IMG/VR virus record: IMGVR_UViG_3300017776_000001
Location: 1 to 64,000 of that record
Reading direction: 5' to 3' (one strand)
Length of the DNA: 64,000 nucleotides
Source: an uncultured virus (IMG/VR IMGVR_UViG_3300017776_000001)
Lineage: Duplodnaviria > Heunggongvirae > Uroviricota > Caudoviricetes
Part shown: piece by piece, positions 1 to 64,000 of the stretch
Position numbering within the stretch: the first letter of the stretch is position 1
Layout of the letters: each line of letters begins with the position of its first letter
Notes under the pieces: model-generated
What the model was told of the DNA's origin: nothing
Seen by the model: only the letters and a program-made list of their open reading frames with translations
Databases searched by the model: none
Made by a program: the position numbers and the translations under genes

Positions 1-246
1 GAACCAAGTATTCCTTTACACCTTTTTGATGGTAGAGGTCACAACGTCACTCCGTTTAAGACAGTTGACAACGTAAATAATCGTTTAATAGTGTGGTCGA
101 ATACCTTACACCCACCAGCTCTCCATAAACCTGAACAATCTTTTAATTTATTACATCCGAGACGTGTATTTAATTGGAAGTGTTACAATAAATTAGAACC
201 TAAGGGTAAAATGTATGCAGAAATGTATGACCATCATCGAAACTAA
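1..246 (+). CDS. Partial ORF (5'-truncated), possibly the C-terminus of a 2OG-Fe(II) oxygenase-like protein
   Basis: Frame 1 is open from base 1 to TAA at 244-246 (EPSIPLHLFDG...NRLIVWSNTLHPPALHKP...RRVFNWK). The NRLIVW...H...R pattern resembles the distal strands of phage 2OG oxygenases. Confidence 0.4.
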   Translation, partial: EPSIPLHLFDGRGHNVTPFKTVDNVNNRLIVWSNTLHPPALHKPEQSFNLLHPRRVFNWKCYNKLEPKGKMYAEMYDHHRN

Positions 247-287
247 TAAAAAAAATACCGTAATAGTCTCTACGGGACGGTGAATTT

Positions 288-902
288 ATGATTTTATGGG
301 TAAATGACATGGGTGAATTCGTTGAATCCGTCTATTGTCAGATACATGCACCCAAAACAGGTGGTACCTTTGTCCGTACATGGTTGTCAGAGAACACCAC
401 ACTTCGTCCTAGGGGATTGTTTGATGTAAATGAGTCACATGGTCACTGGACATGGAAAGATTACTCAGAGAGAGTCTCAGACTTTCCTAGAAGGTATGAC
501 AGTATATCACAAAAAATCCGAATTAGTGGTTTGGTACGACATCCGTATGACAGATTTGTTTCTCAGTTCAGACATTTATTCACTCTACCCTATAAGTATG
601 ACACTGTGTATGACGTTTTATCAACCAGTGAGTATCTTTTAGGGTCTCAGTATGATTATTATTATCTTGACGGACAACAAATGGGATACTGGTATCATTT
701 AAACACAGGAGTCGACCTACCTATCACTCAAAGTATTGCAGTACCCACTAGTAACACTCAAGGATATCGACACAACCACAAGGATGTCAGTGACAAGTAC
801 GGTATGAAACCTATCGACACCTTCGACATACCGCAGTGGATGAAACATATGGTACAAGACTTATACTTAAAAGATTTCGAAACCTTTGGATTTAATCAAT
901 AA
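288..902 (+). CDS. Sulfotransferase family protein
   Basis: HAPKTGGTFV (5'-PSB loop) and VRHPYDRFVSQF (3'-PB) motifs; C-terminal LYLKDFETFGF. Confidence 0.8.
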   Translation: MILWVNDMGEFVESVYCQIHAPKTGGTFVRTWLSENTTLRPRGLFDVNESHGHWTWKDYSERVSDFPRRYDSISQKIRISGLVRHPYDRFVSQFRHLFTLPYKYDTVYDVLSTSEYLLGSQYDYYYLDGQQMGYWYHLNTGVDLPITQSIAVPTSNTQGYRHNHKDVSDKYGMKPIDTFDIPQWMKHMVQDLYLKDFETFGFNQ

Positions 903-907
903 ACCTA

Positions 908-937
908 TTGACAATAACCCCCCATATAAGGTATTAT
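908..937 (+). promoter_or_regulatory. Sigma70-type early promoter
   Basis: TTGACA-N18-TATTAT, ending 7 nt before the ATG at 945. Confidence 0.7.
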
Positions 938-944
938 AGTAGTC

Positions 945-1283
945 ATGGGAATAATTAATCTTAATTCATCTATAAGGTACGGCCCTCACGGTAAGAAACG
1001 TAAGACGAAGGCCTTCTTGCAGAAGAAGAAACCACCTGTAGATTTTACACAGACGTTACAATATAAAGAAACTATTCGTAGACAAGAACAACAGTACAAG
1101 TCTTTGATGGAAGAATATATGAGGTCGGGTGAGTATCACAAGATTAGTGGTGACTGTACCAAACAAGAGTCTCCTGTATACACTGGAACCCTTGTCAAAG
1201 GTATTGCAACCATGCATAAGAGTAATGCAGTCCCTGTTATTTCTCAGAAGGAAGCAGAAGAGATATCTCAAATGAGTAGTTAA
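945..1283 (+). CDS. Conserved phage hypothetical protein
   Basis: 112 aa ORF; C-terminal YTGTLVKGIATMHKSNAVPV motif recognised from T4-like phages. Confidence 0.7.
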   Translation: MGIINLNSSIRYGPHGKKRKTKAFLQKKKPPVDFTQTLQYKETIRRQEQQYKSLMEEYMRSGEYHKISGDCTKQESPVYTGTLVKGIATMHKSNAVPVISQKEAEEISQMSS

Positions 1284-1327
1284 ATGATATATATACATTT
1301 TAAATTAAACATGAAAGGAATTAAATA

Positions 1328-1723
1328 ATGGCATCCCCTATTTTAGAAGCAATGACTCGTAAGGCAAACCTTGCAATGGGTATTATCGAGTATGAAATAG
1401 ATAAATTTCAAGAAGAAGGATATAAGTCTTCTTTTAATATGGAGAAATATTTAAATCAAATTGATTTTAAACCTAAGGTCGTACAAATAATAATCGATGA
1501 TTATGAAAGTATGGTCAATGAATTAAAATCTAATGACAAAGATATGGTTGAAGCTTACTCTTATATGACTACTGCAGAGAAACAAAAGTTTACTGCATTT
1601 ATTGAGAAGATAATTAAAGGTGCAAATACCTATCTTAATAAAAATAAAGTTAAATGGGAAAAAGAAAGTGCAAAACGTAAGATGAATAAAACTTTACGTG
1701 CATTAAATAAAAAATACAAATAA
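1328..1723 (+). CDS. Hypothetical protein
   Basis: 131 aa ORF with AAGGA SD. Confidence 0.7.
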   Translation: MASPILEAMTRKANLAMGIIEYEIDKFQEEGYKSSFNMEKYLNQIDFKPKVVQIIIDDYESMVNELKSNDKDMVEAYSYMTTAEKQKFTAFIEKIIKGANTYLNKNKVKWEKESAKRKMNKTLRALNKKYK

Positions 1724-1749
1724 CCCACAGGGTTGTTGAGGATAATATT

Positions 1750-2592
1750 ATGATACTAATTGATTTTACTCAGACTATGATAGCAGGTCTGATGGCACAA
1801 CTTAAATATAATGAGGGAGAAATAAATGAACAACTCCTTCGTCATATGATTCTTAATACACTAAAGACATATATCCGTAACCATGGTGAGAACCTAGGTG
1901 AGGTCGTCCTGTGTGCCGATGAGAAGAATAATTGGAGAAAGAAGTACTATCCCTACTATAAGATAAACCGTAAACGTACACGAGATAAGAGTGGACTAGA
2001 CTGGGGTTTATTTTTTGATGCACTCCATAAGGTACGTGAGGAAATAAAAGAAAACTTCCCATGGAAAATGATGCAAGTAGATGCATGTGAAGCTGATGAT
2101 ATTATTGCAGTACTTACTAAACATCATGCACCCGATGAAGATGTATTAATTATTAGTGGTGACAAGGACTTCCAACAACTACAGAAGTATCCTAGTGTTA
2201 CCCAGTGGTCTCCAAACCTAAACAAATATATTAAACCCGAAGACCCAAAATTATTTTTAAAAGAACATATACTCAGAGGAGATAAGTCAGATGGAGTTCC
2301 AAACTTCCTATCACGTGACGATGTCATCTCTGAAAATGTAAGACAGACACCTTTAAGAAAACAAGTTGTCGAAACATATCTTAAAATAGAGATAGATAAA
2401 GAAGATAAATACTATCGTAACTATTTAAGAAATCAAACATTAATTGATTTAGAATGTATTCCACAGGATATTGAAGTGAACATCTTAAAAGAATTTGCTG
2501 ACATTACTGTCCCTAGTGGTAAGGTATATGACTACCTTAGGAAACATCAACTGAATGAGTTAATGACTAACGTTAAGGACTTTAGATTATGA
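1750..2592 (+). CDS. rnh: T4-like RNase H / 5'-3' flap exonuclease
   Basis: MILIDF, NWRKKYYPYYK, EADDIIA, ISGDKDFQQL and GDKSDGVPN motifs. Confidence 0.95.
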   Translation: MILIDFTQTMIAGLMAQLKYNEGEINEQLLRHMILNTLKTYIRNHGENLGEVVLCADEKNNWRKKYYPYYKINRKRTRDKSGLDWGLFFDALHKVREEIKENFPWKMMQVDACEADDIIAVLTKHHAPDEDVLIISGDKDFQQLQKYPSVTQWSPNLNKYIKPEDPKLFLKEHILRGDKSDGVPNFLSRDDVISENVRQTPLRKQVVETYLKIEIDKEDKYYRNYLRNQTLIDLECIPQDIEVNILKEFADITVPSGKVYDYLRKHQLNELMTNVKDFRL

Positions 2593-3098
2593 CAGAGAAA
2601 AAAGGAAGAGGTAGACCAAAAGGTTCTACCAATAAACCACTAATGAAGTTAGCTACTGAAAGAGTTAGACTTCCAAACGATGCAAGTGTATTTGCAATTC
2701 TAGAACAATGCAATCTTGTCGAGAATGATGAGAAAGCTGCACATGGATTGAAACACTATGCAGAAAGAAACGGTGCAGTATTACCTGTACTACAATGGAT
2801 ATTCGATAAGAATATTGAATCACGTTTACCCGAAGGTAAAACACCTTACACTCCAAATCCAGCACCTGCTGATGATTTAACAGAGAGTTCATTAAGGTTT
2901 GAGTTTAAGAAATTTAAATATTTCGTAAACGATGAGTTGCAAGAATTAAAACGTGAAGCTATGTGGATTGAATTATTGGAATCTATTCCAACGAAAGAAG
3001 CAGAGATGATTGATTTGGTTAAGGATAAAAAGAATCCTTTTAAAAGAATTACAAAAGATTTAGTAGATATTGCTTTTCCCGAAGTGATTAGTGACTAA
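2589..3098 (+). CDS. Conserved T4-like hypothetical protein with N-terminal AT-hook
   Basis: KKGRGRPKGS at the N-terminus; LPEGKTPY...KREAMWIELLESI pattern of the family usually next to rnh. Confidence 0.7.
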   Translation: MTEKKGRGRPKGSTNKPLMKLATERVRLPNDASVFAILEQCNLVENDEKAAHGLKHYAERNGAVLPVLQWIFDKNIESRLPEGKTPYTPNPAPADDLTESSLRFEFKKFKYFVNDELQELKREAMWIELLESIPTKEAEMIDLVKDKKNPFKRITKDLVDIAFPEVISD

Positions 3099-3106
3099 AT
3101 AATCGT

Positions 3107-3403
3107 ATGGTAGTTAATAAATTAAATTTGAATGCAAAAGACAGACAATGTTTCTACAGACGTGGAGACATTGAATGCATTGGTGAGGTTAGACAGTTCG
3201 ACCCTATCACTGGTTTCATTCTTATCTATGATTACTTCAGAGAAGAAACTATAGAAATGATTTATGATTACGATACAAATAAATATCGTGGTACTGGTGA
3301 CACTCGTAAGTGGACATGTGAATGGAATGTGAACAGTGACGAAGTACCAACCACAAACAGAACTGAAATTAAAGTGACGGCTAGTACTACTAGTCGTTTA
3401 TAA
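3107..3403 (+). CDS. Hypothetical protein
   Basis: 98 aa ORF preceded by late-promoter-like CTAAATA at 3095. Confidence 0.6.
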   Translation: MVVNKLNLNAKDRQCFYRRGDIECIGEVRQFDPITGFILIYDYFREETIEMIYDYDTNKYRGTGDTRKWTCEWNVNSDEVPTTNRTEIKVTASTTSRL

Positions 3404-3418
3404 TTACTAAATATTTAA

Positions 3419-3504
3419 GGTCACACTAGAGACTATACATAAAAAAAAATATGGAAAGGATTATCACTTTCCGATATGTAAACCTTTCTAGTCGAGCTGT
3501 GACC
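3419..3504 (+). other. Long imperfect hairpin in intergenic leader (candidate structured RNA)
   Basis: Nested pairs GGTCACA/TGTGACC, GACTA/TAGTC, TACAT/ATGTA, GGAAAG/CTTTCC. Confidence 0.55.
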
Positions 3505-3527
3505 ACCTATAGGATGGAAATTAAATA

Positions 3528-4715
3528 ATGGATACAAAATATATAACACCCGAGCATTTAAAGACGCTCATCACAGTAATTGATATGGTAACAGAGAGAG
3601 GTGCCCTCAAGGGTAACGAACTCATGACTGTATCAGAACTCAGAAACAATCTAACACTAGAACTAGAATTCTTCGTACAAGAACAACAGAGACTAGAACA
3701 AGAACGTATGATTAAACTTCAAGCAGAAGAGTCAGCACGTAAACTCAAAGAGGAACAAGATGCATTCTTACTGAAGAAGAAGTTTGCAGACGAAAGACTC
3801 AAACGAAGAGAACTAGAGAAAGAACTTGCAACAGTTAAACTAACACCACAACCAATAGTGGATGAGCAAGAGATTGCAGAACTAAACACACTTACCCAAG
3901 CTAGAAGTGTAGAGGATGTAAAATCATCTGATACAGGACAAGTTATGGAATTCAAATTTATTGAAAATGAATTAGAACAAGAGAAAGTCAAAGTACAACA
4001 ACCTCAACTGGAAACCCAACAAGTAGAATCACAACCTAGTGATTTTTCTATTCCAACTGAAGAGACCGTACAGAAACCTAGAAGTAAAGCACGTGAGATG
4101 GCAAACTTAGTCAGTGGTAGGGTCACTGGTAGTGAACCATCAGTCACATCATCTAACATCCCACAAGAAGAGAGTCCCGTCTCTGAAGTGGAAGATGACA
4201 AGTTTGACTTCAACGAAGTAGGTGGAGACTGGGTTGGTGAACATGTCAAAGAAGAGAACGTAGGTCTACAAGATAAAGAACACGATGAGTGGTTAGAGAA
4301 ACATGGTACAGATGATGTTAACGAAGCTTTATCTAACATTGCAGACGAACTAGAAAAAGAAGACACACTATCAGAAGTAGACGATACAACTGAAGTAGTG
4401 AACGACCCCCTATTAAGTCTTGCACAAGATTTAGAAGTTAACACATATGAATCAGTAGAAGAACTAGAACAAAAGATTGCAGACAAGAATGCAAGTGCAG
4501 AAGAAGAGTATGAAGAGTTTGAAGAAATAGTAATTCCCGATGCAGACGATTTGCAAGGAATGACTAAAGCACAGATTCAAAAATCTGCAGATGAACTAGG
4601 ATTTGAAGTTGATTCTAAAAAGACCAAACAAATTATGATGGTCGATTTCCAAAGACAAGCAGATAGTCTCATTGCCGAACTCACAGAGCAAGGTGCAGAG
4701 ATATCAACTGAGTAG
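3528..4715 (+). CDS. Acidic coiled-coil hypothetical protein
   Basis: 395 aa; N-terminal coiled coil, long E/D-rich low-complexity middle. Confidence 0.75.
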   Translation: MDTKYITPEHLKTLITVIDMVTERGALKGNELMTVSELRNNLTLELEFFVQEQQRLEQERMIKLQAEESARKLKEEQDAFLLKKKFADERLKRRELEKELATVKLTPQPIVDEQEIAELNTLTQARSVEDVKSSDTGQVMEFKFIENELEQEKVKVQQPQLETQQVESQPSDFSIPTEETVQKPRSKAREMANLVSGRVTGSEPSVTSSNIPQEESPVSEVEDDKFDFNEVGGDWVGEHVKEENVGLQDKEHDEWLEKHGTDDVNEALSNIADELEKEDTLSEVDDTTEVVNDPLLSLAQDLEVNTYESVEELEQKIADKNASAEEEYEEFEEIVIPDADDLQGMTKAQIQKSADELGFEVDSKKTKQIMMVDFQRQADSLIAELTEQGAEISTE

Positions 4716-5671
4716 TGAAGAACACGGAGAAGATTCCTGTAGTAGACCAATACGATTTCTTAGAACATCGTAGACAACAGGAAAAGAACCATTGGGAAAA
4801 ACAAAACGATGAGGACTTAAGTCCTCTATCGTCCATCCTAACAGTAGAAGTTAATACAACAGAGTTGTGTAACAGAACCTGTGTATTTTGTCCTAGACAT
4901 GACCCCAAGGTTTTTCCCAACAGGAATCTTCACCTTACCGTAAAAGGTGCAAACATCATTGCAGAAGAATTGAGTGCAAATGATTACAAAGGTAAAATTA
5001 GTTTTAGTGGGTTTGGTGAGAATTTACTGAACCCCGTTTTCCCCGACATCGTTCATGCATTCAGACAACACTTACCCAATGCAACACTAGAGTGTAATAC
5101 CAATGGAGATAAGTTAACTGTAGAATATGCAAGAAGTCTAATACACGAAAAGGGATTGGACTTACTCTACATCAATCTATATGATGGTGATTTTCAAATG
5201 GATACATTCAATCCTATGATGGAAGAAGCAGGTGTCCCTCTTGACCGTTACAAATATAGAATGCATTGGAGTGAAGCTGTAAAAGAACACGGACTAATAC
5301 TTAATAATAGAAGTGGTGTTGTAGATTGGGTTGGAATAGAAGAAACTAACATTACATCTCTCAAGGGTAAACCGTGTCACTATCCGTTCTACAAAATGTT
5401 TGTAGATTGGAACGGAGATGTTCTATTCTGTTCAAACGATTGGGGTAGAGAACACGTAGTAGGTAATTTACTTTCACAGTCATTGTATGATGTGTGGTTC
5501 TCTAAACCTATGACAAGAATTAGAAAGAAACTTATGAAGGGAGATAGAAGTATGTCCCCTTGTAATAAGTGTAGTGTAGATGGTTCACTATTTGGAAAAC
5601 CATCATTTGATATTGTGACAAAACATTATGATGACCTTCAACAAGCCAGACGTTCAAATAAGACAACTTAG
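4715..5671 (+). CDS. Radical SAM protein with SPASM/twitch domain
   Basis: CNRTCVFC (CxxxCxxC), SGFGENLL, TNGD, C-terminal C...GDVLFC...CNKC; GTG start overlapping the upstream stop. Confidence 0.9.
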   Translation: MKNTEKIPVVDQYDFLEHRRQQEKNHWEKQNDEDLSPLSSILTVEVNTTELCNRTCVFCPRHDPKVFPNRNLHLTVKGANIIAEELSANDYKGKISFSGFGENLLNPVFPDIVHAFRQHLPNATLECNTNGDKLTVEYARSLIHEKGLDLLYINLYDGDFQMDTFNPMMEEAGVPLDRYKYRMHWSEAVKEHGLILNNRSGVVDWVGIEETNITSLKGKPCHYPFYKMFVDWNGDVLFCSNDWGREHVVGNLLSQSLYDVWFSKPMTRIRKKLMKGDRSMSPCNKCSVDGSLFGKPSFDIVTKHYDDLQQARRSNKTT

Positions 5672-6488
5672 TATCGAAGAGATACAAGAAGTATACAATG
5701 GTTTTAATTTTGAAAAGAAAATAAAAGACCCCGATTGGGAAAACTTTTTTCCGTGGGGAATCGAAGAACGTATCGAAACAGAAACAGGTGTAAAGATTCT
5801 CTTTGCATATCCTAAGGACATGTTGAACCATTTGGTTCGTGGACGTAGTCAATCTATATACAAGAAAGAACCATGGACTACTCTATGGTTACAAAACGTT
5901 ATTGAGAAGGATAGTGTCTTCTATGACATAGGTGCAAACTGTGGTCAGTATAGTTTGTATGCATCTCAGTTAGGTTGTGACAGTATCTATGCATTTGAAC
6001 CTCATGTAAGAAACTTTGGTTTCCTTGTAGACAACATTGTGATGAATGATTGCAGTAATGTAATTTTTCCAATGAACGTACCAGTGTCAGATGAAGTGTC
6101 GTATAAGATATGGAATCAAGGTATGAGAGGTGGAGAAGGTGTATCCAGTGAGATAACTTCTAAAAATAAATCAGTCAAGACAAGACTAGTACAAGAGACA
6201 CTAGATAATTTAGTTTACAAACACGGACTACAATCACCCACTATTTTAAAGATAGATGTAGACGGAACAAATGATACGTCAATTATTGACGGTGGATGGA
6301 AGTGTATAGGTGCAAGTGTAAAACACATCATGATTGAAGTGTTTAAAGATAATCCTAGATTCGAAGTTGCAAAAGAATTGTTAACTGGTATGGGATTTAA
6401 AATTAACCACGAAATGACAGACTCTGTTTATGAGTATAGACAGAACTCAAATAGAGGTGGTCAAACGGAGATATTTTTCGAAAGATGA
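5628..6488 (+). CDS. FkbM-family SAM methyltransferase
   Basis: FYDIGANCGQYS, YAFEP and LKIDVDG motifs. Confidence 0.9.
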   Translation: MMTFNKPDVQIRQLSIEEIQEVYNGFNFEKKIKDPDWENFFPWGIEERIETETGVKILFAYPKDMLNHLVRGRSQSIYKKEPWTTLWLQNVIEKDSVFYDIGANCGQYSLYASQLGCDSIYAFEPHVRNFGFLVDNIVMNDCSNVIFPMNVPVSDEVSYKIWNQGMRGGEGVSSEITSKNKSVKTRLVQETLDNLVYKHGLQSPTILKIDVDGTNDTSIIDGGWKCIGASVKHIMIEVFKDNPRFEVAKELLTGMGFKINHEMTDSVYEYRQNSNRGGQTEIFFER

Positions 6489-7093
6489 TAGTAGGAATAA
6501 CAGGTAAAGAAGACAGAGGATTATCAAGTATAATCGGTAAGACACTTATGGAAACACCCCACAAGGGTGAGACCATTACAGTGAAGTATATGCACACTGA
6601 TGATATTATTATGAACGGAGTAGGGGCATGGGTGTTTGACGAAAGTAACCCAAACCACTTAGACGTACTAATTAATAATGCACATCAAGATTTTGACCAA
6701 ACAAAAATTGTAGATATTGTATACAATTCAAGTTGGAGACATGACCCTAGTAAATACTTAATCAACATTGGTAGTCGTGCATCACAACCAAACATATCTA
6801 AGGGATACCTCTATGCGGCACAGAAAGCCTCTCTAACACATTTTTGTAATAACTTGACATACAACTCAGATAAAAAGTTTAAGATGTCTACAGTCAATCT
6901 AGGACTCCTGAATCACAATGATTTACCTAGTCTTAGACAACAAGACATTGCTGGTATGATTTACCATTTAGTTACATCATATCCATCAATAGAGATACCC
7001 GAAATTACAATACAAGCACATGCAAACTATAGTGATGTGCAAAGTGATAAAGCAATGTTATTAGACTTGGAAAGGAATGGACTTCTTAAATAA
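6485..7093 (+). CDS. Short-chain dehydrogenase/reductase-like protein
   Basis: ITG...GL, DVLINNAH, INIGSRAS and catalytic YAAQK (YxxxK). Confidence 0.75.
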   Translation: MIVGITGKEDRGLSSIIGKTLMETPHKGETITVKYMHTDDIIMNGVGAWVFDESNPNHLDVLINNAHQDFDQTKIVDIVYNSSWRHDPSKYLINIGSRASQPNISKGYLYAAQKASLTHFCNNLTYNSDKKFKMSTVNLGLLNHNDLPSLRQQDIAGMIYHLVTSYPSIEIPEITIQAHANYSDVQSDKAMLLDLERNGLLK

Positions 7094-7496
7094 AAAATAT
7101 ACACACACCCGACAAGCTAGCAATGAAGACGAATGGTGTTGTAGGGTTCCGTGGAAAGAGACAAACCTGATGGGTATGAGAGAATCACCAAGTGTGTTGT
7201 TTTCCTTTATCATAAACAATGATGACCACTTATGTGTCTTCACACATGACGAATGGTATATTCATGAAGATTTATTTAACCCTAGAGAAAACTGGAAAAT
7301 GACTTTTGGTCTTTGGGATAACACTAAACAGATGTTTAGTATAGATAATTTTCATGCAGAACCGATGGGATTATATGTACCCAAGAAACCCTTACGAAAT
7401 TTAGGTTATGTAGTAGGTGATAGTCTTAATATGACTTATCATACTGATACTATAAATAATGAGAGAAATCTCAAGATATGGAGAAAAGAAATATGA
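7077..7496 (+). CDS. Hypothetical protein
   Basis: 139 aa ORF overlapping both neighbours. Confidence 0.6.
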   Translation: MDFLNKKYTHTRQASNEDEWCCRVPWKETNLMGMRESPSVLFSFIINNDDHLCVFTHDEWYIHEDLFNPRENWKMTFGLWDNTKQMFSIDNFHAEPMGLYVPKKPLRNLGYVVGDSLNMTYHTDTINNERNLKIWRKEI

Positions 7497-7735
7497 TAGA
7501 AATATACGGTAAACCAAGTTGTCCTTTCTGTGACAAAGCAAAGAGTCTTTGTGAGAGAGAAGGATATTCTTACGAATACAAATCGTTAGGACAAGACTAT
7601 ACAACTGAACAGTTGTTTGAGGTATTTCCAACTGCAAGAACATTTCCACAAATACGTGTGGATGATATAAATATAGGTGGATACACAGAACTTGCCGCAT
7701 GGCATCAAGGACGTGTTGGAGCAATAGATGTATAA
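7493..7735 (+). CDS. Glutaredoxin
   Basis: CPFC active site, TFPQI and IGGYTEL motifs; start moved to ATG 7493. Confidence 0.92.
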   Translation: MIEIYGKPSCPFCDKAKSLCEREGYSYEYKSLGQDYTTEQLFEVFPTARTFPQIRVDDINIGGYTELAAWHQGRVGAIDV

Positions 7736-8013
7736 TGGATGATTTTAATTACAACGATTTTGGTTTTACTGCAGTAGACAGTGATGACCTTATAAAGTTA
7801 GATGAGAAAGTTAGTAAGACAGCTGCATCTAGTGAAGAGAACCAAGAACTAGTAGATGTATTATCTACAAAGTTAACTAAACTGGATGAGTTTATTAGAC
7901 CACTTCTTGAAAACCTTGCAAAGGATTCAGACAAGGATTATATCTATTGGCCAAACAGAATCGACATAGTTCGTAAACAAATAGATTATCTAAATAGTAT
8001 CATAGAGGGATAA
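7735..8013 (+). CDS. Conserved phage hypothetical protein
   Basis: DFGFTAVD...PLLENL...DYIYWPNR pattern; ATG overlaps the glutaredoxin stop. Confidence 0.7.
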   Translation: MDDFNYNDFGFTAVDSDDLIKLDEKVSKTAASSEENQELVDVLSTKLTKLDEFIRPLLENLAKDSDKDYIYWPNRIDIVRKQIDYLNSIIEG

Positions 8014-8016
8014 CAT

Positions 8017-8682
8017 ATGGCAATTACATTTACAGAAAAACTTTACCCGTTAGTCAACCAAAGCGTAGAAGGACTAAAGGTTAATATAGATAATGAAATC
8101 TTTAATGATGATGGGAACATGAAATTCAACGATTGGAGTGTTCTTTCATTAAAACCAGGCTACTTTACTAATACAGTTATAAACAATAACTTAGTAAGTG
8201 TAAATACTGTTCAAGAAGATGACCATGTAAAAATTAATCATGTCTTTGCAGACGGTGGTGAGTTTATGTTGAAACATTGTCTAATGACTGGTTGGCATAA
8301 CCAAAATATGCCTGATGATGTCGAAATAGTAGATGTATCTTCAAACTACACATGGTTTGATTCAGAGCAATCTCTTAGTATTCAAATGTATAACATCGAT
8401 GAATCAGCAGGTGACCATGTCAGTGGAAACTCTCGTGGTATGGTTGAAATGGGTGAGTACATGCATACAAGAAGAAATATGCAAATTGAAGTTAGTGATG
8501 TAAACAATGCACACTACCAAGAATGGTTAACTCATTACAAAGCTGCAATCACAGCAGGTAAGTGTTCTAAATCTCTCCTACACGAATCAGACCCCGACCA
8601 TGCAAATGACGCTCCATGGGCATATGATGTAGACATTGCATCTTTGTTTGAAACGATGCGTGAAGAAGCACCAACAGAATAA
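8017..8682 (+). CDS. Hypothetical protein
   Basis: 221 aa ORF; CTAAATA and GAGGG upstream. Confidence 0.7.
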   Translation: MAITFTEKLYPLVNQSVEGLKVNIDNEIFNDDGNMKFNDWSVLSLKPGYFTNTVINNNLVSVNTVQEDDHVKINHVFADGGEFMLKHCLMTGWHNQNMPDDVEIVDVSSNYTWFDSEQSLSIQMYNIDESAGDHVSGNSRGMVEMGEYMHTRRNMQIEVSDVNNAHYQEWLTHYKAAITAGKCSKSLLHESDPDHANDAPWAYDVDIASLFETMREEAPTE

Positions 8683-8705
8683 TTTAATTTATTTTCAAAA
8701 ACCCC

Positions 8706-8735
8706 TTTACAATAGACTGCATAATTTAGTATTAT
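8706..8735 (+). promoter_or_regulatory. Sigma70-type early promoter
   Basis: TTTACA-N18-TATTAT with AT-rich upstream element; ATG 7 nt downstream. Confidence 0.6.
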
Positions 8736-8742
8736 ACAATCT

Positions 8743-8991
8743 ATGAAAACAAAATATATAATTAAACTCGGTCAAGATATGATTGACCAACTAGAATATC
8801 ACGGACTCTTCTCTGAGGACGATACTAAATGGAATGATTCAGTCGTACTAGGAAACAAACTTGTTTCTATTGGTATGCCGTGGGGTCTCCAAAGTATAAA
8901 TGATTTAACCCAAAATGAAAAAGACATAGTCATGGAGTATCTTGAGATGAGACGTATCGAACGTCAAATCAATGAAGAATTATCACTCTGA
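8743..8991 (+). CDS. Small early hypothetical protein
   Basis: 82 aa ORF directly after a promoter. Confidence 0.65.
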   Translation: MKTKYIIKLGQDMIDQLEYHGLFSEDDTKWNDSVVLGNKLVSIGMPWGLQSINDLTQNEKDIVMEYLEMRRIERQINEELSL

Positions 8992-9030
8992 GACTTGACA
9001 ATGGGTCTCACTTTTTAGTATACTATAAGA
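8991..9030 (+). promoter_or_regulatory. Early promoter cassette, copy 1 (40 bp direct repeat)
   Basis: AGACTTGACAATGGGTCTCACTTTTTAGTATACTATAAGA: TTGACA-N18-TATACT; 39/40 identical to 9352-9391. Confidence 0.85.
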
Positions 9031-9129
9031 ATGATAGATATATTAAAAAAGAACGGTCTACTAGATTCTGATTTCATTCAGCCTTTAGTGGTTTTATTAG
9101 TGTTAATAATTATAGGAGAAGTGATATGA
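9031..9129 (+). CDS. 32 aa single-pass membrane peptide (not in ORF track)
   Basis: MIDILKKNGLLDSDFIQPLVVLLVLIIIGEVI*; starts right after the promoter and ends in an ATGA overlap with the next gene. Confidence 0.6.
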   Translation: MIDILKKNGLLDSDFIQPLVVLLVLIIIGEVI

Positions 9130-9353
9130 TAAATGGTATCATGGGTGAACACATAGCATCATCCCAACCAATAGAAATTCCTCTAAACAGTAAAGAAATG
9201 CAACTTGCACTATACAATGGTGATGGTAACATCATGAATTGGTGTTGGGAACAGATGTGTGAGTCTGTTATGCATAGAGAAGGTATACAGATTATAGGTG
9301 CAATTGATATCGACTTCATTGTTATCAATGGTGAGAAAAAAAGATTCCATTAG
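9126..9353 (+). CDS. Small early hypothetical protein
   Basis: 75 aa, AGGAG SD. Confidence 0.65.
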   Translation: MINGIMGEHIASSQPIEIPLNSKEMQLALYNGDGNIMNWCWEQMCESVMHREGIQIIGAIDIDFIVINGEKKRFH

Positions 9354-9391
9354 ACTTGACAATGGGTATCACTTTTTAGTATACTATAAGA
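9352..9391 (+). promoter_or_regulatory. Early promoter cassette, copy 2
   Basis: AGACTTGACAATGGGTATCACTTTTTAGTATACTATAAGA. Confidence 0.85.
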
Positions 9392-9413
9392 GTAATAGAT
9401 TAAAGGAGAAATT

Positions 9414-9806
9414 ATGACATATTTAAATCACATCAAGAACGGGACTTCAAGAACTTATGTTGTCACTACTCAGAATTTAGAAGAGTATGGTGAGAACTTT
9501 CATAAGTTCAAGGGTGGTTCAGTCTACTCTGTACACTTCAGTGTAGAGAAACTCATCTTTGAAGAAAATGCATATGGTGAGGGTCAACACTCTTATTACG
9601 AGAACCCTAGTTTGACTGAGGCAAGTGTGGCTGCATTGGTTATGAAACATGTGAACAGGTTCAATGGAATGAATGGTTCATTTGACTACATTACCAATAT
9701 CGAGGTTGTGGAGAGTCCGTTTGATACTCCCGACCATCCCGAATGGAACGGTCATGCAGACCAACTTATTTCAGAGATTGCAGAATCTCAGTTGGAGGTT
9801 GCATAA
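9414..9806 (+). CDS. Early hypothetical protein
   Basis: 130 aa, AAGGAG SD; TQNLEEYG...KFKGG motif. Confidence 0.7.
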   Translation: MTYLNHIKNGTSRTYVVTTQNLEEYGENFHKFKGGSVYSVHFSVEKLIFEENAYGEGQHSYYENPSLTEASVAALVMKHVNRFNGMNGSFDYITNIEVVESPFDTPDHPEWNGHADQLISEIAESQLEVA

Positions 9807-10195
9807 TGATTATTAAAGATTACGAAGTGTGTTCTCCCGATATGACATCGGGTGGAACTTCCCTACAGGGATACAAAACAACAACCTATGATAGGTTGAT
9901 TGAGGTTCTTGGCCCACCTACATTCACAAGTGCAGACCCAAATGATAAGGTCAATTGTGAGTGGGTCATCGATGCAAAGTATTACGATGCAGACACCATC
10001 GATGGAATCGACAAAGACGACTGGGAATATGAAACAGTCACAATTTATAATTGGAAGGATGGAAGAGTTCCTTTAGAAGAATATGATTGGCACGTTGGTG
10101 GTAAATCAATATGGGCAACTGATGTAGTTGACTTGATTCTAGACAGTTATAACAAAAATGGATATAATTACAATGGAGAAAGATATGTCGCTTAA
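9806..10195 (+). CDS. Early hypothetical protein
   Basis: Start at ATG 9806 (GGAGG SD, TAATG overlap); GTSLQG...DKVNCEW...TIYNWK...WHVGG phage family pattern. Confidence 0.7.
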   Translation: MIIKDYEVCSPDMTSGGTSLQGYKTTTYDRLIEVLGPPTFTSADPNDKVNCEWVIDAKYYDADTIDGIDKDDWEYETVTIYNWKDGRVPLEEYDWHVGGKSIWATDVVDLILDSYNKNGYNYNGERYVA

Positions 10196-10397
10196 TTATG
10201 AAAGTGCAAAATTAATTGCACAATGTACAGACGGTAAGTTATCAGCAGATGACGTTTTTAATCTTGCAACTTATGGAACAACTAATGCACAGGACATGAA
10301 TCCTAATCAAGGTGAACTTGACTTAGAGAAAAACTCATGTGTCTGTGGAGAAGAAGATTGTCCCGATGAGTATGCACATACAACGAGTGGGTATTAA
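10185..10397 (+). CDS. Small hypothetical protein with C-terminal Cys/His cluster
   Basis: CVCGEEDCPDEYAHTTSGY; GGAG SD before ATG 10185. Confidence 0.6.
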   Translation: MSLNYESAKLIAQCTDGKLSADDVFNLATYGTTNAQDMNPNQGELDLEKNSCVCGEEDCPDEYAHTTSGY

Positions 10398-10398
10398 T

Positions 10399-10542
10399 AT
10401 GGAACAGGAAGTAGTACAGATTAGTGCAATTGGTGGGTTTTTATTATGTGTGATTATGATATCATTAACCTTCGCAGGTTTACATATCAACAAACCCTTT
10501 CCATGGGAAAAACGAAAAGATGGAGATGATGTTGAAAAGTAA
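10399..10542 (+). CDS. Small membrane protein
   Basis: One hydrophobic helix (ISAIGGFLLCVIMISLTFAGL). Confidence 0.5.
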   Translation: MEQEVVQISAIGGFLLCVIMISLTFAGLHINKPFPWEKRKDGDDVEK

Positions 10543-11092
10543 GTGGGGTGATGCTATTGACAGTCAAATGAAATACAATGGTAAGAATATGTTTAAGTCA
10601 TTCTTAACTGGTATGATGTTTGGTGCAATGCTCATGTCACTATTACTGTTTCCACAAACGGTAAAGGCATATGATGCTAACGGAGAAGTTTTTTGCATGG
10701 CAAAGAACATATACTTTGAAGCTGGTAACCAACCTGTAGCAGGTAAGGTTGCAGTTTCACTTGTTGTATTAAACAGGGTTGAACATAACTCTTATCCCGA
10801 CAATGTGTGTGATGTTATCTATCAGGCACTATGGAAGGAAAACTGGAAAGGTAATCTTACACCAGTTAGACATAAGTGTCAGTTCAGTTGGTTCTGTGAT
10901 GGTAAATCAGACGACCCTGTTGATAGTGCAACGTGGATGTTTTCACTTGCAACTGCATCAAGAGTTTTAAATGGAGACTTTGCAGACTTCACTGAAGGTG
11001 CAACACACTATCATGCAGATACGGTATATCCATATTGGGCAGACTCATTGAATGAGACTGTAATTATTAACAACCACATATTTTATAAATGA
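10520..11092 (+). CDS. SleB/CwlJ-like cell wall hydrolase (Hydrolase_2)
   Basis: CMAKNIYFEAGNQ, VVLNRV, CQFSWFCDG, GATHYHA, HIFYK; N-terminal hydrophobic anchor. Confidence 0.92.
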   Translation: MEMMLKSKWGDAIDSQMKYNGKNMFKSFLTGMMFGAMLMSLLLFPQTVKAYDANGEVFCMAKNIYFEAGNQPVAGKVAVSLVVLNRVEHNSYPDNVCDVIYQALWKENWKGNLTPVRHKCQFSWFCDGKSDDPVDSATWMFSLATASRVLNGDFADFTEGATHYHADTVYPYWADSLNETVIINNHIFYK

Positions 11093-11361
11093 TGTATGAT
11101 ACAGTAGAAAAATTTAGAGAGTTCCTTTCAGATACGGACTATATTAATAATGGTGTTCAACATAAGTATGCATTTCCAAATGGTTATGGTGCAAGTGTAG
11201 TAAAACACGATTTCAGTTATGGTGGTAAGAATGGATTATGGGAACTTGCAGTTCTCAACGAAGGTGAGTTGGATTTCTCAACCGTTATAACACATGATGT
11301 TATTGGACACCTCTCATGGAAAGAAGTAGAAAAAGTTTTAGAAAATATAAAAAACCTCTAG
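11089..11361 (+). CDS. Conserved phage hypothetical protein
   Basis: FPNGYGASVV...SYGG...LWELAVL...DVIGHL family pattern. Confidence 0.75.
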   Translation: MMYDTVEKFREFLSDTDYINNGVQHKYAFPNGYGASVVKHDFSYGGKNGLWELAVLNEGELDFSTVITHDVIGHLSWKEVEKVLENIKNL

Positions 11362-11387
11362 ACAATCTTAGAGTTTTATATTATACT
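11359..11387 (+). promoter_or_regulatory. Sigma70-type promoter
   Basis: TAGACA-N17-TATACT; leader hairpin GAGGA/TCCTC at about 11408-11429. Confidence 0.55.
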
Positions 11388-11448
11388 AAATATATTATAG
11401 TAAATCAGAGGAAGGCAAACACCGTCCTCACCAAAAACAGGAGAATTT

Positions 11449-12594
11449 ATGATTGACTTAATCGTCCCCTTGGACAAATCAAACCCGTTCACTGAAGAAC
11501 ACTTAAAACTTCACGTTGAACATTTTCAAAAAACAAGATACCCAATCCTTTCTAAGGAATTCGATTCTATCGAACTATCGGGTAACTCACCACGTATTCT
11601 ATCTAGAAGTATTGTCAATAACCAATTAGGTGATGATACCTTTGGACAGGAATCAAGAGCAGGTGGAGCTCACACTAAACAAGAAGAGAATGACCTCTAC
11701 TCTAGTTTCGATGATGGGTTCGACTTACTAGAACCACTTTCATGTGTGTTTCAACCCGACCCTAGTGTAGAGTATTATGAATACATTACAGGTCACGGTA
11801 GAGATAGAGTCTTCGATAAAAAGTTTATTGATGACATCATGGCATACGTGTTTGTACCTAAGGTAGGTGCATCCGATTCTAGAATCAAAGATAACTTATC
11901 AGTAGCAGGTCAGTTGTCACAAGATAAGAAAAGAACTTACACTCCAATCAAGACTCAAGATATCAAGACTGAGTGTCTTAGAGCAGTCAAGAATGGATGG
12001 ATATCATTCAAAGGTAAGAATGAGAGACAAGCATTCGACACTGTAATGAGTAGGATAGATGAGATGTGTGAGAGACGACCATTCAGTAATAGAGATGCAA
12101 CACTGGTTGCACTATCAGTAATGATGCAATCAGAAAGTTATGAAGGATTGAGAGCAATACCTTTTGATAACAACCAAGCAAAAGGATGGTGTAAGGAAAA
12201 CAACTATGTCCCTGTATATGAAAAAGGTATAGACATAACAGATGATACAAAGATTATCTACTTCCCTACATCTTATGACCTTGCACACAAACACTTACTT
12301 GCATCTTGTAAGATAGCAGTCGACAATGATGTTGAAGTAAGGATGGTTTTTCACGCAGGGGTATTGACATCAGACCCCGAAGAACAGTATAATAAAAGAA
12401 CACTAAAATGTCACATCGATGTTAAGGAATCAATTGAGAATGTACGTTCATGTTTCAACGAAGGTGGAAAGTTGAAGAGAGGTAAAGTTAAGATGTATGG
12501 TATGATACCAGCAATCGAGAAACTTCACAACTTAGATAAACTAAACATCTTTGATAGAACTTCGAATGACGGTACATTCAAGGTATTTAAATAA
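11449..12594 (+). CDS. Hypothetical protein (possible ParB/Srx-like N-terminal domain)
   Basis: 381 aa, AGGAG SD; YEYITGHGR loosely resembles the ParB/Srx GxxR motif. Confidence 0.65.
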   Translation: MIDLIVPLDKSNPFTEEHLKLHVEHFQKTRYPILSKEFDSIELSGNSPRILSRSIVNNQLGDDTFGQESRAGGAHTKQEENDLYSSFDDGFDLLEPLSCVFQPDPSVEYYEYITGHGRDRVFDKKFIDDIMAYVFVPKVGASDSRIKDNLSVAGQLSQDKKRTYTPIKTQDIKTECLRAVKNGWISFKGKNERQAFDTVMSRIDEMCERRPFSNRDATLVALSVMMQSESYEGLRAIPFDNNQAKGWCKENNYVPVYEKGIDITDDTKIIYFPTSYDLAHKHLLASCKIAVDNDVEVRMVFHAGVLTSDPEEQYNKRTLKCHIDVKESIENVRSCFNEGGKLKRGKVKMYGMIPAIEKLHNLDKLNIFDRTSNDGTFKVFK

Positions 12595-12596
12595 TT

Positions 12597-13136
12597 ATGA
12601 ATATATTTTATCTGAACGAAGACCCTGTAGTCTCATCACACTTACACTGTGACAAACATGTAGTCAAGATGGTTATCGAGTATGCACAAATGTTATCGAC
12701 TGCACATCGTATACTAGACGGTGAGGAGTACCTAGACAAGACTGCAAATGGTAGAAACATTAAACGTTATCGTTTGCAAGACAGAAAAATGCAGAGTGTA
12801 TTATACAAAGCTTCACACATCAAACACCCAAGTGCAATATGGGTTCGTGAAAATGCAATCCAGTATCAATACATGTACGATATGTTTATTGCACTATGTG
12901 ATGAGTATACTTACCGTTATGGTAGAGTACATGAAACAGATAGAAAACTTAGAGTGTTACTCGACCAACTACCCATGAATATTGAATTGGGTAGTTGGAG
13001 AGAACCTCCACAGTGTATGCCCGATGATGTTAAGACTGATAAGTCTATTGATGCATACCATAAATACTATCAGGTCTACAAGAAAGATTTTGCAAAGTGG
13101 ACTGATAGACCAATACCTAATTTTATGAGCAAGTGA
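12597..13136 (+). CDS. Pyrimidine-dimer DNA glycosylase (DenV-like family)
   Basis: MNIFYL...HCDKHVVKMVIEYAQMLSTAH, HPSAIWVRE, EYTYRYGRVH, PPQCMPD. Confidence 0.85.
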   Translation: MNIFYLNEDPVVSSHLHCDKHVVKMVIEYAQMLSTAHRILDGEEYLDKTANGRNIKRYRLQDRKMQSVLYKASHIKHPSAIWVRENAIQYQYMYDMFIALCDEYTYRYGRVHETDRKLRVLLDQLPMNIELGSWREPPQCMPDDVKTDKSIDAYHKYYQVYKKDFAKWTDRPIPNFMSK

Positions 13137-13444
13137 TGCCCCTATACGATTTTTTAAATAATGAAACAAGTGAGATTGAAGAACATTCAATGTCATATAC
13201 TAAACTTGACCAGTTCAAGTTAGACAACCCACACCTTAAACAAGTAATACTTGGAACACCTTCCATCGTAGGTGGTCATGGTGACAGAGTAAAAGCAGAC
13301 GATGGTTTCAAAGAAGTGTTAAGTAAAGTTGCAGATGCAAACAAAGGTTCTAACCTAGACCAGTATCGTAAACGTAGTGCAAAAGAAATAAAGAGTAAGG
13401 AAATTATTCAAAAACATATTGACTTACAGTCGAGGAAGAAGTAA
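13136..13444 (+). CDS. Conserved T4-like protein (FmdB-like N-terminus without Cys)
   Basis: MPLYDF...NPHL...DGFKEVLSKV; usual position upstream of the exonuclease. Confidence 0.65.
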   Translation: MPLYDFLNNETSEIEEHSMSYTKLDQFKLDNPHLKQVILGTPSIVGGHGDRVKADDGFKEVLSKVADANKGSNLDQYRKRSAKEIKSKEIIQKHIDLQSRKK

Positions 13445-13447
13445 AAT
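13419..13447 (+). promoter_or_regulatory. Sigma70-type promoter (intragenic)
   Basis: TTGACT-N17-TAAAAT. Confidence 0.4.
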
Positions 13448-14129
13448 GATAGAACCAATGAGATATTATTACGACATACATGACCTAGAACATATCGAAA
13501 ATGTTTATTCGGAACAAACCGATGGTGGTCAAAGAATGTATAATACACCCGATGGTAACAAGTACCCAAGTGTTACTACTGTAATCGGATTAGAAACAAG
13601 AGAACACATTAAGTTGTGGAGACAACGTATTGGTGAAGAGAAAGCAAACAGGATTACAGCAGGTGCATCGAGACGTGGTACTAAGATGCATAATATCTTT
13701 GAAAATTACTTACGTGCAGAGACAGATGATATCGGTATCGAAAATCCCTTACAACTAGAAATGTTTAATGCAGTGCAACCAGTGTTGGATGAGATTCAAC
13801 CTATTGCACTTGAAGCACCTCTATGGTCTGATGAGTTACGTATGGCAGGTCGTGTAGACTGTATCGGTGTGTTCCAAGATGAACTATGTATCATTGACTT
13901 CAAGACAAGTGCAAAACACAAAGATGAGAAATACATCAAATCATACTTTATGCAAGAGACAGCTTATGCATGTATGGTAAACGAATTGACGGGTGAACAA
14001 CCAACTAATCTTGTGACTATCGTTGCAATCGAAGGTGGGTATTCACAAATGTTTATGACAGAACCTTACGGATACATTAACGACTTAGTTAAGTTACGTG
14101 GGAGATATGAATCTTTATACGGAGTATAG
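13446..14129 (+). CDS. PD-(D/E)XK exonuclease
   Basis: YPSVTTV, RGTKMH, AGRVDCI, IIDFKTS, YFMQETAYA. Confidence 0.9.
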   Translation: MIEPMRYYYDIHDLEHIENVYSEQTDGGQRMYNTPDGNKYPSVTTVIGLETREHIKLWRQRIGEEKANRITAGASRRGTKMHNIFENYLRAETDDIGIENPLQLEMFNAVQPVLDEIQPIALEAPLWSDELRMAGRVDCIGVFQDELCIIDFKTSAKHKDEKYIKSYFMQETAYACMVNELTGEQPTNLVTIVAIEGGYSQMFMTEPYGYINDLVKLRGRYESLYGV

Positions 14130-14130
14130 T

Positions 14131-14364
14131 ATGATAACAAAAAAAGAATTCTCAAATGAGGTCGAAGAAATCCTAGGTAGGAGTAGAGATGCAAGTAAAG
14201 ATGTGATGGGTGCAATTATTAAAGTATGTGAAACCAATAACATTGAACCCGAAAGTGCAAAGAGACTTTTAACCCCGACACTAAAAGAACGGTTAGAGGC
14301 AGAAGCAAACAAACTTAGATTAATTAATCGAGGAACATCCAGTCAAGGTGTTCTTCCAGTATAG
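14131..14364 (+). CDS. 33: Late transcription coactivator gp33
   Basis: AIIKVCETNNIEPESAKRLLTPTLKERLEAEA; synteny with 59 and 32. Confidence 0.85.
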   Translation: MITKKEFSNEVEEILGRSRDASKDVMGAIIKVCETNNIEPESAKRLLTPTLKERLEAEANKLRLINRGTSSQGVLPV

Positions 14365-14373
14365 GAGTATATT

Positions 14374-14670
14374 ATGGATAAAGGTGACATCGTCACAATA
14401 GTGACAACAAGTGGAGAGTATGTAGGTAAGTTAAATGCATTGAACGAAGATGGTTCTGTGCAAATTACAGACCCACGTATGATTCTATCGAATCCCGAAA
14501 CAGGTCAGATGGGATTTGCAAAAGGTATTGCAGTAACAGGAGAAGAGAATCCTAACGATGTAGTATTTTCTTCGATAGTGTTTATGACCCCAACTAATGA
14601 AAAAGTTGCAGACGCTTTCAAAGAATCAACAGGACAAATTCAAGTACCAAAATCTAAGATTATATCCTAG
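14374..14670 (+). CDS. Sm-like fold hypothetical protein
   Basis: GDIVTIVTTSGEYVGKL beta-rich pattern. Confidence 0.6.
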   Translation: MDKGDIVTIVTTSGEYVGKLNALNEDGSVQITDPRMILSNPETGQMGFAKGIAVTGEENPNDVVFSSIVFMTPTNEKVADAFKESTGQIQVPKSKIIS

Positions 14671-15264
14671 ATGACAAGTCGTGAAGGATATGATGCATAT
14701 CAACTTTATCTTGGAATAAAGTTACACTTCTATTCAGACTACGACTTTGTAAAGTATAATGGTAAAGTAAGAGGAGACATCAATGCATTTCTTAAAAGAA
14801 AAGATAAGTATCATTTTGGAAAACTGTTCAAACTATATGGGCAAAACTTACAGGACTTTTATGTTGCAAATCTTTGTCTTAAAGATTCGTATGCAGTCGA
14901 CTTGGTTAATGACGAAACATCAATCAAAGTTTATAAGGACTGGAAGAAACGTAATCAAAAGTTGTCGTACTTATTTGAACAAGAAATATCAGACCTTCTA
15001 CTTAAGTTTAAAATCCAAACACAACTTAAAGTAGTTGATGGACAACACCCTAGGTTACTAAGGTCTTACTTAGCAGGTGATGTTTCTATTGAGACAATGT
15101 GTATACTGGATGATGTTACACACTACAGTGATGACTGGTTAAAACTAATAAACGAAAACATAGTGTATCCCGATGTACATAGAAGGATACAAAAATATAA
15201 AACATTCATGTCATACAACATCAACACTATGAAACAAAAACTTTTAGAATTATGCTCACAATAG
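14671..15264 (+). CDS. 59: Helicase loader gp59
   Basis: YQLYLGIKLHF...YDFVKYNGK...KRKDKYHF; GQHPRLL...ISIET; synteny. Confidence 0.85.
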   Translation: MTSREGYDAYQLYLGIKLHFYSDYDFVKYNGKVRGDINAFLKRKDKYHFGKLFKLYGQNLQDFYVANLCLKDSYAVDLVNDETSIKVYKDWKKRNQKLSYLFEQEISDLLLKFKIQTQLKVVDGQHPRLLRSYLAGDVSIETMCILDDVTHYSDDWLKLINENIVYPDVHRRIQKYKTFMSYNINTMKQKLLELCSQ

Positions 15265-16052
15265 TAGGAAACGGTAAGAGTAGAATCATCCCCGAATCCA
15301 ATTGGTGGGGATGTAATGCAATCTATAGAGATGGTTATACACCCGACCTACTATTCAGTATCGACATAACTATGCATAGAGAGATAGTTCATAATGGATA
15401 CTATAAAGAGAACAAGTTCGTTGTAGGTGATATGAGTTTCATACCCATGCAACATGTCGACATGTTACGACTAGGACATGAAGGACAAGAAGTCATTGAA
15501 GAGATACATGACGATGATGATTTACTAGTCATACAGGGTGACTTAGAGATAGACAAGTATGTGTCTTTTCTAGGTGTCAACTCTAAACACGTAGACAACA
15601 TTGTTATCTACAATAACGACATAATGAAGAACTTAATGTCGGGGCCTTCTGCAATTGCATATGCATTTCAGAATGGTCATGATGAGATAACACTAACAGG
15701 TTTCGATGCATTGTTTACCGATGATGTGTCAAATGTATATGAAGGTTCAGTAAATTACAAACCTAAATATGAGGAGTGGATGGGTGTCAAAGACATTCAG
15801 AGAGCTCAGTTCCTTGCACTATGTGAGGAATATAAAGATAAGAAGATTTATTTCAAAAAGTCTATTGACGAAATGGAAGAAATCGATTATACTAAACTCT
15901 CTTATTATGAAAGTAGTGAGAGATGGATATTAGGAGAGGGTTACTTACCACATCTTTTGAAGTGGACTAAAGGAACCCCCGACTATGACCGTTATGATAA
16001 AATGACTAATACAATTGTTAATAAAATAGGAGAATACAATGCCAAACGATAG
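15252..16052 (+). CDS. Hypothetical protein with sialyltransferase/MAF-like nucleotide-binding motifs
   Basis: IVGNGKSR, GCNAIYRD..PD, SGPSA, LTGFD. Confidence 0.65.
   Translation: MLTIVGNGKSRIIPESNWWGCNAIYRDGYTPDLLFSIDITMHREIVHNGYYKENKFVVGDMSFIPMQHVDMLRLGHEGQEVIEEIHDDDDLLVIQGDLEIDKYVSFLGVNSKHVDNIVIYNNDIMKNLMSGPSAIAYAFQNGHDEITLTGFDALFTDDVSNVYEGSVNYKPKYEEWMGVKDIQRAQFLALCEEYKDKKIYFKKSIDEMEEIDYTKLSYYESSERWILGEGYLPHLLKWTKGTPDYDRYDKMTNTIVNKIGEYNAKR
15865..15893 (+). promoter_or_regulatory. Sigma70-type promoter for gene 32
   Basis: TTGACG-N17-TATACT, about 145 nt upstream of the gp32 ATG. Confidence 0.65.
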
Positions 16053-16935
16053 TCTAGATAAATTAAGAGCAGCAATGAACGCTGCATCTACATCACCTAA
16101 AAGTGATAATCTTAAAAACGAAACCGAAAACTACTGGAAACCTGAACTCGACAAGAGTGGAAATGGTTATGCAGTAATTAGGTTTCTTCCTACACCCGAT
16201 GGTGAAGAGATGCCATGGGTATCTTACTTTGACCATGGGTTCCAAGGGCCAGGTGGATGGTATATTGAGAAATCATTAACCACCATTGGTAAACAAGACC
16301 CTGTGTCTGAATACAACACTCAGTTATGGAACACTGGGATTGAAGCAAACAAAGAAATTGCACGTAAACAAAAAAGACGTTTACACTATGTGTCCAATAT
16401 CCATGTTATTTCAGACCCAAAAAATCCACACAACGAAGGTAAAGTGTTCAAATACAGATATGGCAAAAAAATCTTTGAGATGTTGAAAGAAGCAATTTCT
16501 CCAGCATTCGAAGATGAAAAAGCAATCAATCCTTTCGACTTGAGAGATGAAGGTGCAAACTTCAAAATCAAAATAAGAAAAGTTGACGGTTATTGGAACT
16601 ATGATAAATCAGAATTTGATTCACTTTCTGCATTATCAACAGATGAGAATGAACTAAATAGTATCTACGAGTCTGTGTTCCCTTTACAAGAAATTGTAGC
16701 ACCTGAAAACTTCAAATCTTATGAAGAGTTGAAAGAAAGACTCGATAGAACACTAGGACTTACTGGTAATGTTGCAACATCAACTGCAGAGACAATCTCA
16801 GAAGATACAGTAACAGCACCATGGGAAGGTGTCAATAACAATGTCACTGAAGAACCTGCTATCCCTACTGCAGACACTTCAGTAGATGAAGATGATGCAA
16901 TGAGTTACTTTAAGAAACTCGCTGCAGACTCCTAA
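16039..16935 (+). CDS. 32: Single-stranded DNA-binding protein gp32
   Basis: WKPELDKSGNGYAVIRFLP, HGFQGPGGWYIE, GANFKIKI, NYDKSEF, acidic tail DDAMSYFKKLA. Confidence 0.97.
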   Translation: MPNDSLDKLRAAMNAASTSPKSDNLKNETENYWKPELDKSGNGYAVIRFLPTPDGEEMPWVSYFDHGFQGPGGWYIEKSLTTIGKQDPVSEYNTQLWNTGIEANKEIARKQKRRLHYVSNIHVISDPKNPHNEGKVFKYRYGKKIFEMLKEAISPAFEDEKAINPFDLRDEGANFKIKIRKVDGYWNYDKSEFDSLSALSTDENELNSIYESVFPLQEIVAPENFKSYEELKERLDRTLGLTGNVATSTAETISEDTVTAPWEGVNNNVTEEPAIPTADTSVDEDDAMSYFKKLAADS

Positions 16936-16945
16936 TCGAGTTTTG

Positions 16946-17148
16946 AGGGGTTGATACTTCTAAGTATATGATGAAACATGTGAAGGTATCAACGAACTAT
17001 GGACGAGGTTGCGACGTGGATGCGATTGTCTTGGGGTCACATAGTAAGGGAAAAACAAACTGGTAACATTAGTATTGTTGGGTTACTAAAATTACGCGGA
17101 GTTTGTTGGTATAGAGCGGGAATGCTGTAAAAGACGGGGCGACTATAC
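16946..17148 (+). ncRNA. Candidate structured RNA of unknown class between gene 32 and rpsU
   Basis: Four consecutive stems: GTTGATAC/GTATCAAC, ACTATG/CATAGT, AACAAACT/AGTTTGTT (inner GGTAAC/GTTACT), GTATAG/CTATAC (inner AGCG-GGAA-TGCT); G-rich compared with flanks; no ORF in the supplied track. Confidence 0.55.
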
Positions 17149-17168
17149 ATTTTAATAGAAACTAATAT

Positions 17169-17414
17169 ATGAAAAATACAAAAAGAGATTTCAGAAAAGA
17201 TTTCAATAAGAAACAAGAACGTAGACCTGAAACCTTTGATATGATATTCCGTAAGTTCAAGAAGAAAGCTGAACGAGATGGAACTGTGAAAGAAGTTCGT
17301 GATAGAAGATACTACATTAAACCTAATGAAGAAAGAAACATCATTAACAATCAGTTGAAACGTAGAAAGAAACTAAACAAACTACAAGCAAAGAATACAT
17401 ACAGAAGAAAGTAA
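17169..17414 (+). CDS. rpsU: Phage-encoded ribosomal protein bS21
   Basis: ETFDMIFRKFKKKAERDGTVKEVRDRRYYIKPNEER matches the S21 signature. Confidence 0.85.
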   Translation: MKNTKRDFRKDFNKKQERRPETFDMIFRKFKKKAERDGTVKEVRDRRYYIKPNEERNIINNQLKRRKKLNKLQAKNTYRRK

Positions 17415-17623
17415 TGTCTAAACAATGGCACGGTGGAAAAGGTTCCAAGAGACGGAACTCAGACGAACAATCTTATGCAGATAATTGGGAGAAAATCTTT
17501 GGTAAGAAAGAACCCGAAATAAAAGTCAGAAAAGTAACACCAAAAGGTGCCTCATCAAAAGTCCATTCGGACAAAACCAAAATCATACCTAGAAAAACAA
17601 AGTACTACGATAAGATAGATTAA
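17414..17623 (+). CDS. Small basic conserved phage protein
   Basis: WHGGKGSKRR...YADNWEKIFG motif. Confidence 0.65.
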   Translation: MSKQWHGGKGSKRRNSDEQSYADNWEKIFGKKEPEIKVRKVTPKGASSKVHSDKTKIIPRKTKYYDKID

Positions 17624-19965
17624 GTGTATGCAGCTCCTTGAGCTCTATCTATATCATTATCGTATTGTCTTGGATTTGCACTAGTAATCGTAGTACTATT
17701 ATTGATAACACTATTATCAGTTGTTACCATAGCTGGAGGTTGTATGTTCTTCAACATGTTCTCACCTAACACTTCAAAGTCGTAATACTTACCTAACTCT
17801 TCAAGTGTAACTCTTTCACCTGTCTCTGATTGCATGTCTTCTAATTGTTTCTGTGCAGCTGTTTGTGCATCTCTGAGTTCTTGGTCTAATTGTTTTCTAT
17901 CTTCTTTTGATAAATCATCACCAATCAAATCATCTGCAGCCATTAACTGGTCTAAACGTAGAAGTGCATCATCTTGATTAAGTTTGTCAAAGTATATTTC
18001 TGATGACCCCTGTAAGAGATTACCTACAGTATCAAAAAAACCTTGACCACCCTCGTAGGTGTTATCATCGATGATACTCTTTGCAGTGATTTTTTGCATA
18101 CCGAGGAAGTTGGTTTCATCACCTTGTAACTCAGTTCTCTTTAGGTCTAATTCTTCTTTCTTTCTTTTTGCATAATCAGTATCACCTTCACCTTTGTCTT
18201 CATCTGTATTAGCAATGTTACTGTCACGTTTCTCTATTCCAAGGATACCCGCCCCTGCGACTACAAGACCTACTAGAGTTGCAATACCACCAGCACCACC
18301 AAGAAATCCCGTTACTGCAGTACGTAAACCTGTTAAGAGACCACCACCAGCTCTTACTGCAGTACCCTTAGGTGTAGTGGTTCCTTTTGGTTGTTTTGGT
18401 GGAATATTTGAGGGTTTTTGACCACCAAAGTCACCCGACTTACCTATCTTTTTTTGAATAGCTTGACTACCAGCACCAAAACCAGCACCCTGTACAACTG
18501 AATCAAATAAACTACGTCCACCATCTTTAAGTGCATCTTGAAAACCACCCATAGGAGATTTAAAATCTTCTGATGATATAGGATTACCATCTTTATCAAC
18601 TATACTACCTGTTTTCTTTTGACCACCAAATAATTTATCTTTTTGGTCTTCATCCATATCAAGTTGGTCTTGTAGAACTGCAAGGATAGGAGGAAGATTC
18701 GAAAGGAAATCCATCATTGTCTGAGTTTGTTCATCGTCTACATTCTCAGACTTGAAATTTTGTTGTTGTTGCAGTTCTTGTTGTAAGTTTTCTTGTTGCA
18801 CTGGAGTATCGAAACTCCTAGAAAAAGTATTTCTTAACACTTCAACACTTTCTACAGTATTACTTGATATTGCATCAACAGCTTTCTGAGCATCACCATA
18901 AGAATCTATGAAGTCATCTGTAATACCAAAAGTTTGTAACAATGTTTTCTTTGATTCATCTGAGAGGTCTTTAAATTGTTTTTTTTCATCATTTAATTCT
19001 TCTCCAGCTTTGTCATTTAATCCTTCTAGAATACCCTTAGGGTTTTCTGCAAACTCACCCCCATCCATTAATCTAAAACCACCAAAGTTCGGATTCAATG
19101 CATCTTCTACTAATTGTCCATCAGGATTCAAATCTACAGACCTTAGTTCATATGCAAGTCTACTTGAGTTTTCTAAAAAGTCTTTCAAGGTGTCCTCAAA
19201 ACCTGAGGTTTCAAGCATCTCTGCCATATCTTCTGTGATACCAAGAGACTCTTTTAAATTTGCATATGCCTCATCTTTAATTGCTTTTCTCTGTTGTTTA
19301 TCTTGAGAAAGATTACCCTCATCATCAAAAGAGAGTGCTTTACCTTCTGCAAAATTCTTAATTGCACCACCCAAGTCCTTCGTTAAGATTGCATCAAGTT
19401 CTTCACTAGTAGCACTAGTGACTATCGATAAATCTTCTTTTATTTTTTCAACATTGATGGGTTGTTCTTTCTGTATCCTTGATGCAACTTCAGACTTTCT
19501 TTCTTTCTCACCAAGTCTATTTTGTTTATCAATAGACTTTTTTAATTGTTCAGTTACACTAAGTTCTTGTTTAGCTATGTCAACTGCTTTAAATTCTGCA
19601 AAAGCTCCAGTTCCTTCTGCAATACCTTGAAATTTTAATAATTTACCAAACCCTTTGAAGATGTTACCAAGGTCACCTACTTTATCTTTGAGGTCACTAA
19701 ACTTACCACCAATGTCAACACCAGTAAGACCCTTGAGACCTTTGTTAATCATTTCACCACCTTCTTTGAAGTTAGAAGACCCTTGGTTTGATATCTTTGC
19801 AAACTCATCTTTAGTTTTCTTTTGGGTGTCTATACTCTCATCATGTTGTTCTTTTTGACGTTCTTCCATATCCTCGAGTTTTTTATCGAGTTCAGGTGTC
19901 ATTATCTGAACATTAACAGTGTTGTTACTGATTACTTTTTTGATTAGGTCTTCTGCTGATGGCAT
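17620..19965 (-). CDS. Putative baseplate hub / tape-measure-like protein
   Basis: 781 aa, helical, Gly-rich hydrophobic segment; lies downstream of gp26/gp51. Confidence 0.55.
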   Translation of the reverse strand: MPSAEDLIKKVISNNTVNVQIMTPELDKKLEDMEERQKEQHDESIDTQKKTKDEFAKISNQGSSNFKEGGEMINKGLKGLTGVDIGGKFSDLKDKVGDLGNIFKGFGKLLKFQGIAEGTGAFAEFKAVDIAKQELSVTEQLKKSIDKQNRLGEKERKSEVASRIQKEQPINVEKIKEDLSIVTSATSEELDAILTKDLGGAIKNFAEGKALSFDDEGNLSQDKQQRKAIKDEAYANLKESLGITEDMAEMLETSGFEDTLKDFLENSSRLAYELRSVDLNPDGQLVEDALNPNFGGFRLMDGGEFAENPKGILEGLNDKAGEELNDEKKQFKDLSDESKKTLLQTFGITDDFIDSYGDAQKAVDAISSNTVESVEVLRNTFSRSFDTPVQQENLQQELQQQQNFKSENVDDEQTQTMMDFLSNLPPILAVLQDQLDMDEDQKDKLFGGQKKTGSIVDKDGNPISSEDFKSPMGGFQDALKDGGRSLFDSVVQGAGFGAGSQAIQKKIGKSGDFGGQKPSNIPPKQPKGTTTPKGTAVRAGGGLLTGLRTAVTGFLGGAGGIATLVGLVVAGAGILGIEKRDSNIANTDEDKGEGDTDYAKRKKEELDLKRTELQGDETNFLGMQKITAKSIIDDNTYEGGQGFFDTVGNLLQGSSEIYFDKLNQDDALLRLDQLMAADDLIGDDLSKEDRKQLDQELRDAQTAAQKQLEDMQSETGERVTLEELGKYYDFEVLGENMLKNIQPPAMVTTDNSVINNSTTITSANPRQYDNDIDRAQGAAYT

Positions 19966-19968
19966 GAT

Positions 19969-20358
19969 TTATTTCCCGAATGCTTTTCCTGCTTCTGATA
20001 TTCCAAATGCACCCAATGTAATAACTACAAAGGAAGTGTAGATAGTGTCAGAGATGAGTAAGTCCATACCCCAAAATGCAGTGATTAGGTCACATAATCC
20101 AAACACTACCATGATTCCAAATGATGTAAAACCAATGATAGATTTCTCATTGATATCATTCTCATCACGGAACAATGCACCAAATGAAAATCTCTCGACT
20201 GGTTTTGCAGCTGCAGTTGCAATCTTGAGTTCCTTGGACATCTTTTCCATTTCTCTAATTTTGTCTTGTGCTTCATCCACCTTTAATACAAGTTCAGTAT
20301 ACTTCTCAAGGTTTACCTTGACTTCTCCACTTCCTTGTTTGACTGTATCGTCTGCCAT
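19969..20358 (-). CDS. Two-TM membrane protein (holin-like candidate)
   Basis: N-terminal coiled coil, two C-terminal hydrophobic helices. Confidence 0.55.
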   Translation of the reverse strand: MADDTVKQGSGEVKVNLEKYTELVLKVDEAQDKIREMEKMSKELKIATAAAKPVERFSFGALFRDENDINEKSIIGFTSFGIMVVFGLCDLITAFWGMDLLISDTIYTSFVVITLGAFGISEAGKAFGK

Positions 20359-20360
20359 TT

Positions 20361-20549
20361 TTATCTCCTGTTTTGTCTTTGCTTCATCTTTTCGTTTTCG
20401 TCTTTAAGATGTTGTACTAAGAGACTCGTATAGATATCTCTTTCCCATGGTAACATATTTTCCAATTCTGATAATGAATACTTATGATGTTGCATTAATT
20501 GAAAGTTTGTTTGATAGTATGTGTTTATACTGTCATGAGAAAGAGCCAC
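20361..20549 (-). CDS. 51: Baseplate hub assembly catalyst gp51
   Basis: YYQTNFQLMQHHKYSLSELENMLPWERDIY. Confidence 0.9.
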   Translation of the reverse strand: MALSHDSINTYYQTNFQLMQHHKYSLSELENMLPWERDIYTSLLVQHLKDENEKMKQRQNRR

Positions 20550-21259
20550 TAAAAAAAATTAGATAGACCCTTCAATTCTCTTTCACCTTTTGTCTTACAC
20601 GTAGAACACTCATATTCTACTTTGTGTGAAACGAAAGGCATACCCATAAAGAATGATTGTATATCATTTGAGTTCTCTATGGTTAAACTCTCATAAAATG
20701 TTTTCATTTCATCTTCTTCTACATCAGATAAATCGTATACATTGTCTTCATCATAGATTGTGTCACCACATAATCTAATCATTTGAAATACCTGTTCTTG
20801 TGTATCAGGTATTCCACTTACTTTTTGTAGTACTTCAATGTTAGGATACGTAAATGTAATTCCAACACCTTCACTTACTTTGATATCATTCGACTTTTCG
20901 TTTTCTCTACTAACAACAATTTCACTTAAGTCTATGTTAACGTCAGCAGAACCATTTTCACATTCCTCATTTTGACAGTAGAACCTCAGTTGAATAGTTT
21001 CACCAACTGATTTTGCTCTTACTTGAATAAACAAATATTCAATATCAAAACTTGGTAGTCTTCTAATATCAAGTTTTGTATAGACAACCGATTCCAAGAG
21101 TTGTCTTACAGTTTCCAAGATTGCAATCTCGGTCTCTCCTTCTTTCATCATTAAAAGAAGTTTCTGTTCTTTGACCAAGAAAGGTCGAAACTCTACTGTT
21201 TCTCCTGTACTTGGTAGTTCACATTGATACCTTGGTGTATCTAAAACGGGTAATCCCAT
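20549..21259 (-). CDS. 26: Baseplate hub subunit gp26
   Basis: LPSTGETVEFRPFLVKEQKLLL, FDIEYLFIQVRAKSVGE, C-terminal GLSNFF. Confidence 0.93.
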   Translation of the reverse strand: MGLPVLDTPRYQCELPSTGETVEFRPFLVKEQKLLLMMKEGETEIAILETVRQLLESVVYTKLDIRRLPSFDIEYLFIQVRAKSVGETIQLRFYCQNEECENGSADVNIDLSEIVVSRENEKSNDIKVSEGVGITFTYPNIEVLQKVSGIPDTQEQVFQMIRLCGDTIYDEDNVYDLSDVEEDEMKTFYESLTIENSNDIQSFFMGMPFVSHKVEYECSTCKTKGERELKGLSNFF

Positions 21260-21284
21260 AATATAGTTCTCCTATTATATAATA

Positions 21285-22103
21285 TTAATCACCACCCAAC
21301 AGGTTATTAATCCTGTCGATTGTTGATGTTCCACGGTTAACTTGTCCTTCGATTCTGTTAACTCTTCCAAGAATGTCTGCAGCTCTATCACTAAACGATG
21401 ATGCACCACTCAACAATTCTTTAAATCTGTCTAATGCAGAAGGTTCTGTTAATCTTCTTGCATTAATAATATCGTCTCTTGTTCTTTGTTTTGACACCAT
21501 CTCGTTGTATATTTCTTCATACTTACTATCTCTTACTGTAATATTCATTGGTGTCTTTTTCTGATAAGTGAATGAGAAATCTACAGTTACTAGTAGAGGT
21601 GTATCGACATTAGTTTGGTCTAATGCAACTGTTTGTATAGATACTGGGAAACACTCTTCTAACTCAGTCTTGTAAGTTATTTGTCCATTTCTAGTAAAAG
21701 TCATTACTTCTATCTTACCGATGTAATCTTTTTTAAAATTAAAGATTGGTGCCTTTTCCGTGTCTCCTGTAAGAGGACTGTAAACTAGTTCTTGCCATAA
21801 TTGTATAAGTGATATATCTTCCCATGAATTATCTACCATGAAAGATAGTGTGGTTTGACCACCATTGTTATCTACACCACTAGGATATTTTCTTAACACT
21901 CCATATGTTGAGTGTTCAGATGTGGTAATCGTTGTTGCTGGTATCTCTGCAGTTACACACCGAATACCTTCGATACCGAATGAAGTTTCTAATCCATTTA
22001 TTTTAGGGCCAAATAAGTTAACCACAAACAGATTAGGTTTTGCAACACCATACTGCATTGCAGATTTAATCTTGTTAGGGCCTCCCATTTCTACTTTTGC
22101 CAT
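21285..22103 (-). CDS. Tail tube-like baseplate protein (gp54/gp19 family)
   Basis: AKPNLFVV, FKKDYIGKIEV, LEECFPVSI...L, VTVDFSF; synteny. Confidence 0.75.
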   Translation of the reverse strand: MAKVEMGGPNKIKSAMQYGVAKPNLFVVNLFGPKINGLETSFGIEGIRCVTAEIPATTITTSEHSTYGVLRKYPSGVDNNGGQTTLSFMVDNSWEDISLIQLWQELVYSPLTGDTEKAPIFNFKKDYIGKIEVMTFTRNGQITYKTELEECFPVSIQTVALDQTNVDTPLLVTVDFSFTYQKKTPMNITVRDSKYEEIYNEMVSKQRTRDDIINARRLTEPSALDRFKELLSGASSFSDRAADILGRVNRIEGQVNRGTSTIDRINNLLGGD

Positions 22104-22693
22104 TACATTGCCTCTATTGTTTTTCTACTATCTGAATAAACAGTGTTTGCATTTACTGTAAACATCTGTGATGGTAACATGGTAATAAGTTCCCACTTAT
22201 CCACGGGTACCTCTACTATCTTACTTTGCACTTGACTGTACAAGTATTGTTTAAAACAGGGTTTGAAGAATCTTAGTCGTCTTATACCCTCTAACAAATC
22301 GTATTTTAATCTAAACTTAGTGTTCTCGTCCATATTTCTATCAGACATAAACTCATCTATTCTGTTTATAAACTCTACTCTCATTCTTGGTGGAAGATAG
22401 TGTAGATTCAATCCTGTAAAGTGAGTAGGTTTTCTATCTAAAGTTATAATTAATGGAAATCTATCGTAGTAGGGAAGTTTTTCTTTATGTTTTGCATCGT
22501 AGAAAAACATATGAATCTTTCCTTCTTCCATGTTTGCAACTTTTCTACCTTCAGTAAGTAAGTTTTTTCTACCTGTCTCAGTCAAACGAATTTGTCTAAG
22601 ATTATCCTTGAACCATTCTATACTTTCTCTAGTATGTTCTTCAATCTCTACAGGTTTAAGTGCTAAATATCTTGCTACTAAGTTTATTGCCAT
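22103..22693 (-). CDS. 2: DNA end protector gp2
   Basis: FFYDAKHKEKLPYYDRFPL, GLNLHYLPP, FKPCFKQYL. Confidence 0.93.
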   Translation of the reverse strand: MAINLVARYLALKPVEIEEHTRESIEWFKDNLRQIRLTETGRKNLLTEGRKVANMEEGKIHMFFYDAKHKEKLPYYDRFPLIITLDRKPTHFTGLNLHYLPPRMRVEFINRIDEFMSDRNMDENTKFRLKYDLLEGIRRLRFFKPCFKQYLYSQVQSKIVEVPVDKWELITMLPSQMFTVNANTVYSDSRKTIEAM

Positions 22694-22701
22694 AATACTA
22701 T

Positions 22702-23139
22702 TTATGACTTTACTAACTCATCTTCTGTAAGAATTCTAAAATTAAATTTCCTGTCTTTACACCACTCTTCTGCAGCTTTAAATTTTGCTTGGTTCACTGC
22801 ATAGGTTTTGATTTCTGTAAGATATCGTTTAGTTCTACGTTTAGGTTTTTTGGGGGGTGATAGTTGACCTTTAGGTTTGACTTCTATAATCTCACGTATG
22901 ATTTGACCTTTTGCATTTTGATATTTGATATAGAAGTCAGGAAAGTATCTGTGGACTCTCTTATCTACAGGCGAACGGTATGGTATGATAACCTCTTCAG
23001 AGTTCCATTCTATAATTTTATCATTGTTATCCAAGTAGACCATGAATCGTCTTTCCCATAAAGAACGATAGATTATCTTCGTTGGGTCACCTTTATATTT
23101 TTTATAGTTCTTTGGTTTGAACCTTCCACTGTATGACAT
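22702..23139 (-). CDS. 4: Head completion nuclease gp4
   Basis: YSGRFKPKNYKKYKGDPTKIIYRSLWE, HRYFPDF, IEVKP, VNQAKFKAA; start moved to MSYSG. Confidence 0.95.
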   Translation of the reverse strand: MSYSGRFKPKNYKKYKGDPTKIIYRSLWERRFMVYLDNNDKIIEWNSEEVIIPYRSPVDKRVHRYFPDFYIKYQNAKGQIIREIIEVKPKGQLSPPKKPKRRTKRYLTEIKTYAVNQAKFKAAEEWCKDRKFNFRILTEDELVKS

Positions 23140-23167
23140 AAATAGATGTATAGTTAAGGTATTTATA
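23137..23167. promoter_or_regulatory. Pair of oppositely oriented T4-type late promoters
   Basis: CATAAATA on + (23137-23144) toward gp48; TATAAATA on - (23160-23167) toward gp4. Confidence 0.65.
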
Positions 23168-23168
23168 T

Positions 23169-24248
23169 ATGGCAAACGTAATAGACAAAATAATCAAGAA
23201 AGTCAATCAGGCAGAAGACATCATTGATACTATCAAAGGTATAGGTTCTTTATTTGAGGATAAAGACTTATCTAGAGACCCAGCTGCACAAACAGAAAAT
23301 CGGGGTGAGGTAAATATTGATGCAATCCAACTGCAAGCTGCAAATACAACCAAGAAATTGGATGCAAGAAGGAAGAAAGTAGCTGCTGAAGCCTCTGCAA
23401 AGTATGGGCCTATCATGGCACGTGTTAAAAACCCACCAAAGGGTAGAACATTATTTTTAACATACCCTTTAGAGAATTCATTTGAGACACCATCCTTCTT
23501 GAGGTTCAATTCTAATCATAAGAGTAGGGGTACATTAGCAGGAGATGCTACATCTGAAGTACAAGATTTAGATTATCCAACAATGGACAATTTTGATATT
23601 GATATTGCATTGTATTTACCCGATAACTTTCAAAACTCTCAGACGGTTTCTTACAAACAGGAAAAGTTAAGTGGATTAGCTGCAAAATATGCTGATGGAA
23701 ATACAGACATGTTTTATGGTATGTATAAAAGTTTATTAGAATCTACTGATTTGGGTAAAGTGCAAAACAAAAAACTAGGGATTGCACTCAATCCATTAGA
23801 GGAAAAACTTTTTGATACTGTACAATTTAGAAACCACACATTTGATTTTGAATTCTATCCCGAATCAGAATCTGAGGCAAGAGAAGTAAACAGAATTATA
23901 TACTGGTTTAAGATGGGTATGTTACCTAACTTTGGTACTGCACCAAGGTCTTCAGTCTTTAACACTCCAAACACTTGGGATATAACAGTTAATGGTATGT
24001 CTGAAAAAGTATTAGAAGGATTTGAAGAATCTGTACTTACTGGAGTGACAGTAAACTATGGTGGTGGGCAAAAGTTTGCAATATTCAATCAAGGCACACC
24101 AGTCAAAACCACACTTAACTTACAATTTTCAGAAACAAAGATTATCACTCAGGGTAATTATCATAAGAAAGTTGCATCACCAAGTATGAGAGCTCTTGCA
24201 GAATCTGATACAAAACCAGTTAGAGATAGTAACAACGGAGCAGGATAA
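23169..24248 (+). CDS. 48: Baseplate tail tube cap gp48
   Basis: YPLE, IALYLP, NPLEEKLF..VQFRNHTFDFEFYPESESEA, LNLQFSETKIIT. Confidence 0.88.
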   Translation: MANVIDKIIKKVNQAEDIIDTIKGIGSLFEDKDLSRDPAAQTENRGEVNIDAIQLQAANTTKKLDARRKKVAAEASAKYGPIMARVKNPPKGRTLFLTYPLENSFETPSFLRFNSNHKSRGTLAGDATSEVQDLDYPTMDNFDIDIALYLPDNFQNSQTVSYKQEKLSGLAAKYADGNTDMFYGMYKSLLESTDLGKVQNKKLGIALNPLEEKLFDTVQFRNHTFDFEFYPESESEAREVNRIIYWFKMGMLPNFGTAPRSSVFNTPNTWDITVNGMSEKVLEGFEESVLTGVTVNYGGGQKFAIFNQGTPVKTTLNLQFSETKIITQGNYHKKVASPSMRALAESDTKPVRDSNNGAG

Positions 24249-24976
24249 TGAGTAATTATTTCGATAACTTCCCCGAATTAGTTTACACTTTTGATTCAGG
24301 TGTAACAGTGTATGTTAAAGATATATTTAAGAAAGTAGGTATATCTCAGAAAAATTTCAACAACGTTATCTCATACGAAAAATACAATATCAAAGAAGGT
24401 GAAAGACCCGATGTAGTTGCATCTAAGTTATATAAAAATTCAGACCTATATTGGACGTTTTACCTTGTCAACGACTTTGATAACTTTGATGATTGGTTTA
24501 AAGACACACAAGAGTTTGAAAAACATTTAGATAAAGTATATAAAGGTAAATGGTTGGTTGCATCATCTTCTTCAGATGTTGTATCATATAATTTTACAAG
24601 TAATCCACCTAAATCAGAAAAGTTTGTATTGGGTGAAAAGGTTACAGTTGGGTCAAAGAGTGGAACTGTTCTTAAAGTAGACCCTACATATAATAGAATC
24701 TTAGTAGATACTGATTCAAAATTCAATGCATCTGAAACAATAACAGGTGCAGTCAGTTCCAAATCTTTCACCATGTCTAGTGTACAAGATGCAAGAGACG
24801 GTGTGTGTTATTATGAAAATGATAATGGTTTAAGAACCAATGTTCCTACATCAGGTTATACATCTGTAACTTTTTATGAGAAAGAGTTAAATGAAAACGA
24901 GGAAAAAAGGTCTATCAAAGTTATCAACCCATCTCTAATGGGTAGAGTGATTGATGAGTTTGAAAGACTAATCTAA
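24248..24976 (+). CDS. 53: Baseplate wedge subunit gp53
   Basis: YFDNFP, GERPDVVASKLY...LYW, ENEEKRSIKVI. Confidence 0.92.
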   Translation: MSNYFDNFPELVYTFDSGVTVYVKDIFKKVGISQKNFNNVISYEKYNIKEGERPDVVASKLYKNSDLYWTFYLVNDFDNFDDWFKDTQEFEKHLDKVYKGKWLVASSSSDVVSYNFTSNPPKSEKFVLGEKVTVGSKSGTVLKVDPTYNRILVDTDSKFNASETITGAVSSKSFTMSSVQDARDGVCYYENDNGLRTNVPTSGYTSVTFYEKELNENEEKRSIKVINPSLMGRVIDEFERLI

Positions 24977-24978
24977 TA

Positions 24979-26442
24979 ATGTCAGGTAATCAAAATATAC
25001 AACCCAAAACTATTTCTATAGGTGGGGTAATTTTAGTAAATCAGTTTGGGGACTCGGTTGATTTATCAGAAGTGTTTACAACACTGTATCTTCAAGAAAG
25101 TATCCATTCCAAGTTTGTATCGGGACAGATACAAATTATGGATTCACTAAACTTACTCAGAAGTTTTAGAATGACAGGTCAGGAATACATCACTTTAGAA
25201 ATTGCACAATTTGAAGGTAATGAAGAAGTATCGAAAGATAGTAAGATTACAAAAAACTTTAGAGTGTTCAAAGCTGTCAAAGAACAAAGAGTTGACCTTG
25301 CAAGTACAAGTTATACATTACACATATGTGACCCTATGTTGATGAGAGGATTGAAGAAACGAGTATCCAAAGTGTATAGAGGTTCCATGACAAGTATTCT
25401 TGCAAATCTTATGGTGGATGAATTAGATGCAAAACAAGATGAGTTAGATTTGTTTGTTGATTCAGAACCAAAGAATGTTCAGTTTATTAGTCCTAATTGG
25501 AATGTCAATAGTGTATTAGAGTTTTGTAAAGATAATGCAGATATCTCAGACAAACGAGTTGCATATAAAAATTCATTCTTTTTATTCTCTACACTCACGG
25601 GTGGGATAAGATTCATGCCCTTACATGAAATGATAAAGTTGAATGCACCTGTCAAATTTACATACAGAGATAGGTCTTCGATTGATAGTAGAGAGTTATC
25701 TAGAGAAGAACAACAGGTAGGTTTAAATACTCAAATAATCAAGTATCACCGACCCTCACATTTCAATACTTTAAGAGGGTTACAAAATGGTGGTTTTGCA
25801 TCAACACTAAAAACATTAAATCCTGTATCTAAGATTGTAAAGAGTAGTGTATTTGATATCGATAAACACTTTAGTGAAACAAGAAGAGACCACGTATCGG
25901 GTTATCACATGATTAAGTCAGGGCCTGAGAAAATATTAAAAGGTAAAATGTTACAAGACCAAGATGTGTCACCCGAAGTTGTTTCACTTGGAGAAGAAGA
26001 TGGTCTGAATGAATCACACAATTCAGTAGTTAAGTATGATTACTTAATGCCTCATGCATATGACAATAGAAAAAAGGTAGATGATAAGGAAGTGTTCGTA
26101 TCATATAATGCAGACAACAATGAAAATAATTGTTTACAAAGACGAGCAATGTTGGAACAACTACAACAAAACACTGTTATAGTAGAAGTATCTGCAAGGT
26201 CAGATATATCTGTGGGTACAGTTGTAGAATTAGACATTCCAGCAGCTGAGGTTGCACATGACGATGGTATGATGCCTAGAGATGAAAAAACAGATGATAG
26301 ATATTTGATTACTGATATGACACTAGAGATAGGAAACAAAGATTTTAGTAAGTTAATATTAGAGTGTGTGAAGGAATCATTTGCAAAACCTATAGAACAG
26401 GTGAAAGTAGATGATACACCAACGAGAGGTAGGAGAGCATGA
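24979..26442 (+). CDS. Baseplate hub protein (gp27-like)
   Basis: QESIHSKFVSGQIQIMDS...GQEYI; ISVGTVVEL...RYLIT; lies between 53 and 5. Confidence 0.7.
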   Translation: MSGNQNIQPKTISIGGVILVNQFGDSVDLSEVFTTLYLQESIHSKFVSGQIQIMDSLNLLRSFRMTGQEYITLEIAQFEGNEEVSKDSKITKNFRVFKAVKEQRVDLASTSYTLHICDPMLMRGLKKRVSKVYRGSMTSILANLMVDELDAKQDELDLFVDSEPKNVQFISPNWNVNSVLEFCKDNADISDKRVAYKNSFFLFSTLTGGIRFMPLHEMIKLNAPVKFTYRDRSSIDSRELSREEQQVGLNTQIIKYHRPSHFNTLRGLQNGGFASTLKTLNPVSKIVKSSVFDIDKHFSETRRDHVSGYHMIKSGPEKILKGKMLQDQDVSPEVVSLGEEDGLNESHNSVVKYDYLMPHAYDNRKKVDDKEVFVSYNADNNENNCLQRRAMLEQLQQNTVIVEVSARSDISVGTVVELDIPAAEVAHDDGMMPRDEKTDDRYLITDMTLEIGNKDFSKLILECVKESFAKPIEQVKVDDTPTRGRRA

Positions 26443-27458
26443 TAAATTTTTATGGAGTAGTTGAAGATAGACATGACCCTCTAAAGATAGGAAGGGTTCG
26501 TGTTCGTATTCATGGGTATCACACTCATGACAAACAAATGATATCAACACCCGACTTACCATGGTGTCAAGTAATTCTTCCAACTACATCTACAGGTCAT
26601 TCAGGTTTTGGTACACAACATGGTTTGACTGAGGGTACAAACGTTGTAGGTTTCTTTAGAGATAAATCTATGCAAGACCCAGTCATAACAGGTGTGGTTG
26701 CTGGTATCTCACCCGAACATTCTAGAGAAGATGATAACCAAAAATACAGACCTAAAACATCTGAAGGATTCAATGACCCAAGACTTTTGTCGAAGGGAGA
26801 ATACAAAAATACACCCGATGGTGAGAATCCTAAACACTCATCACAAAGAGGATTTGGACTAGACGTATCAATCGAAGAGTCACCTAAGTTACCAAAGAAA
26901 GTTAAAATAGATTACGAAGGTGAGGGGTCAGAAGTAGACTATGATAAAGTAAGTAAATCTGATTTACCATATTATCCACTAGAAAGAGGTGAGAGTGATT
27001 TAGGTAAATACCATACAGGTGAAAAACCAAACTACAAAGATAGAGAGATACCTCTAGACAATTTTAAAGACAAAGATATTGGTGTAAAAAGAGAACCTAA
27101 GTATCCTTACAATAAAACAACATTCACAGAATCAGGTCATTTACTAGAAGTAGATGATACACTTGAACATGAAAGAATTGCAGTTCAACACAGGTCAGGA
27201 ACATTCCATGAGATTCATCATGATGGTTCTGAGGTAACTAGGATTGTCAATGACAGATACACAGTTGTCTGTAAAGATGATGAGGTGTACATCGGTGGTA
27301 AAGTAAATGTCAAGATTTTAGGTGATGCAAAATTAGACGTGGGTGGTGATGCACAAATTGATGTGACAGGTGAAACAGATATCACATCTATCAAAGACTT
27401 AACAGTCACTGCACCCACTATCGGTCTTTACGCAAACGAAATTAAACTTAACTCATAA
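26439..27458 (+). CDS. 5: Baseplate central spike gp5 (no lysozyme domain)
   Basis: GVVEDRHDPLKIGRVRVRIHG, LPW, VVGFFRD, YPYN...TESGHLLEVDDT..ERI...HRSGTF, short beta-helix. Confidence 0.93.
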   Translation: MINFYGVVEDRHDPLKIGRVRVRIHGYHTHDKQMISTPDLPWCQVILPTTSTGHSGFGTQHGLTEGTNVVGFFRDKSMQDPVITGVVAGISPEHSREDDNQKYRPKTSEGFNDPRLLSKGEYKNTPDGENPKHSSQRGFGLDVSIEESPKLPKKVKIDYEGEGSEVDYDKVSKSDLPYYPLERGESDLGKYHTGEKPNYKDREIPLDNFKDKDIGVKREPKYPYNKTTFTESGHLLEVDDTLEHERIAVQHRSGTFHEIHHDGSEVTRIVNDRYTVVCKDDEVYIGGKVNVKILGDAKLDVGGDAQIDVTGETDITSIKDLTVTAPTIGLYANEIKLNS

Positions 27459-28948
27459 TGGCATTTACAGTACAAGTTCCAACATCTTTTGGATGTTCAC
27501 CCGATACGATATTTTCTTTACCAACTAAGGAAGACTTAGTCAATGCACTTAATCAGATTGCACAGATACCAAGTCAACTCAGAGTTGCACTTGTTACTAT
27601 GGCAGATGAACTTACAGAAGACTTACGTAATGAGATAAAGGAACTTATAAAGACTATAGAAGATTTTATTGACAAGTTACAAAAACTTCTGAGTCCATAT
27701 TGGGAGAAACTCAAGGTCAGGGATTGGCAGAAAGAAATTAATGATGCAATCACTGAACTGATTCAGGAGTTTCATATTTACATACCAAGAAAGATTGCAG
27801 AAATTATATCAAAGTTAATACCAATAGAATTAGTATTTAAGTTTGCTGGTCTTGCAATAGATATCGTTAGAATTTTTGACCCCACATATCAATCAGAGAT
27901 AAGAGCTCAGATACTTGCAAACATTGATAAGTTCTTTTCTGCAATACCCGAAAAGTTTAGGTCGTGGAGAGCTGAGTTTGGTGTATTGTGTGATGAGTGG
28001 AAAGCAAAGGTAACTTGGCAATATATTAAAACAGAGATACAGGGATTTCTAACTAATGGACTACATGGTGTCTTCGGTAAATTGATTGATAAATTTGATA
28101 AGATATGGGATGCATTAGGATTACCTTCACTGGTGAAATTATTCACAATGCCTGATATCGGTGCATTGATTGATAATGCAATTCAATCATTCATGGAAAG
28201 AAGAAAAGAGTTACTCAAAAAACTTCAAGACCTCAATCTTGCTGAAGAGGCAAAGAAAGCTATCAGGGAAGAACTAAAAAAAATTAGTGAAAAGATTGAT
28301 GAAGTGTTAAACAATTTATCGGTGTTTGGATTTGACATACTATCAATCATCGGTGGTAAGATAAAAACAACTGTACAGTCATTAGAACAAAAGATTATGG
28401 AAATCAAAATTGCATTTCAAGAATTTTGTCAGAACTGGCAGAAGAAATTGTTATTTGATTGGGTCAAGATTGTCAAGAAGTTTTTCAGTGCAATCGGATT
28501 AGGAAAGTTATTTGATTTATTAACAATTACATTTTGTGATTTCTTAAAACTAATAGGATTCCCACCAGCAATTCCAACCATTGTTGGTATCAGTGGTGTA
28601 ATAAGTGTACAACAAGTTACACCTAATAATGATAATTCAGATAGAATACAAAAGATTGATTCAGAAACACAAAGTCAATCATCAGATACCATTGTTGATG
28701 GAAAATTAGTACAGAGATTCATAAGGTTTAATGATGCTGGAAGTGATGAGGGTGTTTCAAGTTTTACTGCAAACGGAGTGACAGATACCTTTGCTATACC
28801 ATCAGGTGACGGTACCCTAATGGTCTTCATAGATGGAGAAGAACAAGTTGGACTTCCACTTGTAGGAACATATACAACCAGTTCAGGTAACGTTGTTTTC
28901 AATAGTACACCTGTTTTAGGAAGTAGTGTTTCAATTATCAAAGTTTAG
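27458..28948 (+). CDS. Hypothetical baseplate-region protein (amphipathic helical body plus small C-terminal beta module)
   Basis: 496 aa between gp5 and gp25. Confidence 0.7.
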   Translation: MAFTVQVPTSFGCSPDTIFSLPTKEDLVNALNQIAQIPSQLRVALVTMADELTEDLRNEIKELIKTIEDFIDKLQKLLSPYWEKLKVRDWQKEINDAITELIQEFHIYIPRKIAEIISKLIPIELVFKFAGLAIDIVRIFDPTYQSEIRAQILANIDKFFSAIPEKFRSWRAEFGVLCDEWKAKVTWQYIKTEIQGFLTNGLHGVFGKLIDKFDKIWDALGLPSLVKLFTMPDIGALIDNAIQSFMERRKELLKKLQDLNLAEEAKKAIREELKKISEKIDEVLNNLSVFGFDILSIIGGKIKTTVQSLEQKIMEIKIAFQEFCQNWQKKLLFDWVKIVKKFFSAIGLGKLFDLLTITFCDFLKLIGFPPAIPTIVGISGVISVQQVTPNNDNSDRIQKIDSETQSQSSDTIVDGKLVQRFIRFNDAGSDEGVSSFTANGVTDTFAIPSGDGTLMVFIDGEEQVGLPLVGTYTTSSGNVVFNSTPVLGSSVSIIKV

Positions 28949-28950
28949 TG

Positions 28951-28958
28951 TATAAATA
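28951..28958 (+). promoter_or_regulatory. T4 late promoter
   Basis: TATAAATA just upstream of gp25. Confidence 0.75.
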
Positions 28959-28963
28959 GTATT

Positions 28964-29389
28964 ATGGCATATGAAAAAATCAAATCAAGTGGTAAAACAG
29001 TAGCAGAAAAAGTCTATGCAGACTTGGATTTGTTTTTCAGACCACATCCTATTACAGGTGATATATCATTGAAATATGATACCGATGCAATCAAGAGAGC
29101 TGTACGTAATATTATGATGACTAACTATTATGAGAGACCGTTCAAGCCAGGATTTGGTAGTAATATAAGGGAGATGTTATTTGAATTAGATAACCCTAGA
29201 TTTCATTACAAGTATGCAGAAGATATTAAAAAAACTATTTTAGATTTTGAACCAAGAGTTACAGGAGTAGAAGTAAATTTCGGAGAAGTAACAAGTAGAG
29301 GAGAAGTGGACGTGAAAATATCTTACAAAATTAGACAAACGAATTTAGATAAACAACAATTAACAGTTACTTTAAGTAGGGTAAGATAA
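28964..29389 (+). CDS. 25: Baseplate wedge subunit gp25
   Basis: DLDLFFRPHPITGD, AIKRAVRNI..T...ERPFKPGFGS, FEPRV. Confidence 0.95.
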   Translation: MAYEKIKSSGKTVAEKVYADLDLFFRPHPITGDISLKYDTDAIKRAVRNIMMTNYYERPFKPGFGSNIREMLFELDNPRFHYKYAEDIKKTILDFEPRVTGVEVNFGEVTSRGEVDVKISYKIRQTNLDKQQLTVTLSRVR

Positions 29390-31260
29390 TGGCAAAAGTA
29401 AAAAGTTCAACACTCAACGTTACAGACATAGGTTTCGATGACATATCCGATAACCTCAAAAACTTCCTAAAAGGACAAGATGCATTTAAGGATTATAACT
29501 TCGAAGGTTCTAACCTTGCAACACTGATTGACCTTCTTGCATATTCATCTCATATTTCTGCATTCAATACTAACCTTGCAGCTAGTGAGATGTTTTTAGA
29601 TTCTGCACAAATCAGAAAGAATGTAGTATCACGTGCAAAAGATTTAGGTTTCACACCTTCAAGTGTATCAAGTGCAACATCAGTTTTTGATATAGAGTTG
29701 GTAGGAGTCAGGAATGCAGATTCAACCATTCCATCGTCTGCAGCTATGACAATACCTAGAGGACAAAGATTCTCAACTGTTTACAACGGAACAACATACG
29801 AGTTTGTGTGTACTGCATCTGTAACCCCTACTCAGAATGGTACTACTTTCTCGTACCCTAGTATTAATGTAAAACAAGGTGTGTATGTAACTGATACATT
29901 TGTTTATGATTCAACAGAACAGAATCCAAAGTTTGTATTGTCTAATCTTAGAGCAGATGTTATAACACTAGGTGTAAAATTAATCAGTGATGGAAAACCA
30001 TCAAACTATACTAAGGCAGATAATGTATCATCCATCACTACCACTGCAAAGGTTTACTTCACTCAGGAAAACGAAGATGGTTACACAGAATTTTATTTTG
30101 GAGATGATACACTAGGTGCAAAACCTTTCGATGGTGATATCATTCAGGTCACATATCTTGTAACAGATGTGATACATGCAAACGGTGCTTTAAACTTTGC
30201 ACTAGTAGATAACATCAATGGGTTTTCAGATGCATCAATACAAAATGTTACACCTGCTTACGGTGGTGCAGAAAAAGAATCTATCGAATCAATTAAATTT
30301 AAAGCATCTAAATCATATGCATCACAGAACAGATTAGTAACACTTGATGACTACAAATCTAAAGTGTCAGAGTTCTATCCGAATGCAGATGCAATTGCAA
30401 TATGGGGTGGTGAAGATAATAACCCACCCGAATATGGTAAGATATTCTTATCATTAAAACCAGTTAACAGTAATTACCTCTCAGAAGCTGAGAAGGCAAA
30501 TGTAGTTTCAAAATTGAGAGACCTCAATATGTTAACTGTAAGACCAGTCATCGTAGATGCAAAAGTAATTGACATCGTACTTGATGTTGTTTTCAAATAC
30601 AATCCAAGAGAAGCAACAGTTAGTTTGGGTGAACTGGAAAGTGCAGTAGAAACTGCAGTAGAAAATTATGATAGTAACTTCCTAAATGGATTTGATTCTA
30701 TCTTTAGGTATTCTAAGTTTTCTAATGCAATAGATATTGCAAACTCATCTATACTATCAAGTATATCAAGAGTCAAATTAAAATATGAACAAATTATTAC
30801 CAAGAATAAATCATTAGGTTATACTATTAATTTTGGTAATGGATTATATCATCCTCATGATGGACACAATTCAATGGGTGGTGGTATATTACAAACAACA
30901 GGTTTTAAAATTTCAGGAGATAGTGTAAATACACAGTTCTTTGATGATGATGGTAAAGGTAATTTAAGACGTTACTATCAGTCAGGTGCAAACAGAGTTT
31001 ATGTAGACTCTGAGGCAGGAACTGTTAACTATGGTACTGGAGAAATAAAGATTGATGGAATTAACATAACTGATACAAGTAATGCTGATTCTACCATAGC
31101 CTTCACTATAACACCAGTCAGTAATGACATCGTTTCATCTAGAGGTCAATTAATTGACATCAAGTTGAGTAACACAACGGTTAAAGGTGAGGCAGACACC
31201 ATCGCAAGTGGTGAATCGAGTGCTGGAGTTGGATTTAGTTCAACCCCAACATACTCATAA
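29389..31260 (+). CDS. 6: Baseplate wedge subunit gp6
   Basis: FKDYNFEGSNL..LIDLLAY, EMFLDSAQIR, FGD, QNRLVT..DY, WGGEDNNPPEYGKIF. Confidence 0.96.
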   Translation: MAKVKSSTLNVTDIGFDDISDNLKNFLKGQDAFKDYNFEGSNLATLIDLLAYSSHISAFNTNLAASEMFLDSAQIRKNVVSRAKDLGFTPSSVSSATSVFDIELVGVRNADSTIPSSAAMTIPRGQRFSTVYNGTTYEFVCTASVTPTQNGTTFSYPSINVKQGVYVTDTFVYDSTEQNPKFVLSNLRADVITLGVKLISDGKPSNYTKADNVSSITTTAKVYFTQENEDGYTEFYFGDDTLGAKPFDGDIIQVTYLVTDVIHANGALNFALVDNINGFSDASIQNVTPAYGGAEKESIESIKFKASKSYASQNRLVTLDDYKSKVSEFYPNADAIAIWGGEDNNPPEYGKIFLSLKPVNSNYLSEAEKANVVSKLRDLNMLTVRPVIVDAKVIDIVLDVVFKYNPREATVSLGELESAVETAVENYDSNFLNGFDSIFRYSKFSNAIDIANSSILSSISRVKLKYEQIITKNKSLGYTINFGNGLYHPHDGHNSMGGGILQTTGFKISGDSVNTQFFDDDGKGNLRRYYQSGANRVYVDSEAGTVNYGTGEIKIDGINITDTSNADSTIAFTITPVSNDIVSSRGQLIDIKLSNTTVKGEADTIASGESSAGVGFSSTPTYS

Positions 31261-31331
31261 TGATGAAAAACGTGACGCGAGTCCCGCGAGTAGTTTCCCG
31301 TTAACTCGGATTATATTTTTAGGAGAAAAAA

Positions 31332-31817
31332 ATGGCAGATAAAAAAATAACAGCATTGTCACCAATTGCTTCAACAGAAGTTCAATCGGATGACCTATTG
31401 CACATCGTAGATAACCCCGGCGGTACACCAGTAAACAAAAAAATGTCACTGGCAACTTTGTTCCAAAACATCCCAAGTACTATAGCTTGTGATTCAATTG
31501 AAACAGAAACAACTGCACAAACTAATTTGGGTAGTAATGACACATTAGTAACTAAGATTGATATCTCAGGTTCTAACACAGACATTGCATACACATTGGA
31601 TAATGGTAACCATGTCGGACAGTTAAAAATTATTATCATGACAACAGACCCAGGCGATGCAGCTGCAGACGCAAACATCACAGTAACTAGTTGGGGTTCA
31701 TCCTCAGCATCTTCAAACCAAATCATCTTAGATGGTAAAGGTGAGTCAGTTATTTGTTTATGGGATGGTTCTGCATGGTATTCAATTGCTGAATCTGGCG
31801 GTGCGACAGTAGCTTAG
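31332..31817 (+). CDS. Virion structural protein
   Basis: MADKKITAL...DLLHIVD...NKK N-terminus typical of fibre/baseplate accessory proteins; AGGAG SD. Confidence 0.7.
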   Translation: MADKKITALSPIASTEVQSDDLLHIVDNPGGTPVNKKMSLATLFQNIPSTIACDSIETETTAQTNLGSNDTLVTKIDISGSNTDIAYTLDNGNHVGQLKIIIMTTDPGDAAADANITVTSWGSSSASSNQIILDGKGESVICLWDGSAWYSIAESGGATVA

Positions 31818-31830
31818 TAGGTAACTATTA

Positions 31831-34800
31831 ATGAAAACATATAAGACGGTACACAATTTATCGGATAGATTAGTAAATCTCTTACCCGATTACGTAAGGG
31901 ACGAATCACCCGAATTTGTTGCTTTCTTAGATGCATATTTTGATTTTCTAGAGTCGGACATTCTGACTCTAGAATCTCAAGGTGAACTTCAAACCTTAGG
32001 GTTAGAAGATGGTGGTGGAAGTATCATTCAAGAAACTGAAACTGCTAAACCAACCCCTATGGTGGACAATAAGTTCACTGTATGGGACGGTGCTAATCTC
32101 GACTTATCTAATACTCAACCTTTTGAAGTCGGTGAGTATCTTGTTGGTAAGACATCGGGTGCATTAGCAAAGATAAAAGTAATCAATGATAAGGTCATGT
32201 ATCTAGACATGATTACTGATTACAATTTTAGAGAGGGTGAACAAGTCCTCGGAAGAACCAGTAATCAAACTGGTAAAGTAAAAACACATAGACAGAATTC
32301 TATACTTGCAAATAACAAGTTATTAGATTATTCTGATATCGACAGAACAACAGAAGAGTTTCTTGCATATTTCCAAAAAGACTTCATGCCTTCGATTGAT
32401 TTCTTGATTGAGGCAGACAAGAAACTTATTATAAAACATATTAAAGATTTATACAAGACTAAGGGTACAAAAGAATCCCTAGAGTTCTTGTTCAGAATTC
32501 TTTACAAAGAGAATGCAGAAGTTGTGTATCCTATTGATAACACACTGCATGTATCAGACTCAGGTTGGAAACAAAAGAACTTTATACAAGTTAGAATGGA
32601 TGAACCTAGATTTCAACCACCATCACATGGTAAAATTGTACAAAAGGATTCACTAGGTAATAAGGTTGCAGAAGCTGTAATCGAAGGTGTATTCTTTGAC
32701 CCCAACTCTGAGATTAATTACAAAGTACAAATATCAGATTTTCACTTTGGTGAGTTTACAGTAGATGGTTTGATAGAAGTTGAAAACCGTAAAACTAAAG
32801 AAATACAAACAGGAATACTTAGAGGTGTAATATCAGGTACAACTACAGATGTAGGTTATTCTAATACATTTATACTTGAAGATAACTCAGGGGATTTGTT
32901 ATTAGAAGATGGAACAGGGTTCATTAATGAAGATGACACTCCAACACTTGGTTCACTTTATACATTAACTGATAATGTAATTTTTGAATCAGGTAAAGGT
33001 GATGACGCAACTGATGCTACAGGTCAAGTGGATGGTTTGACATCAGGGTCTGTTACAGAAGTTTATGTATCCGAACAGGGTAGTGGATTTAAGGATGGTG
33101 ACTTAGTTATATTTGATAACTCAGGAACTGGTGGTTCAGGTGCATTAGGTAGAATCGAAGCTGTAGGTGACATTATGTTATCTGAATCAGGTGTACACTT
33201 TGGACACTTCGAATATACTGCAACGTCAGGACAAACAGTGGTATCAGGATTAGATGATAACAATCTATTCATGGCATTCGATGAAAACACTGTAAGAATT
33301 GATGTTAATGGTATAACCAAAACAACAGGGTTCACCATAAATGACAATCTTGATACAATAACATTTACCACTGCATTGAATGGTGGAGATTTTGTAGAAG
33401 TATTTGGACAGTTTAATAGTATACTTGCTGAAGACGGAACACCACTAACATATGATAGTGTAGACGGACTATCTGCACCCACAGGAATTAGAAAAGTAAC
33501 TATACTCAATCAGGGTGCTGGGTACAACTCATTACCAATCGCTGCACCTGGCGGTTACATTTATATGAGTGCAACACACTTATCAGGATTCCAAGTAGGT
33601 GAAACAATTACAGGAGCAGGTGGTGGAACTAGTAAAATCGTCTACATTGATAATGACAGGAATAGATTAGAAGTTCAAAGAAGACCTGAGGATTCAGGGT
33701 CATTTAACACCAACGAAACAATCACAGGTTTACAGTCTACTGCAACAGGTACAATAACACAACACAATGTACCATCAGGAACTAATGCAAAAATTCTTAC
33801 TTACTCAACAACTATAGGTGGGGTTGGTTCACTTCGAATGACAGAAGTGGGTAATAAGTATAACACACATGGTACAATAAAGTCAAGTAGTACTTTCCCA
33901 ATGTTAATTACAGTACCATCAAATGTACTTGCACGTGGAACTACCATTACAGGTAATACAACAGGTGCAACAGGTATTGTTATAGATTACAATACAACAA
34001 CAAGTGTTTTAAAATTTAAAGACCTCACAGGTTATTTCAAAGAAGGAGAACAACTAAACTATAGTGGTGGAACTTCTAAGGTTGCAAAGTTCAATCCTAT
34101 TAGAGCAATGGGTAACTTTGTCGGTGAGGCAATAGAAGATGGAAACTTTGCAAATGACTACGGTTACCTAGATGCATCTGCAATGAACATCTTTGATAGT
34201 AAGTATTATCAAACACATTCATATGTAATCAAGGTTGGTGAATCTATCAACAAATGGAGGTCTATTGTTAAGAACCTCATTCACCCAGCAGGACATATAT
34301 TCTTTGGTGAGGTTGCAATTAGAACAAACGTTAATGCAACTGCAGATGTATATAACAGGACATTCGATAGTACTGAAACAACAAGAGCATTTATACCTAC
34401 ACTTATTATTGGTTCAAAAGTAGATTCAATAGATTTACTATGGGAAGATGAAACATGGAATACAGAAGATGACAATGCAGTTAATAATTATTATCCTGTA
34501 GAACTTGAAGATTCATTAGACGGTAAACTAAAAGCTGAAAGGTATATCAACGGTGTTGTTTATGACAGTGAAAATGATACAAATGTAACAGGTATCATTG
34601 ACCAAATAACAGGTCAAGGATATGTCATAGGTACAGAGATTTCTGAAAGTGATGATAGTTTTGTTTCTAGGGTATTAGAAGTAGAAGCTAAGATTAACTC
34701 AACACACAAAGTGTTTGTCATCATGGAGACTAGAGAAGACGAACTCAATGATGATGTAATAGTATTAAGAGAAGCAGGTATACCGAGTGCAACTACAGAC

Positions 34801-35700
34801 CCAAGAACAGGTAGTGCAATCAAACCAACAACTTATGATATTGTAAGTGTATCAAACCCAGCAGGTGCAAAATCAGGTGCATTTACTGAGGTTGGTGATA
34901 GTTCACATAGAGCAAGACACTTAAACTTGTTTGTCATCAATTCATTTGCATCATCGTTTACACAAGTAGGATTGAGACAAGAGGGTGGTATATCGGGTGA
35001 CATTGCAAAGACATCATTATCACTTGATTTCAATAACAATGAATATCAAACAAGAGAAGACTTAATCACAGGTGGTAGTTTTAGACCATCAGACAAGGGT
35101 AAGGTTATTCAGTTTGATTCATATGCAGAAGAGTTTTTAATAATGGAAGATGGTTTTAAACTGATTCAAGAACCTGTAGATAACTTCTTGGTACAAGAAC
35201 CACCATCAAATGAATTCCAACAAGACCATGTAGACGATGAACAATCATATCCTAATCAATCACATGACCAACATGATGGTGATGGATTACTATTTGAAAC
35301 TGCAACAATCAATACCGATGGAGTTAATATCGGTAATGATAAATGGATATTAGAAGATGCAACACTAACAGTCAGGGATGATTACTTTATCACTGAAAGA
35401 AGTTTAGGTGTATCATCTACAGTTTCAAGTGCAAGATTAGGCCCTACTTTACGAAGTATAAATATAATATCAAATCAAAGAGCATTTGACATAGCATATT
35501 ATATCCATCATTACGGAGATGACGATGGAATATTATTAGAAAATGAAGGTGGAAAGGTTATGGATGAGAGAAGTAATCTCGAAGGACTTAGAGTCCGAGA
35601 CTTAAATGATTACTATTCTTCCTTCTTAGTACCCGATTTTGAGCAAAAAGCAAACAGAAAATCAAATATTACACTTTCTTCCTATGTTAGCTCAGGTTGA
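31831..35700 (+). CDS. 7: Baseplate wedge initiator gp7-like
   Basis: LPDYVRDESPEFVAFLDAYFDFLE, IKDLYKTKGT..SLEFLFRILY, DSKYYQTHSYVIK...HPAG; lies between 6 and 8. Confidence 0.85.
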   Translation: MKTYKTVHNLSDRLVNLLPDYVRDESPEFVAFLDAYFDFLESDILTLESQGELQTLGLEDGGGSIIQETETAKPTPMVDNKFTVWDGANLDLSNTQPFEVGEYLVGKTSGALAKIKVINDKVMYLDMITDYNFREGEQVLGRTSNQTGKVKTHRQNSILANNKLLDYSDIDRTTEEFLAYFQKDFMPSIDFLIEADKKLIIKHIKDLYKTKGTKESLEFLFRILYKENAEVVYPIDNTLHVSDSGWKQKNFIQVRMDEPRFQPPSHGKIVQKDSLGNKVAEAVIEGVFFDPNSEINYKVQISDFHFGEFTVDGLIEVENRKTKEIQTGILRGVISGTTTDVGYSNTFILEDNSGDLLLEDGTGFINEDDTPTLGSLYTLTDNVIFESGKGDDATDATGQVDGLTSGSVTEVYVSEQGSGFKDGDLVIFDNSGTGGSGALGRIEAVGDIMLSESGVHFGHFEYTATSGQTVVSGLDDNNLFMAFDENTVRIDVNGITKTTGFTINDNLDTITFTTALNGGDFVEVFGQFNSILAEDGTPLTYDSVDGLSAPTGIRKVTILNQGAGYNSLPIAAPGGYIYMSATHLSGFQVGETITGAGGGTSKIVYIDNDRNRLEVQRRPEDSGSFNTNETITGLQSTATGTITQHNVPSGTNAKILTYSTTIGGVGSLRMTEVGNKYNTHGTIKSSSTFPMLITVPSNVLARGTTITGNTTGATGIVIDYNTTTSVLKFKDLTGYFKEGEQLNYSGGTSKVAKFNPIRAMGNFVGEAIEDGNFANDYGYLDASAMNIFDSKYYQTHSYVIKVGESINKWRSIVKNLIHPAGHIFFGEVAIRTNVNATADVYNRTFDSTETTRAFIPTLIIGSKVDSIDLLWEDETWNTEDDNAVNNYYPVELEDSLDGKLKAERYINGVVYDSENDTNVTGIIDQITGQGYVIGTEISESDDSFVSRVLEVEAKINSTHKVFVIMETREDELNDDVIVLREAGIPSATTDPRTGSAIKPTTYDIVSVSNPAGAKSGAFTEVGDSSHRARHLNLFVINSFASSFTQVGLRQEGGISGDIAKTSLSLDFNNNEYQTREDLITGGSFRPSDKGKVIQFDSYAEEFLIMEDGFKLIQEPVDNFLVQEPPSNEFQQDHVDDEQSYPNQSHDQHDGDGLLFETATINTDGVNIGNDKWILEDATLTVRDDYFITERSLGVSSTVSSARLGPTLRSINIISNQRAFDIAYYIHHYGDDDGILLENEGGKVMDERSNLEGLRVRDLNDYYSSFLVPDFEQKANRKSNITLSSYVSSG

Positions 35701-35703
35701 TTG

Positions 35704-35711
35704 TATAAATA
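35704..35711 (+). promoter_or_regulatory. T4 late promoter
   Basis: TATAAATA upstream of gp8. Confidence 0.75.
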
Positions 35712-35738
35712 GTTTATATCAATTGGAGATTTTAAAAA

Positions 35739-37193
35739 ATGGCAGCTATAATTACAGAAAAGTTTAGGATTAATAATGCTAAACAATTTAAAGAAGATTT
35801 TGGGGAAGCAGGTTCCTCAACATACCTCTTTATAGGACGACCTTATCTTTGGGGAACAGATGATACTGTAGAAACCCCAATCAATGCGATTGGAGATGAG
35901 ATTGATGCTTATGAAGATATGGTTTCACTTAAAAAAGTGAACACTGCAGACGTATCACACGGTCTTGCAAGAAGAGATTGGACATCAGGTACAATCTATG
36001 ACGAATATGCACACGATTATTCATCATCAAACACAGCTCCTTCAGGTGCAACAGGTTTGTATGATTCAAAATTCTATGTTATCACAGATGAATACAATGT
36101 ATACAAGTGTATTAGAACTGGAAGAAACACTTCAGGTACTGCAGTTGCATCAACTGTAAAACCAACAGGTGTTGACCCCGACAACCTAGTAGCAACAACA
36201 GATACTGGTGCTGGTTCAGGTAGAGGATACCTTTGGAAATACATATACACTGTAAGTGCATCAGATGTTATCAAATTCGTAACAAACGATTTTATCCCAG
36301 TTAAAACATTGGGAGCTCAAACAGAAGTAAACGGAGAGACAGGACTCGGTTCAGCTGCCGGTGACGATGGTTCTGCTCAATGGGATGTTGAAAACAACGC
36401 AGACGATGGTGAAGTACTACACGTCAGAGTCACTAATGGTGGTTCAGGTTACACTAATGGTACATACACAAGTGTTCCTATCAAAGGAGATGGTTCAAGT
36501 GGTACATGTACAGTTGTTGTAGCTTCAAATGCAATCAAATACGTCACAATAACAAACGAAGGAAGTGGTTACAGAAGAGCATCAATTAATATCGGTGATA
36601 TCTCAGGTATCGGTTCAGGTTCAGGTGGTTCATTAACACCAATCATATCTCCAATTTATGGTCATGGTGCAGACCCAGTTTCTGAACTAGGTGGAAACTA
36701 TGTAATCGTCAACTCTAGATTAGAGTTTGCAGAAGGTGAGGGAGATTTCCCAACAGACAACGATTTTAGAAGAATCGGATTAGTTAAAGACCCATTCGAA
36801 GATGGAACAACAACAGTTGCAACTGCACCTACACTAGCTGCATACGATAAGATAACACTATCGAGTGTATCAGGTCTTGCAATTGACGACATCATTAGAA
36901 ATGCATCATCAGATGGTGCTGGTGTTGCAAACGGAAGAGTCGTATCAATCGACACAACAAATAAAATAGTATCTTACTTGAAAGTTGCAAATAATGATAA
37001 TACATATCATGCATTCTCAAGTACAAATACAGTGTTTGTCGGTTCAGGTACAATTGGTACAGTATCGGCAGTTGATGAAAACTATCCCGAAGTTGAAAGA
37101 CATTCAGGTAATGTTACCTACATTGAAAACAGGGGTGCAGTATCAAGAGCTGCAGACCAAATAGAAGACATTAAACTCATTATTGAGATGTAA
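35739..37193 (+). CDS. 8: Baseplate wedge subunit gp8
   Basis: MAAIITEKFRINNA, YNVYKC, YLWKYIY, NDFRRIGL, RAADQIEDIKLIIE. Confidence 0.95.
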   Translation: MAAIITEKFRINNAKQFKEDFGEAGSSTYLFIGRPYLWGTDDTVETPINAIGDEIDAYEDMVSLKKVNTADVSHGLARRDWTSGTIYDEYAHDYSSSNTAPSGATGLYDSKFYVITDEYNVYKCIRTGRNTSGTAVASTVKPTGVDPDNLVATTDTGAGSGRGYLWKYIYTVSASDVIKFVTNDFIPVKTLGAQTEVNGETGLGSAAGDDGSAQWDVENNADDGEVLHVRVTNGGSGYTNGTYTSVPIKGDGSSGTCTVVVASNAIKYVTITNEGSGYRRASINIGDISGIGSGSGGSLTPIISPIYGHGADPVSELGGNYVIVNSRLEFAEGEGDFPTDNDFRRIGLVKDPFEDGTTTVATAPTLAAYDKITLSSVSGLAIDDIIRNASSDGAGVANGRVVSIDTTNKIVSYLKVANNDNTYHAFSSTNTVFVGSGTIGTVSAVDENYPEVERHSGNVTYIENRGAVSRAADQIEDIKLIIEM

Positions 37194-37235
37194 TCAAGTT
37201 CTTAGAACTTTAAACTAAAATATTGGTAGAAATTT

Positions 37236-40200
37236 ATGACAGAGAAGACAGACCTTAATGTAACCCCGTATCACGATGATTTTTCTGAAGACAAGAAGTT
37301 TCATAAAGTATTATTCCGTGCTGGGAGACCATTACAAGCTAGAGAATTAACTCAGTCTCAATCTATATTACAGAATCAAGTCGAAAGATTTGCTGGACAT
37401 ATATTTGAGGAAGGGTCTCTTGTGGATGGAGCTCAAACAGACGTAGTGTATGATTACGGTTATGTAAAGGTTGATAATGTCAATCCGAACAGTGTTGGTG
37501 GTTCAGTTTCTACATACTTAGATTCATTTAAAGACAAATACATTCAGGGTAAAACTTCAGGTGCAGTTGCAAGAGTATACTTAACAGTTGCAGAAACATC
37601 TGATGACCCAACAACTCTTGTTGTAAAATACTTAGCAGGTGGAACAGATTCATCAAACTCTTTTTACTTTGATGCAAATGAAGAATTAGAAGAAGTAAAT
37701 GTTGATGAGAATGGTAACCCAACATCTGCAAGTAATAATAATGAATTCAAAGTGCAAACAATTGATAAAAGTCCAGTTGGTCGTTCATCCGTTGCAAGTA
37801 TCACAGAAGGTGTAGTATATCTTAGAGGTTTCTTTGTAAAGGTTGACGCTGCACAATTAATTTTAGAAAAGTATTCAGGACAACCATCATATAGAGTTGG
37901 TTTAGATATCTCAGAACAATTAATATCTTCTGCAGATGACGACTCATTATTAGACAATGCACAGGGAACAACAAACGAAAACGCACCTGGCGCAGACAGA
38001 TTTAAGATTCAAACAACTTTTGTTAAGAAGTTATTGGATACAACAGATGATACTAATTTCATCGAATTATACAGAGTAGTAAATGGTACCACAGAACTAA
38101 AAGTATCTTCTGCAAATTATAGTAATTTTGAAAATTCACTTGCAAGAAGAACATACGACCAATCAGGTGACTTTACAGTTAGACAGTTCATTCCAACTCT
38201 CAGAGAACACTTACAAGAAAATGACAACCTAGGATATTACACTGCATCACAAGGTGGAGATGTTGGTAAGTTCGTATTACAAGTTTCGCCAGGCAAGGCA
38301 TATGTCAGAGGACATGAAATTGATAAGATAGGTACAACACCTATATCATTACCTAAAGCAAGAACAGTTGCAGAGTTATCAGGAACATCTACTTCTGCAA
38401 GACTTGGTAACTATTTAAAAGTAACTAACATTCATTCAGTCCCCGAGTTTGGTAATGAGGGTGGAGAAGATTCACTAAAACCAAATCACTTAATTAAATT
38501 ATATGATAGTACAGTTTCATTAGGGACTGAACCATCAAGTGGTCAAATCGGTTTTGCAAGAGTACGAAACTTTGATGAACTAGAGAGTGTTGATGTAGAT
38601 AACAATAAAGTACTAGACCCTACATCTAAACATGCATTATACCTATTCGACATTAAGATGTTTACCAAGATTGGTATTACTGCATTATCTAATGCAAGTC
38701 CAATAAATGTTGGTGATAGAGTAGATGACACAGTAACAGGAGCTCATGGTATAGTAGCAGACGTTGACTATTCTAATGACTTTATTTTAGTTCATGACGT
38801 ACAGGGTACATTTGTAGTTGGTAATACTATTCAAAGTACAGGGTCTACTAACACAACATATAACAATGCTATTGCATCTGTTAGAAATTATAACATCGAT
38901 AGAGTGAGAGGTGTATCACAAACACCTAGTAATGCAAGTAGAGAAAAATTTACTGGTAATGTAATAGTCGATGGTGTAAAGGTTTTATCAGGAACAGTAT
39001 CACTTACAGCAGGTAGTGATACTGTAGTTGGTTTTGGAACAAGATTCCAAGACGAATTGAAAGAGGGTGATGTTATAGTCAACCCTATTGATGGTGGAGA
39101 ACACATTGTACAAACAGTTGGTGGTGCAACATCCGTTACCCTTACAGCTAATGTAGGTAGTGGTAAAACTTTCCAAGGTAATGTTACACGAAGACGAGTT
39201 AAGTTATACGACCAAAACCAAACTGCAAATATTTTTGCATTCAGTAGAGATTTTATAAAATCATTTACACCCGATAGTTGTCAAGTTAGAAGACAGACAA
39301 CAGTCGAAGTAGCTAGTCAGGCATTCACTATATCAGCAGGTTCAGGAAATACGTTCCCAGCTATTACTGCATCAAATGTAAATCAATTTGTTGAGATGGC
39401 AGTTATCGAACAATCATCAGGTTCACCAACATACTTAAATGGTGACGTATTAGACCCAAGAGATTTCTTCACTAGTTTATCAGGAGATAGTAGTACACTA
39501 TCATTTGGTAGTCTTGCAACTGCAAATAACGGTGCAATTTTAAAAGTATCATATACAGTTAACATCGGTTCACCTGTTCAAAGAGATAAAACATTAAGAG
39601 AAGGTAAGATGTTAAAAGTCGGTTCTCCTTCTTCACAAAATAGTTTTTACGGAACTGGTTATGACGACAAAGAAATTTCATTAGGTCTTGCCGATGTATT
39701 TAAAATCAGAGGAATATATGAGGCAGAGGATGGAAGTAATCCTTTACCCCCTAGTGCAACTATTGACCAATTAAATGCTGGAATACCTTTTGTAGATAAA
39801 GAGATTATTAAAGGTCAGACAACAGGTGCAAGAGCAAAAATCATTAACTACGCAGGTGATGATAATACAACATACTTCTACTATTTGTCAAGTACACAAT
39901 TCAATTCATCAGAATCTGTAGTTGGAGAGACATCTACTGCAACAGGAACATTATCGAATGTGTCATCAGGTAGTAAAGAAATTAAGAACAGATACTTCTT
40001 TGATGATGGTCAAAGAGATGGTTTCTATGACTATGCAAAATTACAATTGAAGCCTGGTGAACCAGCTCCAAACAATTCAATACTAATTGTATTTGATTAC
40101 TTTACACATGGTGCTGGTAACTTCTTTGATGTGTCATCATATGACAACCAAGTTTCTTATCAAGAGATTCCAAAGTATATACCAAACAAAGTAGACCTAG

Positions 40201-43200
40201 GTGGTTTAGAACCCGATGGTCAATTTGAGTTATCAGATGCAGTTGACTTTAGACCAGTAGCAGACCAGTTAATTGGTCTCTCAGGTTTTCCAACACAAGA
40301 CATAGACCCAACAGATTCAAATCTAGTAGACATTAGTGATAGTTCTACAGGTATTACTGCAGCTCCATTTAAATATGAGAGTACAGGATTTACTGCATCT
40401 GCATTAGATGTACCAGTAACGAATAGTGCAATTCAAGGTGACATTACTTTCTATGTACCTAGAATCGATAAAGTATTCTTACATAAAGCTGGTAACTTCC
40501 AAGTAAATAGTGGTGTACCATCTTTATCACCAACTAAACCAAAGGTCATGGATGATGCAATTGAAATGTTTGAATTGTTCATTCCACCGTTTACTGCAAA
40601 CCTAAAGAAAATTAAGATTAAGAGTATCGACCATAGAAGATATACCATGAAGGATATCGGTAGGATACAAAACAGAGTTGCAAACCTAGAAAGACTTACA
40701 ACACTATCTCTCTTAGAAAGAGATACACAAAACATGCAAATCCAAGATGCAGACGGATTCGATAGATTCAAATCAGGATTTGTTGTTGATTCATTTAAGG
40801 GTCATGGTATCGGTGATGTTTCTCATCCTGATTATGGTGTTGCAATTGATACTAAACTAGGTACACTTAGACCACAAGTTTACACTTCATTCTTTGACTT
40901 AGGTCTAAATGAAGCTTCATCATCTAGTTATCAGAAGACTGGTGATTTACTAACACTACCATATTCAGAAAAGACATATGTAAATCAAGATAAAGCATCT
41001 AGAACAATTAATGTCAACCCATATAACGTATTTGCATTTATCGGTAACCTTAAGTTATCTCCAAATTCAGATGTATGGAATGATTCAGAAAGATTACCCG
41101 AAGTTAGAATTAACAGAGAAGGTAACTATGATGCAGTATTAGCTGAGAATACAAACTCACTAGGTACTGTATGGAATGCATGGCAAACAACATGGGTCGG
41201 TGAACCTAATGTTGTAAATGAAGAAGTTGTTTCATCAAGGCCTGGTTCATGGTCAGGAGACCCAGCACAAGGTGGTGAATGGATACCTGGCGAAGATGTT
41301 ACAAGAGTTATTACAGAAACACCCGAGACACAAACAAGAAATGGTGTTAAGACTACAGTAGTCGAAGATTTTGTAGAAGACAGAAGAGACAGGATTGTAA
41401 GTGTAAGTATTATACCTTTCATCCGTTCTAGAAGAGTAGAACTAGATGCACAAAACTTACAACCGAATAGAAAACACTATGTGTTCTTTGATGGTATTAA
41501 CGTCAATGCACATGTTACACCTTTCAGTTCAACATTCGGAGACGGTGGTGCAACTGCAAAAGGAACTGTAATTAAATCAAACAGAAATGGAAGACTTCGT
41601 GCATATTTTGATATACCAAATAACAATGCACAAAGATTCCCAACAGGTCAAAGAGAAGTCAAGATAACTGCAAGTGAAAGTAATCTTTCTAATCCACCTT
41701 CTTATGCAAGTAATGTATATCAGGCACAAGGATTATTGCAGTCATCACAAACAGAAATTATATCTACAAAGAATGGTAGAGTTATTAGAGAAAATCTAAC
41801 AGCAGGTAGAAGTATTGAAAGGTCAGGAGAGTTCTTTAACAGAACTGCAACCGATTTGGATGCACCTCCATTACCACCAGTACCACCAGCTGAAGACCCA
41901 CCATTACCACCTCCACCACCTCCGCCGCCTGACCCACCACCACCAATCGTGACACCACCAGTGGATGAGGCACCAATTATTCCAAATAATATATTTGATG
42001 TCCCCGATGTATGGGAGTTCAGAGGATGGCAAGACCCATTAGCAGAATCTTTCTTAGTAGAGAGTCGTGGTGGTATGTTTATAACATCTATAGATTTATA
42101 CTTTAATACTAAAGATGAAAGTTTACCAGTAACAGTTGAAATTAGAAACATGGTAAATGGTTACCCTGGCCAGATAGTACTTCCGTATTCAGAAGTAACT
42201 AAAAATCCTAATCTGATAAACATCTCAGAGGATGGTTCAGTTGCAACTACATTTACATTTGATTCACCAGTATATGTTGAAGAAGGACAAGAATATTGTT
42301 TCGTAGTATTATCAAACTCTAACAAGTATGAAACATTCATTTCAACTATGGGTGAAGAAGACATTAAAACTGGTCAATTGATATCAGGACAACCGTACGC
42401 AGGTTCATTATTCAAATCACAAAATGCATCAACATGGACTGCAGAACAAACACAAGACCTTAAGTTCCATATGAAAACTGCAAAGTTTGATACAACAAAA
42501 ATTGCAAACATTATATTTGAGAATGGTGATTTAGAAAATGATACACTACAAGTTAACCCTATTCAAACAACATCAGGTTCAAGTAATGTTAAGGTTTATC
42601 ATTATACACATGGTATGTATGATGCAACATCAAATGTAACTTTATCAGGTATACAAGGTGATAGAGAAAACGGTGTAACAAATATAGGTGAAGGAAGTGC
42701 AACATTATTATCAGGGGCATTACCTTCAAATAGTACTTACAATGATATTGCAACTACATCTAGTGGAAGTGGAACTGGGTGTAAACTCAAGTTCGTAGTA
42801 GCTGGTGGTGCAATATCAGATATAGAAATTCAAGATTGTGGTAGTAATTATAGTGTCTCAGATACTTTAACTGTAACAAACTTGGGTAGTACAACTAATA
42901 GTATACAGATTAATATTGATGCTGTAACAGATACTATCGGTGGAGTACCAATTAATCTATTAAATAAAACACATACTGCAATTGCAAATCCAAAACTAGA
43001 CAGTTACGAAGTTGTTGTAGATTGGGATTCAACAGATATTGACGGTGCATCTGCACCATCTGTGTCATCATCTGTGGGTGGAGGAACATCAGTAATAGGT
43101 ACAAGAAACTATTACTTTGATTCAATCCACACAATGATTCCATCATTGACATTGAGAGATACAAGATTAACATGTAACTTACAATTGTGTGCAATGAATT

Positions 43201-43862
43201 CACCCGAAAGTTATGTGAAAGGAACACCGTATGCAATGAGAAACTCTTCTCAATATGTTACACTTAATGACAATGTATTCTTAGACGCACCAAGTATTGT
43301 TGCATCAAGAATTAATGAAGTAAATCAATCATCATTATCAGGTACAAGGTCATTTAAAACACAAGTATCATACATCACTTTGAATGAAAACGTATCACCA
43401 GTAATTGATATGTCTTCAATGGGTGTTATCTGTAATGCAAACAGAGTAAATGGTATGAGTTCAACTAATGAGCAAACAATCACCCCAACAGAAAATGCAG
43501 AAGGTGAGATGAATGCAATGACATATGTAACTAAGAGAGTTAACTTAAAAGAACCAGCATCTTCAATTAAGGTTATGTTAGATGGATTTAGTCCATTAAG
43601 TACAGACCTAAAAGTTATGTACAAGGTTCTATTGAATGACGAATCTACTCCTTTTGATGATGTAGGATACAACTTCTTTAACACCGATGGTTCACCTGAT
43701 ATTATCGTAGATAAAGATGGTAAGAATTTTAAAGAGTACGAATATAGTATAGAAGACTTACCCGAGTTTACATCTTTTGCAATTAAGATTGTAGGACAAG
43801 CACATAATACTTCTGTAGTTCCATTAGTGTCTAACCTTAGAGCAATAGCGTTAGCAACGTAA
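37236..43862 (+). CDS. Large baseplate/fibre-attachment structural protein (VrlC/DUF4815-like)
   Basis: LNVTPYHDDF...VLF...QARELTQSQSILQNQ, APGADR, RRYTMKDIG, DPLAESF, GSLFKSQNASTW. Confidence 0.88.
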   Translation: MTEKTDLNVTPYHDDFSEDKKFHKVLFRAGRPLQARELTQSQSILQNQVERFAGHIFEEGSLVDGAQTDVVYDYGYVKVDNVNPNSVGGSVSTYLDSFKDKYIQGKTSGAVARVYLTVAETSDDPTTLVVKYLAGGTDSSNSFYFDANEELEEVNVDENGNPTSASNNNEFKVQTIDKSPVGRSSVASITEGVVYLRGFFVKVDAAQLILEKYSGQPSYRVGLDISEQLISSADDDSLLDNAQGTTNENAPGADRFKIQTTFVKKLLDTTDDTNFIELYRVVNGTTELKVSSANYSNFENSLARRTYDQSGDFTVRQFIPTLREHLQENDNLGYYTASQGGDVGKFVLQVSPGKAYVRGHEIDKIGTTPISLPKARTVAELSGTSTSARLGNYLKVTNIHSVPEFGNEGGEDSLKPNHLIKLYDSTVSLGTEPSSGQIGFARVRNFDELESVDVDNNKVLDPTSKHALYLFDIKMFTKIGITALSNASPINVGDRVDDTVTGAHGIVADVDYSNDFILVHDVQGTFVVGNTIQSTGSTNTTYNNAIASVRNYNIDRVRGVSQTPSNASREKFTGNVIVDGVKVLSGTVSLTAGSDTVVGFGTRFQDELKEGDVIVNPIDGGEHIVQTVGGATSVTLTANVGSGKTFQGNVTRRRVKLYDQNQTANIFAFSRDFIKSFTPDSCQVRRQTTVEVASQAFTISAGSGNTFPAITASNVNQFVEMAVIEQSSGSPTYLNGDVLDPRDFFTSLSGDSSTLSFGSLATANNGAILKVSYTVNIGSPVQRDKTLREGKMLKVGSPSSQNSFYGTGYDDKEISLGLADVFKIRGIYEAEDGSNPLPPSATIDQLNAGIPFVDKEIIKGQTTGARAKIINYAGDDNTTYFYYLSSTQFNSSESVVGETSTATGTLSNVSSGSKEIKNRYFFDDGQRDGFYDYAKLQLKPGEPAPNNSILIVFDYFTHGAGNFFDVSSYDNQVSYQEIPKYIPNKVDLGGLEPDGQFELSDAVDFRPVADQLIGLSGFPTQDIDPTDSNLVDISDSSTGITAAPFKYESTGFTASALDVPVTNSAIQGDITFYVPRIDKVFLHKAGNFQVNSGVPSLSPTKPKVMDDAIEMFELFIPPFTANLKKIKIKSIDHRRYTMKDIGRIQNRVANLERLTTLSLLERDTQNMQIQDADGFDRFKSGFVVDSFKGHGIGDVSHPDYGVAIDTKLGTLRPQVYTSFFDLGLNEASSSSYQKTGDLLTLPYSEKTYVNQDKASRTINVNPYNVFAFIGNLKLSPNSDVWNDSERLPEVRINREGNYDAVLAENTNSLGTVWNAWQTTWVGEPNVVNEEVVSSRPGSWSGDPAQGGEWIPGEDVTRVITETPETQTRNGVKTTVVEDFVEDRRDRIVSVSIIPFIRSRRVELDAQNLQPNRKHYVFFDGINVNAHVTPFSSTFGDGGATAKGTVIKSNRNGRLRAYFDIPNNNAQRFPTGQREVKITASESNLSNPPSYASNVYQAQGLLQSSQTEIISTKNGRVIRENLTAGRSIERSGEFFNRTATDLDAPPLPPVPPAEDPPLPPPPPPPPDPPPPIVTPPVDEAPIIPNNIFDVPDVWEFRGWQDPLAESFLVESRGGMFITSIDLYFNTKDESLPVTVEIRNMVNGYPGQIVLPYSEVTKNPNLINISEDGSVATTFTFDSPVYVEEGQEYCFVVLSNSNKYETFISTMGEEDIKTGQLISGQPYAGSLFKSQNASTWTAEQTQDLKFHMKTAKFDTTKIANIIFENGDLENDTLQVNPIQTTSGSSNVKVYHYTHGMYDATSNVTLSGIQGDRENGVTNIGEGSATLLSGALPSNSTYNDIATTSSGSGTGCKLKFVVAGGAISDIEIQDCGSNYSVSDTLTVTNLGSTTNSIQINIDAVTDTIGGVPINLLNKTHTAIANPKLDSYEVVVDWDSTDIDGASAPSVSSSVGGGTSVIGTRNYYFDSIHTMIPSLTLRDTRLTCNLQLCAMNSPESYVKGTPYAMRNSSQYVTLNDNVFLDAPSIVASRINEVNQSSLSGTRSFKTQVSYITLNENVSPVIDMSSMGVICNANRVNGMSSTNEQTITPTENAEGEMNAMTYVTKRVNLKEPASSIKVMLDGFSPLSTDLKVMYKVLLNDESTPFDDVGYNFFNTDGSPDIIVDKDGKNFKEYEYSIEDLPEFTSFAIKIVGQAHNTSVVPLVSNLRAIALAT

Positions 43863-44083
43863 TGAGTACAATGAAAGAACTAGCAAGAGTACAAGGAGAA
43901 CAACATCTTTTTAGAGATGAAGAATCAGGTGCTATAATAAGTAATGATAGTCAAACACTTGCAATTTATAAGAAAAGAAAAACAGTGTTTCAAAATCAAA
44001 TAAATGAAATAAATACTCTTAGAGAAGAGATAAATGAAATTAAAGAATTTTTGAGGAATATAACAAATGGCCAAAACAGTTAG
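43862..44083 (+). CDS. Small conserved coiled-coil protein
   Basis: VQG...LFRD..SGAII...EINEIKE.L pattern usual after the VrlC-like gene. Confidence 0.75.
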   Translation: MSTMKELARVQGEQHLFRDEESGAIISNDSQTLAIYKKRKTVFQNQINEINTLREEINEIKEFLRNITNGQNS

Positions 44084-46820
44084 TCAACATAGTACACTCG
44101 AAGAGTGGAGACAGTCGTATAACGAACTAGCATCAGATGTTGGGGATATTGGTGGTTTACGTACTCAAGATAAAACTACACTTGTTGATGCAGTAAACGA
44201 TTTAAGAGATAGAGAATTCTTTTTCCAAGGATTTATTTACACTGCAACTGGTGGTCAAACAGTATTCGAAGGTGCAGACAGTTCATCCGACCAAAATGAA
44301 TTAGAGTTTAGAGACCATAGATTCCTCGTATTCAAAAACGGTGAATTACAACAACTCTCAACAGATTTCACAATATCAAATGTAAATGCAAACGGTAATC
44401 ACACTAGAGTTACACTTACATCGGGTGCAACTAATAATGATATTATCAGAGTGGTTGCATTTACAGGTTCATTCCTTGATGTCGCAGGTCAAGCTGCAGT
44501 ACAAACGTTTTGGACTGAAACATTAGAGAACACAATTTACAATAACAACGATAGTGGTGTTATTATTAATGGTGACATCGGTTCAGTTGTCACAGAATTA
44601 CAATCAGGTTACGTAGTTCAGATAGAAGGTAAAACATTCATCAATGGTGATGTAGACCTTGATACAGGTCATACCCTATCTGCACCTACACTTACAGACA
44701 ACACACTATCAATTAATCAAGGAAACGTCACAGGGGGTGTCACAGGAGACTTCAGTGGTGATTTCAACGTAGGTAATTTAGATGTCGGTGGTGGTTTCAA
44801 TTCAACAGGAGTATCGATTACATCTACTGGTAACATCAATGCAAACGGTAGTGCAGAGATTGATGGAAACCTAAACGTAGATGGTTTAACAACATTAGAT
44901 GGAACAACAATTGATGGTAATCTAGACCTTAATGGTAATCTAGATGCATCAGGAACAGGACACATCGGTGGTAACTTTGATGTCAATACTGATAAGTTTA
45001 CAGTTGCATCAGCAACAGGTAACACTGCAGTAGCAGGAAGATTAGATGTAACTGGTAATCTAGATGTTGATGGTGCAACAACTACAGATGGAATACACAA
45101 CGTAGGTTCTTTAAATCAAGATGGAAGTGTGGACATTTCAACTACACTAGAGGTACATGGAGCTGTAGATTTTAACTCTACTCTAACTGTAGATGGTCAA
45201 TCTAATCTCAATGGTCATGTAAACTTGGGTAATGCATCTACTGATACAGTTACATTCAATGGTGTACTTGATAGTGACATCGTTCCCGATGGAGATAGTT
45301 CAAGAGACTTAGGTACAAACAGTGTTAGATTTTCAAATGCATATATCGATACTACAACAGGTAACCTAGTCGGTAATGCAAGTACAGCTACAACTTTAGA
45401 AACTGCAAGAGATATAGGTGGTGTATCCTTTGACGGAAGTGCAAGTATCAATTTGCCTGGCGTCAACCAATCAGGTAATCAGGACACATCAGGAAACGCT
45501 GCAAGTGCAACTGTATTAGAGACTGCAAGAAATATATCAGGTGTATCTTTTGATGGAAGTGCAGACATAGAATTAAATACTTCTCACATTGATGAAAACG
45601 TTGCAAACCTTTATTTTACAAATGCAAGAGCAGATGCAAGAATAACAAATGCTATTGATACAGACAATACTTTTGCAGATGCATCAAACACTTTAGTTCC
45701 TTCACAGTTAGCAGTCAAATCATACGTTGATTCACAATTAGATTTACAAGACGAACTAAGTGAGATGAGTGGAGACTCAAGTGATATTACAGAACACGCA
45801 ACAACAAATTTATTCTTTACAAATGCAAGAGCAGATGCAAGGATAACAGCTGCAAGTGTTGGAGATTTAAGTGATGTGGACATTACAGGTGTTGCAGCTG
45901 GTCAAGCACTTACATGGAGTGCAAGTAATAATAGGTTCGAACCCACAACACTTGGTAGTTCTACCGACAGTTTTGCAGAAGGGTCATCAAACCTTTACTT
46001 CACAAATGAAAGAGCAAGAGATGCTGTTGCAAGTTTAATAGTAAATTCAAACAGTGTTAGCAATGGTCTTAATGCAACATATAACGATAATGATAATGCT
46101 GAAGGTACATTAGAACTCGATGTTGACCCCGAATATATCAGAGACACAACTGCATCATTCATCACTGGTGGAACACATAGTGGTATCTCATTTACTCACG
46201 ATGATAATAATGATAAATTAAATGCATCTATATCAATAAGTGGTTTTGACACAAATGATTTAAGCGAAGGTGAAACTAATCTTTACTTTACAAATGCAAG
46301 AGCAGATGCTAGAATCGCAGCTGCTAATACAAGTGACTTGTCAGAAGACCCCGATGCAACTGGTTCAAGTGGTACAATGTACTTCACAGACGAAAGAGCT
46401 CGTGACGCTGCAGCTGCAATGATTACTAGTGGTACACACAGTAACATTACAGTCAATTATAATGACACTGCAAATACACTTTCGTTCTCTGCAGCTGCAC
46501 AATACGCAGACTCAGATGCAAGAGGAGCTTTATCAGGTGGGCCAGGTATTGATTACAATACATCAACTGGTAAAATTTCTGCAGACCTAAATGCAAGTGG
46601 TGGATTAGAGTTCCATGCAGCTGGTGATGGTGGTGAGATAAGATTGAAATCTTCAGTGGCAGGTAATGGTCTTGCACATAGTAGTGGTGTTCTCTCTATA
46701 AATACAAGGAAAGGTGTAAAAATAGATTCAGATTTTGTTGAATCAGATTATGAAGTAGTTTCAACAGCACCCTCAAGTGTCAGTGGTACAAACGATGGAC
46801 ATTTGTGGTATGTGGTGTAA
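44067..46820 (+). CDS. Tail fibre protein
   Basis: N-terminal TLEEWR...N anchor; beta-helix GNL.VDG repeats; GNA.TAT.LETAR repeats; LYFTNARA repeats; ends APSSVSGTNDGHLWYVV. Confidence 0.85.
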   Translation: MAKTVSQHSTLEEWRQSYNELASDVGDIGGLRTQDKTTLVDAVNDLRDREFFFQGFIYTATGGQTVFEGADSSSDQNELEFRDHRFLVFKNGELQQLSTDFTISNVNANGNHTRVTLTSGATNNDIIRVVAFTGSFLDVAGQAAVQTFWTETLENTIYNNNDSGVIINGDIGSVVTELQSGYVVQIEGKTFINGDVDLDTGHTLSAPTLTDNTLSINQGNVTGGVTGDFSGDFNVGNLDVGGGFNSTGVSITSTGNINANGSAEIDGNLNVDGLTTLDGTTIDGNLDLNGNLDASGTGHIGGNFDVNTDKFTVASATGNTAVAGRLDVTGNLDVDGATTTDGIHNVGSLNQDGSVDISTTLEVHGAVDFNSTLTVDGQSNLNGHVNLGNASTDTVTFNGVLDSDIVPDGDSSRDLGTNSVRFSNAYIDTTTGNLVGNASTATTLETARDIGGVSFDGSASINLPGVNQSGNQDTSGNAASATVLETARNISGVSFDGSADIELNTSHIDENVANLYFTNARADARITNAIDTDNTFADASNTLVPSQLAVKSYVDSQLDLQDELSEMSGDSSDITEHATTNLFFTNARADARITAASVGDLSDVDITGVAAGQALTWSASNNRFEPTTLGSSTDSFAEGSSNLYFTNERARDAVASLIVNSNSVSNGLNATYNDNDNAEGTLELDVDPEYIRDTTASFITGGTHSGISFTHDDNNDKLNASISISGFDTNDLSEGETNLYFTNARADARIAAANTSDLSEDPDATGSSGTMYFTDERARDAAAAMITSGTHSNITVNYNDTANTLSFSAAAQYADSDARGALSGGPGIDYNTSTGKISADLNASGGLEFHAAGDGGEIRLKSSVAGNGLAHSSGVLSINTRKGVKIDSDFVESDYEVVSTAPSSVSGTNDGHLWYVV

Positions 46821-46843
46821 TGGGACACAGAGGTGAACATTAA

Positions 46844-49084
46844 ATGTCAAATGAAACATATATTAATACAGGGACTAGTTTTCAACAACCCTTCAATGAT
46901 AGAAGACCTGTACAACAAAGTTACCAATATAACAATCAAGAAAATAGACAGAGACCTGTACAACAAAATTATCAGTACAACAACGTAGAGAATAGACAGA
47001 GACCTGCTAGACAATCGTATCAATACAATAACGTAGAGAACAGACAAAGACCAGCTAGACAGTCATATCAATACAATAACGTAGAGAGCAGACAGAGACC
47101 AACAAGACAGTCTTATCAGTACCATAATAGAGTACAACAAAATACTCAACAAGATTACACTTATCATAATAGGACACAACAACCGAATCAGCAGAACTAT
47201 ACCTATCATAATAGAGTAGATAGACAACGTCCTGTACAACAAAATTATCAGTATCATAATAGAGTAAATAGACAAAGACCTGCTCGACAACCTTACACTT
47301 ATCACAACCGTGTTCAACAAGATACTCAGCAAACTTATCAGTATCATAATAGGATTCCAACCACTACTCAACAAGAATACACTTATCACAATCGTGTTCA
47401 ACAAAATACTCAACAAACGTATGTGTACCATAATAGAATACAAGAAAGCACTCAGCAAAATTATCAGTACAACAACGTAGAGTCAAAACAAAGACCTGTT
47501 AGGAATCAAGCACACCAAAATTACATTCATTACATGCAAGTTTATGGGGGTTCAGGAGATACAGCTGCTATTAAGATGGAAACACCATATGGTCAGGTAA
47601 CTAATACGATACCATCTTTTGAGTTCATGGGGTTTCCAATGCAAGAACAACGTACCGTAAGTGGAAGTCAATATACGTTCCAAGCAAGACAAGCATCGGG
47701 TAATGCACATGAAGGAGACTCATTTAGGGGTGCAATGTTCTTCAGAGGGCCACAGTATAGCTTACAAGGAACTCAGTCACCATACTATGAAGGTGCGGGG
47801 CCACAGGGAAATCATACAAATTATACACAGTGGGAGATGCAAGGATTTTCTTTTGAGGGACAGTTCCAAAGACAATGGACAGGACGTTTAAGATACACAG
47901 GAAAGAATACTAAGTTTGCAGCTCACATGGAAGCTACTGATACTGTGCAAAACCAAACCGTCCCCAATCCTCAAAGACAAGGACATCCTCAGGGACAGGG
48001 GAATCAAGGACTTGAATTTCTTTCTCAACATCCAAATAATTCTCAATATGGAATTACAATTACCAGTGGTCAGTATACAAGATTGGGGTGGGAACATGAG
48101 GGGTCATTTAATTCTCAGGTTCAATCACCAGTTAACCCCCGAAATATTCCTCAAACAGCGTTGAGAAATAAAGGAACCTTTGTAAGAGTGAGACCCCGTG
48201 GTTATGCAAGACAAGAACAATTTACTACAGGTGTTGCTTTAGATTTTGCATCAGTAGCTGCACAAGGTCTTGATTATCAGGTACCTACTGCAAATCTTAA
48301 TGATAAACAACAACCTGCTCAACAAACTTATTCATACCATAATCAATTACCTAGAAGAAGACCCGTTAGAACTCAACGAAACGAAGATTCAGATAGACAA
48401 AGACCAGTAAGAGTACAAACACTTTCATCTGAAACAAAACGTAGACCAACTACAGTACAACAATTACAACGTGTATCTAGACGAAGACCAGTTAGAAATC
48501 AAGTCAATCAGGCTAATGAACAACAAAGAAATATACAACAAACATATCAGTATAATAATATTGTAACTAAACAACGTCCTGTACAACAAACTTATCCATA
48601 TAATAATGTTGAGACTAGACAAAGACCTGTTAGAAATCAAGTTAATGAAGATGTGACTAGACAAAGACCTGCTAGGGTTGCAGTATTACAAAGAGTTTCT
48701 AGACAAAAGAATTTGCAACAAACATATTCTTATCACAATCAGGTTCCTAGAAGAAAATCTGTACAACAGACTTATAGTTATCATAACAGAGTAACAAGAC
48801 AAAAGAATTTACAACAGACTTATAGTTATCATAATCAGGTTCCAAGACGTAGACCAGTACAACAGACTTATAATTATCATAATCAGGTTCCAAGACGTAG
48901 ACCAGTGAGACAACCATTCCCTTCAACAAGACCTATAGGGCCTCTTGCAAAGGTTAAACAAATTTGGATTAATGAAGGTGGAGTGTTAAGAAAAATGGAT
49001 GAAGTGTACTTAAATGATAGTGGAACATTGAAAAAGACTCATCAAAGTGTACCAACTTCTCAATTAACAGACCCGAACACTTAA
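46844..49084 (+). CDS. Mirror-repeat protein A (putative hairpin-stalk adhesin)
   Basis: 13 repeat units (46913-47500), 273 aa core (47501-48319), 13 repeat units (48320-48907), C-terminal KVKQIWINEGG...DEVYLNDSG module. Confidence 0.85.
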   Translation: MSNETYINTGTSFQQPFNDRRPVQQSYQYNNQENRQRPVQQNYQYNNVENRQRPARQSYQYNNVENRQRPARQSYQYNNVESRQRPTRQSYQYHNRVQQNTQQDYTYHNRTQQPNQQNYTYHNRVDRQRPVQQNYQYHNRVNRQRPARQPYTYHNRVQQDTQQTYQYHNRIPTTTQQEYTYHNRVQQNTQQTYVYHNRIQESTQQNYQYNNVESKQRPVRNQAHQNYIHYMQVYGGSGDTAAIKMETPYGQVTNTIPSFEFMGFPMQEQRTVSGSQYTFQARQASGNAHEGDSFRGAMFFRGPQYSLQGTQSPYYEGAGPQGNHTNYTQWEMQGFSFEGQFQRQWTGRLRYTGKNTKFAAHMEATDTVQNQTVPNPQRQGHPQGQGNQGLEFLSQHPNNSQYGITITSGQYTRLGWEHEGSFNSQVQSPVNPRNIPQTALRNKGTFVRVRPRGYARQEQFTTGVALDFASVAAQGLDYQVPTANLNDKQQPAQQTYSYHNQLPRRRPVRTQRNEDSDRQRPVRVQTLSSETKRRPTTVQQLQRVSRRRPVRNQVNQANEQQRNIQQTYQYNNIVTKQRPVQQTYPYNNVETRQRPVRNQVNEDVTRQRPARVAVLQRVSRQKNLQQTYSYHNQVPRRKSVQQTYSYHNRVTRQKNLQQTYSYHNQVPRRRPVQQTYNYHNQVPRRRPVRQPFPSTRPIGPLAKVKQIWINEGGVLRKMDEVYLNDSGTLKKTHQSVPTSQLTDPNT
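46913..48907 (+). repeat. Two coding tandem arrays of 42/48 bp units flanking a unique core
   Basis: Units QQxYxY(H/N)NxxxRxRPV (16 aa) and 14 aa variants. Confidence 0.95.
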
Positions 49085-49089
49085 AGTTG

Positions 49090-49097
49090 TATAAATA
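49090..49097 (+). promoter_or_regulatory. T4 late promoter
   Basis: TATAAATA. Confidence 0.75.
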
Positions 49098-49102
49098 GTT
49101 AT

Positions 49103-49435
49103 ATGGCAATCATAGCAAACATATTTATAGACCAAGGTACCGATTTCGAAGTTACTATCGATGTCTCTGATACCAGTGACAATATCATAGACTTATCAGG
49201 GTACACTGCCTCTGCACAAATAAGAAAAACATATGGTTCTGAAACCATTGCAGAAACTTTTGGTACATCCATAACTGCATCAACTGGTAAGGTAACACTT
49301 ACTCTTACGGATACTCAAACCACTGGTTTGAAAAGTGGTAGATATGTTTATGATTTAGTAATAACAGATGCCTCAGGAACAAAGACTAGAGTCATTGAGG
49401 GACAAGCAATAATAACACCCGGCGTAACAAGGTAG
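49103..49435 (+). CDS. Virion structural/adaptor protein
   Basis: NIFIDQGTDF, DLSGYTASAQIRK, GRYVYDL, RVIEG...TPGVT. Confidence 0.8.
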   Translation: MAIIANIFIDQGTDFEVTIDVSDTSDNIIDLSGYTASAQIRKTYGSETIAETFGTSITASTGKVTLTLTDTQTTGLKSGRYVYDLVITDASGTKTRVIEGQAIITPGVTR

Positions 49436-49445
49436 GGTTTATAAA

Positions 49446-49697
49446 ATGGCTATAAAAGCAAAGATATCAGGGAACGCAAGTAACGTGACATTAAAATCAA
49501 GACTATTACAATCAACAGGCATTAAAGCAAAGCAAGTTGCAATCGGAGACTCTTCTACTGGAGGAGGTAGTAGTGTAAATTCGATAAGTGATATCGCAGA
49601 CGTGAATGCAACAGAAACCGATAAAGGTTTACTAAACTATAATGCTGAAACAGATAGATGGGAAACCACTACAGTTATTGATGGTGGAACATTCTAG
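49446..49697 (+). CDS. Small fibre-associated protein
   Basis: ISDIADV...LLNYN....W; ends IDGGTF. Confidence 0.7.
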   Translation: MAIKAKISGNASNVTLKSRLLQSTGIKAKQVAIGDSSTGGGSSVNSISDIADVNATETDKGLLNYNAETDRWETTTVIDGGTF

Positions 49698-49700
49698 TAT

Positions 49701-49708
49701 TATAAATA
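49701..49708 (+). promoter_or_regulatory. T4 late promoter
   Basis: TATAAATA. Confidence 0.75.
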
Positions 49709-49846
49709 CTTACACAAATCAAGGTGTCAGACAGTGAGACACGACCCACATTGTGAGTGGACTGCAATATAATGATAATCTAATTCTATACAAATAGAAT
49801 TTACGTAAATTTTAAAACAATATATTAATTTTTTCAGGAGAAAAAA

Positions 49847-51448
49847 ATGGCAACAGTAATTCAAATTAAAAGGTCTACTGGTAGTGCTAATCCCGCAATT
49901 TCTGATTTAGCAGAAAGTGAATTAGCCTACGTTCAGGATAGGTCAGGAACTGGTGCGAACGCAACTCTCTTCATAGAATCACATGACGGTACAAGTGCAG
50001 TTATTCACGAAATCGGTGGTAAGTACTATACAGACATGTTGGCTGGTTCAACACCAACACCTTCAGACTTCATAGTAGGTAACGGTGCAACAGCTGGTGC
50101 ATCTATTAAGTTGAGAGAAGATTCAGACAACGGAACAAATTTCGTTGCTCTAAAATCACCCGACACATTGGGTTCAAACCTCACATTAACATTACCATCT
50201 TCAGATGGTTCAAACGGACAAGTACTTGGAACCGATGGTTCAGGAGCATTGTCTTTCGTATCAACAACTTCATCAATCGCAGGTGCATCTGATACAGATA
50301 TTTCAGCACCAGCATCAGGACACATTCTTGTCCATGACGGTTCAGACTCATTTGATAACGTAGCAGTTTCAGGTGACGTAACACTTGCATCTAATGGTGC
50401 AATGACAATCGGTTCAGGTGTAGTTGAAAATGGCATGATAGCTGCAGACGCAGTAACAGGTGCTAAAATCGCAGACGACGCTATTGATTCAGAACATCTT
50501 GCAGATGGTTCAATCGATACAGCTCACATTGCAAATGGACAAGTAACATTTGGTAAACTTGCAGCTGCAGCGGTTGTAATCGAATCAGAAGGTATCGGTT
50601 CAAACGATAACGACACAACAATTCCTACTTCAGCGGCAGTAAAAAACTATGTTGATACTAACGTAACAGCACAAGATGTAGACTTTGCTGGTGATTCAGG
50701 AACAGGTGCAGTCGATTTAGATTCACAATCACTTACAATTCAAGGTACAAATAACGAAATTGAAACAAGTGCAAGTGGACAAACTTTAACAGTTGGTCTA
50801 CCTAACGATGTAACTATTTCAAATAACTTAACAGTTTCAGGAAACTTAATATCAGACGATATTACAACTGCAACATTAACAACTTCAGGTAACCTTACAG
50901 TAACAGGTAACTTAAGTGTTAACGGTACAACAACAACTGTTAATTCAACAACAGTATCAATTGCAGACCCAATTTTTGAAATTGGTGATGATAGTTCAGA
51001 TGATAATCTAGACAGAGGTATCAAATTTAAGTACAACTCAGGTGGTACTAAACTTGGGTTCTTTGGTATGGACGATACAGATGCTAAATTTAAGTTTATT
51101 GCAGATGCAACAGACACAAGTTCAGTATTCTCAGGTTCACTAGGTAACGTTGCATTCGGTAATGCCGAAGTAGCAGCTTTATCATTAAGTGGTTCTATCT
51201 CATCATACGCAGGGTCAGCTCCAACAGACGGTCAAATCTTAATTGGTGACACTTCAGGTGGAGTATTCGATGCAGCTACATTGACAGCTGGTGAAGCAAT
51301 AACTATTACTAATGGTGCTGGTGCAATTACACTAGCTGCTGAAGACGCAACTACATCTAATAAAGGTGTTGCATCTTTCTCAAGTAATAACTTCACTGTT
51401 TCAAGTGGTGCTGTAACCGTTACTGCAATTGACGGTGGTACATTTTAA
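49847..51448 (+). CDS. Tail fibre protein
   Basis: MATVIQIKRS...ELAY N-terminus; GNLTVTG...DRGI module; ends IDGGTF. Confidence 0.85.
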   Translation: MATVIQIKRSTGSANPAISDLAESELAYVQDRSGTGANATLFIESHDGTSAVIHEIGGKYYTDMLAGSTPTPSDFIVGNGATAGASIKLREDSDNGTNFVALKSPDTLGSNLTLTLPSSDGSNGQVLGTDGSGALSFVSTTSSIAGASDTDISAPASGHILVHDGSDSFDNVAVSGDVTLASNGAMTIGSGVVENGMIAADAVTGAKIADDAIDSEHLADGSIDTAHIANGQVTFGKLAAAAVVIESEGIGSNDNDTTIPTSAAVKNYVDTNVTAQDVDFAGDSGTGAVDLDSQSLTIQGTNNEIETSASGQTLTVGLPNDVTISNNLTVSGNLISDDITTATLTTSGNLTVTGNLSVNGTTTTVNSTTVSIADPIFEIGDDSSDDNLDRGIKFKYNSGGTKLGFFGMDDTDAKFKFIADATDTSSVFSGSLGNVAFGNAEVAALSLSGSISSYAGSAPTDGQILIGDTSGGVFDAATLTAGEAITITNGAGAITLAAEDATTSNKGVASFSSNNFTVSSGAVTVTAIDGGTF

Positions 51449-51473
51449 TTAGTAGTTATAACTTGGAGGAAGC

Positions 51474-52298
51474 ATGGCAACAGTAATTCAGTTTAAACGT
51501 TCAGCTACTCAGAACGCTGTTCCTAATACTGGTGATTTATCACTAGGGGAATTAGCTGTAAACACTTATCACGGTAGGTTTTACACTGAGAAGAATGACG
51601 GTTCTGCATCTGTAGTCGAATTAGGTTCAAACCCAACGAGTTTGACACTCAATGATGCTTACTCTTTTCCAACCAGTGATGGTTCGGCAAACCAAGTACT
51701 TAAAACCGATGGAAGTGGTACATTAACATTTGCTAACGCAGGTAATGTGTATTCCACGTTCACATATAGTGTAACAGGAAACCAAACAGTATTTACTGGA
51801 AATGATGACAATGGTAATTCATTATCATATACATCAGGTGGTGAAAACGTATACTTAAACGGTGTTAAGTTGATTGGGGGTGGTACAGATTATACAACTA
51901 CTAACTCAACCACTATCACTTTAACAGAAAACGCAGTAAGTGGAGATACATTAGTAATTAATAATATCTCTAACACTAGTGATTTAGTTGAAGGTAACCA
52001 TACAGAATCATCGTTCACTGCAACGACAGCTGACCAACTTTTACAGTCAGTTTCAACATCAATTAAGAGTATAAGATTTTTTGTGACAGCAACACACGCT
52101 TCAGCAGGAACTCACTCTTGTGATGTTATCATTGCAAATGATGGTACTAATGCATATTATTCACAGTTTGGTGATGTCCATACTGGTAACTCTTTGTTTA
52201 CATTGAGTGTAGATGTTAATTCAGGAAATATGAGATTACTCGTAACTCCTGCTAACACTAATACCACAATAGACACGTTCCAAATTAGACATTCATAA
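51474..52298 (+). CDS. Tail fibre-associated protein
   Basis: MATVIQFKRS...GELAVN N-terminus; FPTSDG..QVLKTDG; C-terminal beta domain shared with the next two genes. Confidence 0.8.
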   Translation: MATVIQFKRSATQNAVPNTGDLSLGELAVNTYHGRFYTEKNDGSASVVELGSNPTSLTLNDAYSFPTSDGSANQVLKTDGSGTLTFANAGNVYSTFTYSVTGNQTVFTGNDDNGNSLSYTSGGENVYLNGVKLIGGGTDYTTTNSTTITLTENAVSGDTLVINNISNTSDLVEGNHTESSFTATTADQLLQSVSTSIKSIRFFVTATHASAGTHSCDVIIANDGTNAYYSQFGDVHTGNSLFTLSVDVNSGNMRLLVTPANTNTTIDTFQIRHS

Positions 52299-52311
52299 GG
52301 AGGATTAGAAC

Positions 52312-52722
52312 ATGGCAAAATCAAATGCATTTAAATTAGCTGAACTAATCCGTGGGATTCAATTCGATGTTGACAATGATAAAATTGTTACAGCGAAAAA
52401 AGTTGAAACCAAAAATACTAAGAGAGAGTCATCTACGACAACATCGACAGATGCATTCTCATTAGATACCTTTGCAAAAGCAACCTACAGGGCTGCAAGA
52501 TATATTGTAGTAATGTCTAAAGGTACGGATTACCATTCTACAGAAGTTATGTTAGTACATGATGGTACTACAGTTACTTTAACTCAGTACGGTACATTGA
52601 AGTCAACACCGTTAGCTACATTTGACGCAGATATTTCGGGAGATGACGTAAGATTACGTGTGACCCCAGCATCAAATGCTAGTACAACGTTCAAATTTGA
52701 CAGAACAGTAGTAGACGCGTAA
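52312..52722 (+). CDS. Virion structural protein
   Basis: LDTF...YRAARY...YHSTEVMLVHDG...QYG domain. Confidence 0.75.
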   Translation: MAKSNAFKLAELIRGIQFDVDNDKIVTAKKVETKNTKRESSTTTSTDAFSLDTFAKATYRAARYIVVMSKGTDYHSTEVMLVHDGTTVTLTQYGTLKSTPLATFDADISGDDVRLRVTPASNASTTFKFDRTVVDA

Positions 52723-52740
52723 CAGTTCAGAGAACTAATT

Positions 52741-52769
52741 AAGGGGGAACTTAGGTTCCCCTTTTTTTT
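52741..52769 (+). terminator. Rho-independent terminator
   Basis: AAGGGGGAAC-TTAG-GTTCCCC followed by T8. Confidence 0.88.
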
Positions 52770-52783
52770 GCCCTTACAAAATG

Positions 52784-52791
52784 CATAAATA
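52784..52791 (+). promoter_or_regulatory. T4-type late promoter variant
   Basis: CATAAATA directly after the terminator. Confidence 0.6.
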
Positions 52792-52822
52792 GTATTAGAT
52801 TCAACATTATGGATTATATTAA

Positions 52823-53569
52823 ATGGGAATAAAGAAGAAATTTTTAGCAGACTACGGTGAAGAAATACATGGTGACTTAGATGTTACTGGAGATGTTTCT
52901 GTGTCAGGTGGTTTGACAATATTAGGAACAACGACTACTATAGATTCGGTTACCAAATCGGTTGATACATCTATGTTTGAACTTGCTAATGCAAATACAT
53001 CCCAAGACTTGATTGACTTTGGTATATACGGTAACTATAATGACGGTCTATCAGATGGAGGTGCAAGTGAGTTTTCAGGTTTGTTTAGAGATGCAACTGA
53101 TTCCACATGGAAATTATTTGATGGACTAGAAATAGAACCGACAACAACAGTAGACACTGAAGGAACTGGATGGTCTTTTGCAGACCTAAAGGTAGGTGAT
53201 TTAGAATCGACAGGAACATTAACTGCAGTAGGGCCACTCAACTTACAGAATTTAAGAATGGATGCAAACAATACATTGACTACTACTGCAACAGATGAGG
53301 TAGAACTAGATAGTTTTCCATTGTTATCATATAGAAGTGGAAAATATCATGTACAAGCTTCACAAGGAACAAATTTTCATGCATGTGAAATTATGGTAAT
53401 ACATGATTCATCAAGTGCATCACACCAAGTGTATGGAAGTGTAACCACAAATGGAGAGTTGTTTACAACATCAGTAGATACAAATTCAGGAGATGTCAGA
53501 GTCAAAGTTACACCATCATCATCGAGTTCAACAGTATTCAAAATAAGTAGAAATTTATTAACAGTATGA
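52823..53569 (+). CDS. Virion structural/fibre protein
   Basis: GGLTILG...DFGIYG...GLFRDATD module plus LDSF...YRSGKY...EIMVIHD domain. Confidence 0.78.
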   Translation: MGIKKKFLADYGEEIHGDLDVTGDVSVSGGLTILGTTTTIDSVTKSVDTSMFELANANTSQDLIDFGIYGNYNDGLSDGGASEFSGLFRDATDSTWKLFDGLEIEPTTTVDTEGTGWSFADLKVGDLESTGTLTAVGPLNLQNLRMDANNTLTTTATDEVELDSFPLLSYRSGKYHVQASQGTNFHACEIMVIHDSSSASHQVYGSVTTNGELFTTSVDTNSGDVRVKVTPSSSSSTVFKISRNLLTV

Positions 53570-53624
53570 TAACCTTTAGGGGATTGGTTCTCCTAAATAC
53601 ATTCATACAAACAGGGGATTTTTA

Positions 53625-53960
53625 ATGGCAACAGCAAACTTTACAATCGATTATGGTTTGACAGTTGGTTCATCTGAAGTAATCACATCTAGTGGTAAAG
53701 TAGTGGCAGCTGCAGTATCAACTTTGACAACTGATAATTTAACACAGGGGTCGACAAATCTGTATTTTACAGGTTCACAGTTTAATACATCTTTTGCTTC
53801 TAAAGACACAGACGATTTATCAGAAGGGTCATCAAACCTTTACTTCACAGATACTAGAGCGAGAGGTTCTATATCTTTAGCATCAGGTGAAACCAATTTA
53901 TCTTATAACAGCACAAGTGGTGAACTATCATTACCAACAGTTGATGGAGGTACATTCTAA
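53625..53960 (+). CDS. Small fibre-associated protein
   Basis: TDDLSEGSSNLYFT repeats; ends VDGGTF. Confidence 0.75.
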   Translation: MATANFTIDYGLTVGSSEVITSSGKVVAAAVSTLTTDNLTQGSTNLYFTGSQFNTSFASKDTDDLSEGSSNLYFTDTRARGSISLASGETNLSYNSTSGELSLPTVDGGTF

Positions 53961-56263
53961 TGGCAGGTGAAAAGAATTTTAACGTCAAGAATGGTCTATC
54001 GGTTGCTGGAACAGAAGTCATTCAAACAGATGGAACTTATGTAGGTTCCATTTCTGCAACTGCACTTAACGAAAGTGTAGACGATAGAGTTGCAAACCTC
54101 TTACAAGCAGGAGCTGGTATTGGATTATCATACGATGATGCAAATAACCAATTAACAATCACAGGTAATGTTGGTGATATCACTGGTGTTAACGCAGGTG
54201 CTGGTTTAACAGGTACTGCAACTTCAGGTGATGCAACATTAAACATTGGTGCTGGTACAGGTATTACTGTAAATGCAGATGACATTGCAATCAACTTTAA
54301 AGACGAAGACAACATGTCTTCAAACAGTGCAATACACGCTGCAACACAACAATCAATTAAAGCATATGTAGATTCCCAAGTATCAAGTAAAGACAACACA
54401 GACGAAATTACAGAAGGAAGTTCAAACCTCTACTATACAAATGAAAGAGTAGATGACAGAGTAAGTTCATTACTTACCGAAGGAAGTGGTATATCATTAA
54501 CATATGATGATACAGCTAACACACTTACAGTTGCAAATACAAACTCTGCAGATATTACAGCAGTAACAGCAGGAAATGGTTTGACTGGTGGTGGAACTTC
54601 AGGTGCAGTGTCACTTGCAGTTCAAGTTGATGACAGTTCATTAGAACTTGCATCAGATACAGTTCAAGTAAAAGCAGGTGGTATCACTAATGATATGTTA
54701 GCAGGTTCTATTGTAAATGGAAAACTTGCAAACAATTCAATATCAGTTAACTCAACTTCCGTATCCCTTGGTGGTTCTGTTACTTTAGACACTGGTGATA
54801 TTTCAGAAAATGGAAATCTATACCATACATCAGAAAGAGTTGACGATAGAGTCAATGCATTAATTACTGCTGGTACCAATATAACAACATCATATGATGA
54901 TGCAGCTGGTACACTTACAATTAACTCTTCAGGTAAAACACAAGAACAAATAGAAGACATCGTAAATGGTTTAGTAGTTGGTGGAACAAACATCACTTCT
55001 ACATACGATGATACAAATGGTACACTTACACTTGCTGGTTTATCAAATGGAGATATCAGAGGTTTATTATCTGCAACTGGAGATTTATCATACAACAGTA
55101 CTACAGGTGCATTCTCATTCACAGAAAGAACAAATGCAGAAGTAAGAGGTTTATTCTCAGCAGGTGGTGACTTAGCATACAACAGCACAACAGGTGCATT
55201 TAGTGTAACAAAATTCACAACTGCAAATGCAAGAAGTTCAATTTCAGCAGGTGGTGATTTAGCATACAATTCAAGTACTGGTGTTATCTCATACAGTGAA
55301 CCTACAATGTATGCAGACTCAGATGCAAGAGGAGCTATATCAGTAACAGACTCAGGTGGAGACGGTTCACTTGCATATAATTCTTCTACTGGTGTTATCA
55401 CATACACAGGCCCAAGTGCATCAGAAGTTCGAGCTCATCTAAGTGCTGGAACTGGTGTTGGATTCTCAGGTGGTGCATTTAGTATCGGTCAGGCAGTCGC
55501 AACAAACAGTAATGTAACATTTGCAGATGTAAATGCAAGTGGTGATTTAGTAGTCACAGGTGACTTAACAGTTAATGGGTCAACAGTTACCAACAGTGCA
55601 TCAAATACAACAATCGAAGATGCATTGATTGAACTTGGTTCAGGTAACACAGGTTCAAACTCTAATGACTTAGGTCTTATCCTCGAAAGAGGTTCAACTG
55701 GTGATAATGTATTCATGGGTTGGGACGAAAGTTCAGATAGAGTTAGATTTGCAACTACAACAGCAACAGGTTCATCCAGTGGTGCATTAACACTTACTAA
55801 TGCAAACATACAAGCAGGAAGACTTTACGGTGCTGTTACAGGTAACGTAACTGGTAATGCAGACACAGCTTCTGCATGGGCAGATGCAAGAACTATCTCT
55901 TTAGGTGGTGACCTTACAGGTTCCGTATCTATAGATGGTAGTGCAAACGCAACACTTAATGCAACAGTTGGTTCAAATGCAGTTGCATTAGGTTCAAACA
56001 CAACAGGAAATTACGTATCAGGAATATCAGGAACCTCAAATGAGATTACAATCTCAGGTTCAGGTAGTGAAAATGCAACAGTAACAATAGGTCTACCCGA
56101 TGATGTAACTATCGGTGATGCATTATCAGTTACTGGTAAAGGTACTACAGATTTTACAACAATCGGTAGTTCAGACGGAGCATTTAGAAATACTTTCATA
56201 CATTCAGCAGGCCCATCAGGAAGTGATGGACAAGTCGGTGATGTATGGATAACTTACTCATAA
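53960..56263 (+). CDS. Tail fibre protein
   Basis: ERVDDRV...YDD repeats, GDLAYNSTTG repeats; ends GPSGSDGQVGDVWITYS. Confidence 0.85.
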   Translation: MAGEKNFNVKNGLSVAGTEVIQTDGTYVGSISATALNESVDDRVANLLQAGAGIGLSYDDANNQLTITGNVGDITGVNAGAGLTGTATSGDATLNIGAGTGITVNADDIAINFKDEDNMSSNSAIHAATQQSIKAYVDSQVSSKDNTDEITEGSSNLYYTNERVDDRVSSLLTEGSGISLTYDDTANTLTVANTNSADITAVTAGNGLTGGGTSGAVSLAVQVDDSSLELASDTVQVKAGGITNDMLAGSIVNGKLANNSISVNSTSVSLGGSVTLDTGDISENGNLYHTSERVDDRVNALITAGTNITTSYDDAAGTLTINSSGKTQEQIEDIVNGLVVGGTNITSTYDDTNGTLTLAGLSNGDIRGLLSATGDLSYNSTTGAFSFTERTNAEVRGLFSAGGDLAYNSTTGAFSVTKFTTANARSSISAGGDLAYNSSTGVISYSEPTMYADSDARGAISVTDSGGDGSLAYNSSTGVITYTGPSASEVRAHLSAGTGVGFSGGAFSIGQAVATNSNVTFADVNASGDLVVTGDLTVNGSTVTNSASNTTIEDALIELGSGNTGSNSNDLGLILERGSTGDNVFMGWDESSDRVRFATTTATGSSSGALTLTNANIQAGRLYGAVTGNVTGNADTASAWADARTISLGGDLTGSVSIDGSANATLNATVGSNAVALGSNTTGNYVSGISGTSNEITISGSGSENATVTIGLPDDVTIGDALSVTGKGTTDFTTIGSSDGAFRNTFIHSAGPSGSDGQVGDVWITYS

Positions 56264-56277
56264 GAGTTTAATATAAT

Positions 56278-59200
56278 ATGGCGCAACGAATAAAGAACCC
56301 TACGGGGTGGGTAAACACAACAGGAAGCTGGGTAAAAACATCTCCAACTGAATGGTCGGCAGTAGATTCTATCTATTCAAAGACACCTACTGGGTGGGTA
56401 AAGTCATCAGGACAAATGCCAGCTCAAGTAGTTGCAACAAGACCAGCAGTTGGGACAAGACCTTACAACTTCCAACAATCTTATCAATTCACTGTGCAAC
56501 AGTCGTATCAGTATCATAATAGGGTACAGGCATCTACACAACAGTCATATCAGTATCATAACAGGGTTCAAACAAGTGTTCAACAAGATTACACTTATCA
56601 CAACCGTGTTCAACAAAATACTCAACAGACATATACCTATCATAATAGAGTACAAAGAAGAAGACCAGTACAACAAGCATATACCTATCATAATAGAGTA
56701 CCTAGACGTAGACCAGTACAACAGACTTATAGTTATCACAATCAGGTACCAAGACGTAGACCAGTACAACAGACGTACGTCTATCATAATCAGGTACCAA
56801 GACGTAGACCTACACAACAATCATATCAATACCATAATAGAGTTGGTAGACAACGTGTAGTACAACAGGGTTATACTTATCACAATAGAGGACAAGCTTC
56901 TACCCAACAGACTTACCAGTATCATAACAGAGTTCAAACAAGTACTCAACAACCTTACACTTATCATAATAGGGTACCTAGAAGAAGACCTGTACAACAG
57001 TCGTATCAGTACCATAATAGAGTACAAAGAAGAAGACCTGTTCAACAGACGTATACCTATCATCATAGAATACCAAGACGTAGACCAGTACAACAGGCAT
57101 ACACTTATCACAATAGGATACAAACAAGTACTCAACAGGCATACACTTATCACAATAGGGTACCTAGAAGAAGACCAGTCCAACAGGCATACCAGTACCA
57201 CAATAGGGTGCAGAGAAGAAGACCTGTTCAACAGTCGTATCAGTACCATAATAGAGTACCTAGAAGAAGACCAGTACAACAAGGGTATACTTATCATAAT
57301 AGAGGACAAGCATCAACTCAACAGACTTATCAATATCATAACAGAGTTCAAGCTTCTACTCAACAGAGTTACCAGTATCATAATAGGGTTCAGACTAGTG
57401 TACAACAATCATACCAATACCATAATAGAGTACAGGTAAGTACACAACAGAATTACCAGTACAACAATACTGAATCAAGAAGAAGACCTGTACAACAAAG
57501 TTACCAGTACAACAATCAAGAGTCTAGAAGAAGACCAGTACAACAGGTATACCAGTATCATAATCAGGTACCTAGAAGAAGACCTGTACAACAGACGTAT
57601 ACCTATCATAATCAGGTACCAAGACGTAGACCTGTACAACAAAGTTACCAGTACAATAATCAAGAGACAAGACGTAGACCAGCACAACAGTCTTATACGT
57701 ATCATAATAGACTTCAAGCTAGGTATAGTTACCAACAACCTTATAGTTATCACAATCAGGTACCAAGACGTAGACCTGTGCAACAAGCATACACTTATCA
57801 TAATCAGGTTCCAAGACGTAGACCAGTTCAACAGTCTTATCAGTACAATAATCAAGAGTCAAGACGTAGACCAGTTCAACAGTCTTATCAGTACAATAAT
57901 CAAGAGCCAAGACGTAGACCAACACAACAGTCTTATCAGTTTAACCAACCTACACCTAGAAGAAGACCTGTACAACAAACATACCAGTTTAACCAACCTA
58001 CATCTAGGACAAGACAGACTACAGTAAGGAATAGCGCACACACAGCTTACATCCATTATGGAAATATCTATGGTGGTGGTGGTGATACATCTGTTATTAA
58101 GGTAGAAACTCCATACGGACAAAGAACTTCCTATATACCATCTTTTGAGTTCTCGGGTTTCCCAATGAATGCTCAGAATACAGGTACTGCAAGTCCATTT
58201 GGTTTTGCAGGAAGACCTGATGGAAAAGGACATGAAAGAGATTCCTTTAGAGGAAACATGATGTTCAGAGGGCCTTCGTTACAAATGTCAGGTACACAAT
58301 CACCATTCTTTACTGGTAGTGGCCCACAAAACCAATCAACATCACCGAAGAGTTGGCACTATAGAAGTTACTTTGGTGGACAAAGACAGTGGCAGGGTGT
58401 GTTAAGATTTGTTGGTGCGAACATGGAATTTGGTGCTGATTTCGTTGCAGGGCCAGCTGCTCAATCTGTTCAAAGTATACCTAACCCACAGAGACAAGGT
58501 TCAATACCTATTACAGGACAAGCACCAACTAATTCTCAATATGGTGCAAAAATAACGAGTGGACAGACTGCAACATTTAAATGGTCACAAGATGGTCAGA
58601 TGCAGTCACAATCACCCGGCGGTGGAGGTGGAGGATTCCCACTATTTGTCAGAAACAAAGGTGATGTATTCGTTAGAAGTAGAGATTTGTCTCATGTTCA
58701 CCAAGTAACTTTCAGTAATAGTGCTGGTGTGACATGGCCTCAAGGTCAGATGAACGAGATGCAACAGCCTGGTCAACAGAACCAACCGTACACTTATCAT
58801 AATAGGGTACAAAGACGTAGACCAACACAACAACCGTACACTTATCATAATAGGGTACCTAGAAGAAGACCAGTACAACAGGCATACACTTATCATAATC
58901 AGGTACCTAGAAGAAGACCTGTGCAACAAGCGTACACTTATCATAATCAGGTACCAAGACGTAGACCTGTACAACAAAGTTACCAGTACAACAATCAAGA
59001 GTCTAGAAGAAGACCAGTACAACAAAGTTACCAGTACAATAATACTGAGACTAGGAGAAGACCTGCTAGGTCAGACTATCGAGTCAACCAACCTACTCCT
59101 AGAAGAAGACCAGTACAACAGACGTATACCTATCATAATAGAATACCGAGACGTAGACCAGTGCAACAATCTTATCAGTACAATAATACTGAGACTAGAA

Positions 59201-60426
59201 GAAGACCAGTGCAATCGTCTTATCAGTACAATAATACTGAATCTAGAAGAAGACCAGTTCAACAGACGTATACTTATCATAATAGAATACCAAGACGTAG
59301 ACCTGTACAACAAAGTTATCAGTATCATAATCAGGTACCTAGAAGAAGACCAACTAGAGTACAAACATTACAGAGGGTGTCAAGACAGAGACCAGCAAGA
59401 GTACAAGCTTTACAACGTGTATCAAGACGTAGACCAACAAGAGTACAACAGTTGCAACGTGTCTCTAGACAAAGACCAGCAAGAGTACAGGTTAACATTC
59501 AAGAAACAAGAAGAAGACCAGTACAACAAAGTTACCAGTACAATAATATTGTAACTAGACAACGTCCTGTACAACAAGGTTATCAATATAATAATATTGA
59601 GTCTAGAAGAAGACCAGTGCAACAGGGTTATCAATATAATAATACTGAGACTAGAAGAAGACCAACTAGAGTACAGGTGAACCAACCTTCTCCTAGAAGA
59701 AGACCTGTTCAACAGAGTTATCAGTATAATAGTACTGAGAACAGACAGAGACCAGTACAACAAGGTTATCAGTATAATAATATTGAGACTAGACAACGTC
59801 CTGTACAACAAGGTTACCAGTATAATAATGTTGAGACTAGAAGAAGACCAGCAAGAGTACAACAGTTGCAACGTGTTTCTAGACAAAGACCTGCTAGAGT
59901 TCAGGTAAATATACAAGAAACTAGAAGAAGACCAGCACAGCAAACTTATCAGTACAATAATATTGTAACTAGACAACGTCCAACACAACAGAATTATCAA
60001 TATAATAATACTGAAAATAGACAGAGACCAGTGCAACAAGGTTACCAGTATAATAATACTGAAAACAGACAAAGACCAGTGCAACAGGGTTATCAATATA
60101 ATAATATTGAGTCTAGAAGAAGACCAGTGCAACAGGGTTATCAATATAATAATATTGAGTCTAGACAAAGACCAGCAAGAGTTCAGGTTCTACAGAATGT
60201 AACTAGACAAAGACCTGCTAGAACACAGGTATTGCAGAGAGTTTCAAGACAGAGACCTACTAGGGTACAGGTATTGCAAAGAGTTTCAAGACAGAGACCA
60301 GCACAGTCATCCCGTCAGAAGGTTACAGTTGGTATACAACCATATGCATATCAACAACCGTATAGAAATACAGTTCAGAAATGGGATGGTACAACGTCTT
60401 GGCCTGCACAACCAATATCCTCTTAA
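56278..60426 (+). CDS. Mirror-repeat protein B (putative hairpin-stalk adhesin)
   Basis: Trp-rich N-terminal module, 33 units (56497-58020), 253 aa core (58021-58779) paralogous to that of protein A, 33 units (58780-60303). Confidence 0.85.
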   Translation: MAQRIKNPTGWVNTTGSWVKTSPTEWSAVDSIYSKTPTGWVKSSGQMPAQVVATRPAVGTRPYNFQQSYQFTVQQSYQYHNRVQASTQQSYQYHNRVQTSVQQDYTYHNRVQQNTQQTYTYHNRVQRRRPVQQAYTYHNRVPRRRPVQQTYSYHNQVPRRRPVQQTYVYHNQVPRRRPTQQSYQYHNRVGRQRVVQQGYTYHNRGQASTQQTYQYHNRVQTSTQQPYTYHNRVPRRRPVQQSYQYHNRVQRRRPVQQTYTYHHRIPRRRPVQQAYTYHNRIQTSTQQAYTYHNRVPRRRPVQQAYQYHNRVQRRRPVQQSYQYHNRVPRRRPVQQGYTYHNRGQASTQQTYQYHNRVQASTQQSYQYHNRVQTSVQQSYQYHNRVQVSTQQNYQYNNTESRRRPVQQSYQYNNQESRRRPVQQVYQYHNQVPRRRPVQQTYTYHNQVPRRRPVQQSYQYNNQETRRRPAQQSYTYHNRLQARYSYQQPYSYHNQVPRRRPVQQAYTYHNQVPRRRPVQQSYQYNNQESRRRPVQQSYQYNNQEPRRRPTQQSYQFNQPTPRRRPVQQTYQFNQPTSRTRQTTVRNSAHTAYIHYGNIYGGGGDTSVIKVETPYGQRTSYIPSFEFSGFPMNAQNTGTASPFGFAGRPDGKGHERDSFRGNMMFRGPSLQMSGTQSPFFTGSGPQNQSTSPKSWHYRSYFGGQRQWQGVLRFVGANMEFGADFVAGPAAQSVQSIPNPQRQGSIPITGQAPTNSQYGAKITSGQTATFKWSQDGQMQSQSPGGGGGGFPLFVRNKGDVFVRSRDLSHVHQVTFSNSAGVTWPQGQMNEMQQPGQQNQPYTYHNRVQRRRPTQQPYTYHNRVPRRRPVQQAYTYHNQVPRRRPVQQAYTYHNQVPRRRPVQQSYQYNNQESRRRPVQQSYQYNNTETRRRPARSDYRVNQPTPRRRPVQQTYTYHNRIPRRRPVQQSYQYNNTETRRRPVQSSYQYNNTESRRRPVQQTYTYHNRIPRRRPVQQSYQYHNQVPRRRPTRVQTLQRVSRQRPARVQALQRVSRRRPTRVQQLQRVSRQRPARVQVNIQETRRRPVQQSYQYNNIVTRQRPVQQGYQYNNIESRRRPVQQGYQYNNTETRRRPTRVQVNQPSPRRRPVQQSYQYNSTENRQRPVQQGYQYNNIETRQRPVQQGYQYNNVETRRRPARVQQLQRVSRQRPARVQVNIQETRRRPAQQTYQYNNIVTRQRPTQQNYQYNNTENRQRPVQQGYQYNNTENRQRPVQQGYQYNNIESRRRPVQQGYQYNNIESRQRPARVQVLQNVTRQRPARTQVLQRVSRQRPTRVQVLQRVSRQRPAQSSRQKVTVGIQPYAYQQPYRNTVQKWDGTTSWPAQPISS
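56497..60303 (+). repeat. Two coding tandem arrays of 42/48 bp units flanking a unique core
   Basis: Each arm has 23 16-mers and 10 14-mers = 508 aa. Confidence 0.95.
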
Positions 60427-60445
60427 ATAAAAGGACTAAATATTA

Positions 60446-60474
60446 TTGACTAAAACATGATTAGATGTTATAAT
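60446..60474 (+). promoter_or_regulatory. Sigma70-type promoter with extended -10
   Basis: TTGACT-N17-TATAAT with TG at the extended -10 position. Confidence 0.75.
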
Positions 60475-60482
60475 GGAGTATT

Positions 60483-61937
60483 ATGAAGTATATTGATTTA
60501 CCCGACCCAGTGAGTGTGAAAAGTTCTTTCAACGACCATCTTGGTGGATTGAATAAAACAAAACCCAAGAAAGAAGTGATGATTAAAATCAAAGAAAAGT
60601 TTGATGAAATCTCACGTATATACAAACCTAAAATAGTTTCACTTGGTGACTTGCACAAAAAGTATGGTGTAAGTTACCAAGAAGACTCCTCACATAAAAT
60701 TAGGGATTTCTTTCGTGCATTACAAGTTGGAGAAGCAGCTGTTGATGCAGAAGACTTTGAAAGAATAAATGGTGATGAGAACTCTTCTCGTCTCTATCAT
60801 GCAACTAAATTACATTTCTTAATTCAAGATATCCGAGACAAAGGAATTGAATACGGCCCTCAAGGTGTATTGTATTGGCCTCCTACTGCAGATGCAGATG
60901 AGATTAGATACTTTGTACATCCCGGCACTGGAAGATATTCTGCAATCAAATATTTACAAAAATGGGATACTGAGTGTTTGGTATGGGATGCATATGACGT
61001 ATGTTATGACCATAAACCAATGTCTTACTCTGAATGGATAGTTCACACTTTTAAAAATAATCTATATCCCGATATGAATCATGTGTCTTATTGTTGGAAT
61101 CAAGGTATCATAGAAGCACACCAAAATAGAGACATGAGAGGTGACTATACTGAAGCAAATGACTACTTACATTATACACTATTCAATGGTGAGATACCAA
61201 CTATATACGTTGGATATGATGGTAGACATGGTGAAGTTTCAGATGTTTGTATAAAGAGTATACAACATTCTATTGAAAGATACAATAACAAAATGGGAGA
61301 CTTATCAAGTGTTCCGTGGAATGCATTCGTTAATATTAAAAAACTTGACGTTTCAAAGATTCCCGAGTATACTAGAGAGTATGCAAACCAATCAACAGAG
61401 TTTACGTATAGTAGATTCATGATACCATACTTAGAGAAATATCAAGGTGTCAGTATGTTTGTGGATGATGACTTTATCTTCACAGAAGATATGTTACACT
61501 TATTTTATTCACTAGGACATACTGATTCCGTTGCATGTTTCCATCATGACTTTTCTGATAAAGGTATTACAGAAAAATTAGGTGGAGAAAAGAATGTATG
61601 GTATCCTAAAAAACTATGGTCAAGTCTTATGATATTTAACAACGGTCATAAGGATTGTAGAAAACTAACACCCGAGGTGGTAAACACACAATCGGGTCAA
61701 TATCTACATCAATTTAAATGGACAGATAATGTAGTCAAACTTCAAGACGATTGTTGTTGGACTGAAGGTTACTCTGATGAACCATATAACGTAAAGAAAC
61801 ATAGAATGATTCATTACACAAATGGGGGCCCATGGATTGAAAACTTCAATGATAGTGTTCAACAAATTGGTAGATATAATTATTATAAAAATCTCGTAGA
61901 GATTGACAACAAAAAGGTGAAAGAAAATGGCAAATAG
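60483..61937 (+). CDS. Two-domain protein: unknown N-terminal domain plus GT-A glycosyltransferase
   Basis: C-terminal half IYVGYD, STEFTYSRFMIPYL..YQG.SMFVDDDF, YPKKLWSSLMIFN, LHQFKW, IHYTNGGPW. Confidence 0.8.
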   Translation: MKYIDLPDPVSVKSSFNDHLGGLNKTKPKKEVMIKIKEKFDEISRIYKPKIVSLGDLHKKYGVSYQEDSSHKIRDFFRALQVGEAAVDAEDFERINGDENSSRLYHATKLHFLIQDIRDKGIEYGPQGVLYWPPTADADEIRYFVHPGTGRYSAIKYLQKWDTECLVWDAYDVCYDHKPMSYSEWIVHTFKNNLYPDMNHVSYCWNQGIIEAHQNRDMRGDYTEANDYLHYTLFNGEIPTIYVGYDGRHGEVSDVCIKSIQHSIERYNNKMGDLSSVPWNAFVNIKKLDVSKIPEYTREYANQSTEFTYSRFMIPYLEKYQGVSMFVDDDFIFTEDMLHLFYSLGHTDSVACFHHDFSDKGITEKLGGEKNVWYPKKLWSSLMIFNNGHKDCRKLTPEVVNTQSGQYLHQFKWTDNVVKLQDDCCWTEGYSDEPYNVKKHRMIHYTNGGPWIENFNDSVQQIGRYNYYKNLVEIDNKKVKENGK

Positions 61938-62493
61938 AGCTTTAATATATGATGCAACTAATACGTTAGTTATTATCAAAGAAACAGGGTTAAGAATTGT
62001 TTATCAAAATGTAGACAAACCCGAATTAGGTTTCGAATACGAAGGACTCGTATACGACCAAGATGAATTCAAAATCTTAGAAGTAAATCCATCTAATTGG
62101 GATGCATCGGAAAAACTTCCGTTAACTGATTCAGACAGAGATAAGATTGAAAAATTTATCGATGATGCAGAAGCACCCGATGGTACAAACCTAAACAACC
62201 AATACATCGATGATTTGTATGATGTTGTTTCAAAAAATGTATATCAATTATGTGTTGAAATGAGAATTGAAAATCTATATGAAGCTACATACATTGGTAG
62301 AGAAGATTCAAATCATCCTTTTAGGTCAGATGCACGAAGAGTGTTAGAATTTGCAGATAGTTCTTACAGTGTACTAGAACAAGTTTGTAGTTCTCTAAGT
62401 AGAACCCGAGAAGACCAACTTAAAGACTTTGAAGATTATTGTGATGACTTGTTGCAGTTACCACCTGTACAACAATTCCAAGGTCAGCAGTAA
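61927..62493 (+). CDS. Hypothetical protein
   Basis: 188 aa ORF overlapping the upstream gene. Confidence 0.7.
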   Translation: MANRALIYDATNTLVIIKETGLRIVYQNVDKPELGFEYEGLVYDQDEFKILEVNPSNWDASEKLPLTDSDRDKIEKFIDDAEAPDGTNLNNQYIDDLYDVVSKNVYQLCVEMRIENLYEATYIGREDSNHPFRSDARRVLEFADSSYSVLEQVCSSLSRTREDQLKDFEDYCDDLLQLPPVQQFQGQQ

Positions 62494-62496
62494 TGT

Positions 62497-63186
62497 ATGG
62501 AAGTTGTATATCTAGATAAACCCTTTAAGATACAGAAATTCCCCTTAGATAAAATCTATGTCTTAGACGATTGGGTAACATACGAAATCATGTATAACAT
62601 GAGGAGACTAACCTCAAGAACTATATGGGCTCAAAACAATCAGGTAAATAGAAACGGTAAGATACGTCATCTGTTTTGGGGTGCAACATTCTATGAGGGC
62701 AAAGATAAAAAAATTAGAGACCATACTTATCATATGCAAGACACCTATCTTATCAGATATCTAGATTGGAAACTTCAATCAGAGTTTGGTTTTAGATGGG
62801 AAAAATTTCAGTATGCTGGTATGAATGGTCAGACCACTGGTCTTCAAGGGACTATACACGAAGATAGTTCTCCTGAAAATACAACTAATATATCTTTCTT
62901 ATGGTACAACACTGAGTATTGGGAAAAAGAATGGGGTGGCCCACTTAAATTTTATAACGAAGAAGCAAAACATATAGATGGTTATAAAGAAGAGTATTTA
63001 AAACATCAGATTGCACAGGTTGATTATAAACCAAATAGATTACTAATGTTTGATGGGAGTATACCACACAATGCAGATGCTCCAAATGATGCATGTGAAT
63101 ATGCATGTAGACAGTCTCTAGTTATACGAGGTGATGCATGTCGACTAGAGAATGAATTAGATTATTATGCCAACGATAGAATTTAA
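62497..63186 (+). CDS. 2OG-Fe(II) oxygenase (prolyl-hydroxylase-like)
   Basis: HED (HxD), WEKEWGGPLKF, PNRLLMFDGSIPH, RQSLV. Confidence 0.9.
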   Translation: MEVVYLDKPFKIQKFPLDKIYVLDDWVTYEIMYNMRRLTSRTIWAQNNQVNRNGKIRHLFWGATFYEGKDKKIRDHTYHMQDTYLIRYLDWKLQSEFGFRWEKFQYAGMNGQTTGLQGTIHEDSSPENTTNISFLWYNTEYWEKEWGGPLKFYNEEAKHIDGYKEEYLKHQIAQVDYKPNRLLMFDGSIPHNADAPNDACEYACRQSLVIRGDACRLENELDYYANDRI

Positions 63187-64000
63187 CACAACAAACGAAA
63201 AAGCATTTAAAGAATATCGTCCTGTAGTTGCAAAACATATACATCCTAATTGGTGGAAAGAGATGAGTGTTTCAGCTAATGGACGAGACAATATTAAGAT
63301 GTGTCCTTCAATGTTAGATGTGTTGGGTAGTGGTTACTACATTACATGTGTTGAAGATATTAAAATAGAATACCCTAAAAATGATTTAGATGGTTCACCC
63401 AAATATGAACTGGGACAATTTGCAAAGTGTCCACACAATCCTAATTATGAAACTACTGGTCACCCTAGAGAACAATTCCCTAACTTCGAGTATGCAAAGG
63501 CAGATGTAGAAGAAAATCTAGAAAAAAATAATGCAGTCAAAATTAGAGTTCCATGGAGTGTAACAACACCATTGGGTTATTCTTGTTTATATCTAGACCC
63601 ATTTCTATTTCAAAATAGATTCTTTCAGACTTGGCAGGGGGTTATGGACACCGATAAATATACAGGTGGAGACTTAAATGGTTTAATTATTCTGTATCCT
63701 AAGACAAGAGAAGAGTTTGTTATTCCAGCAGGAACACCTATAGCACAGATAGTTCCATATAGAAGAGAGTCGTGGAAAGCTAGTATCGATTTGATTAGTA
63801 CCGAACAATATCAAAAAGACCATGATGCATTTCTATATCATAAGTTTGCAACAGATGATTCAACACCCTTTAAGAAAGGTGGTGGAATAGAAAAGAAATG
63901 GGTTCCAAAATCACCACTCTTTGAAAAGGATATTTTTGACCCATTCAATATTATTCCGACTGAAGAAGAACTTGAACAAGAAAGAAAAATATCAAAAGAA
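63167..64000 (+). CDS. Conserved phage protein, 3'-truncated (DUF6065-like; not in ORF track)
   Basis: Open from ATG 63167 to the window end: PNWWK, IKMCPSMLD...GY, PWSVTTPLGYSCL, GVMDTD, IPAGTPIAQIVPYRRE. Confidence 0.8.
   Translation, partial: MPTIEFNTTNEKAFKEYRPVVAKHIHPNWWKEMSVSANGRDNIKMCPSMLDVLGSGYYITCVEDIKIEYPKNDLDGSPKYELGQFAKCPHNPNYETTGHPREQFPNFEYAKADVEENLEKNNAVKIRVPWSVTTPLGYSCLYLDPFLFQNRFFQTWQGVMDTDKYTGGDLNGLIILYPKTREEFVIPAGTPIAQIVPYRRESWKASIDLISTEQYQKDHDAFLYHKFATDDSTPFKKGGGIEKKWVPKSPLFEKDIFDPFNIIPTEEELEQERKISKE

Follow-up and report, generated by a model that had tools for sequence, protein, structure and literature searches.

Mirror-coded, complementary repeat arms in two putative fold-back fiber proteins of an uncultured marine T4-like phage

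In trimers-of-hairpins, such as the six-helix bundles of class I fusion proteins and the inverted coiled coil of P22 gp26, N- and C-terminal repeats run antiparallel to each other in a trimer, and specificity is encoded by the positions within the repeats, which are alpha-helical heptads. Triple beta-spiral shafts, which are found in the adenovirus fiber and reovirus sigma1, consist of 15-residue repeats and are parallel. Domain D10 of T4 gp37 is composed of residues 811-881 and 1010-1026, from which the chain leaves for the needle beyond and to which it returns (PMC6957217), and the needle measures ~150 by 25 Å with the His of the three chains aligned on its axis (PMC6957217; PMC3004832).

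The window analyzed here is the whole stretch of 64,000 nucleotides at positions 1 to 64,000 of IMG/VR record IMGVR_UViG_3300017776_000001, which comes from an uncultured, marine, T4-like phage. Inside its tail-fiber gene block, two genes, termed A and B, encode proteins in which two arms of tandem repeat units flank a central core. Neighboring genes at 44067-46820, 49847-51448 and 53960-56263 match tail-fiber or structural PHROGs. The features are:

37236-43862, upstream of gene A: DUF4815 baseplate-type protein, 2208 aa
46844..49084, + strand: gene A, short mirror-coded and putatively fold-back protein, ORF of 746 aa
46844..46909, + strand: A N-terminal flank, aa 1-22, with the degenerate part-unit QQPFNDRRP at its end
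46910..47497, + strand: A N-arm, aa 23-218, 13 units, NNNNbbHHbbbbN by dynamic-programming parse
47498..48316, + strand: A core or putative tip domain, aa 219-491, the most variable region
48317..48904, + strand: A C-arm, aa 492-687, 13 units, HeeeeNNeeHHHH by dynamic-programming parse
48905..49081, + strand: A C-terminal domain, aa 688-746, made up of the part-unit VRQPFPSTRP and, after it, a conserved domain of ~50 aa
49103..49435, + strand: small LtfC-like beta-sandwich protein directly 3' of A, matching Pfam PF23926 and PHROG 3304
56278..60426, + strand: gene B, long paralogue of the same architecture, ORF of 1382 aa
56494..58017, + strand: B N-arm, aa 73-580, 33 units, 508 aa
58018..58776, + strand: B core or putative tip domain, aa 581-833, homologous to the A core
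58777..60300, + strand: B C-arm, aa 834-1341, 33 units, 508 aa, complementary to the B N-arm in mirrored order

The repeat units fall into four classes, H, N, b and e, which were defined after the sequences had been read and by the same analyst, and which rest on objective features, i.e., unit length (14 or 16), a His in unit position 8 and the presence of Y-x-Y. H and b units carry a Y-x-Y-H-N motif, while N and e units have no His. The His of this motif is found only at unit position 8 (174 of 174 H and b units), flanked by Tyr (position 7) and Asn (position 9); a His at position 9 occurs in 5 of the 101 H units, and no His-x-His motif is found in the unit profiles of the repeat arms. Read outward from the core, the N-arm (NbbbbHHbbNNNN) and C-arm (HeeeeNNeeHHHH) of A are complementary at 13 of 13 positions, with N facing H and b facing e, and both arms comprise 13 units and 196 aa. 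The parse reproduces the arm pairing and equal lengths claimed by an earlier note on this DNA, which had placed the same arms at 46913-47500 and 48320-48907, using a unit frame offset by one residue; the echoing flanks that it described are likewise present (QQPFNDRRP at aa 14-22 and RQPFPSTRP at aa 689-697). The pairing code has two attributes: partners are equal in length (16:16 or 14:14) and opposite in His state. B obeys this code over 33 pairs, of which 32 are scored by the parser labels; in the remaining pair, an odd 16-aa His-bearing unit of the C-arm lies opposite an odd 16-aa His-free unit. Two b units of B, in pairs 9 and 18 from the outside, have Gly at unit positions 4 and 11, and both face an e subtype ending in ...NIQETRRRP.

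Complementarity without gaps from the core outward is also found in the orthologues, with 13/13 in that of A from L002 (arms of 194 and 194 aa), 32/33 in that of B from L004 (508 and 508 aa) and 33/33 in that of B from L008 (504 and 504 aa). When the unit order of the C-arm was shuffled 200,000 times per protein, the observed value was reached in 7 shuffles for A, whose C-arm composition allows 36,036 distinct unit orders, in 20 for the L002 orthologue and in 0 for the three B-type proteins, for which the highest-scoring shuffles matched 22-26 of 33 units. As gene A contains 0 inverted repeats, a palindrome at the DNA or RNA level was rejected as the cause of the mirrored A arms.

The family is tiny (9 matches among 1.84 billion representatives) and is known from metagenomic contigs only. 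Between A and its L002 orthologue, one of the 13 pairs differs, namely pair 6, where an H:N pair in one protein corresponds to a b:e pair in the other; between B and its L008 orthologue, seven of the 33 pairs differ, each on both arms, and in two of the seven the N-arm unit is e and its C-arm partner b. The unit changes between orthologues are 8 two-sided (1 of A type and 7 of B type) and 0 one-sided. By eye, the N-arm of P0005 also complements the C-arm of P0006, a close relative, at 13 of 13 units with one swapped e:b pair. The dN/dS ratios of the arms range from 0.05 to 0.21 at dS of 0.6-2.2, including 0.054 for aa 23-130 of the A N-arm relative to the L002 orthologue and 0.10 for the B N-arm relative to the L004 orthologue. 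Judged by these substitution patterns, the arms are under purifying selection, and the claim that the pairing rule also applies where length and unit order differ, and that selection keeps it, is supported by both the two-sided changes and the dN/dS ratios. The cores vary most, being 47-58% identical among A orthologues and 74-75% among B orthologues, while the termini are 88-100% identical; for A, the N-terminal flank is identical at 22 of 22 residues in all five orthologues and the C-terminal domain is 90-93% identical in five. The diverged tips proposed earlier are consistent with the difference in A between the core (47-58%) and the termini (90-100%).

Arms are unequal in four of the nine full-length relatives, so not all database sequences follow the rule strictly. 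These four have 1-5 unpartnered units, i.e., two in P0002, one in P0004, two in P0005 and five in P0003, and their ungapped complementarity is 11/11, 9/12, 8/11 and 6/8, respectively. The unequal arms may be collapsed repeats in short-read assemblies; if such variants exist and function, pairing need not be strict. Searching shorter proteins with the B N-arm yielded 8 matches among 8000 scored candidates, which belong to the same family apart from a weak 143-aa match, P0014 (E 1.3e-4), and no other tip domain on a B-type stalk was found among these candidates. P0012 (2034 aa, E 7e-9, seven stretches) was rejected as a family member, being an unrelated repeat protein by inspection. A metagenome scan gave no further relatives, a search with the B core among proteins of 760-2419 aa gave 0 of 2427 candidates, tblastn with the core as query gave no match in 50,697 phage records, and neither did 4-kb megablast or tblastn of the C-terminal 59 aa of A against the phage collection.

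The cores of A and B are significantly homologous (BLASTP, 119 of 276 residues identical, 43%, E 8e-66), as had been proposed from a set of shared motifs, every one of which appears in this alignment. The A core has no Pfam, PHROG or PDB match, Pfam has nothing for either core, a core profile run against all PDB chains gave 0 matches at E up to 1, and no recognizable receptor-binding fold is found in the core. No Pfam family was found for protein A. PHROG 13729, whose function is unknown, matches A at about aa 702-736 (E 4.1e-7), a 35-residue stretch at profile positions 14-48 of 190 that is uninformative on function; beyond it, cores and termini have no match in Pfam or PHROGs at loose thresholds. 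A likeness of W/G-rich motifs between the C-terminal domain of A and the N-terminal domain of B, seen by eye, is unsupported, as BLASTP gives no alignment at E up to 100. AlphaFold2 models of whole A (6 sequences, mean pLDDT 27.1) and of the A core (12 sequences, mean pLDDT 35.6, predicted all-beta) are unusable, and an ESM Atlas search with the core stayed below a useful level (best score 0.82, recognition 1173). At low confidence, the arms have no helix in the model, and the C-terminal domain has two short strands at pLDDT below 40.

The small protein encoded directly 3' of A matches PHROG 3304 ‘L-shaped tail fiber protein assembly’ with E 4.2e-23 and Pfam PF23926 with E 1.1e-5 (26.3 bits, cut-off 27), and is a possible docking or assembly partner of A. 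A second record of 151 kb contains identical A and B proteins, a Logan contig of 2539 nt from another sample spans 46844-48855 with 3 differing letters and no gaps, and gene A is covered at least at 95% of the sampled words in 18 seawater or viral-metagenome runs. Contigs from RNA libraries also cover small parts of gene A, both in X19, which is probably DNA, and in X20, with a single contig of 151 nt; they do not demonstrate transcription. Joints between contigs were set aside, as joints with sides like theirs, of 21-33 letters, often come from repeats or other organisms.

The units match one-for-one when one arm is reversed, so the chain most likely folds back, giving a paired stalk and a variable tip. 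Based on this match, we propose, with a probability of about 0.6, that A is a fiber-type structural protein in which the chain extends along a stalk, builds a distal domain of ~270 residues and then returns, with the two arms antiparallel and in register. The two-sided unit changes also support antiparallel pairing, and the residue ranges of gp37 D10 offer a precedent for an out-and-back chain. Each level of the stalk would then be one unit pair, an N-arm unit against a C-arm unit. A b unit can be viewed as an H unit without the Arg cluster at its C-terminal end (shortened from 5 residues to 3), and an e unit as an N unit without the QQ-x-Y-x-Y at its N-terminal end (shortened from 7 residues to 5); in an antiparallel pair in register, the pieces missing from b and e would face each other, so the core contact is likely one between the Arg cluster of one arm and the Gln/Tyr motif of the other, with two such clamps per H:N pair and one per b:e pair. 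The two ends of the chain are its most conserved parts, and they would meet at the proximal end and dock the protein on the virion; the C-terminal domain of A is a candidate for the virion-attachment end, and we propose that the N-terminal flank lies beside it. The core, which evolves fast, would form the distal tip that faces the host, the assembly is probably a trimer as in other phage fibers, and B would be built in the same way from 33 levels, where A has 13. We infer the intramolecular hairpin, the trimer, the virion location, receptor binding and the rod length. As extended strands, the rods would be about 45-65 nm long for A and 120-170 nm for B, and much shorter if the units are compact; the rods of 65 and 170 nm suggested in the earlier note presuppose fully extended strands. 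Two features of phage tail fibers or receptor-binding proteins are found in A and B, namely their location in a tail-fiber and baseplate module and the combination of a conserved, putative attachment end with a variable, putatively distal domain.

Three other readings were weighed. The arms might never touch, each forming a parallel homotrimeric shaft beside a central knob, with the mirrored order being a duplication accident. The period of 14-16 residues is near the 15-residue repeat of triple beta-spiral shafts, but the shuffle tests, the exclusively two-sided unit changes between orthologues and the exactly equal arm lengths in five proteins make this reading very improbable, and a mirrored, complementary order has no known duplication mechanism in a gene where a DNA inverted repeat is absent. 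Pairing between chains is not distinguished from the proposed hairpin by the code alone: the N-arm of one chain could pair antiparallel with the C-arm of another and satisfy the mirror code equally well, which would give a symmetric, two-ended rod with central cores, or a head-to-tail polymer or lattice, in place of a tipped hairpin. We nonetheless regard pairing between chains as unlikely, since the fastest-evolving core and the most conserved termini fit one attachment end and one exposed tip, phage fibers are polar, parallel trimers (PMC3004832), and equal arms in a single chain would close a hairpin without strain.

The composition of A and B bears on whether they are external fibers at all. 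A has a pI of 10.4 with 81 Arg and arm net charges of +16 and +32, and B a pI of 11.5 with 211 Arg and arm net charges of +79 and +92. Arms this basic are unusual for a fiber and would also suit nucleic-acid binding, which counts against the fiber assignment. They could instead be basic, Arg/Gln/Tyr-rich proteins that bind nucleic acid or act in the capsid interior or the host cell, where arm pairing only organizes the protein. Neither protein matches a fiber family, and the match of the B C-arm to a streptococcal adhesin with 16-residue repeats is below threshold and reflects repeat composition, both of which would fit such a role; however, the genes lie within the tail-fiber block, with an LtfC-like protein directly 3' of A, and a variable core between conserved ends is the usual pattern of receptor-binding proteins, so that an internal role appears quite improbable.

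Returning to the fold-back stalk, we suggest more tentatively, at somewhat less than even odds, that it represents a new fold class in which a two-bit code sets register and length, matched pair changes set the length, and a trimer forms a ladder of three His per level. If so, the code would act as base pairing does in an RNA hairpin, and the stalk would change in length over evolution as unit pairs are inserted, deleted or swapped in matched fashion (13 levels in A, 33 in B, and 8 two-sided swaps observed). In a trimer, exactly three His per level would surround the axis, so that as many as 33 metal or hydrogen-bond sites would follow one another like rungs on a rod of over 100 nm. If the arms pair, a modular phage fiber of set length would be made from four kinds of 14- or 16-residue units, which would offer a designable, rigid beta-type rod, would add a new tip domain for receptor binding and would open a way into host recognition by an abundant, uncultured group of marine T4-like phages. 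The pairing rule is readable from sequence alone and backed by covariation, a kind of evidence normally limited to RNA helices and coiled coils, and such Arg/Gln/Tyr-rich repeats should not be written off as low-complexity or disordered.

In a literature search conducted mostly at the level of abstracts, neither this family nor a mirror-coded fiber was found described, and none of the libraries and papers searched contained the mirror-coded fold-back fiber design. Arg/Gln-rich tandem repeats are shared with Pfam PF08017 (Fibrinogen_BP, streptococcal fibrinogen-binding repeat protein); its match to the B C-arm (E 8.1e-10, 38 bits) is below the gathering cut-off of 50, A has no match, and we read the B match as one of repeat composition and not of homology. 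Unlike the heptads of the trimers-of-hairpins, the units of A and B have a Pro every 14-16 residues and alternating beta-type patterns. Triple beta-spirals resemble A and B in having a shaft of tandem repeats of ~15 residues with a turn-forming residue in each, but they need no second arm, leave the mirrored C-arm unexplained and have no sequence match to A or B. Compared with the needle of T4 gp37 (D10-D11), A and B have no sequence relation and lack the iron-coordinating His-x-His, their units carrying Y-x-Y-H-N with one His per level; their paired part comprises 196 or 508 residues per arm versus roughly 64 in gp37 as calculated from the published residue ranges, and they are built of four unit classes with a pairing rule that is not described for gp37 and have a tip of ~270 residues. 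They share with gp37 a gene position in the tail-fiber block of a T4-like phage and, in the proposed hairpin, would resemble it in an out-and-back chain with antiparallel strands, a thin trimeric rod and a distal receptor-binding tip.

Protein A and its longer paralogue, protein B, are encoded in one gene block, with a small gene directly behind the first:
46844-49084, plus strand: gene A, an ORF of 746 aa
49103-49435, directly 3' of gene A: LtfC-like protein of 110 aa (Pfam and PHROG matches)
56278-60426, plus strand: gene B, an ORF of 1382 aa, 7 kb downstream of A in the same block

Protein A is parsed as follows:
N-terminal flank: 22 aa
N-arm: aa 23-218 (196 aa)
Core: aa 219-491
C-arm: aa 492-687 (196 aa)
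C-terminal domain: 59 aa

By unit profiles, each arm is an unbroken series of units that fall into four classes, N being complementary to H and b to e:
H, 16 aa: VQQ-x-Y-x-Y-H-N...RRRP
N, 16 aa: the H frame with N-N, usually Glu at position 11, and without His
b, 14 aa: H-like, with three non-basic residues in place of the final five
e, 14 aa: N-like, with five residues in place of the initial seven (the QQ-x-Y-x-Y part)

Counted outward from the core, the unit order is NbbbbHHbbNNNN in the N-arm and HeeeeNNeeHHHH in the C-arm, complementary at 13 of 13 positions. Our own parse thus reproduces the mirror complementarity of two 196-aa arms claimed in the earlier note, whose arm coordinates describe the same arms with the unit frame offset by one residue; every flank echo and core motif that it gave was also found. 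The pairing code consists of two attributes that partners always keep: they are equally long (16:16 or 14:14), and only one of the two carries His. His is at position 8 in all 174 H and b units and in none of the 170 N and e units, which follows partly from the class definition. The b units lack the C-terminal Arg cluster and the e units the N-terminal Gln/Tyr motif, and in an in-register antiparallel pair the pieces lost from b and e would lie opposite one another, which we take as a check of the pairing model's internal consistency. The main contact, as this hints, could be that of the Arg cluster against QQ-x-Y-x-Y.

When the order of the C-arm units was shuffled, 13/13 recurred in 7 of 200,000 trials for A, while for the three B-type proteins the observed value was reached in 0 of 200,000 (best shuffle, 22-26 of 33). 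The run lengths of unit types match exactly between arms, where 495 partitions are possible for 13 units in 5 runs and 129,024,480 for 33 units in 12 runs. The mirror-code observation is real and statistically strong. Because no inverted DNA repeats were found within gene A, the mirror resides in the protein rather than in the nucleic acid.

These proteins form a very small family. Searching with the A core returned 6 proteins among 5.8 billion clusters, and a profile of both cores returned nine at E <= 0.001 among 1.84 billion representatives, eight of which are fragments or relatives; the ninth, P0012, was unrelated on inspection. Scans of IMG/VR and JGI metagenomes added further loci that carry complete genes of the A type and the B type, and nine full-length proteins were parsed.

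Complementary pairs per protein (ungapped, read from the core outward)
A: 13/13
L002, A-type orthologue: 13/13
P0002, relative: 11/11
P0003, relative: 6/8
P0004, relative: 9/12
P0005, relative: 8/11
B: 32/33
L004, B-type orthologue: 32/33
L008, B-type orthologue: 33/33

The lone exception in B and L004 sets an odd 16-aa, His-bearing unit without the Arg cluster opposite an odd 16-aa, His-free unit, a pair that satisfies both attributes of the code. Between A and its orthologue L002, pair 6 changes from H:N to b:e; between B and L008, pairs 3, 4, 5, 6, 7, 9 and 10 differ, two of them with the usual polarity reversed (e in the N-arm, b in the C-arm). Among orthologues with equal arms, no pair changed in one arm only, order differences always being two-sided. 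By eye, the N-arm of P0005 is complementary at 13/13, with a swapped e:b pair, to the C-arm of a different protein, its close, partial relative P0006. Such covariation makes it highly probable that the arms pair antiparallel. In orthologue pairs, arm dN/dS (Nei-Gojobori) is 0.05-0.21 at dS of 0.6-2.2; the arm residues themselves are conserved, beyond composition.

Arms are unequal in P0002, P0003, P0004 and P0005, with 2, 5, 1 and 2 unpartnered units, respectively. Gapped alignment of all nine proteins leaves 14 units unpartnered and the remaining 165 of 165 pairs complementary, a figure that flatters the strict rule since the alignment was optimised for complementarity. These four proteins derive from short-read assemblies, in which near-identical repeats are liable to collapse, and P0002 resembles an L002 protein that is short of two outer N units; the unequal arms may be assembly artefacts or real variants. 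The assembly of the window's own A and B genes looks sound: a second, 151-kb record carries identical proteins, and one contig of 2539 nt, assembled from another sample, spans 46844-48855 without gaps and differs at three letters. Small parts of gene A are also spanned by depth-2 contigs from X19 and X20, two runs annotated as metatranscriptomes; since one of these libraries is probably DNA, the contigs do not establish transcription.

The window derives from an uncultured, T4-like marine myophage. When the first 1000 aa of the DUF4815 baseplate-type protein (37236-43862; 2208 aa) are compared, the nearest isolates are Methylophilales phage Melnitz (35% identity) and Synechococcus phage S-RIM8 (32.5%); the same protein has a mostly-proline run of ~40 residues at about 41.8-42.0 kb. 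A minus-strand gene block at 17620-23175 shows reversed GC and AT skew inside the otherwise plus-strand window. Gene A sits within a run of genes matching tail-fibre or structural PHROGs. The adjacent 49103-49435 product matches the LtfC-like beta-sandwich domain (Pfam E 1.1e-5, slightly below cut-off) and PHROG 3304 'L-shaped tail fiber protein assembly' (E 4.2e-23), and is a possible partner of A in docking or assembly. Three fibre-block proteins (49446-49697, 49847-51448 and 53625-53960; 83, 533 and 111 aa) share the last five residues D-G-G-T-F, which may be a common C-terminal docking or processing motif. The near-common first ten residues, MATVIQ-x-KRS, of the adjacent proteins 49847-51448 and 51474-52298 suggest that the two have an N-terminal attachment module in common and differ in their distal parts. 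The product of 62497-63186, 2 kb downstream of B, is a 2OG-Fe(II) oxygenase (PF13640, E 2.6e-6) that carries the PHROGs label 'DNA endonuclease V' (phrog_274).

The first 22 residues are identical in 5/5 A orthologues and the last 59 are 90-93% identical, against only 47-58% for the core; among B orthologues, the termini are 88-94% and the core 74-75% identical. A variable middle with conserved ends fits a fold-back protein, in which the two chain ends would attach at a single site and leave the middle exposed at the opposite end. W/G-rich motifs spaced by ~10-15 residues were seen by eye in the B N-terminal (56278-56493) and A C-terminal (48905-49081) domains, and BLASTP gave no alignment between the two; should these domains be related, docking would use opposite chain ends in A and B. 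The core matched no Pfam or PHROG family and its profile no PDB chain, and two AlphaFold2 models had pLDDT of 27.1 and 35.6, an unusable confidence. Given how strikingly basic the arms are (protein B: 211 Arg, net charge +186, pI 11.5), a nucleic-acid-binding role is kept in consideration at low odds. We give a probability of roughly 60% to the joint claim that A is an intramolecular hairpin, trimeric, a virion fibre and tipped by a receptor-binding core.

With the textbook rise of an extended strand, 0.33 nm per residue, the arms would measure 65 nm in A and 168 nm in B. At the rise of the T4 gp37 needle, ~0.23 nm per residue by our own arithmetic from two sources (128 residues out and back over ~15 nm; PMC6957217, PMC3004832), they would measure ~45 and 117 nm, and compact units would make the stalk much shorter.

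In the literature searched, neither this protein family nor any mirror-coded fibre is described. Only single features of A recur in triple beta-spiral shafts and in helical trimers of hairpins. The B C-arm (aa 1135-1344; 59680-60309) matches Pfam streptococcal Fibrinogen_BP at E 8.1e-10 and 38 bits (cut-off 50), which probably reflects repeat composition. The nearest analogue is the T4 gp37 needle, where the chain exits the D10 domain, goes to the receptor-binding tip and comes back (PMC6957217). Membership of A in the gp37 family was rejected, as A has neither a sequence match nor the His-x-His motif. Compared with that needle, the stalk of A is far longer and is built of discrete coded units. 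We class A with the phage fibres, and there is a real chance that its stalk represents a new fold, set by a pairing code that can be read.

Follow-up and report, generated by a model that had tools for sequence, protein, structure and literature searches.

Genomic location and gene layout

The window, which is the whole 64,000-nucleotide stretch analysed, comes from an uncultured marine T4-like phage. PHROG matches in the window comprised baseplate hub, wedge subunits, tube, tail lysozyme and a gp32-like SSB, and placed ORF 56278..60426 (+), which encodes a protein of 1,382 residues, among the tail-fibre genes of a T4-type myovirus, at the end of the baseplate and fibre module. The nearest cultured phages by baseplate wedge protein were Melnitz (41%), Mosig (40%) and HTVC008M (39%); this wedge protein is labelled gp6 in some matched phage records. 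A second, shorter gene of the same design (P0009) was found in the window, and both paralogues come directly after a fibre-like gene. The features are as follows.

44067..46820, + strand: fibre-like gene of 917 aa, immediately before the short paralogue; matches several tail-fibre PHROGs, e.g. phrog_6722 (E 1.9e-31)
46844..49084, + strand: short paralogue (P0009), 746 aa
aa 1-23 of P0009: head
46913-47500, aa 24-219 of P0009: N arm, NNNNbbHHbbbbN
47501-48319, aa 220-492 of P0009: core
48320-48907, aa 493-688 of P0009: C arm, reading HHHHeeNNeeeeH when reversed
aa 689-746 of P0009: tail
53960..56263, + strand: fibre-like structural gene of 767 aa, immediately before the long gene; matches phrog_697, a structural protein (E 8.7e-35)
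56278..60426, + strand: long mirror-coded gene, 1382 aa, coordinates including the stop codon (from the ORF list)
56278..56496, + strand: N-terminal head of the long gene, aa 1-73, Trp/Thr-rich and non-repetitive, without a Pfam or PHROG match
56497..58020, + strand: N arm of the long gene, aa 74-581, 508 aa, 33 units: bbbHHHHHbbHHHbHHHbbbbNNHHN*HHNNNN
58021..58779, + strand: core of the long gene (putative tip domain), aa 582-834, 253 aa, Gly/Ser/Gln-rich
58780..60303, + strand: C arm of the long gene, aa 835-1342, 508 aa, 33 units: HHHHNN*HNNHHeeeeNNNeNNNeeNNNNNeee
60304..60423, + strand: C-terminal tail of the long gene, aa 1343-1382

Unit parse and mirror complementarity

The arms of the long gene were parsed by script into units of 14 or 16 aa belonging to four classes (b, e, H and N), and the same tiling was returned by dynamic-programming segmentation without hand-set inner boundaries. 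A sequence-only reading had described the protein as a palindrome of complementary units, and the scripted parse reproduced its class strings (C arm reversed: eeeNNNNNeeNNNeNNNeeeeHHNNH*NNHHHH), its equal arms of 508 aa and 33 units each around a 253-aa core, and its pairing rule, with every H opposite an N and every b opposite an e in 33/33 units when the C arm was reversed. Under dynamic-programming segmentation the odd units of the two arms (marked by asterisks) also opposed one another as that reading had them, one H-like and one N-like, with their aberrant halves facing. Unit lengths matched exactly across the arms, 14 to 14 and 16 to 16. Most units carried Pro at position 11 and especially at position 15 (Pro15 in 74/84 H units and 83/86 N units). 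The arms were rich in Q, N and Y, with a net charge of +79 for the N arm and +92 for the C arm; the whole long protein carried +186 (pI 11.5).

Complementarity was compared with shuffled unit orders, as the sequence-only reading had suggested, and stood well clear of them: 200,000 unit shuffles gave a mean of 11.4 and a maximum of 23, against 33 observed. Run-preserving shuffles (200,000) reached at most 28/33, and the arm units allow 3.6e14 distinct arrangements. Read in parallel order, the long-gene arms scored 7/33. The best slipped register scored 21/32, no run in it being longer than 5 units, antiparallel self-pairing of an arm reached at most 14/29, and cross-pairing between the long and short paralogues at most 8/13. 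Judged by unit order, the register of the long gene is unique.

The short paralogue and the long gene were the only mirror-coded copies in the 72,301-nt record to which the window belongs; the 2,208-aa ORF of the window proved not to be a Thr-rich mirror protein. The arms of the short paralogue were of equal length (196/196 aa) and complementary in 13/13 units, and its core was 47% identical to that of the long gene. Its tail matched phrog_13729 weakly (unknown function, E 4e-7); a domain shared between this tail and the head of the long gene was ruled out by BLASTP, which returned no alignment.

Compensated switches, unequal arms and selection in relatives

Arms of equal length and full complementarity were found in 6/10 full-length relatives (508/508, 504/504, 508/508, 196/196, 194/194 and 194/194 aa). 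Unit-class switches between lineages were compensated on the opposite arm in 11 cases and uncompensated in 0: seven between the window or L005 and L002, one between the short gene of the window and L007 or L014, and three between the L007 type and P0014 or P0006. In L002, where the gene order was as in the window (the fibre-like structural gene, then the long gene), and in P0014, 'e' units occurred within the N arm and 'b' units within the C arm, still opposite each other. The N arm of P0014 was the exact complement (13/13) of the C arm of the fragment P0006, and the cores of the two were 98% identical.

The remaining 4/10 full-length relatives had unequal arms (P0002, 13/8 units; P0012, 11/13; P0013, 12/13; P0014, 13/11). 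One arm was short by 1-5 whole units in each, with zero mismatches among the aligned units. Homologues with unequal arms, a case that the earlier reading had named as counting against it, therefore do occur; strictly mirrored indels are not universal in the data as assembled. At least one arm deletion in these relatives fell on a 41-nt exact tandem repeat, and the missing units are possibly assembly collapse or real bulges. Two claims on rare variants fared differently. Both HNRGQAST units faced RVQVNIQET units in the window, as had been read, and did so in L002 and L005 as well. The facing of YHH and YNS units was seen in the window, but in L002 and L005 YHH units oppose ordinary YNN, so this detail does not generalise.

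Against L005, dN/dS was 0.10 for the N arm and 0.12 for the C arm. Across comparisons the arms gave 0.06-0.12 at dS 0.6-1.1 and the core 0.24-0.26, so the arms are the tighter; by this measure strong purifying selection acts on the arms. Both arms were carried by one gene in 10/10 full-length members, and when viral contigs were scanned with the arms, none of the 8 loci returned, which lay on 5 contigs already known, had the gene split. One locus (L024) consisted of the 3' end of the gene only, at a contig edge. Searches by tblastn with the long core and with the short paralogue against 50,697 phage records gave zero matches, no relative of the mirror-coded protein was found among 185,579 prokaryote genomes, and a homologous-protein search with the long core, restricted to near lengths, returned none.

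Residue covariation between facing units

Within-class covariation was tested against partner shuffles; the counts include orthologous, non-independent units. The top covarying H/N position pairs were (15,1), (1,15), (14,1), (1,13) and (11,3), and mean positive z peaked on the anti-diagonals i+j=16 (3.6) and i+j=14 (2.6). The largest differences between H and N units were at mid-unit (positions 7, 9 and 10), and His7 lay opposite Glu or Asp at position 10 in 68/86 H/N pairs. By a rule found post hoc, position 5 of b was Q where the partner e carries LQ in 48/52 pairs.

Assembly and DNA-level controls

A DNA palindrome was ruled out: there was no inverted DNA repeat between the arms, and the reverse-complement translation was unlike the C arm. 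Units were just 63-77% identical in DNA, and the longest exact repeat was 67 nt. Contigs from 3 independent studies agreed with the gene letter for letter (zero indels, zero joints), 17 runs contained at least 0.89 of the sampled words, and the same architecture was found on independent contigs from other samples. Short-read contigs broke within the arms and none spanned an arm. No RNA data set was listed as carrying the sequence; three metatranscriptome-labelled runs contained small shares (0.05-0.16), and one data set (X18) placed four short low-depth pieces on the long gene, which is neutral as to expression.

Family searches and structure prediction

The sole Pfam match of the long protein was PF08017 Fibrinogen_BP (aa 1135-1344), sub-threshold at 38 bits against a cut-off of 50. 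No PHROG family was found for the long protein, neither Pfam nor PHROGs had a match to its core or head, and no nucleic-acid-binding family was detected in Pfam. With the 1382-aa protein as query, phmmer found 0 matches at E<=1 among all PDB chains, a core profile against PDB sequences gave 0 at E<=10, and ESM Atlas gave no usable match to the core. The core of the long gene was predicted, at low confidence, to be all-beta. AlphaFold2 models were of low confidence both for the whole short paralogue (8 sequences, pLDDT 29.6), with the arms as coil, and for the core with two units per side (11 sequences, pLDDT 42.7). The second model placed strands at 10-27 and 290-307, which are mirror positions, again at low confidence, and its Foldseek search against the PDB gave nothing at E<=0.001. 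No helix was assigned in the arms by DSSP in either weak model.

Proposed fold-back and alternative arrangements

Since relatives alter both arms together, zipping of the arms into a thin fibre of great length, kept in register by a peptide pairing code, is the most likely outcome. That the two arms pair antiparallel and in register, each unit class with its complement, as the sequence-only reading had proposed, is well supported by the compensated switches, the anti-diagonal covariation, the unique register and the purifying selection. We consider it probable that the product is a virion fibre whose chain folds back on itself antiparallel and in register, with the core at the tip. The N arm would lead out to the 253-aa core, folded at the outer end, from which the C arm would return antiparallel to the N arm. 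Such an out-and-back path would bring the N-terminal head and the C-terminal tail together at the base, the presumed site of attachment of the fibre, and the core at the distal tip would be the likely host-contacting part. The pairing element would be the half-unit, with the Tyr-rich QQxYxY(H/N)N of one unit opposite the Arg/Pro-rich xxxR(R/Q)RPV of its partner; in 14-aa units a 6-aa spacer would lie opposite a 6-aa spacer. The class-defining residues at mid-unit would then oppose each other, His7 against Glu10 and Asn7 against Val10. The aperiodic order of four unit types, together with the mix of 14- and 16-aa lengths, would strongly favour one register over any slipped one and would keep the two paralogous fibres from cross-pairing. 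Pairing within a single chain, an extended beta-like conformation, any trimerisation and the role of the core as the tip are all presumed; an extended stalk would measure about 130-170 nm in the long protein and 50-65 nm in the short one. Counting against a fold-back, both arms are strongly cationic, and pairing would need to overcome their repulsion.

We put at even odds the wider proposal that the units form a natural peptide pairing code: Watson-Crick-like (H with N, b with e) and antiparallel, giving a single-chain hairpin of >100 nm just one register, tolerating compensated 'mutations' and perhaps bulges, and keeping fibres orthogonal within one virion.

The complementarity, the compensated switches, the anti-diagonal covariation and the uniqueness of the register would fit equally well if N and C arms paired between different chains, whether as an antiparallel dimer, as domain-swapped oligomers or as a network; the antiparallel-dimer variant would be a rod of double length with the cores central. 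We regard such inter-chain pairing as unlikely, given that proximity favours pairing within the chain, that one gene carries both arms in every full-length member, that the scan of viral contigs turned up zero split forms, and that a symmetric rod with two ends sits awkwardly with attachment of the fibre by one end.

Coded pairing within a stalk that is not extended, such as a compact solenoid, a cross-beta stack (a Q/N/Y-rich polar zipper) or a strongly supercoiled rod, several-fold shorter than 170 nm, is improbable. The Q, N and Y content of the arms suits it, and an 8+8 half-unit periodicity could suit the faces of a beta-helix; octapeptide repeats are described for the gp5 beta-helix in an excerpt of PMC3004832. 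Exact matching of unit lengths and covariation at i+j = constant are instead what an extended antiparallel ladder predicts, and Pro at positions 11 and especially 15 would be awkward in stacked in-register sheets.

It is more improbable still that the arms never touch and that both line a common two-fold or antiparallel partner (a polyanion, whether nucleic acid or a cell-surface polymer, or another fibre) that sets the mirror order. The extreme positive charge and the adjoining fibre gene of both paralogues would agree with such a partner, but a uniform polyanion needs neither the facing of H with N and b with e, nor compensated switches, nor covariation at facing positions, and Pfam detected no nucleic-acid-binding family. 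An artefactual origin (mis-assembly of the repeat array, inverted duplication of the DNA, or sequence that is not coding) would account for the contig breaks within arms and the whole-unit differences of four database relatives but is scarcely credible given the DNA-level controls above, the agreement among studies, runs and samples, the 13/13 score of the short paralogue in the same window, a dN/dS of about 0.1, and the fact that random collapse would destroy a mirror, not make one.

Comparison with known systems

As described in excerpts of PMC7291167 and PMC9659904, the tip of the T4 long tail fibre (gp37) consists of a collar, a six-stranded antiparallel beta needle and a receptor-binding head, and an excerpt of PMC6957217 has iron ions bound by His motifs along the axis of the needle. 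The needle is the nearest known design and shows that a T4-type phage can build a fibre tip from a chain that goes out and back. The mirror-coded protein shares with it the T4-type tail-fibre module; if the proposed fold-back holds, a chain running out to a globular head and back, a thin antiparallel stalk and a binding domain at the apex would also be common to both. The gp37 tip is a homotrimer, whereas any trimer of the mirror-coded protein is presumed. The gp37 needle measures only some 15 nm (PMC3004832), unlike the two 508-residue arms here, and a modular code of 14/16-aa units with compensated switches is not described in the excerpts of PMC7291167, PMC9659904 and PMC6957217. Sequence similarity to gp37 was likewise absent (PDB, Pfam and PHROG fibre-tip families). 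Each H or b unit has one isolated His (34 in the long arms, 13 in the short arms). The iron-binding His motif of the gp37 needle has the form HxH, of which there were 0 in the arms of either paralogue.

In the antiparallel coiled-coil hairpins of the SMC/Rad50/MukB arms and of the colicin Ia stalk, which bears a receptor domain at its tip, stretches from the two ends of a single chain run antiparallel as a pair for tens of nanometres, with mirror-matched lengths and interruptions and a functional domain at the apex. The N- and C-terminal arms here are likewise in mirror order about a proposed apex domain. Those arms are alpha-helical heptad repeats, whereas here heptads are replaced by a 14/16-residue period, Pro11/Pro15 and discrete complementary unit classes. 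An alpha-helical heptad hairpin was rejected on the period, the prolines and the lack of DSSP helix in the weak models.

As in nucleic-acid hairpins and designed ionic-complementary beta-sheet peptides, antiparallel complementarity would set the register, compensatory change would keep the pairing, and bulges would be possible; unlike in these, the alphabet consists of 14- and 16-residue units, not of bases or single charges, in one long natural polypeptide. The Arg/Gln-rich PF08017 Fibrinogen_BP also has 16-residue basic repeats, but the long protein fell below its threshold and the short paralogue was without any match; the likeness is compositional. Triple beta-spiral and triple beta-helix shafts (adenovirus fibre, gp5/gp12), with repeats of ~15 or 8 residues, are similar in repeat length (16 = 8+8), but a parallel trimer gives no cause for reverse-order complementarity, and the parallel score was low. 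No published description of such a mirror-coded fibre design was found in the literature.

Implications

If the arms zip, the protein sets its own long-range register by a modular, readable code, a property more usually linked with nucleic acids. This would explain how a repetitive stalk of ~500 residues escapes slipped mis-pairing, and it would mean that phages have another way of making fibres besides the parallel trimeric shaft. Should the wider proposal of a pairing code hold, fibres would be constructed on a new principle that could be put straight to use in programmable protein nanostructures. The natural compensatory variants and two orthogonal paralogues form a ready test set for protein design. 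The structure concerned would be the adsorption apparatus of abundant uncultured marine myoviruses related to pelagimyophages and OM43 myophages.

Anatomy and mirror complementarity of the long gene

The long protein was divided into parts by a scripted parse and by dynamic-programming segmentation without hand-set inner boundaries, and the results agreed. It is extremely basic (net charge +186, pI 11.5).

Parts of the long gene and its protein, as set by both parses, and repeat-unit classes
56278..60426, + strand: long ORF, 1382 aa
aa 1-73: head
aa 74-581: N arm, 508 aa, 33 units
aa 582-834: core
aa 835-1342: C arm, 508 aa, 33 units
aa 1343-1382: tail
H unit: 16 aa, QQxYxYHNxxxRxRPV
N unit: 16 aa, QQxYQYNNxExRxRPV
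b unit: 14 aa, QQxYxYHNRVQxST
e unit: 14 aa, RVQxLQRVSRQRPx or RVQVNxxExRRRPx

The sequence-only reading had described a protein palindrome, and the class strings that it gave for both arms were exactly those obtained by scripted parsing. With the C arm reversed, 33 of 33 units were complementary (b to e, H to N), which confirms that observation. The comparison with shuffled unit orders that it had proposed was also carried out: C-arm unit shuffles (n = 200,000) gave a mean of 11.4 and a maximum of 23 complementary positions, and run-preserving shuffles (n = 200,000) a maximum of 28, against 33 in the real order. Paired in parallel order, the arms were complementary at 7/33 positions. The single 'odd' pair consists of an H-like unit with an aberrant second half (RLQARYSY) and an N-like unit with an aberrant first half (RSDYRV), so that the aberrant halves face each other. 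Covariation of a YHH unit with a YNS unit, also claimed, broke down in the long genes of two related loci, L002 and L005.

DNA palindrome, artefact and selection

The mirror pattern is neither a DNA palindrome nor an artefact. An inverted DNA repeat between the arms was absent, and the translated reverse complement of the N arm was unrelated sequence. DNA identity averaged 66-77% within a unit class and 63% between H and N units, and the longest exact repeat within the gene was 67 nt. At least 0.89 of sampled words from 55800-60900 were present in 17 public runs, and the arms were tiled letter for letter, with 0 indels or joints, by contigs of three studies, no contig spanning an arm. Comparison of orthologues gave dN/dS of 0.06-0.12 for the arms (at dS 0.6-1.1) and 0.24-0.26 for the core.

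Two further features of the arms were recorded. At 57827 a contig of sequencing runs X1 and X4 departs from the N arm and goes on into coding sequence for the start of the short paralogue's tail; this switch is a branch of the assembly graph through 33 shared nucleotides and no structural variant. Minus-strand open frames of up to 248 aa run through the arms, for example 56821-57309 (-) and 59422-60168 (-). They look like by-products of the codon make-up of the repeats, and their translations (LLYWSTSW...) are of low complexity.

Short paralogue and relatives

A second family member was found unexpectedly inside the window, 7 kb upstream of the long gene:
46844..49084: short paralogue (P0009), 746 aa

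Its arms (196/196 aa) read NNNNbbHHbbbbN and, reversed, HHHHeeNNeeeeH, which is 13/13 complementary. The unit order is orthogonal to that of the long gene, cross-pairing between the two reaching at most 8/13.

A HMMER search with the core over the complete set of 1.84 billion representatives returned only 8 proteins, and scans of viral and metagenome contigs added a few related loci. None of the 8 loci (in 5 contigs) from an arm-based scan of viral contigs had its arms split between genes. Ten full-length genes could be parsed, and in 6/10 the arms were equal and fully complementary.

Parsed full-length genes with equal arms
Window long gene: 33/33 complementary
L005 long gene: 33/33 complementary
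L002 long gene: 33/33 complementary, arms 504/504 aa
Window short gene: 13/13 complementary
L007 (same protein sequence as L008): 13/13 complementary
L014: 13/13 complementary

The long genes of the window and L002 differ in the class of 7 inner units, with 7/7 differences compensated on the opposite arm; in L002 the N arm includes e units and the C arm b units. L007 and L014 show 1 class difference from the window short gene, likewise compensated. A database protein, P0014, differs in class at three further positions; its N arm is matched exactly (13/13 complementary) by the C arm of P0006, a fragment from the same lineage. Counted per unit position and not per event, class switches over all lineages comprised 11 compensated and 0 uncompensated.

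Unequal arms, named beforehand as evidence against pairing, do occur (4/10), but the aligned units are all complementary, with 0 mismatches. The expectation that indels would always be mirrored did not hold in the data as assembled: in four database proteins whole units are missing from a single arm.

Parsed proteins with unequal arms
P0002: 13/8 units, 5 missing in one arm
P0012: 11/13 units, 2 missing in one arm
P0013: 12/13 units, 1 missing in one arm
P0014: 13/11 units, 2 missing in one arm

P0013 is the L014 protein (L014:1480-3756) minus one 14-aa b unit and is otherwise identical. In the L014 gene the missing unit falls on the longest exact tandem repeat, of 41 nt, so that assembly collapse and replication slippage are both plausible. 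The one-arm losses as a whole may plausibly be assembly collapses or natural variants that tolerate a bulge.

Covariation geometry and register

Covariation within classes was scored against partners shuffled within class and protein. The top covarying H/N position pairs were (15,1), (1,15), (14,1), (1,13) and (11,3), and along anti-diagonals the mean positive z was highest for i+j=16 (3.6) and 14 (2.6), odd sums being lower. The H and N classes diverge most strongly at the unit midpoint (positions 7, 9 and 10). When units are paired flush and antiparallel, His7 lies opposite a position-10 Glu or Asp in 68/86 cases, and Asn7 opposite a position-10 Val, Ile or Leu. In b/e pairs, b position 5 was Q where e carries LQ in 48/52 cases and in 39/41 distinct sequence pairs (Fisher p = 1.6e-9), a rule found post hoc and with non-independent orthologous units in the counts.

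The covariation geometry and the facing of midpoint residues point to pairing by half-units. The Tyr strand of one unit would face the Arg/Pro strand of its partner, the b and e spacers (6 aa each) would oppose each other, and the cationic centre of the H unit would need the polar or acidic centre of the N unit.

The best slipped register gave 21/32 complementary positions in the long gene (longest complementary run 5 units) and 8/12 in the short gene (3 units). Antiparallel self-pairing of an arm reached at most 14/29.

Genomic context

The window comes from a T4-type myovirus, and PHROGs matches in it cover the baseplate hub, wedge subunits, tube, tail lysozyme, end protector and SSB. The nearest matches to its baseplate wedge protein, which some of the matched phage records label gp6, come from OM43 phage Melnitz (41%), Pelagibacter phage Mosig (40%) and HTVC008M (39%). 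A fibre-like gene (767 aa and 917 aa) directly precedes each paralogue, an order kept in L002.

Other genes in the neighbourhood
37236-43862: 2,208-aa protein, phrog_358 (unknown function), with a proline run PPLPPVPPAEDPPLPPPPPPPPDPPPP at aa ~1544-1570 (nt ~41860-41950); not a mirror-repeat protein
44067-46820: 917-aa fibre-like protein, sub-threshold Bactofilin match (PF04519, 22 bits vs 27.9, aa 262-341), which suggests a beta-helical repeat segment
60483-61937: conserved 484-aa gene directly downstream of the long gene, shared with L002 and L024; matches phrog_28018 (unknown function, E 3e-38), no Pfam match, acidic VDDDF stretch
62497-63186: 229-aa protein, 2OG-Fe(II) oxygenase match (Pfam PF13640, 28.7 bits vs cut-off 27), in conflict with the label of its best PHROG, phrog_274 ('DNA endonuclease V')

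Structural model and known systems

When all pairing models are taken together, there is good support for the arms pairing antiparallel and in register. Among these, the best single model is a fibre that folds back on itself and carries the core at the tip, as the sequence-only reading had proposed, and we consider it somewhat probable. Because both AlphaFold2 models were of low confidence and a Foldseek search found nothing, we can only infer the fold.

The antiparallel coiled-coil arms of SMC/Rad50 and of colicin Ia have a mirror-matching logic in common with the long protein, but those arms are helical. The long protein would work like the antiparallel needle domain of the phage T4 long-tail-fibre tip gp37 (PMC7291167, PMC9659904, PMC6957217), yet it is not a member of that family: membership fails both by sequence and by the histidine iron motifs. 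In the portions of the literature available on fold-back and mirror-repeat fibres, the gp37 needle and pelagimyophages, a mirror-coded repeat fibre was nowhere described. The design of the long protein varies the out-and-back fibre tip in a new way, and its principle of coding may be new as well.
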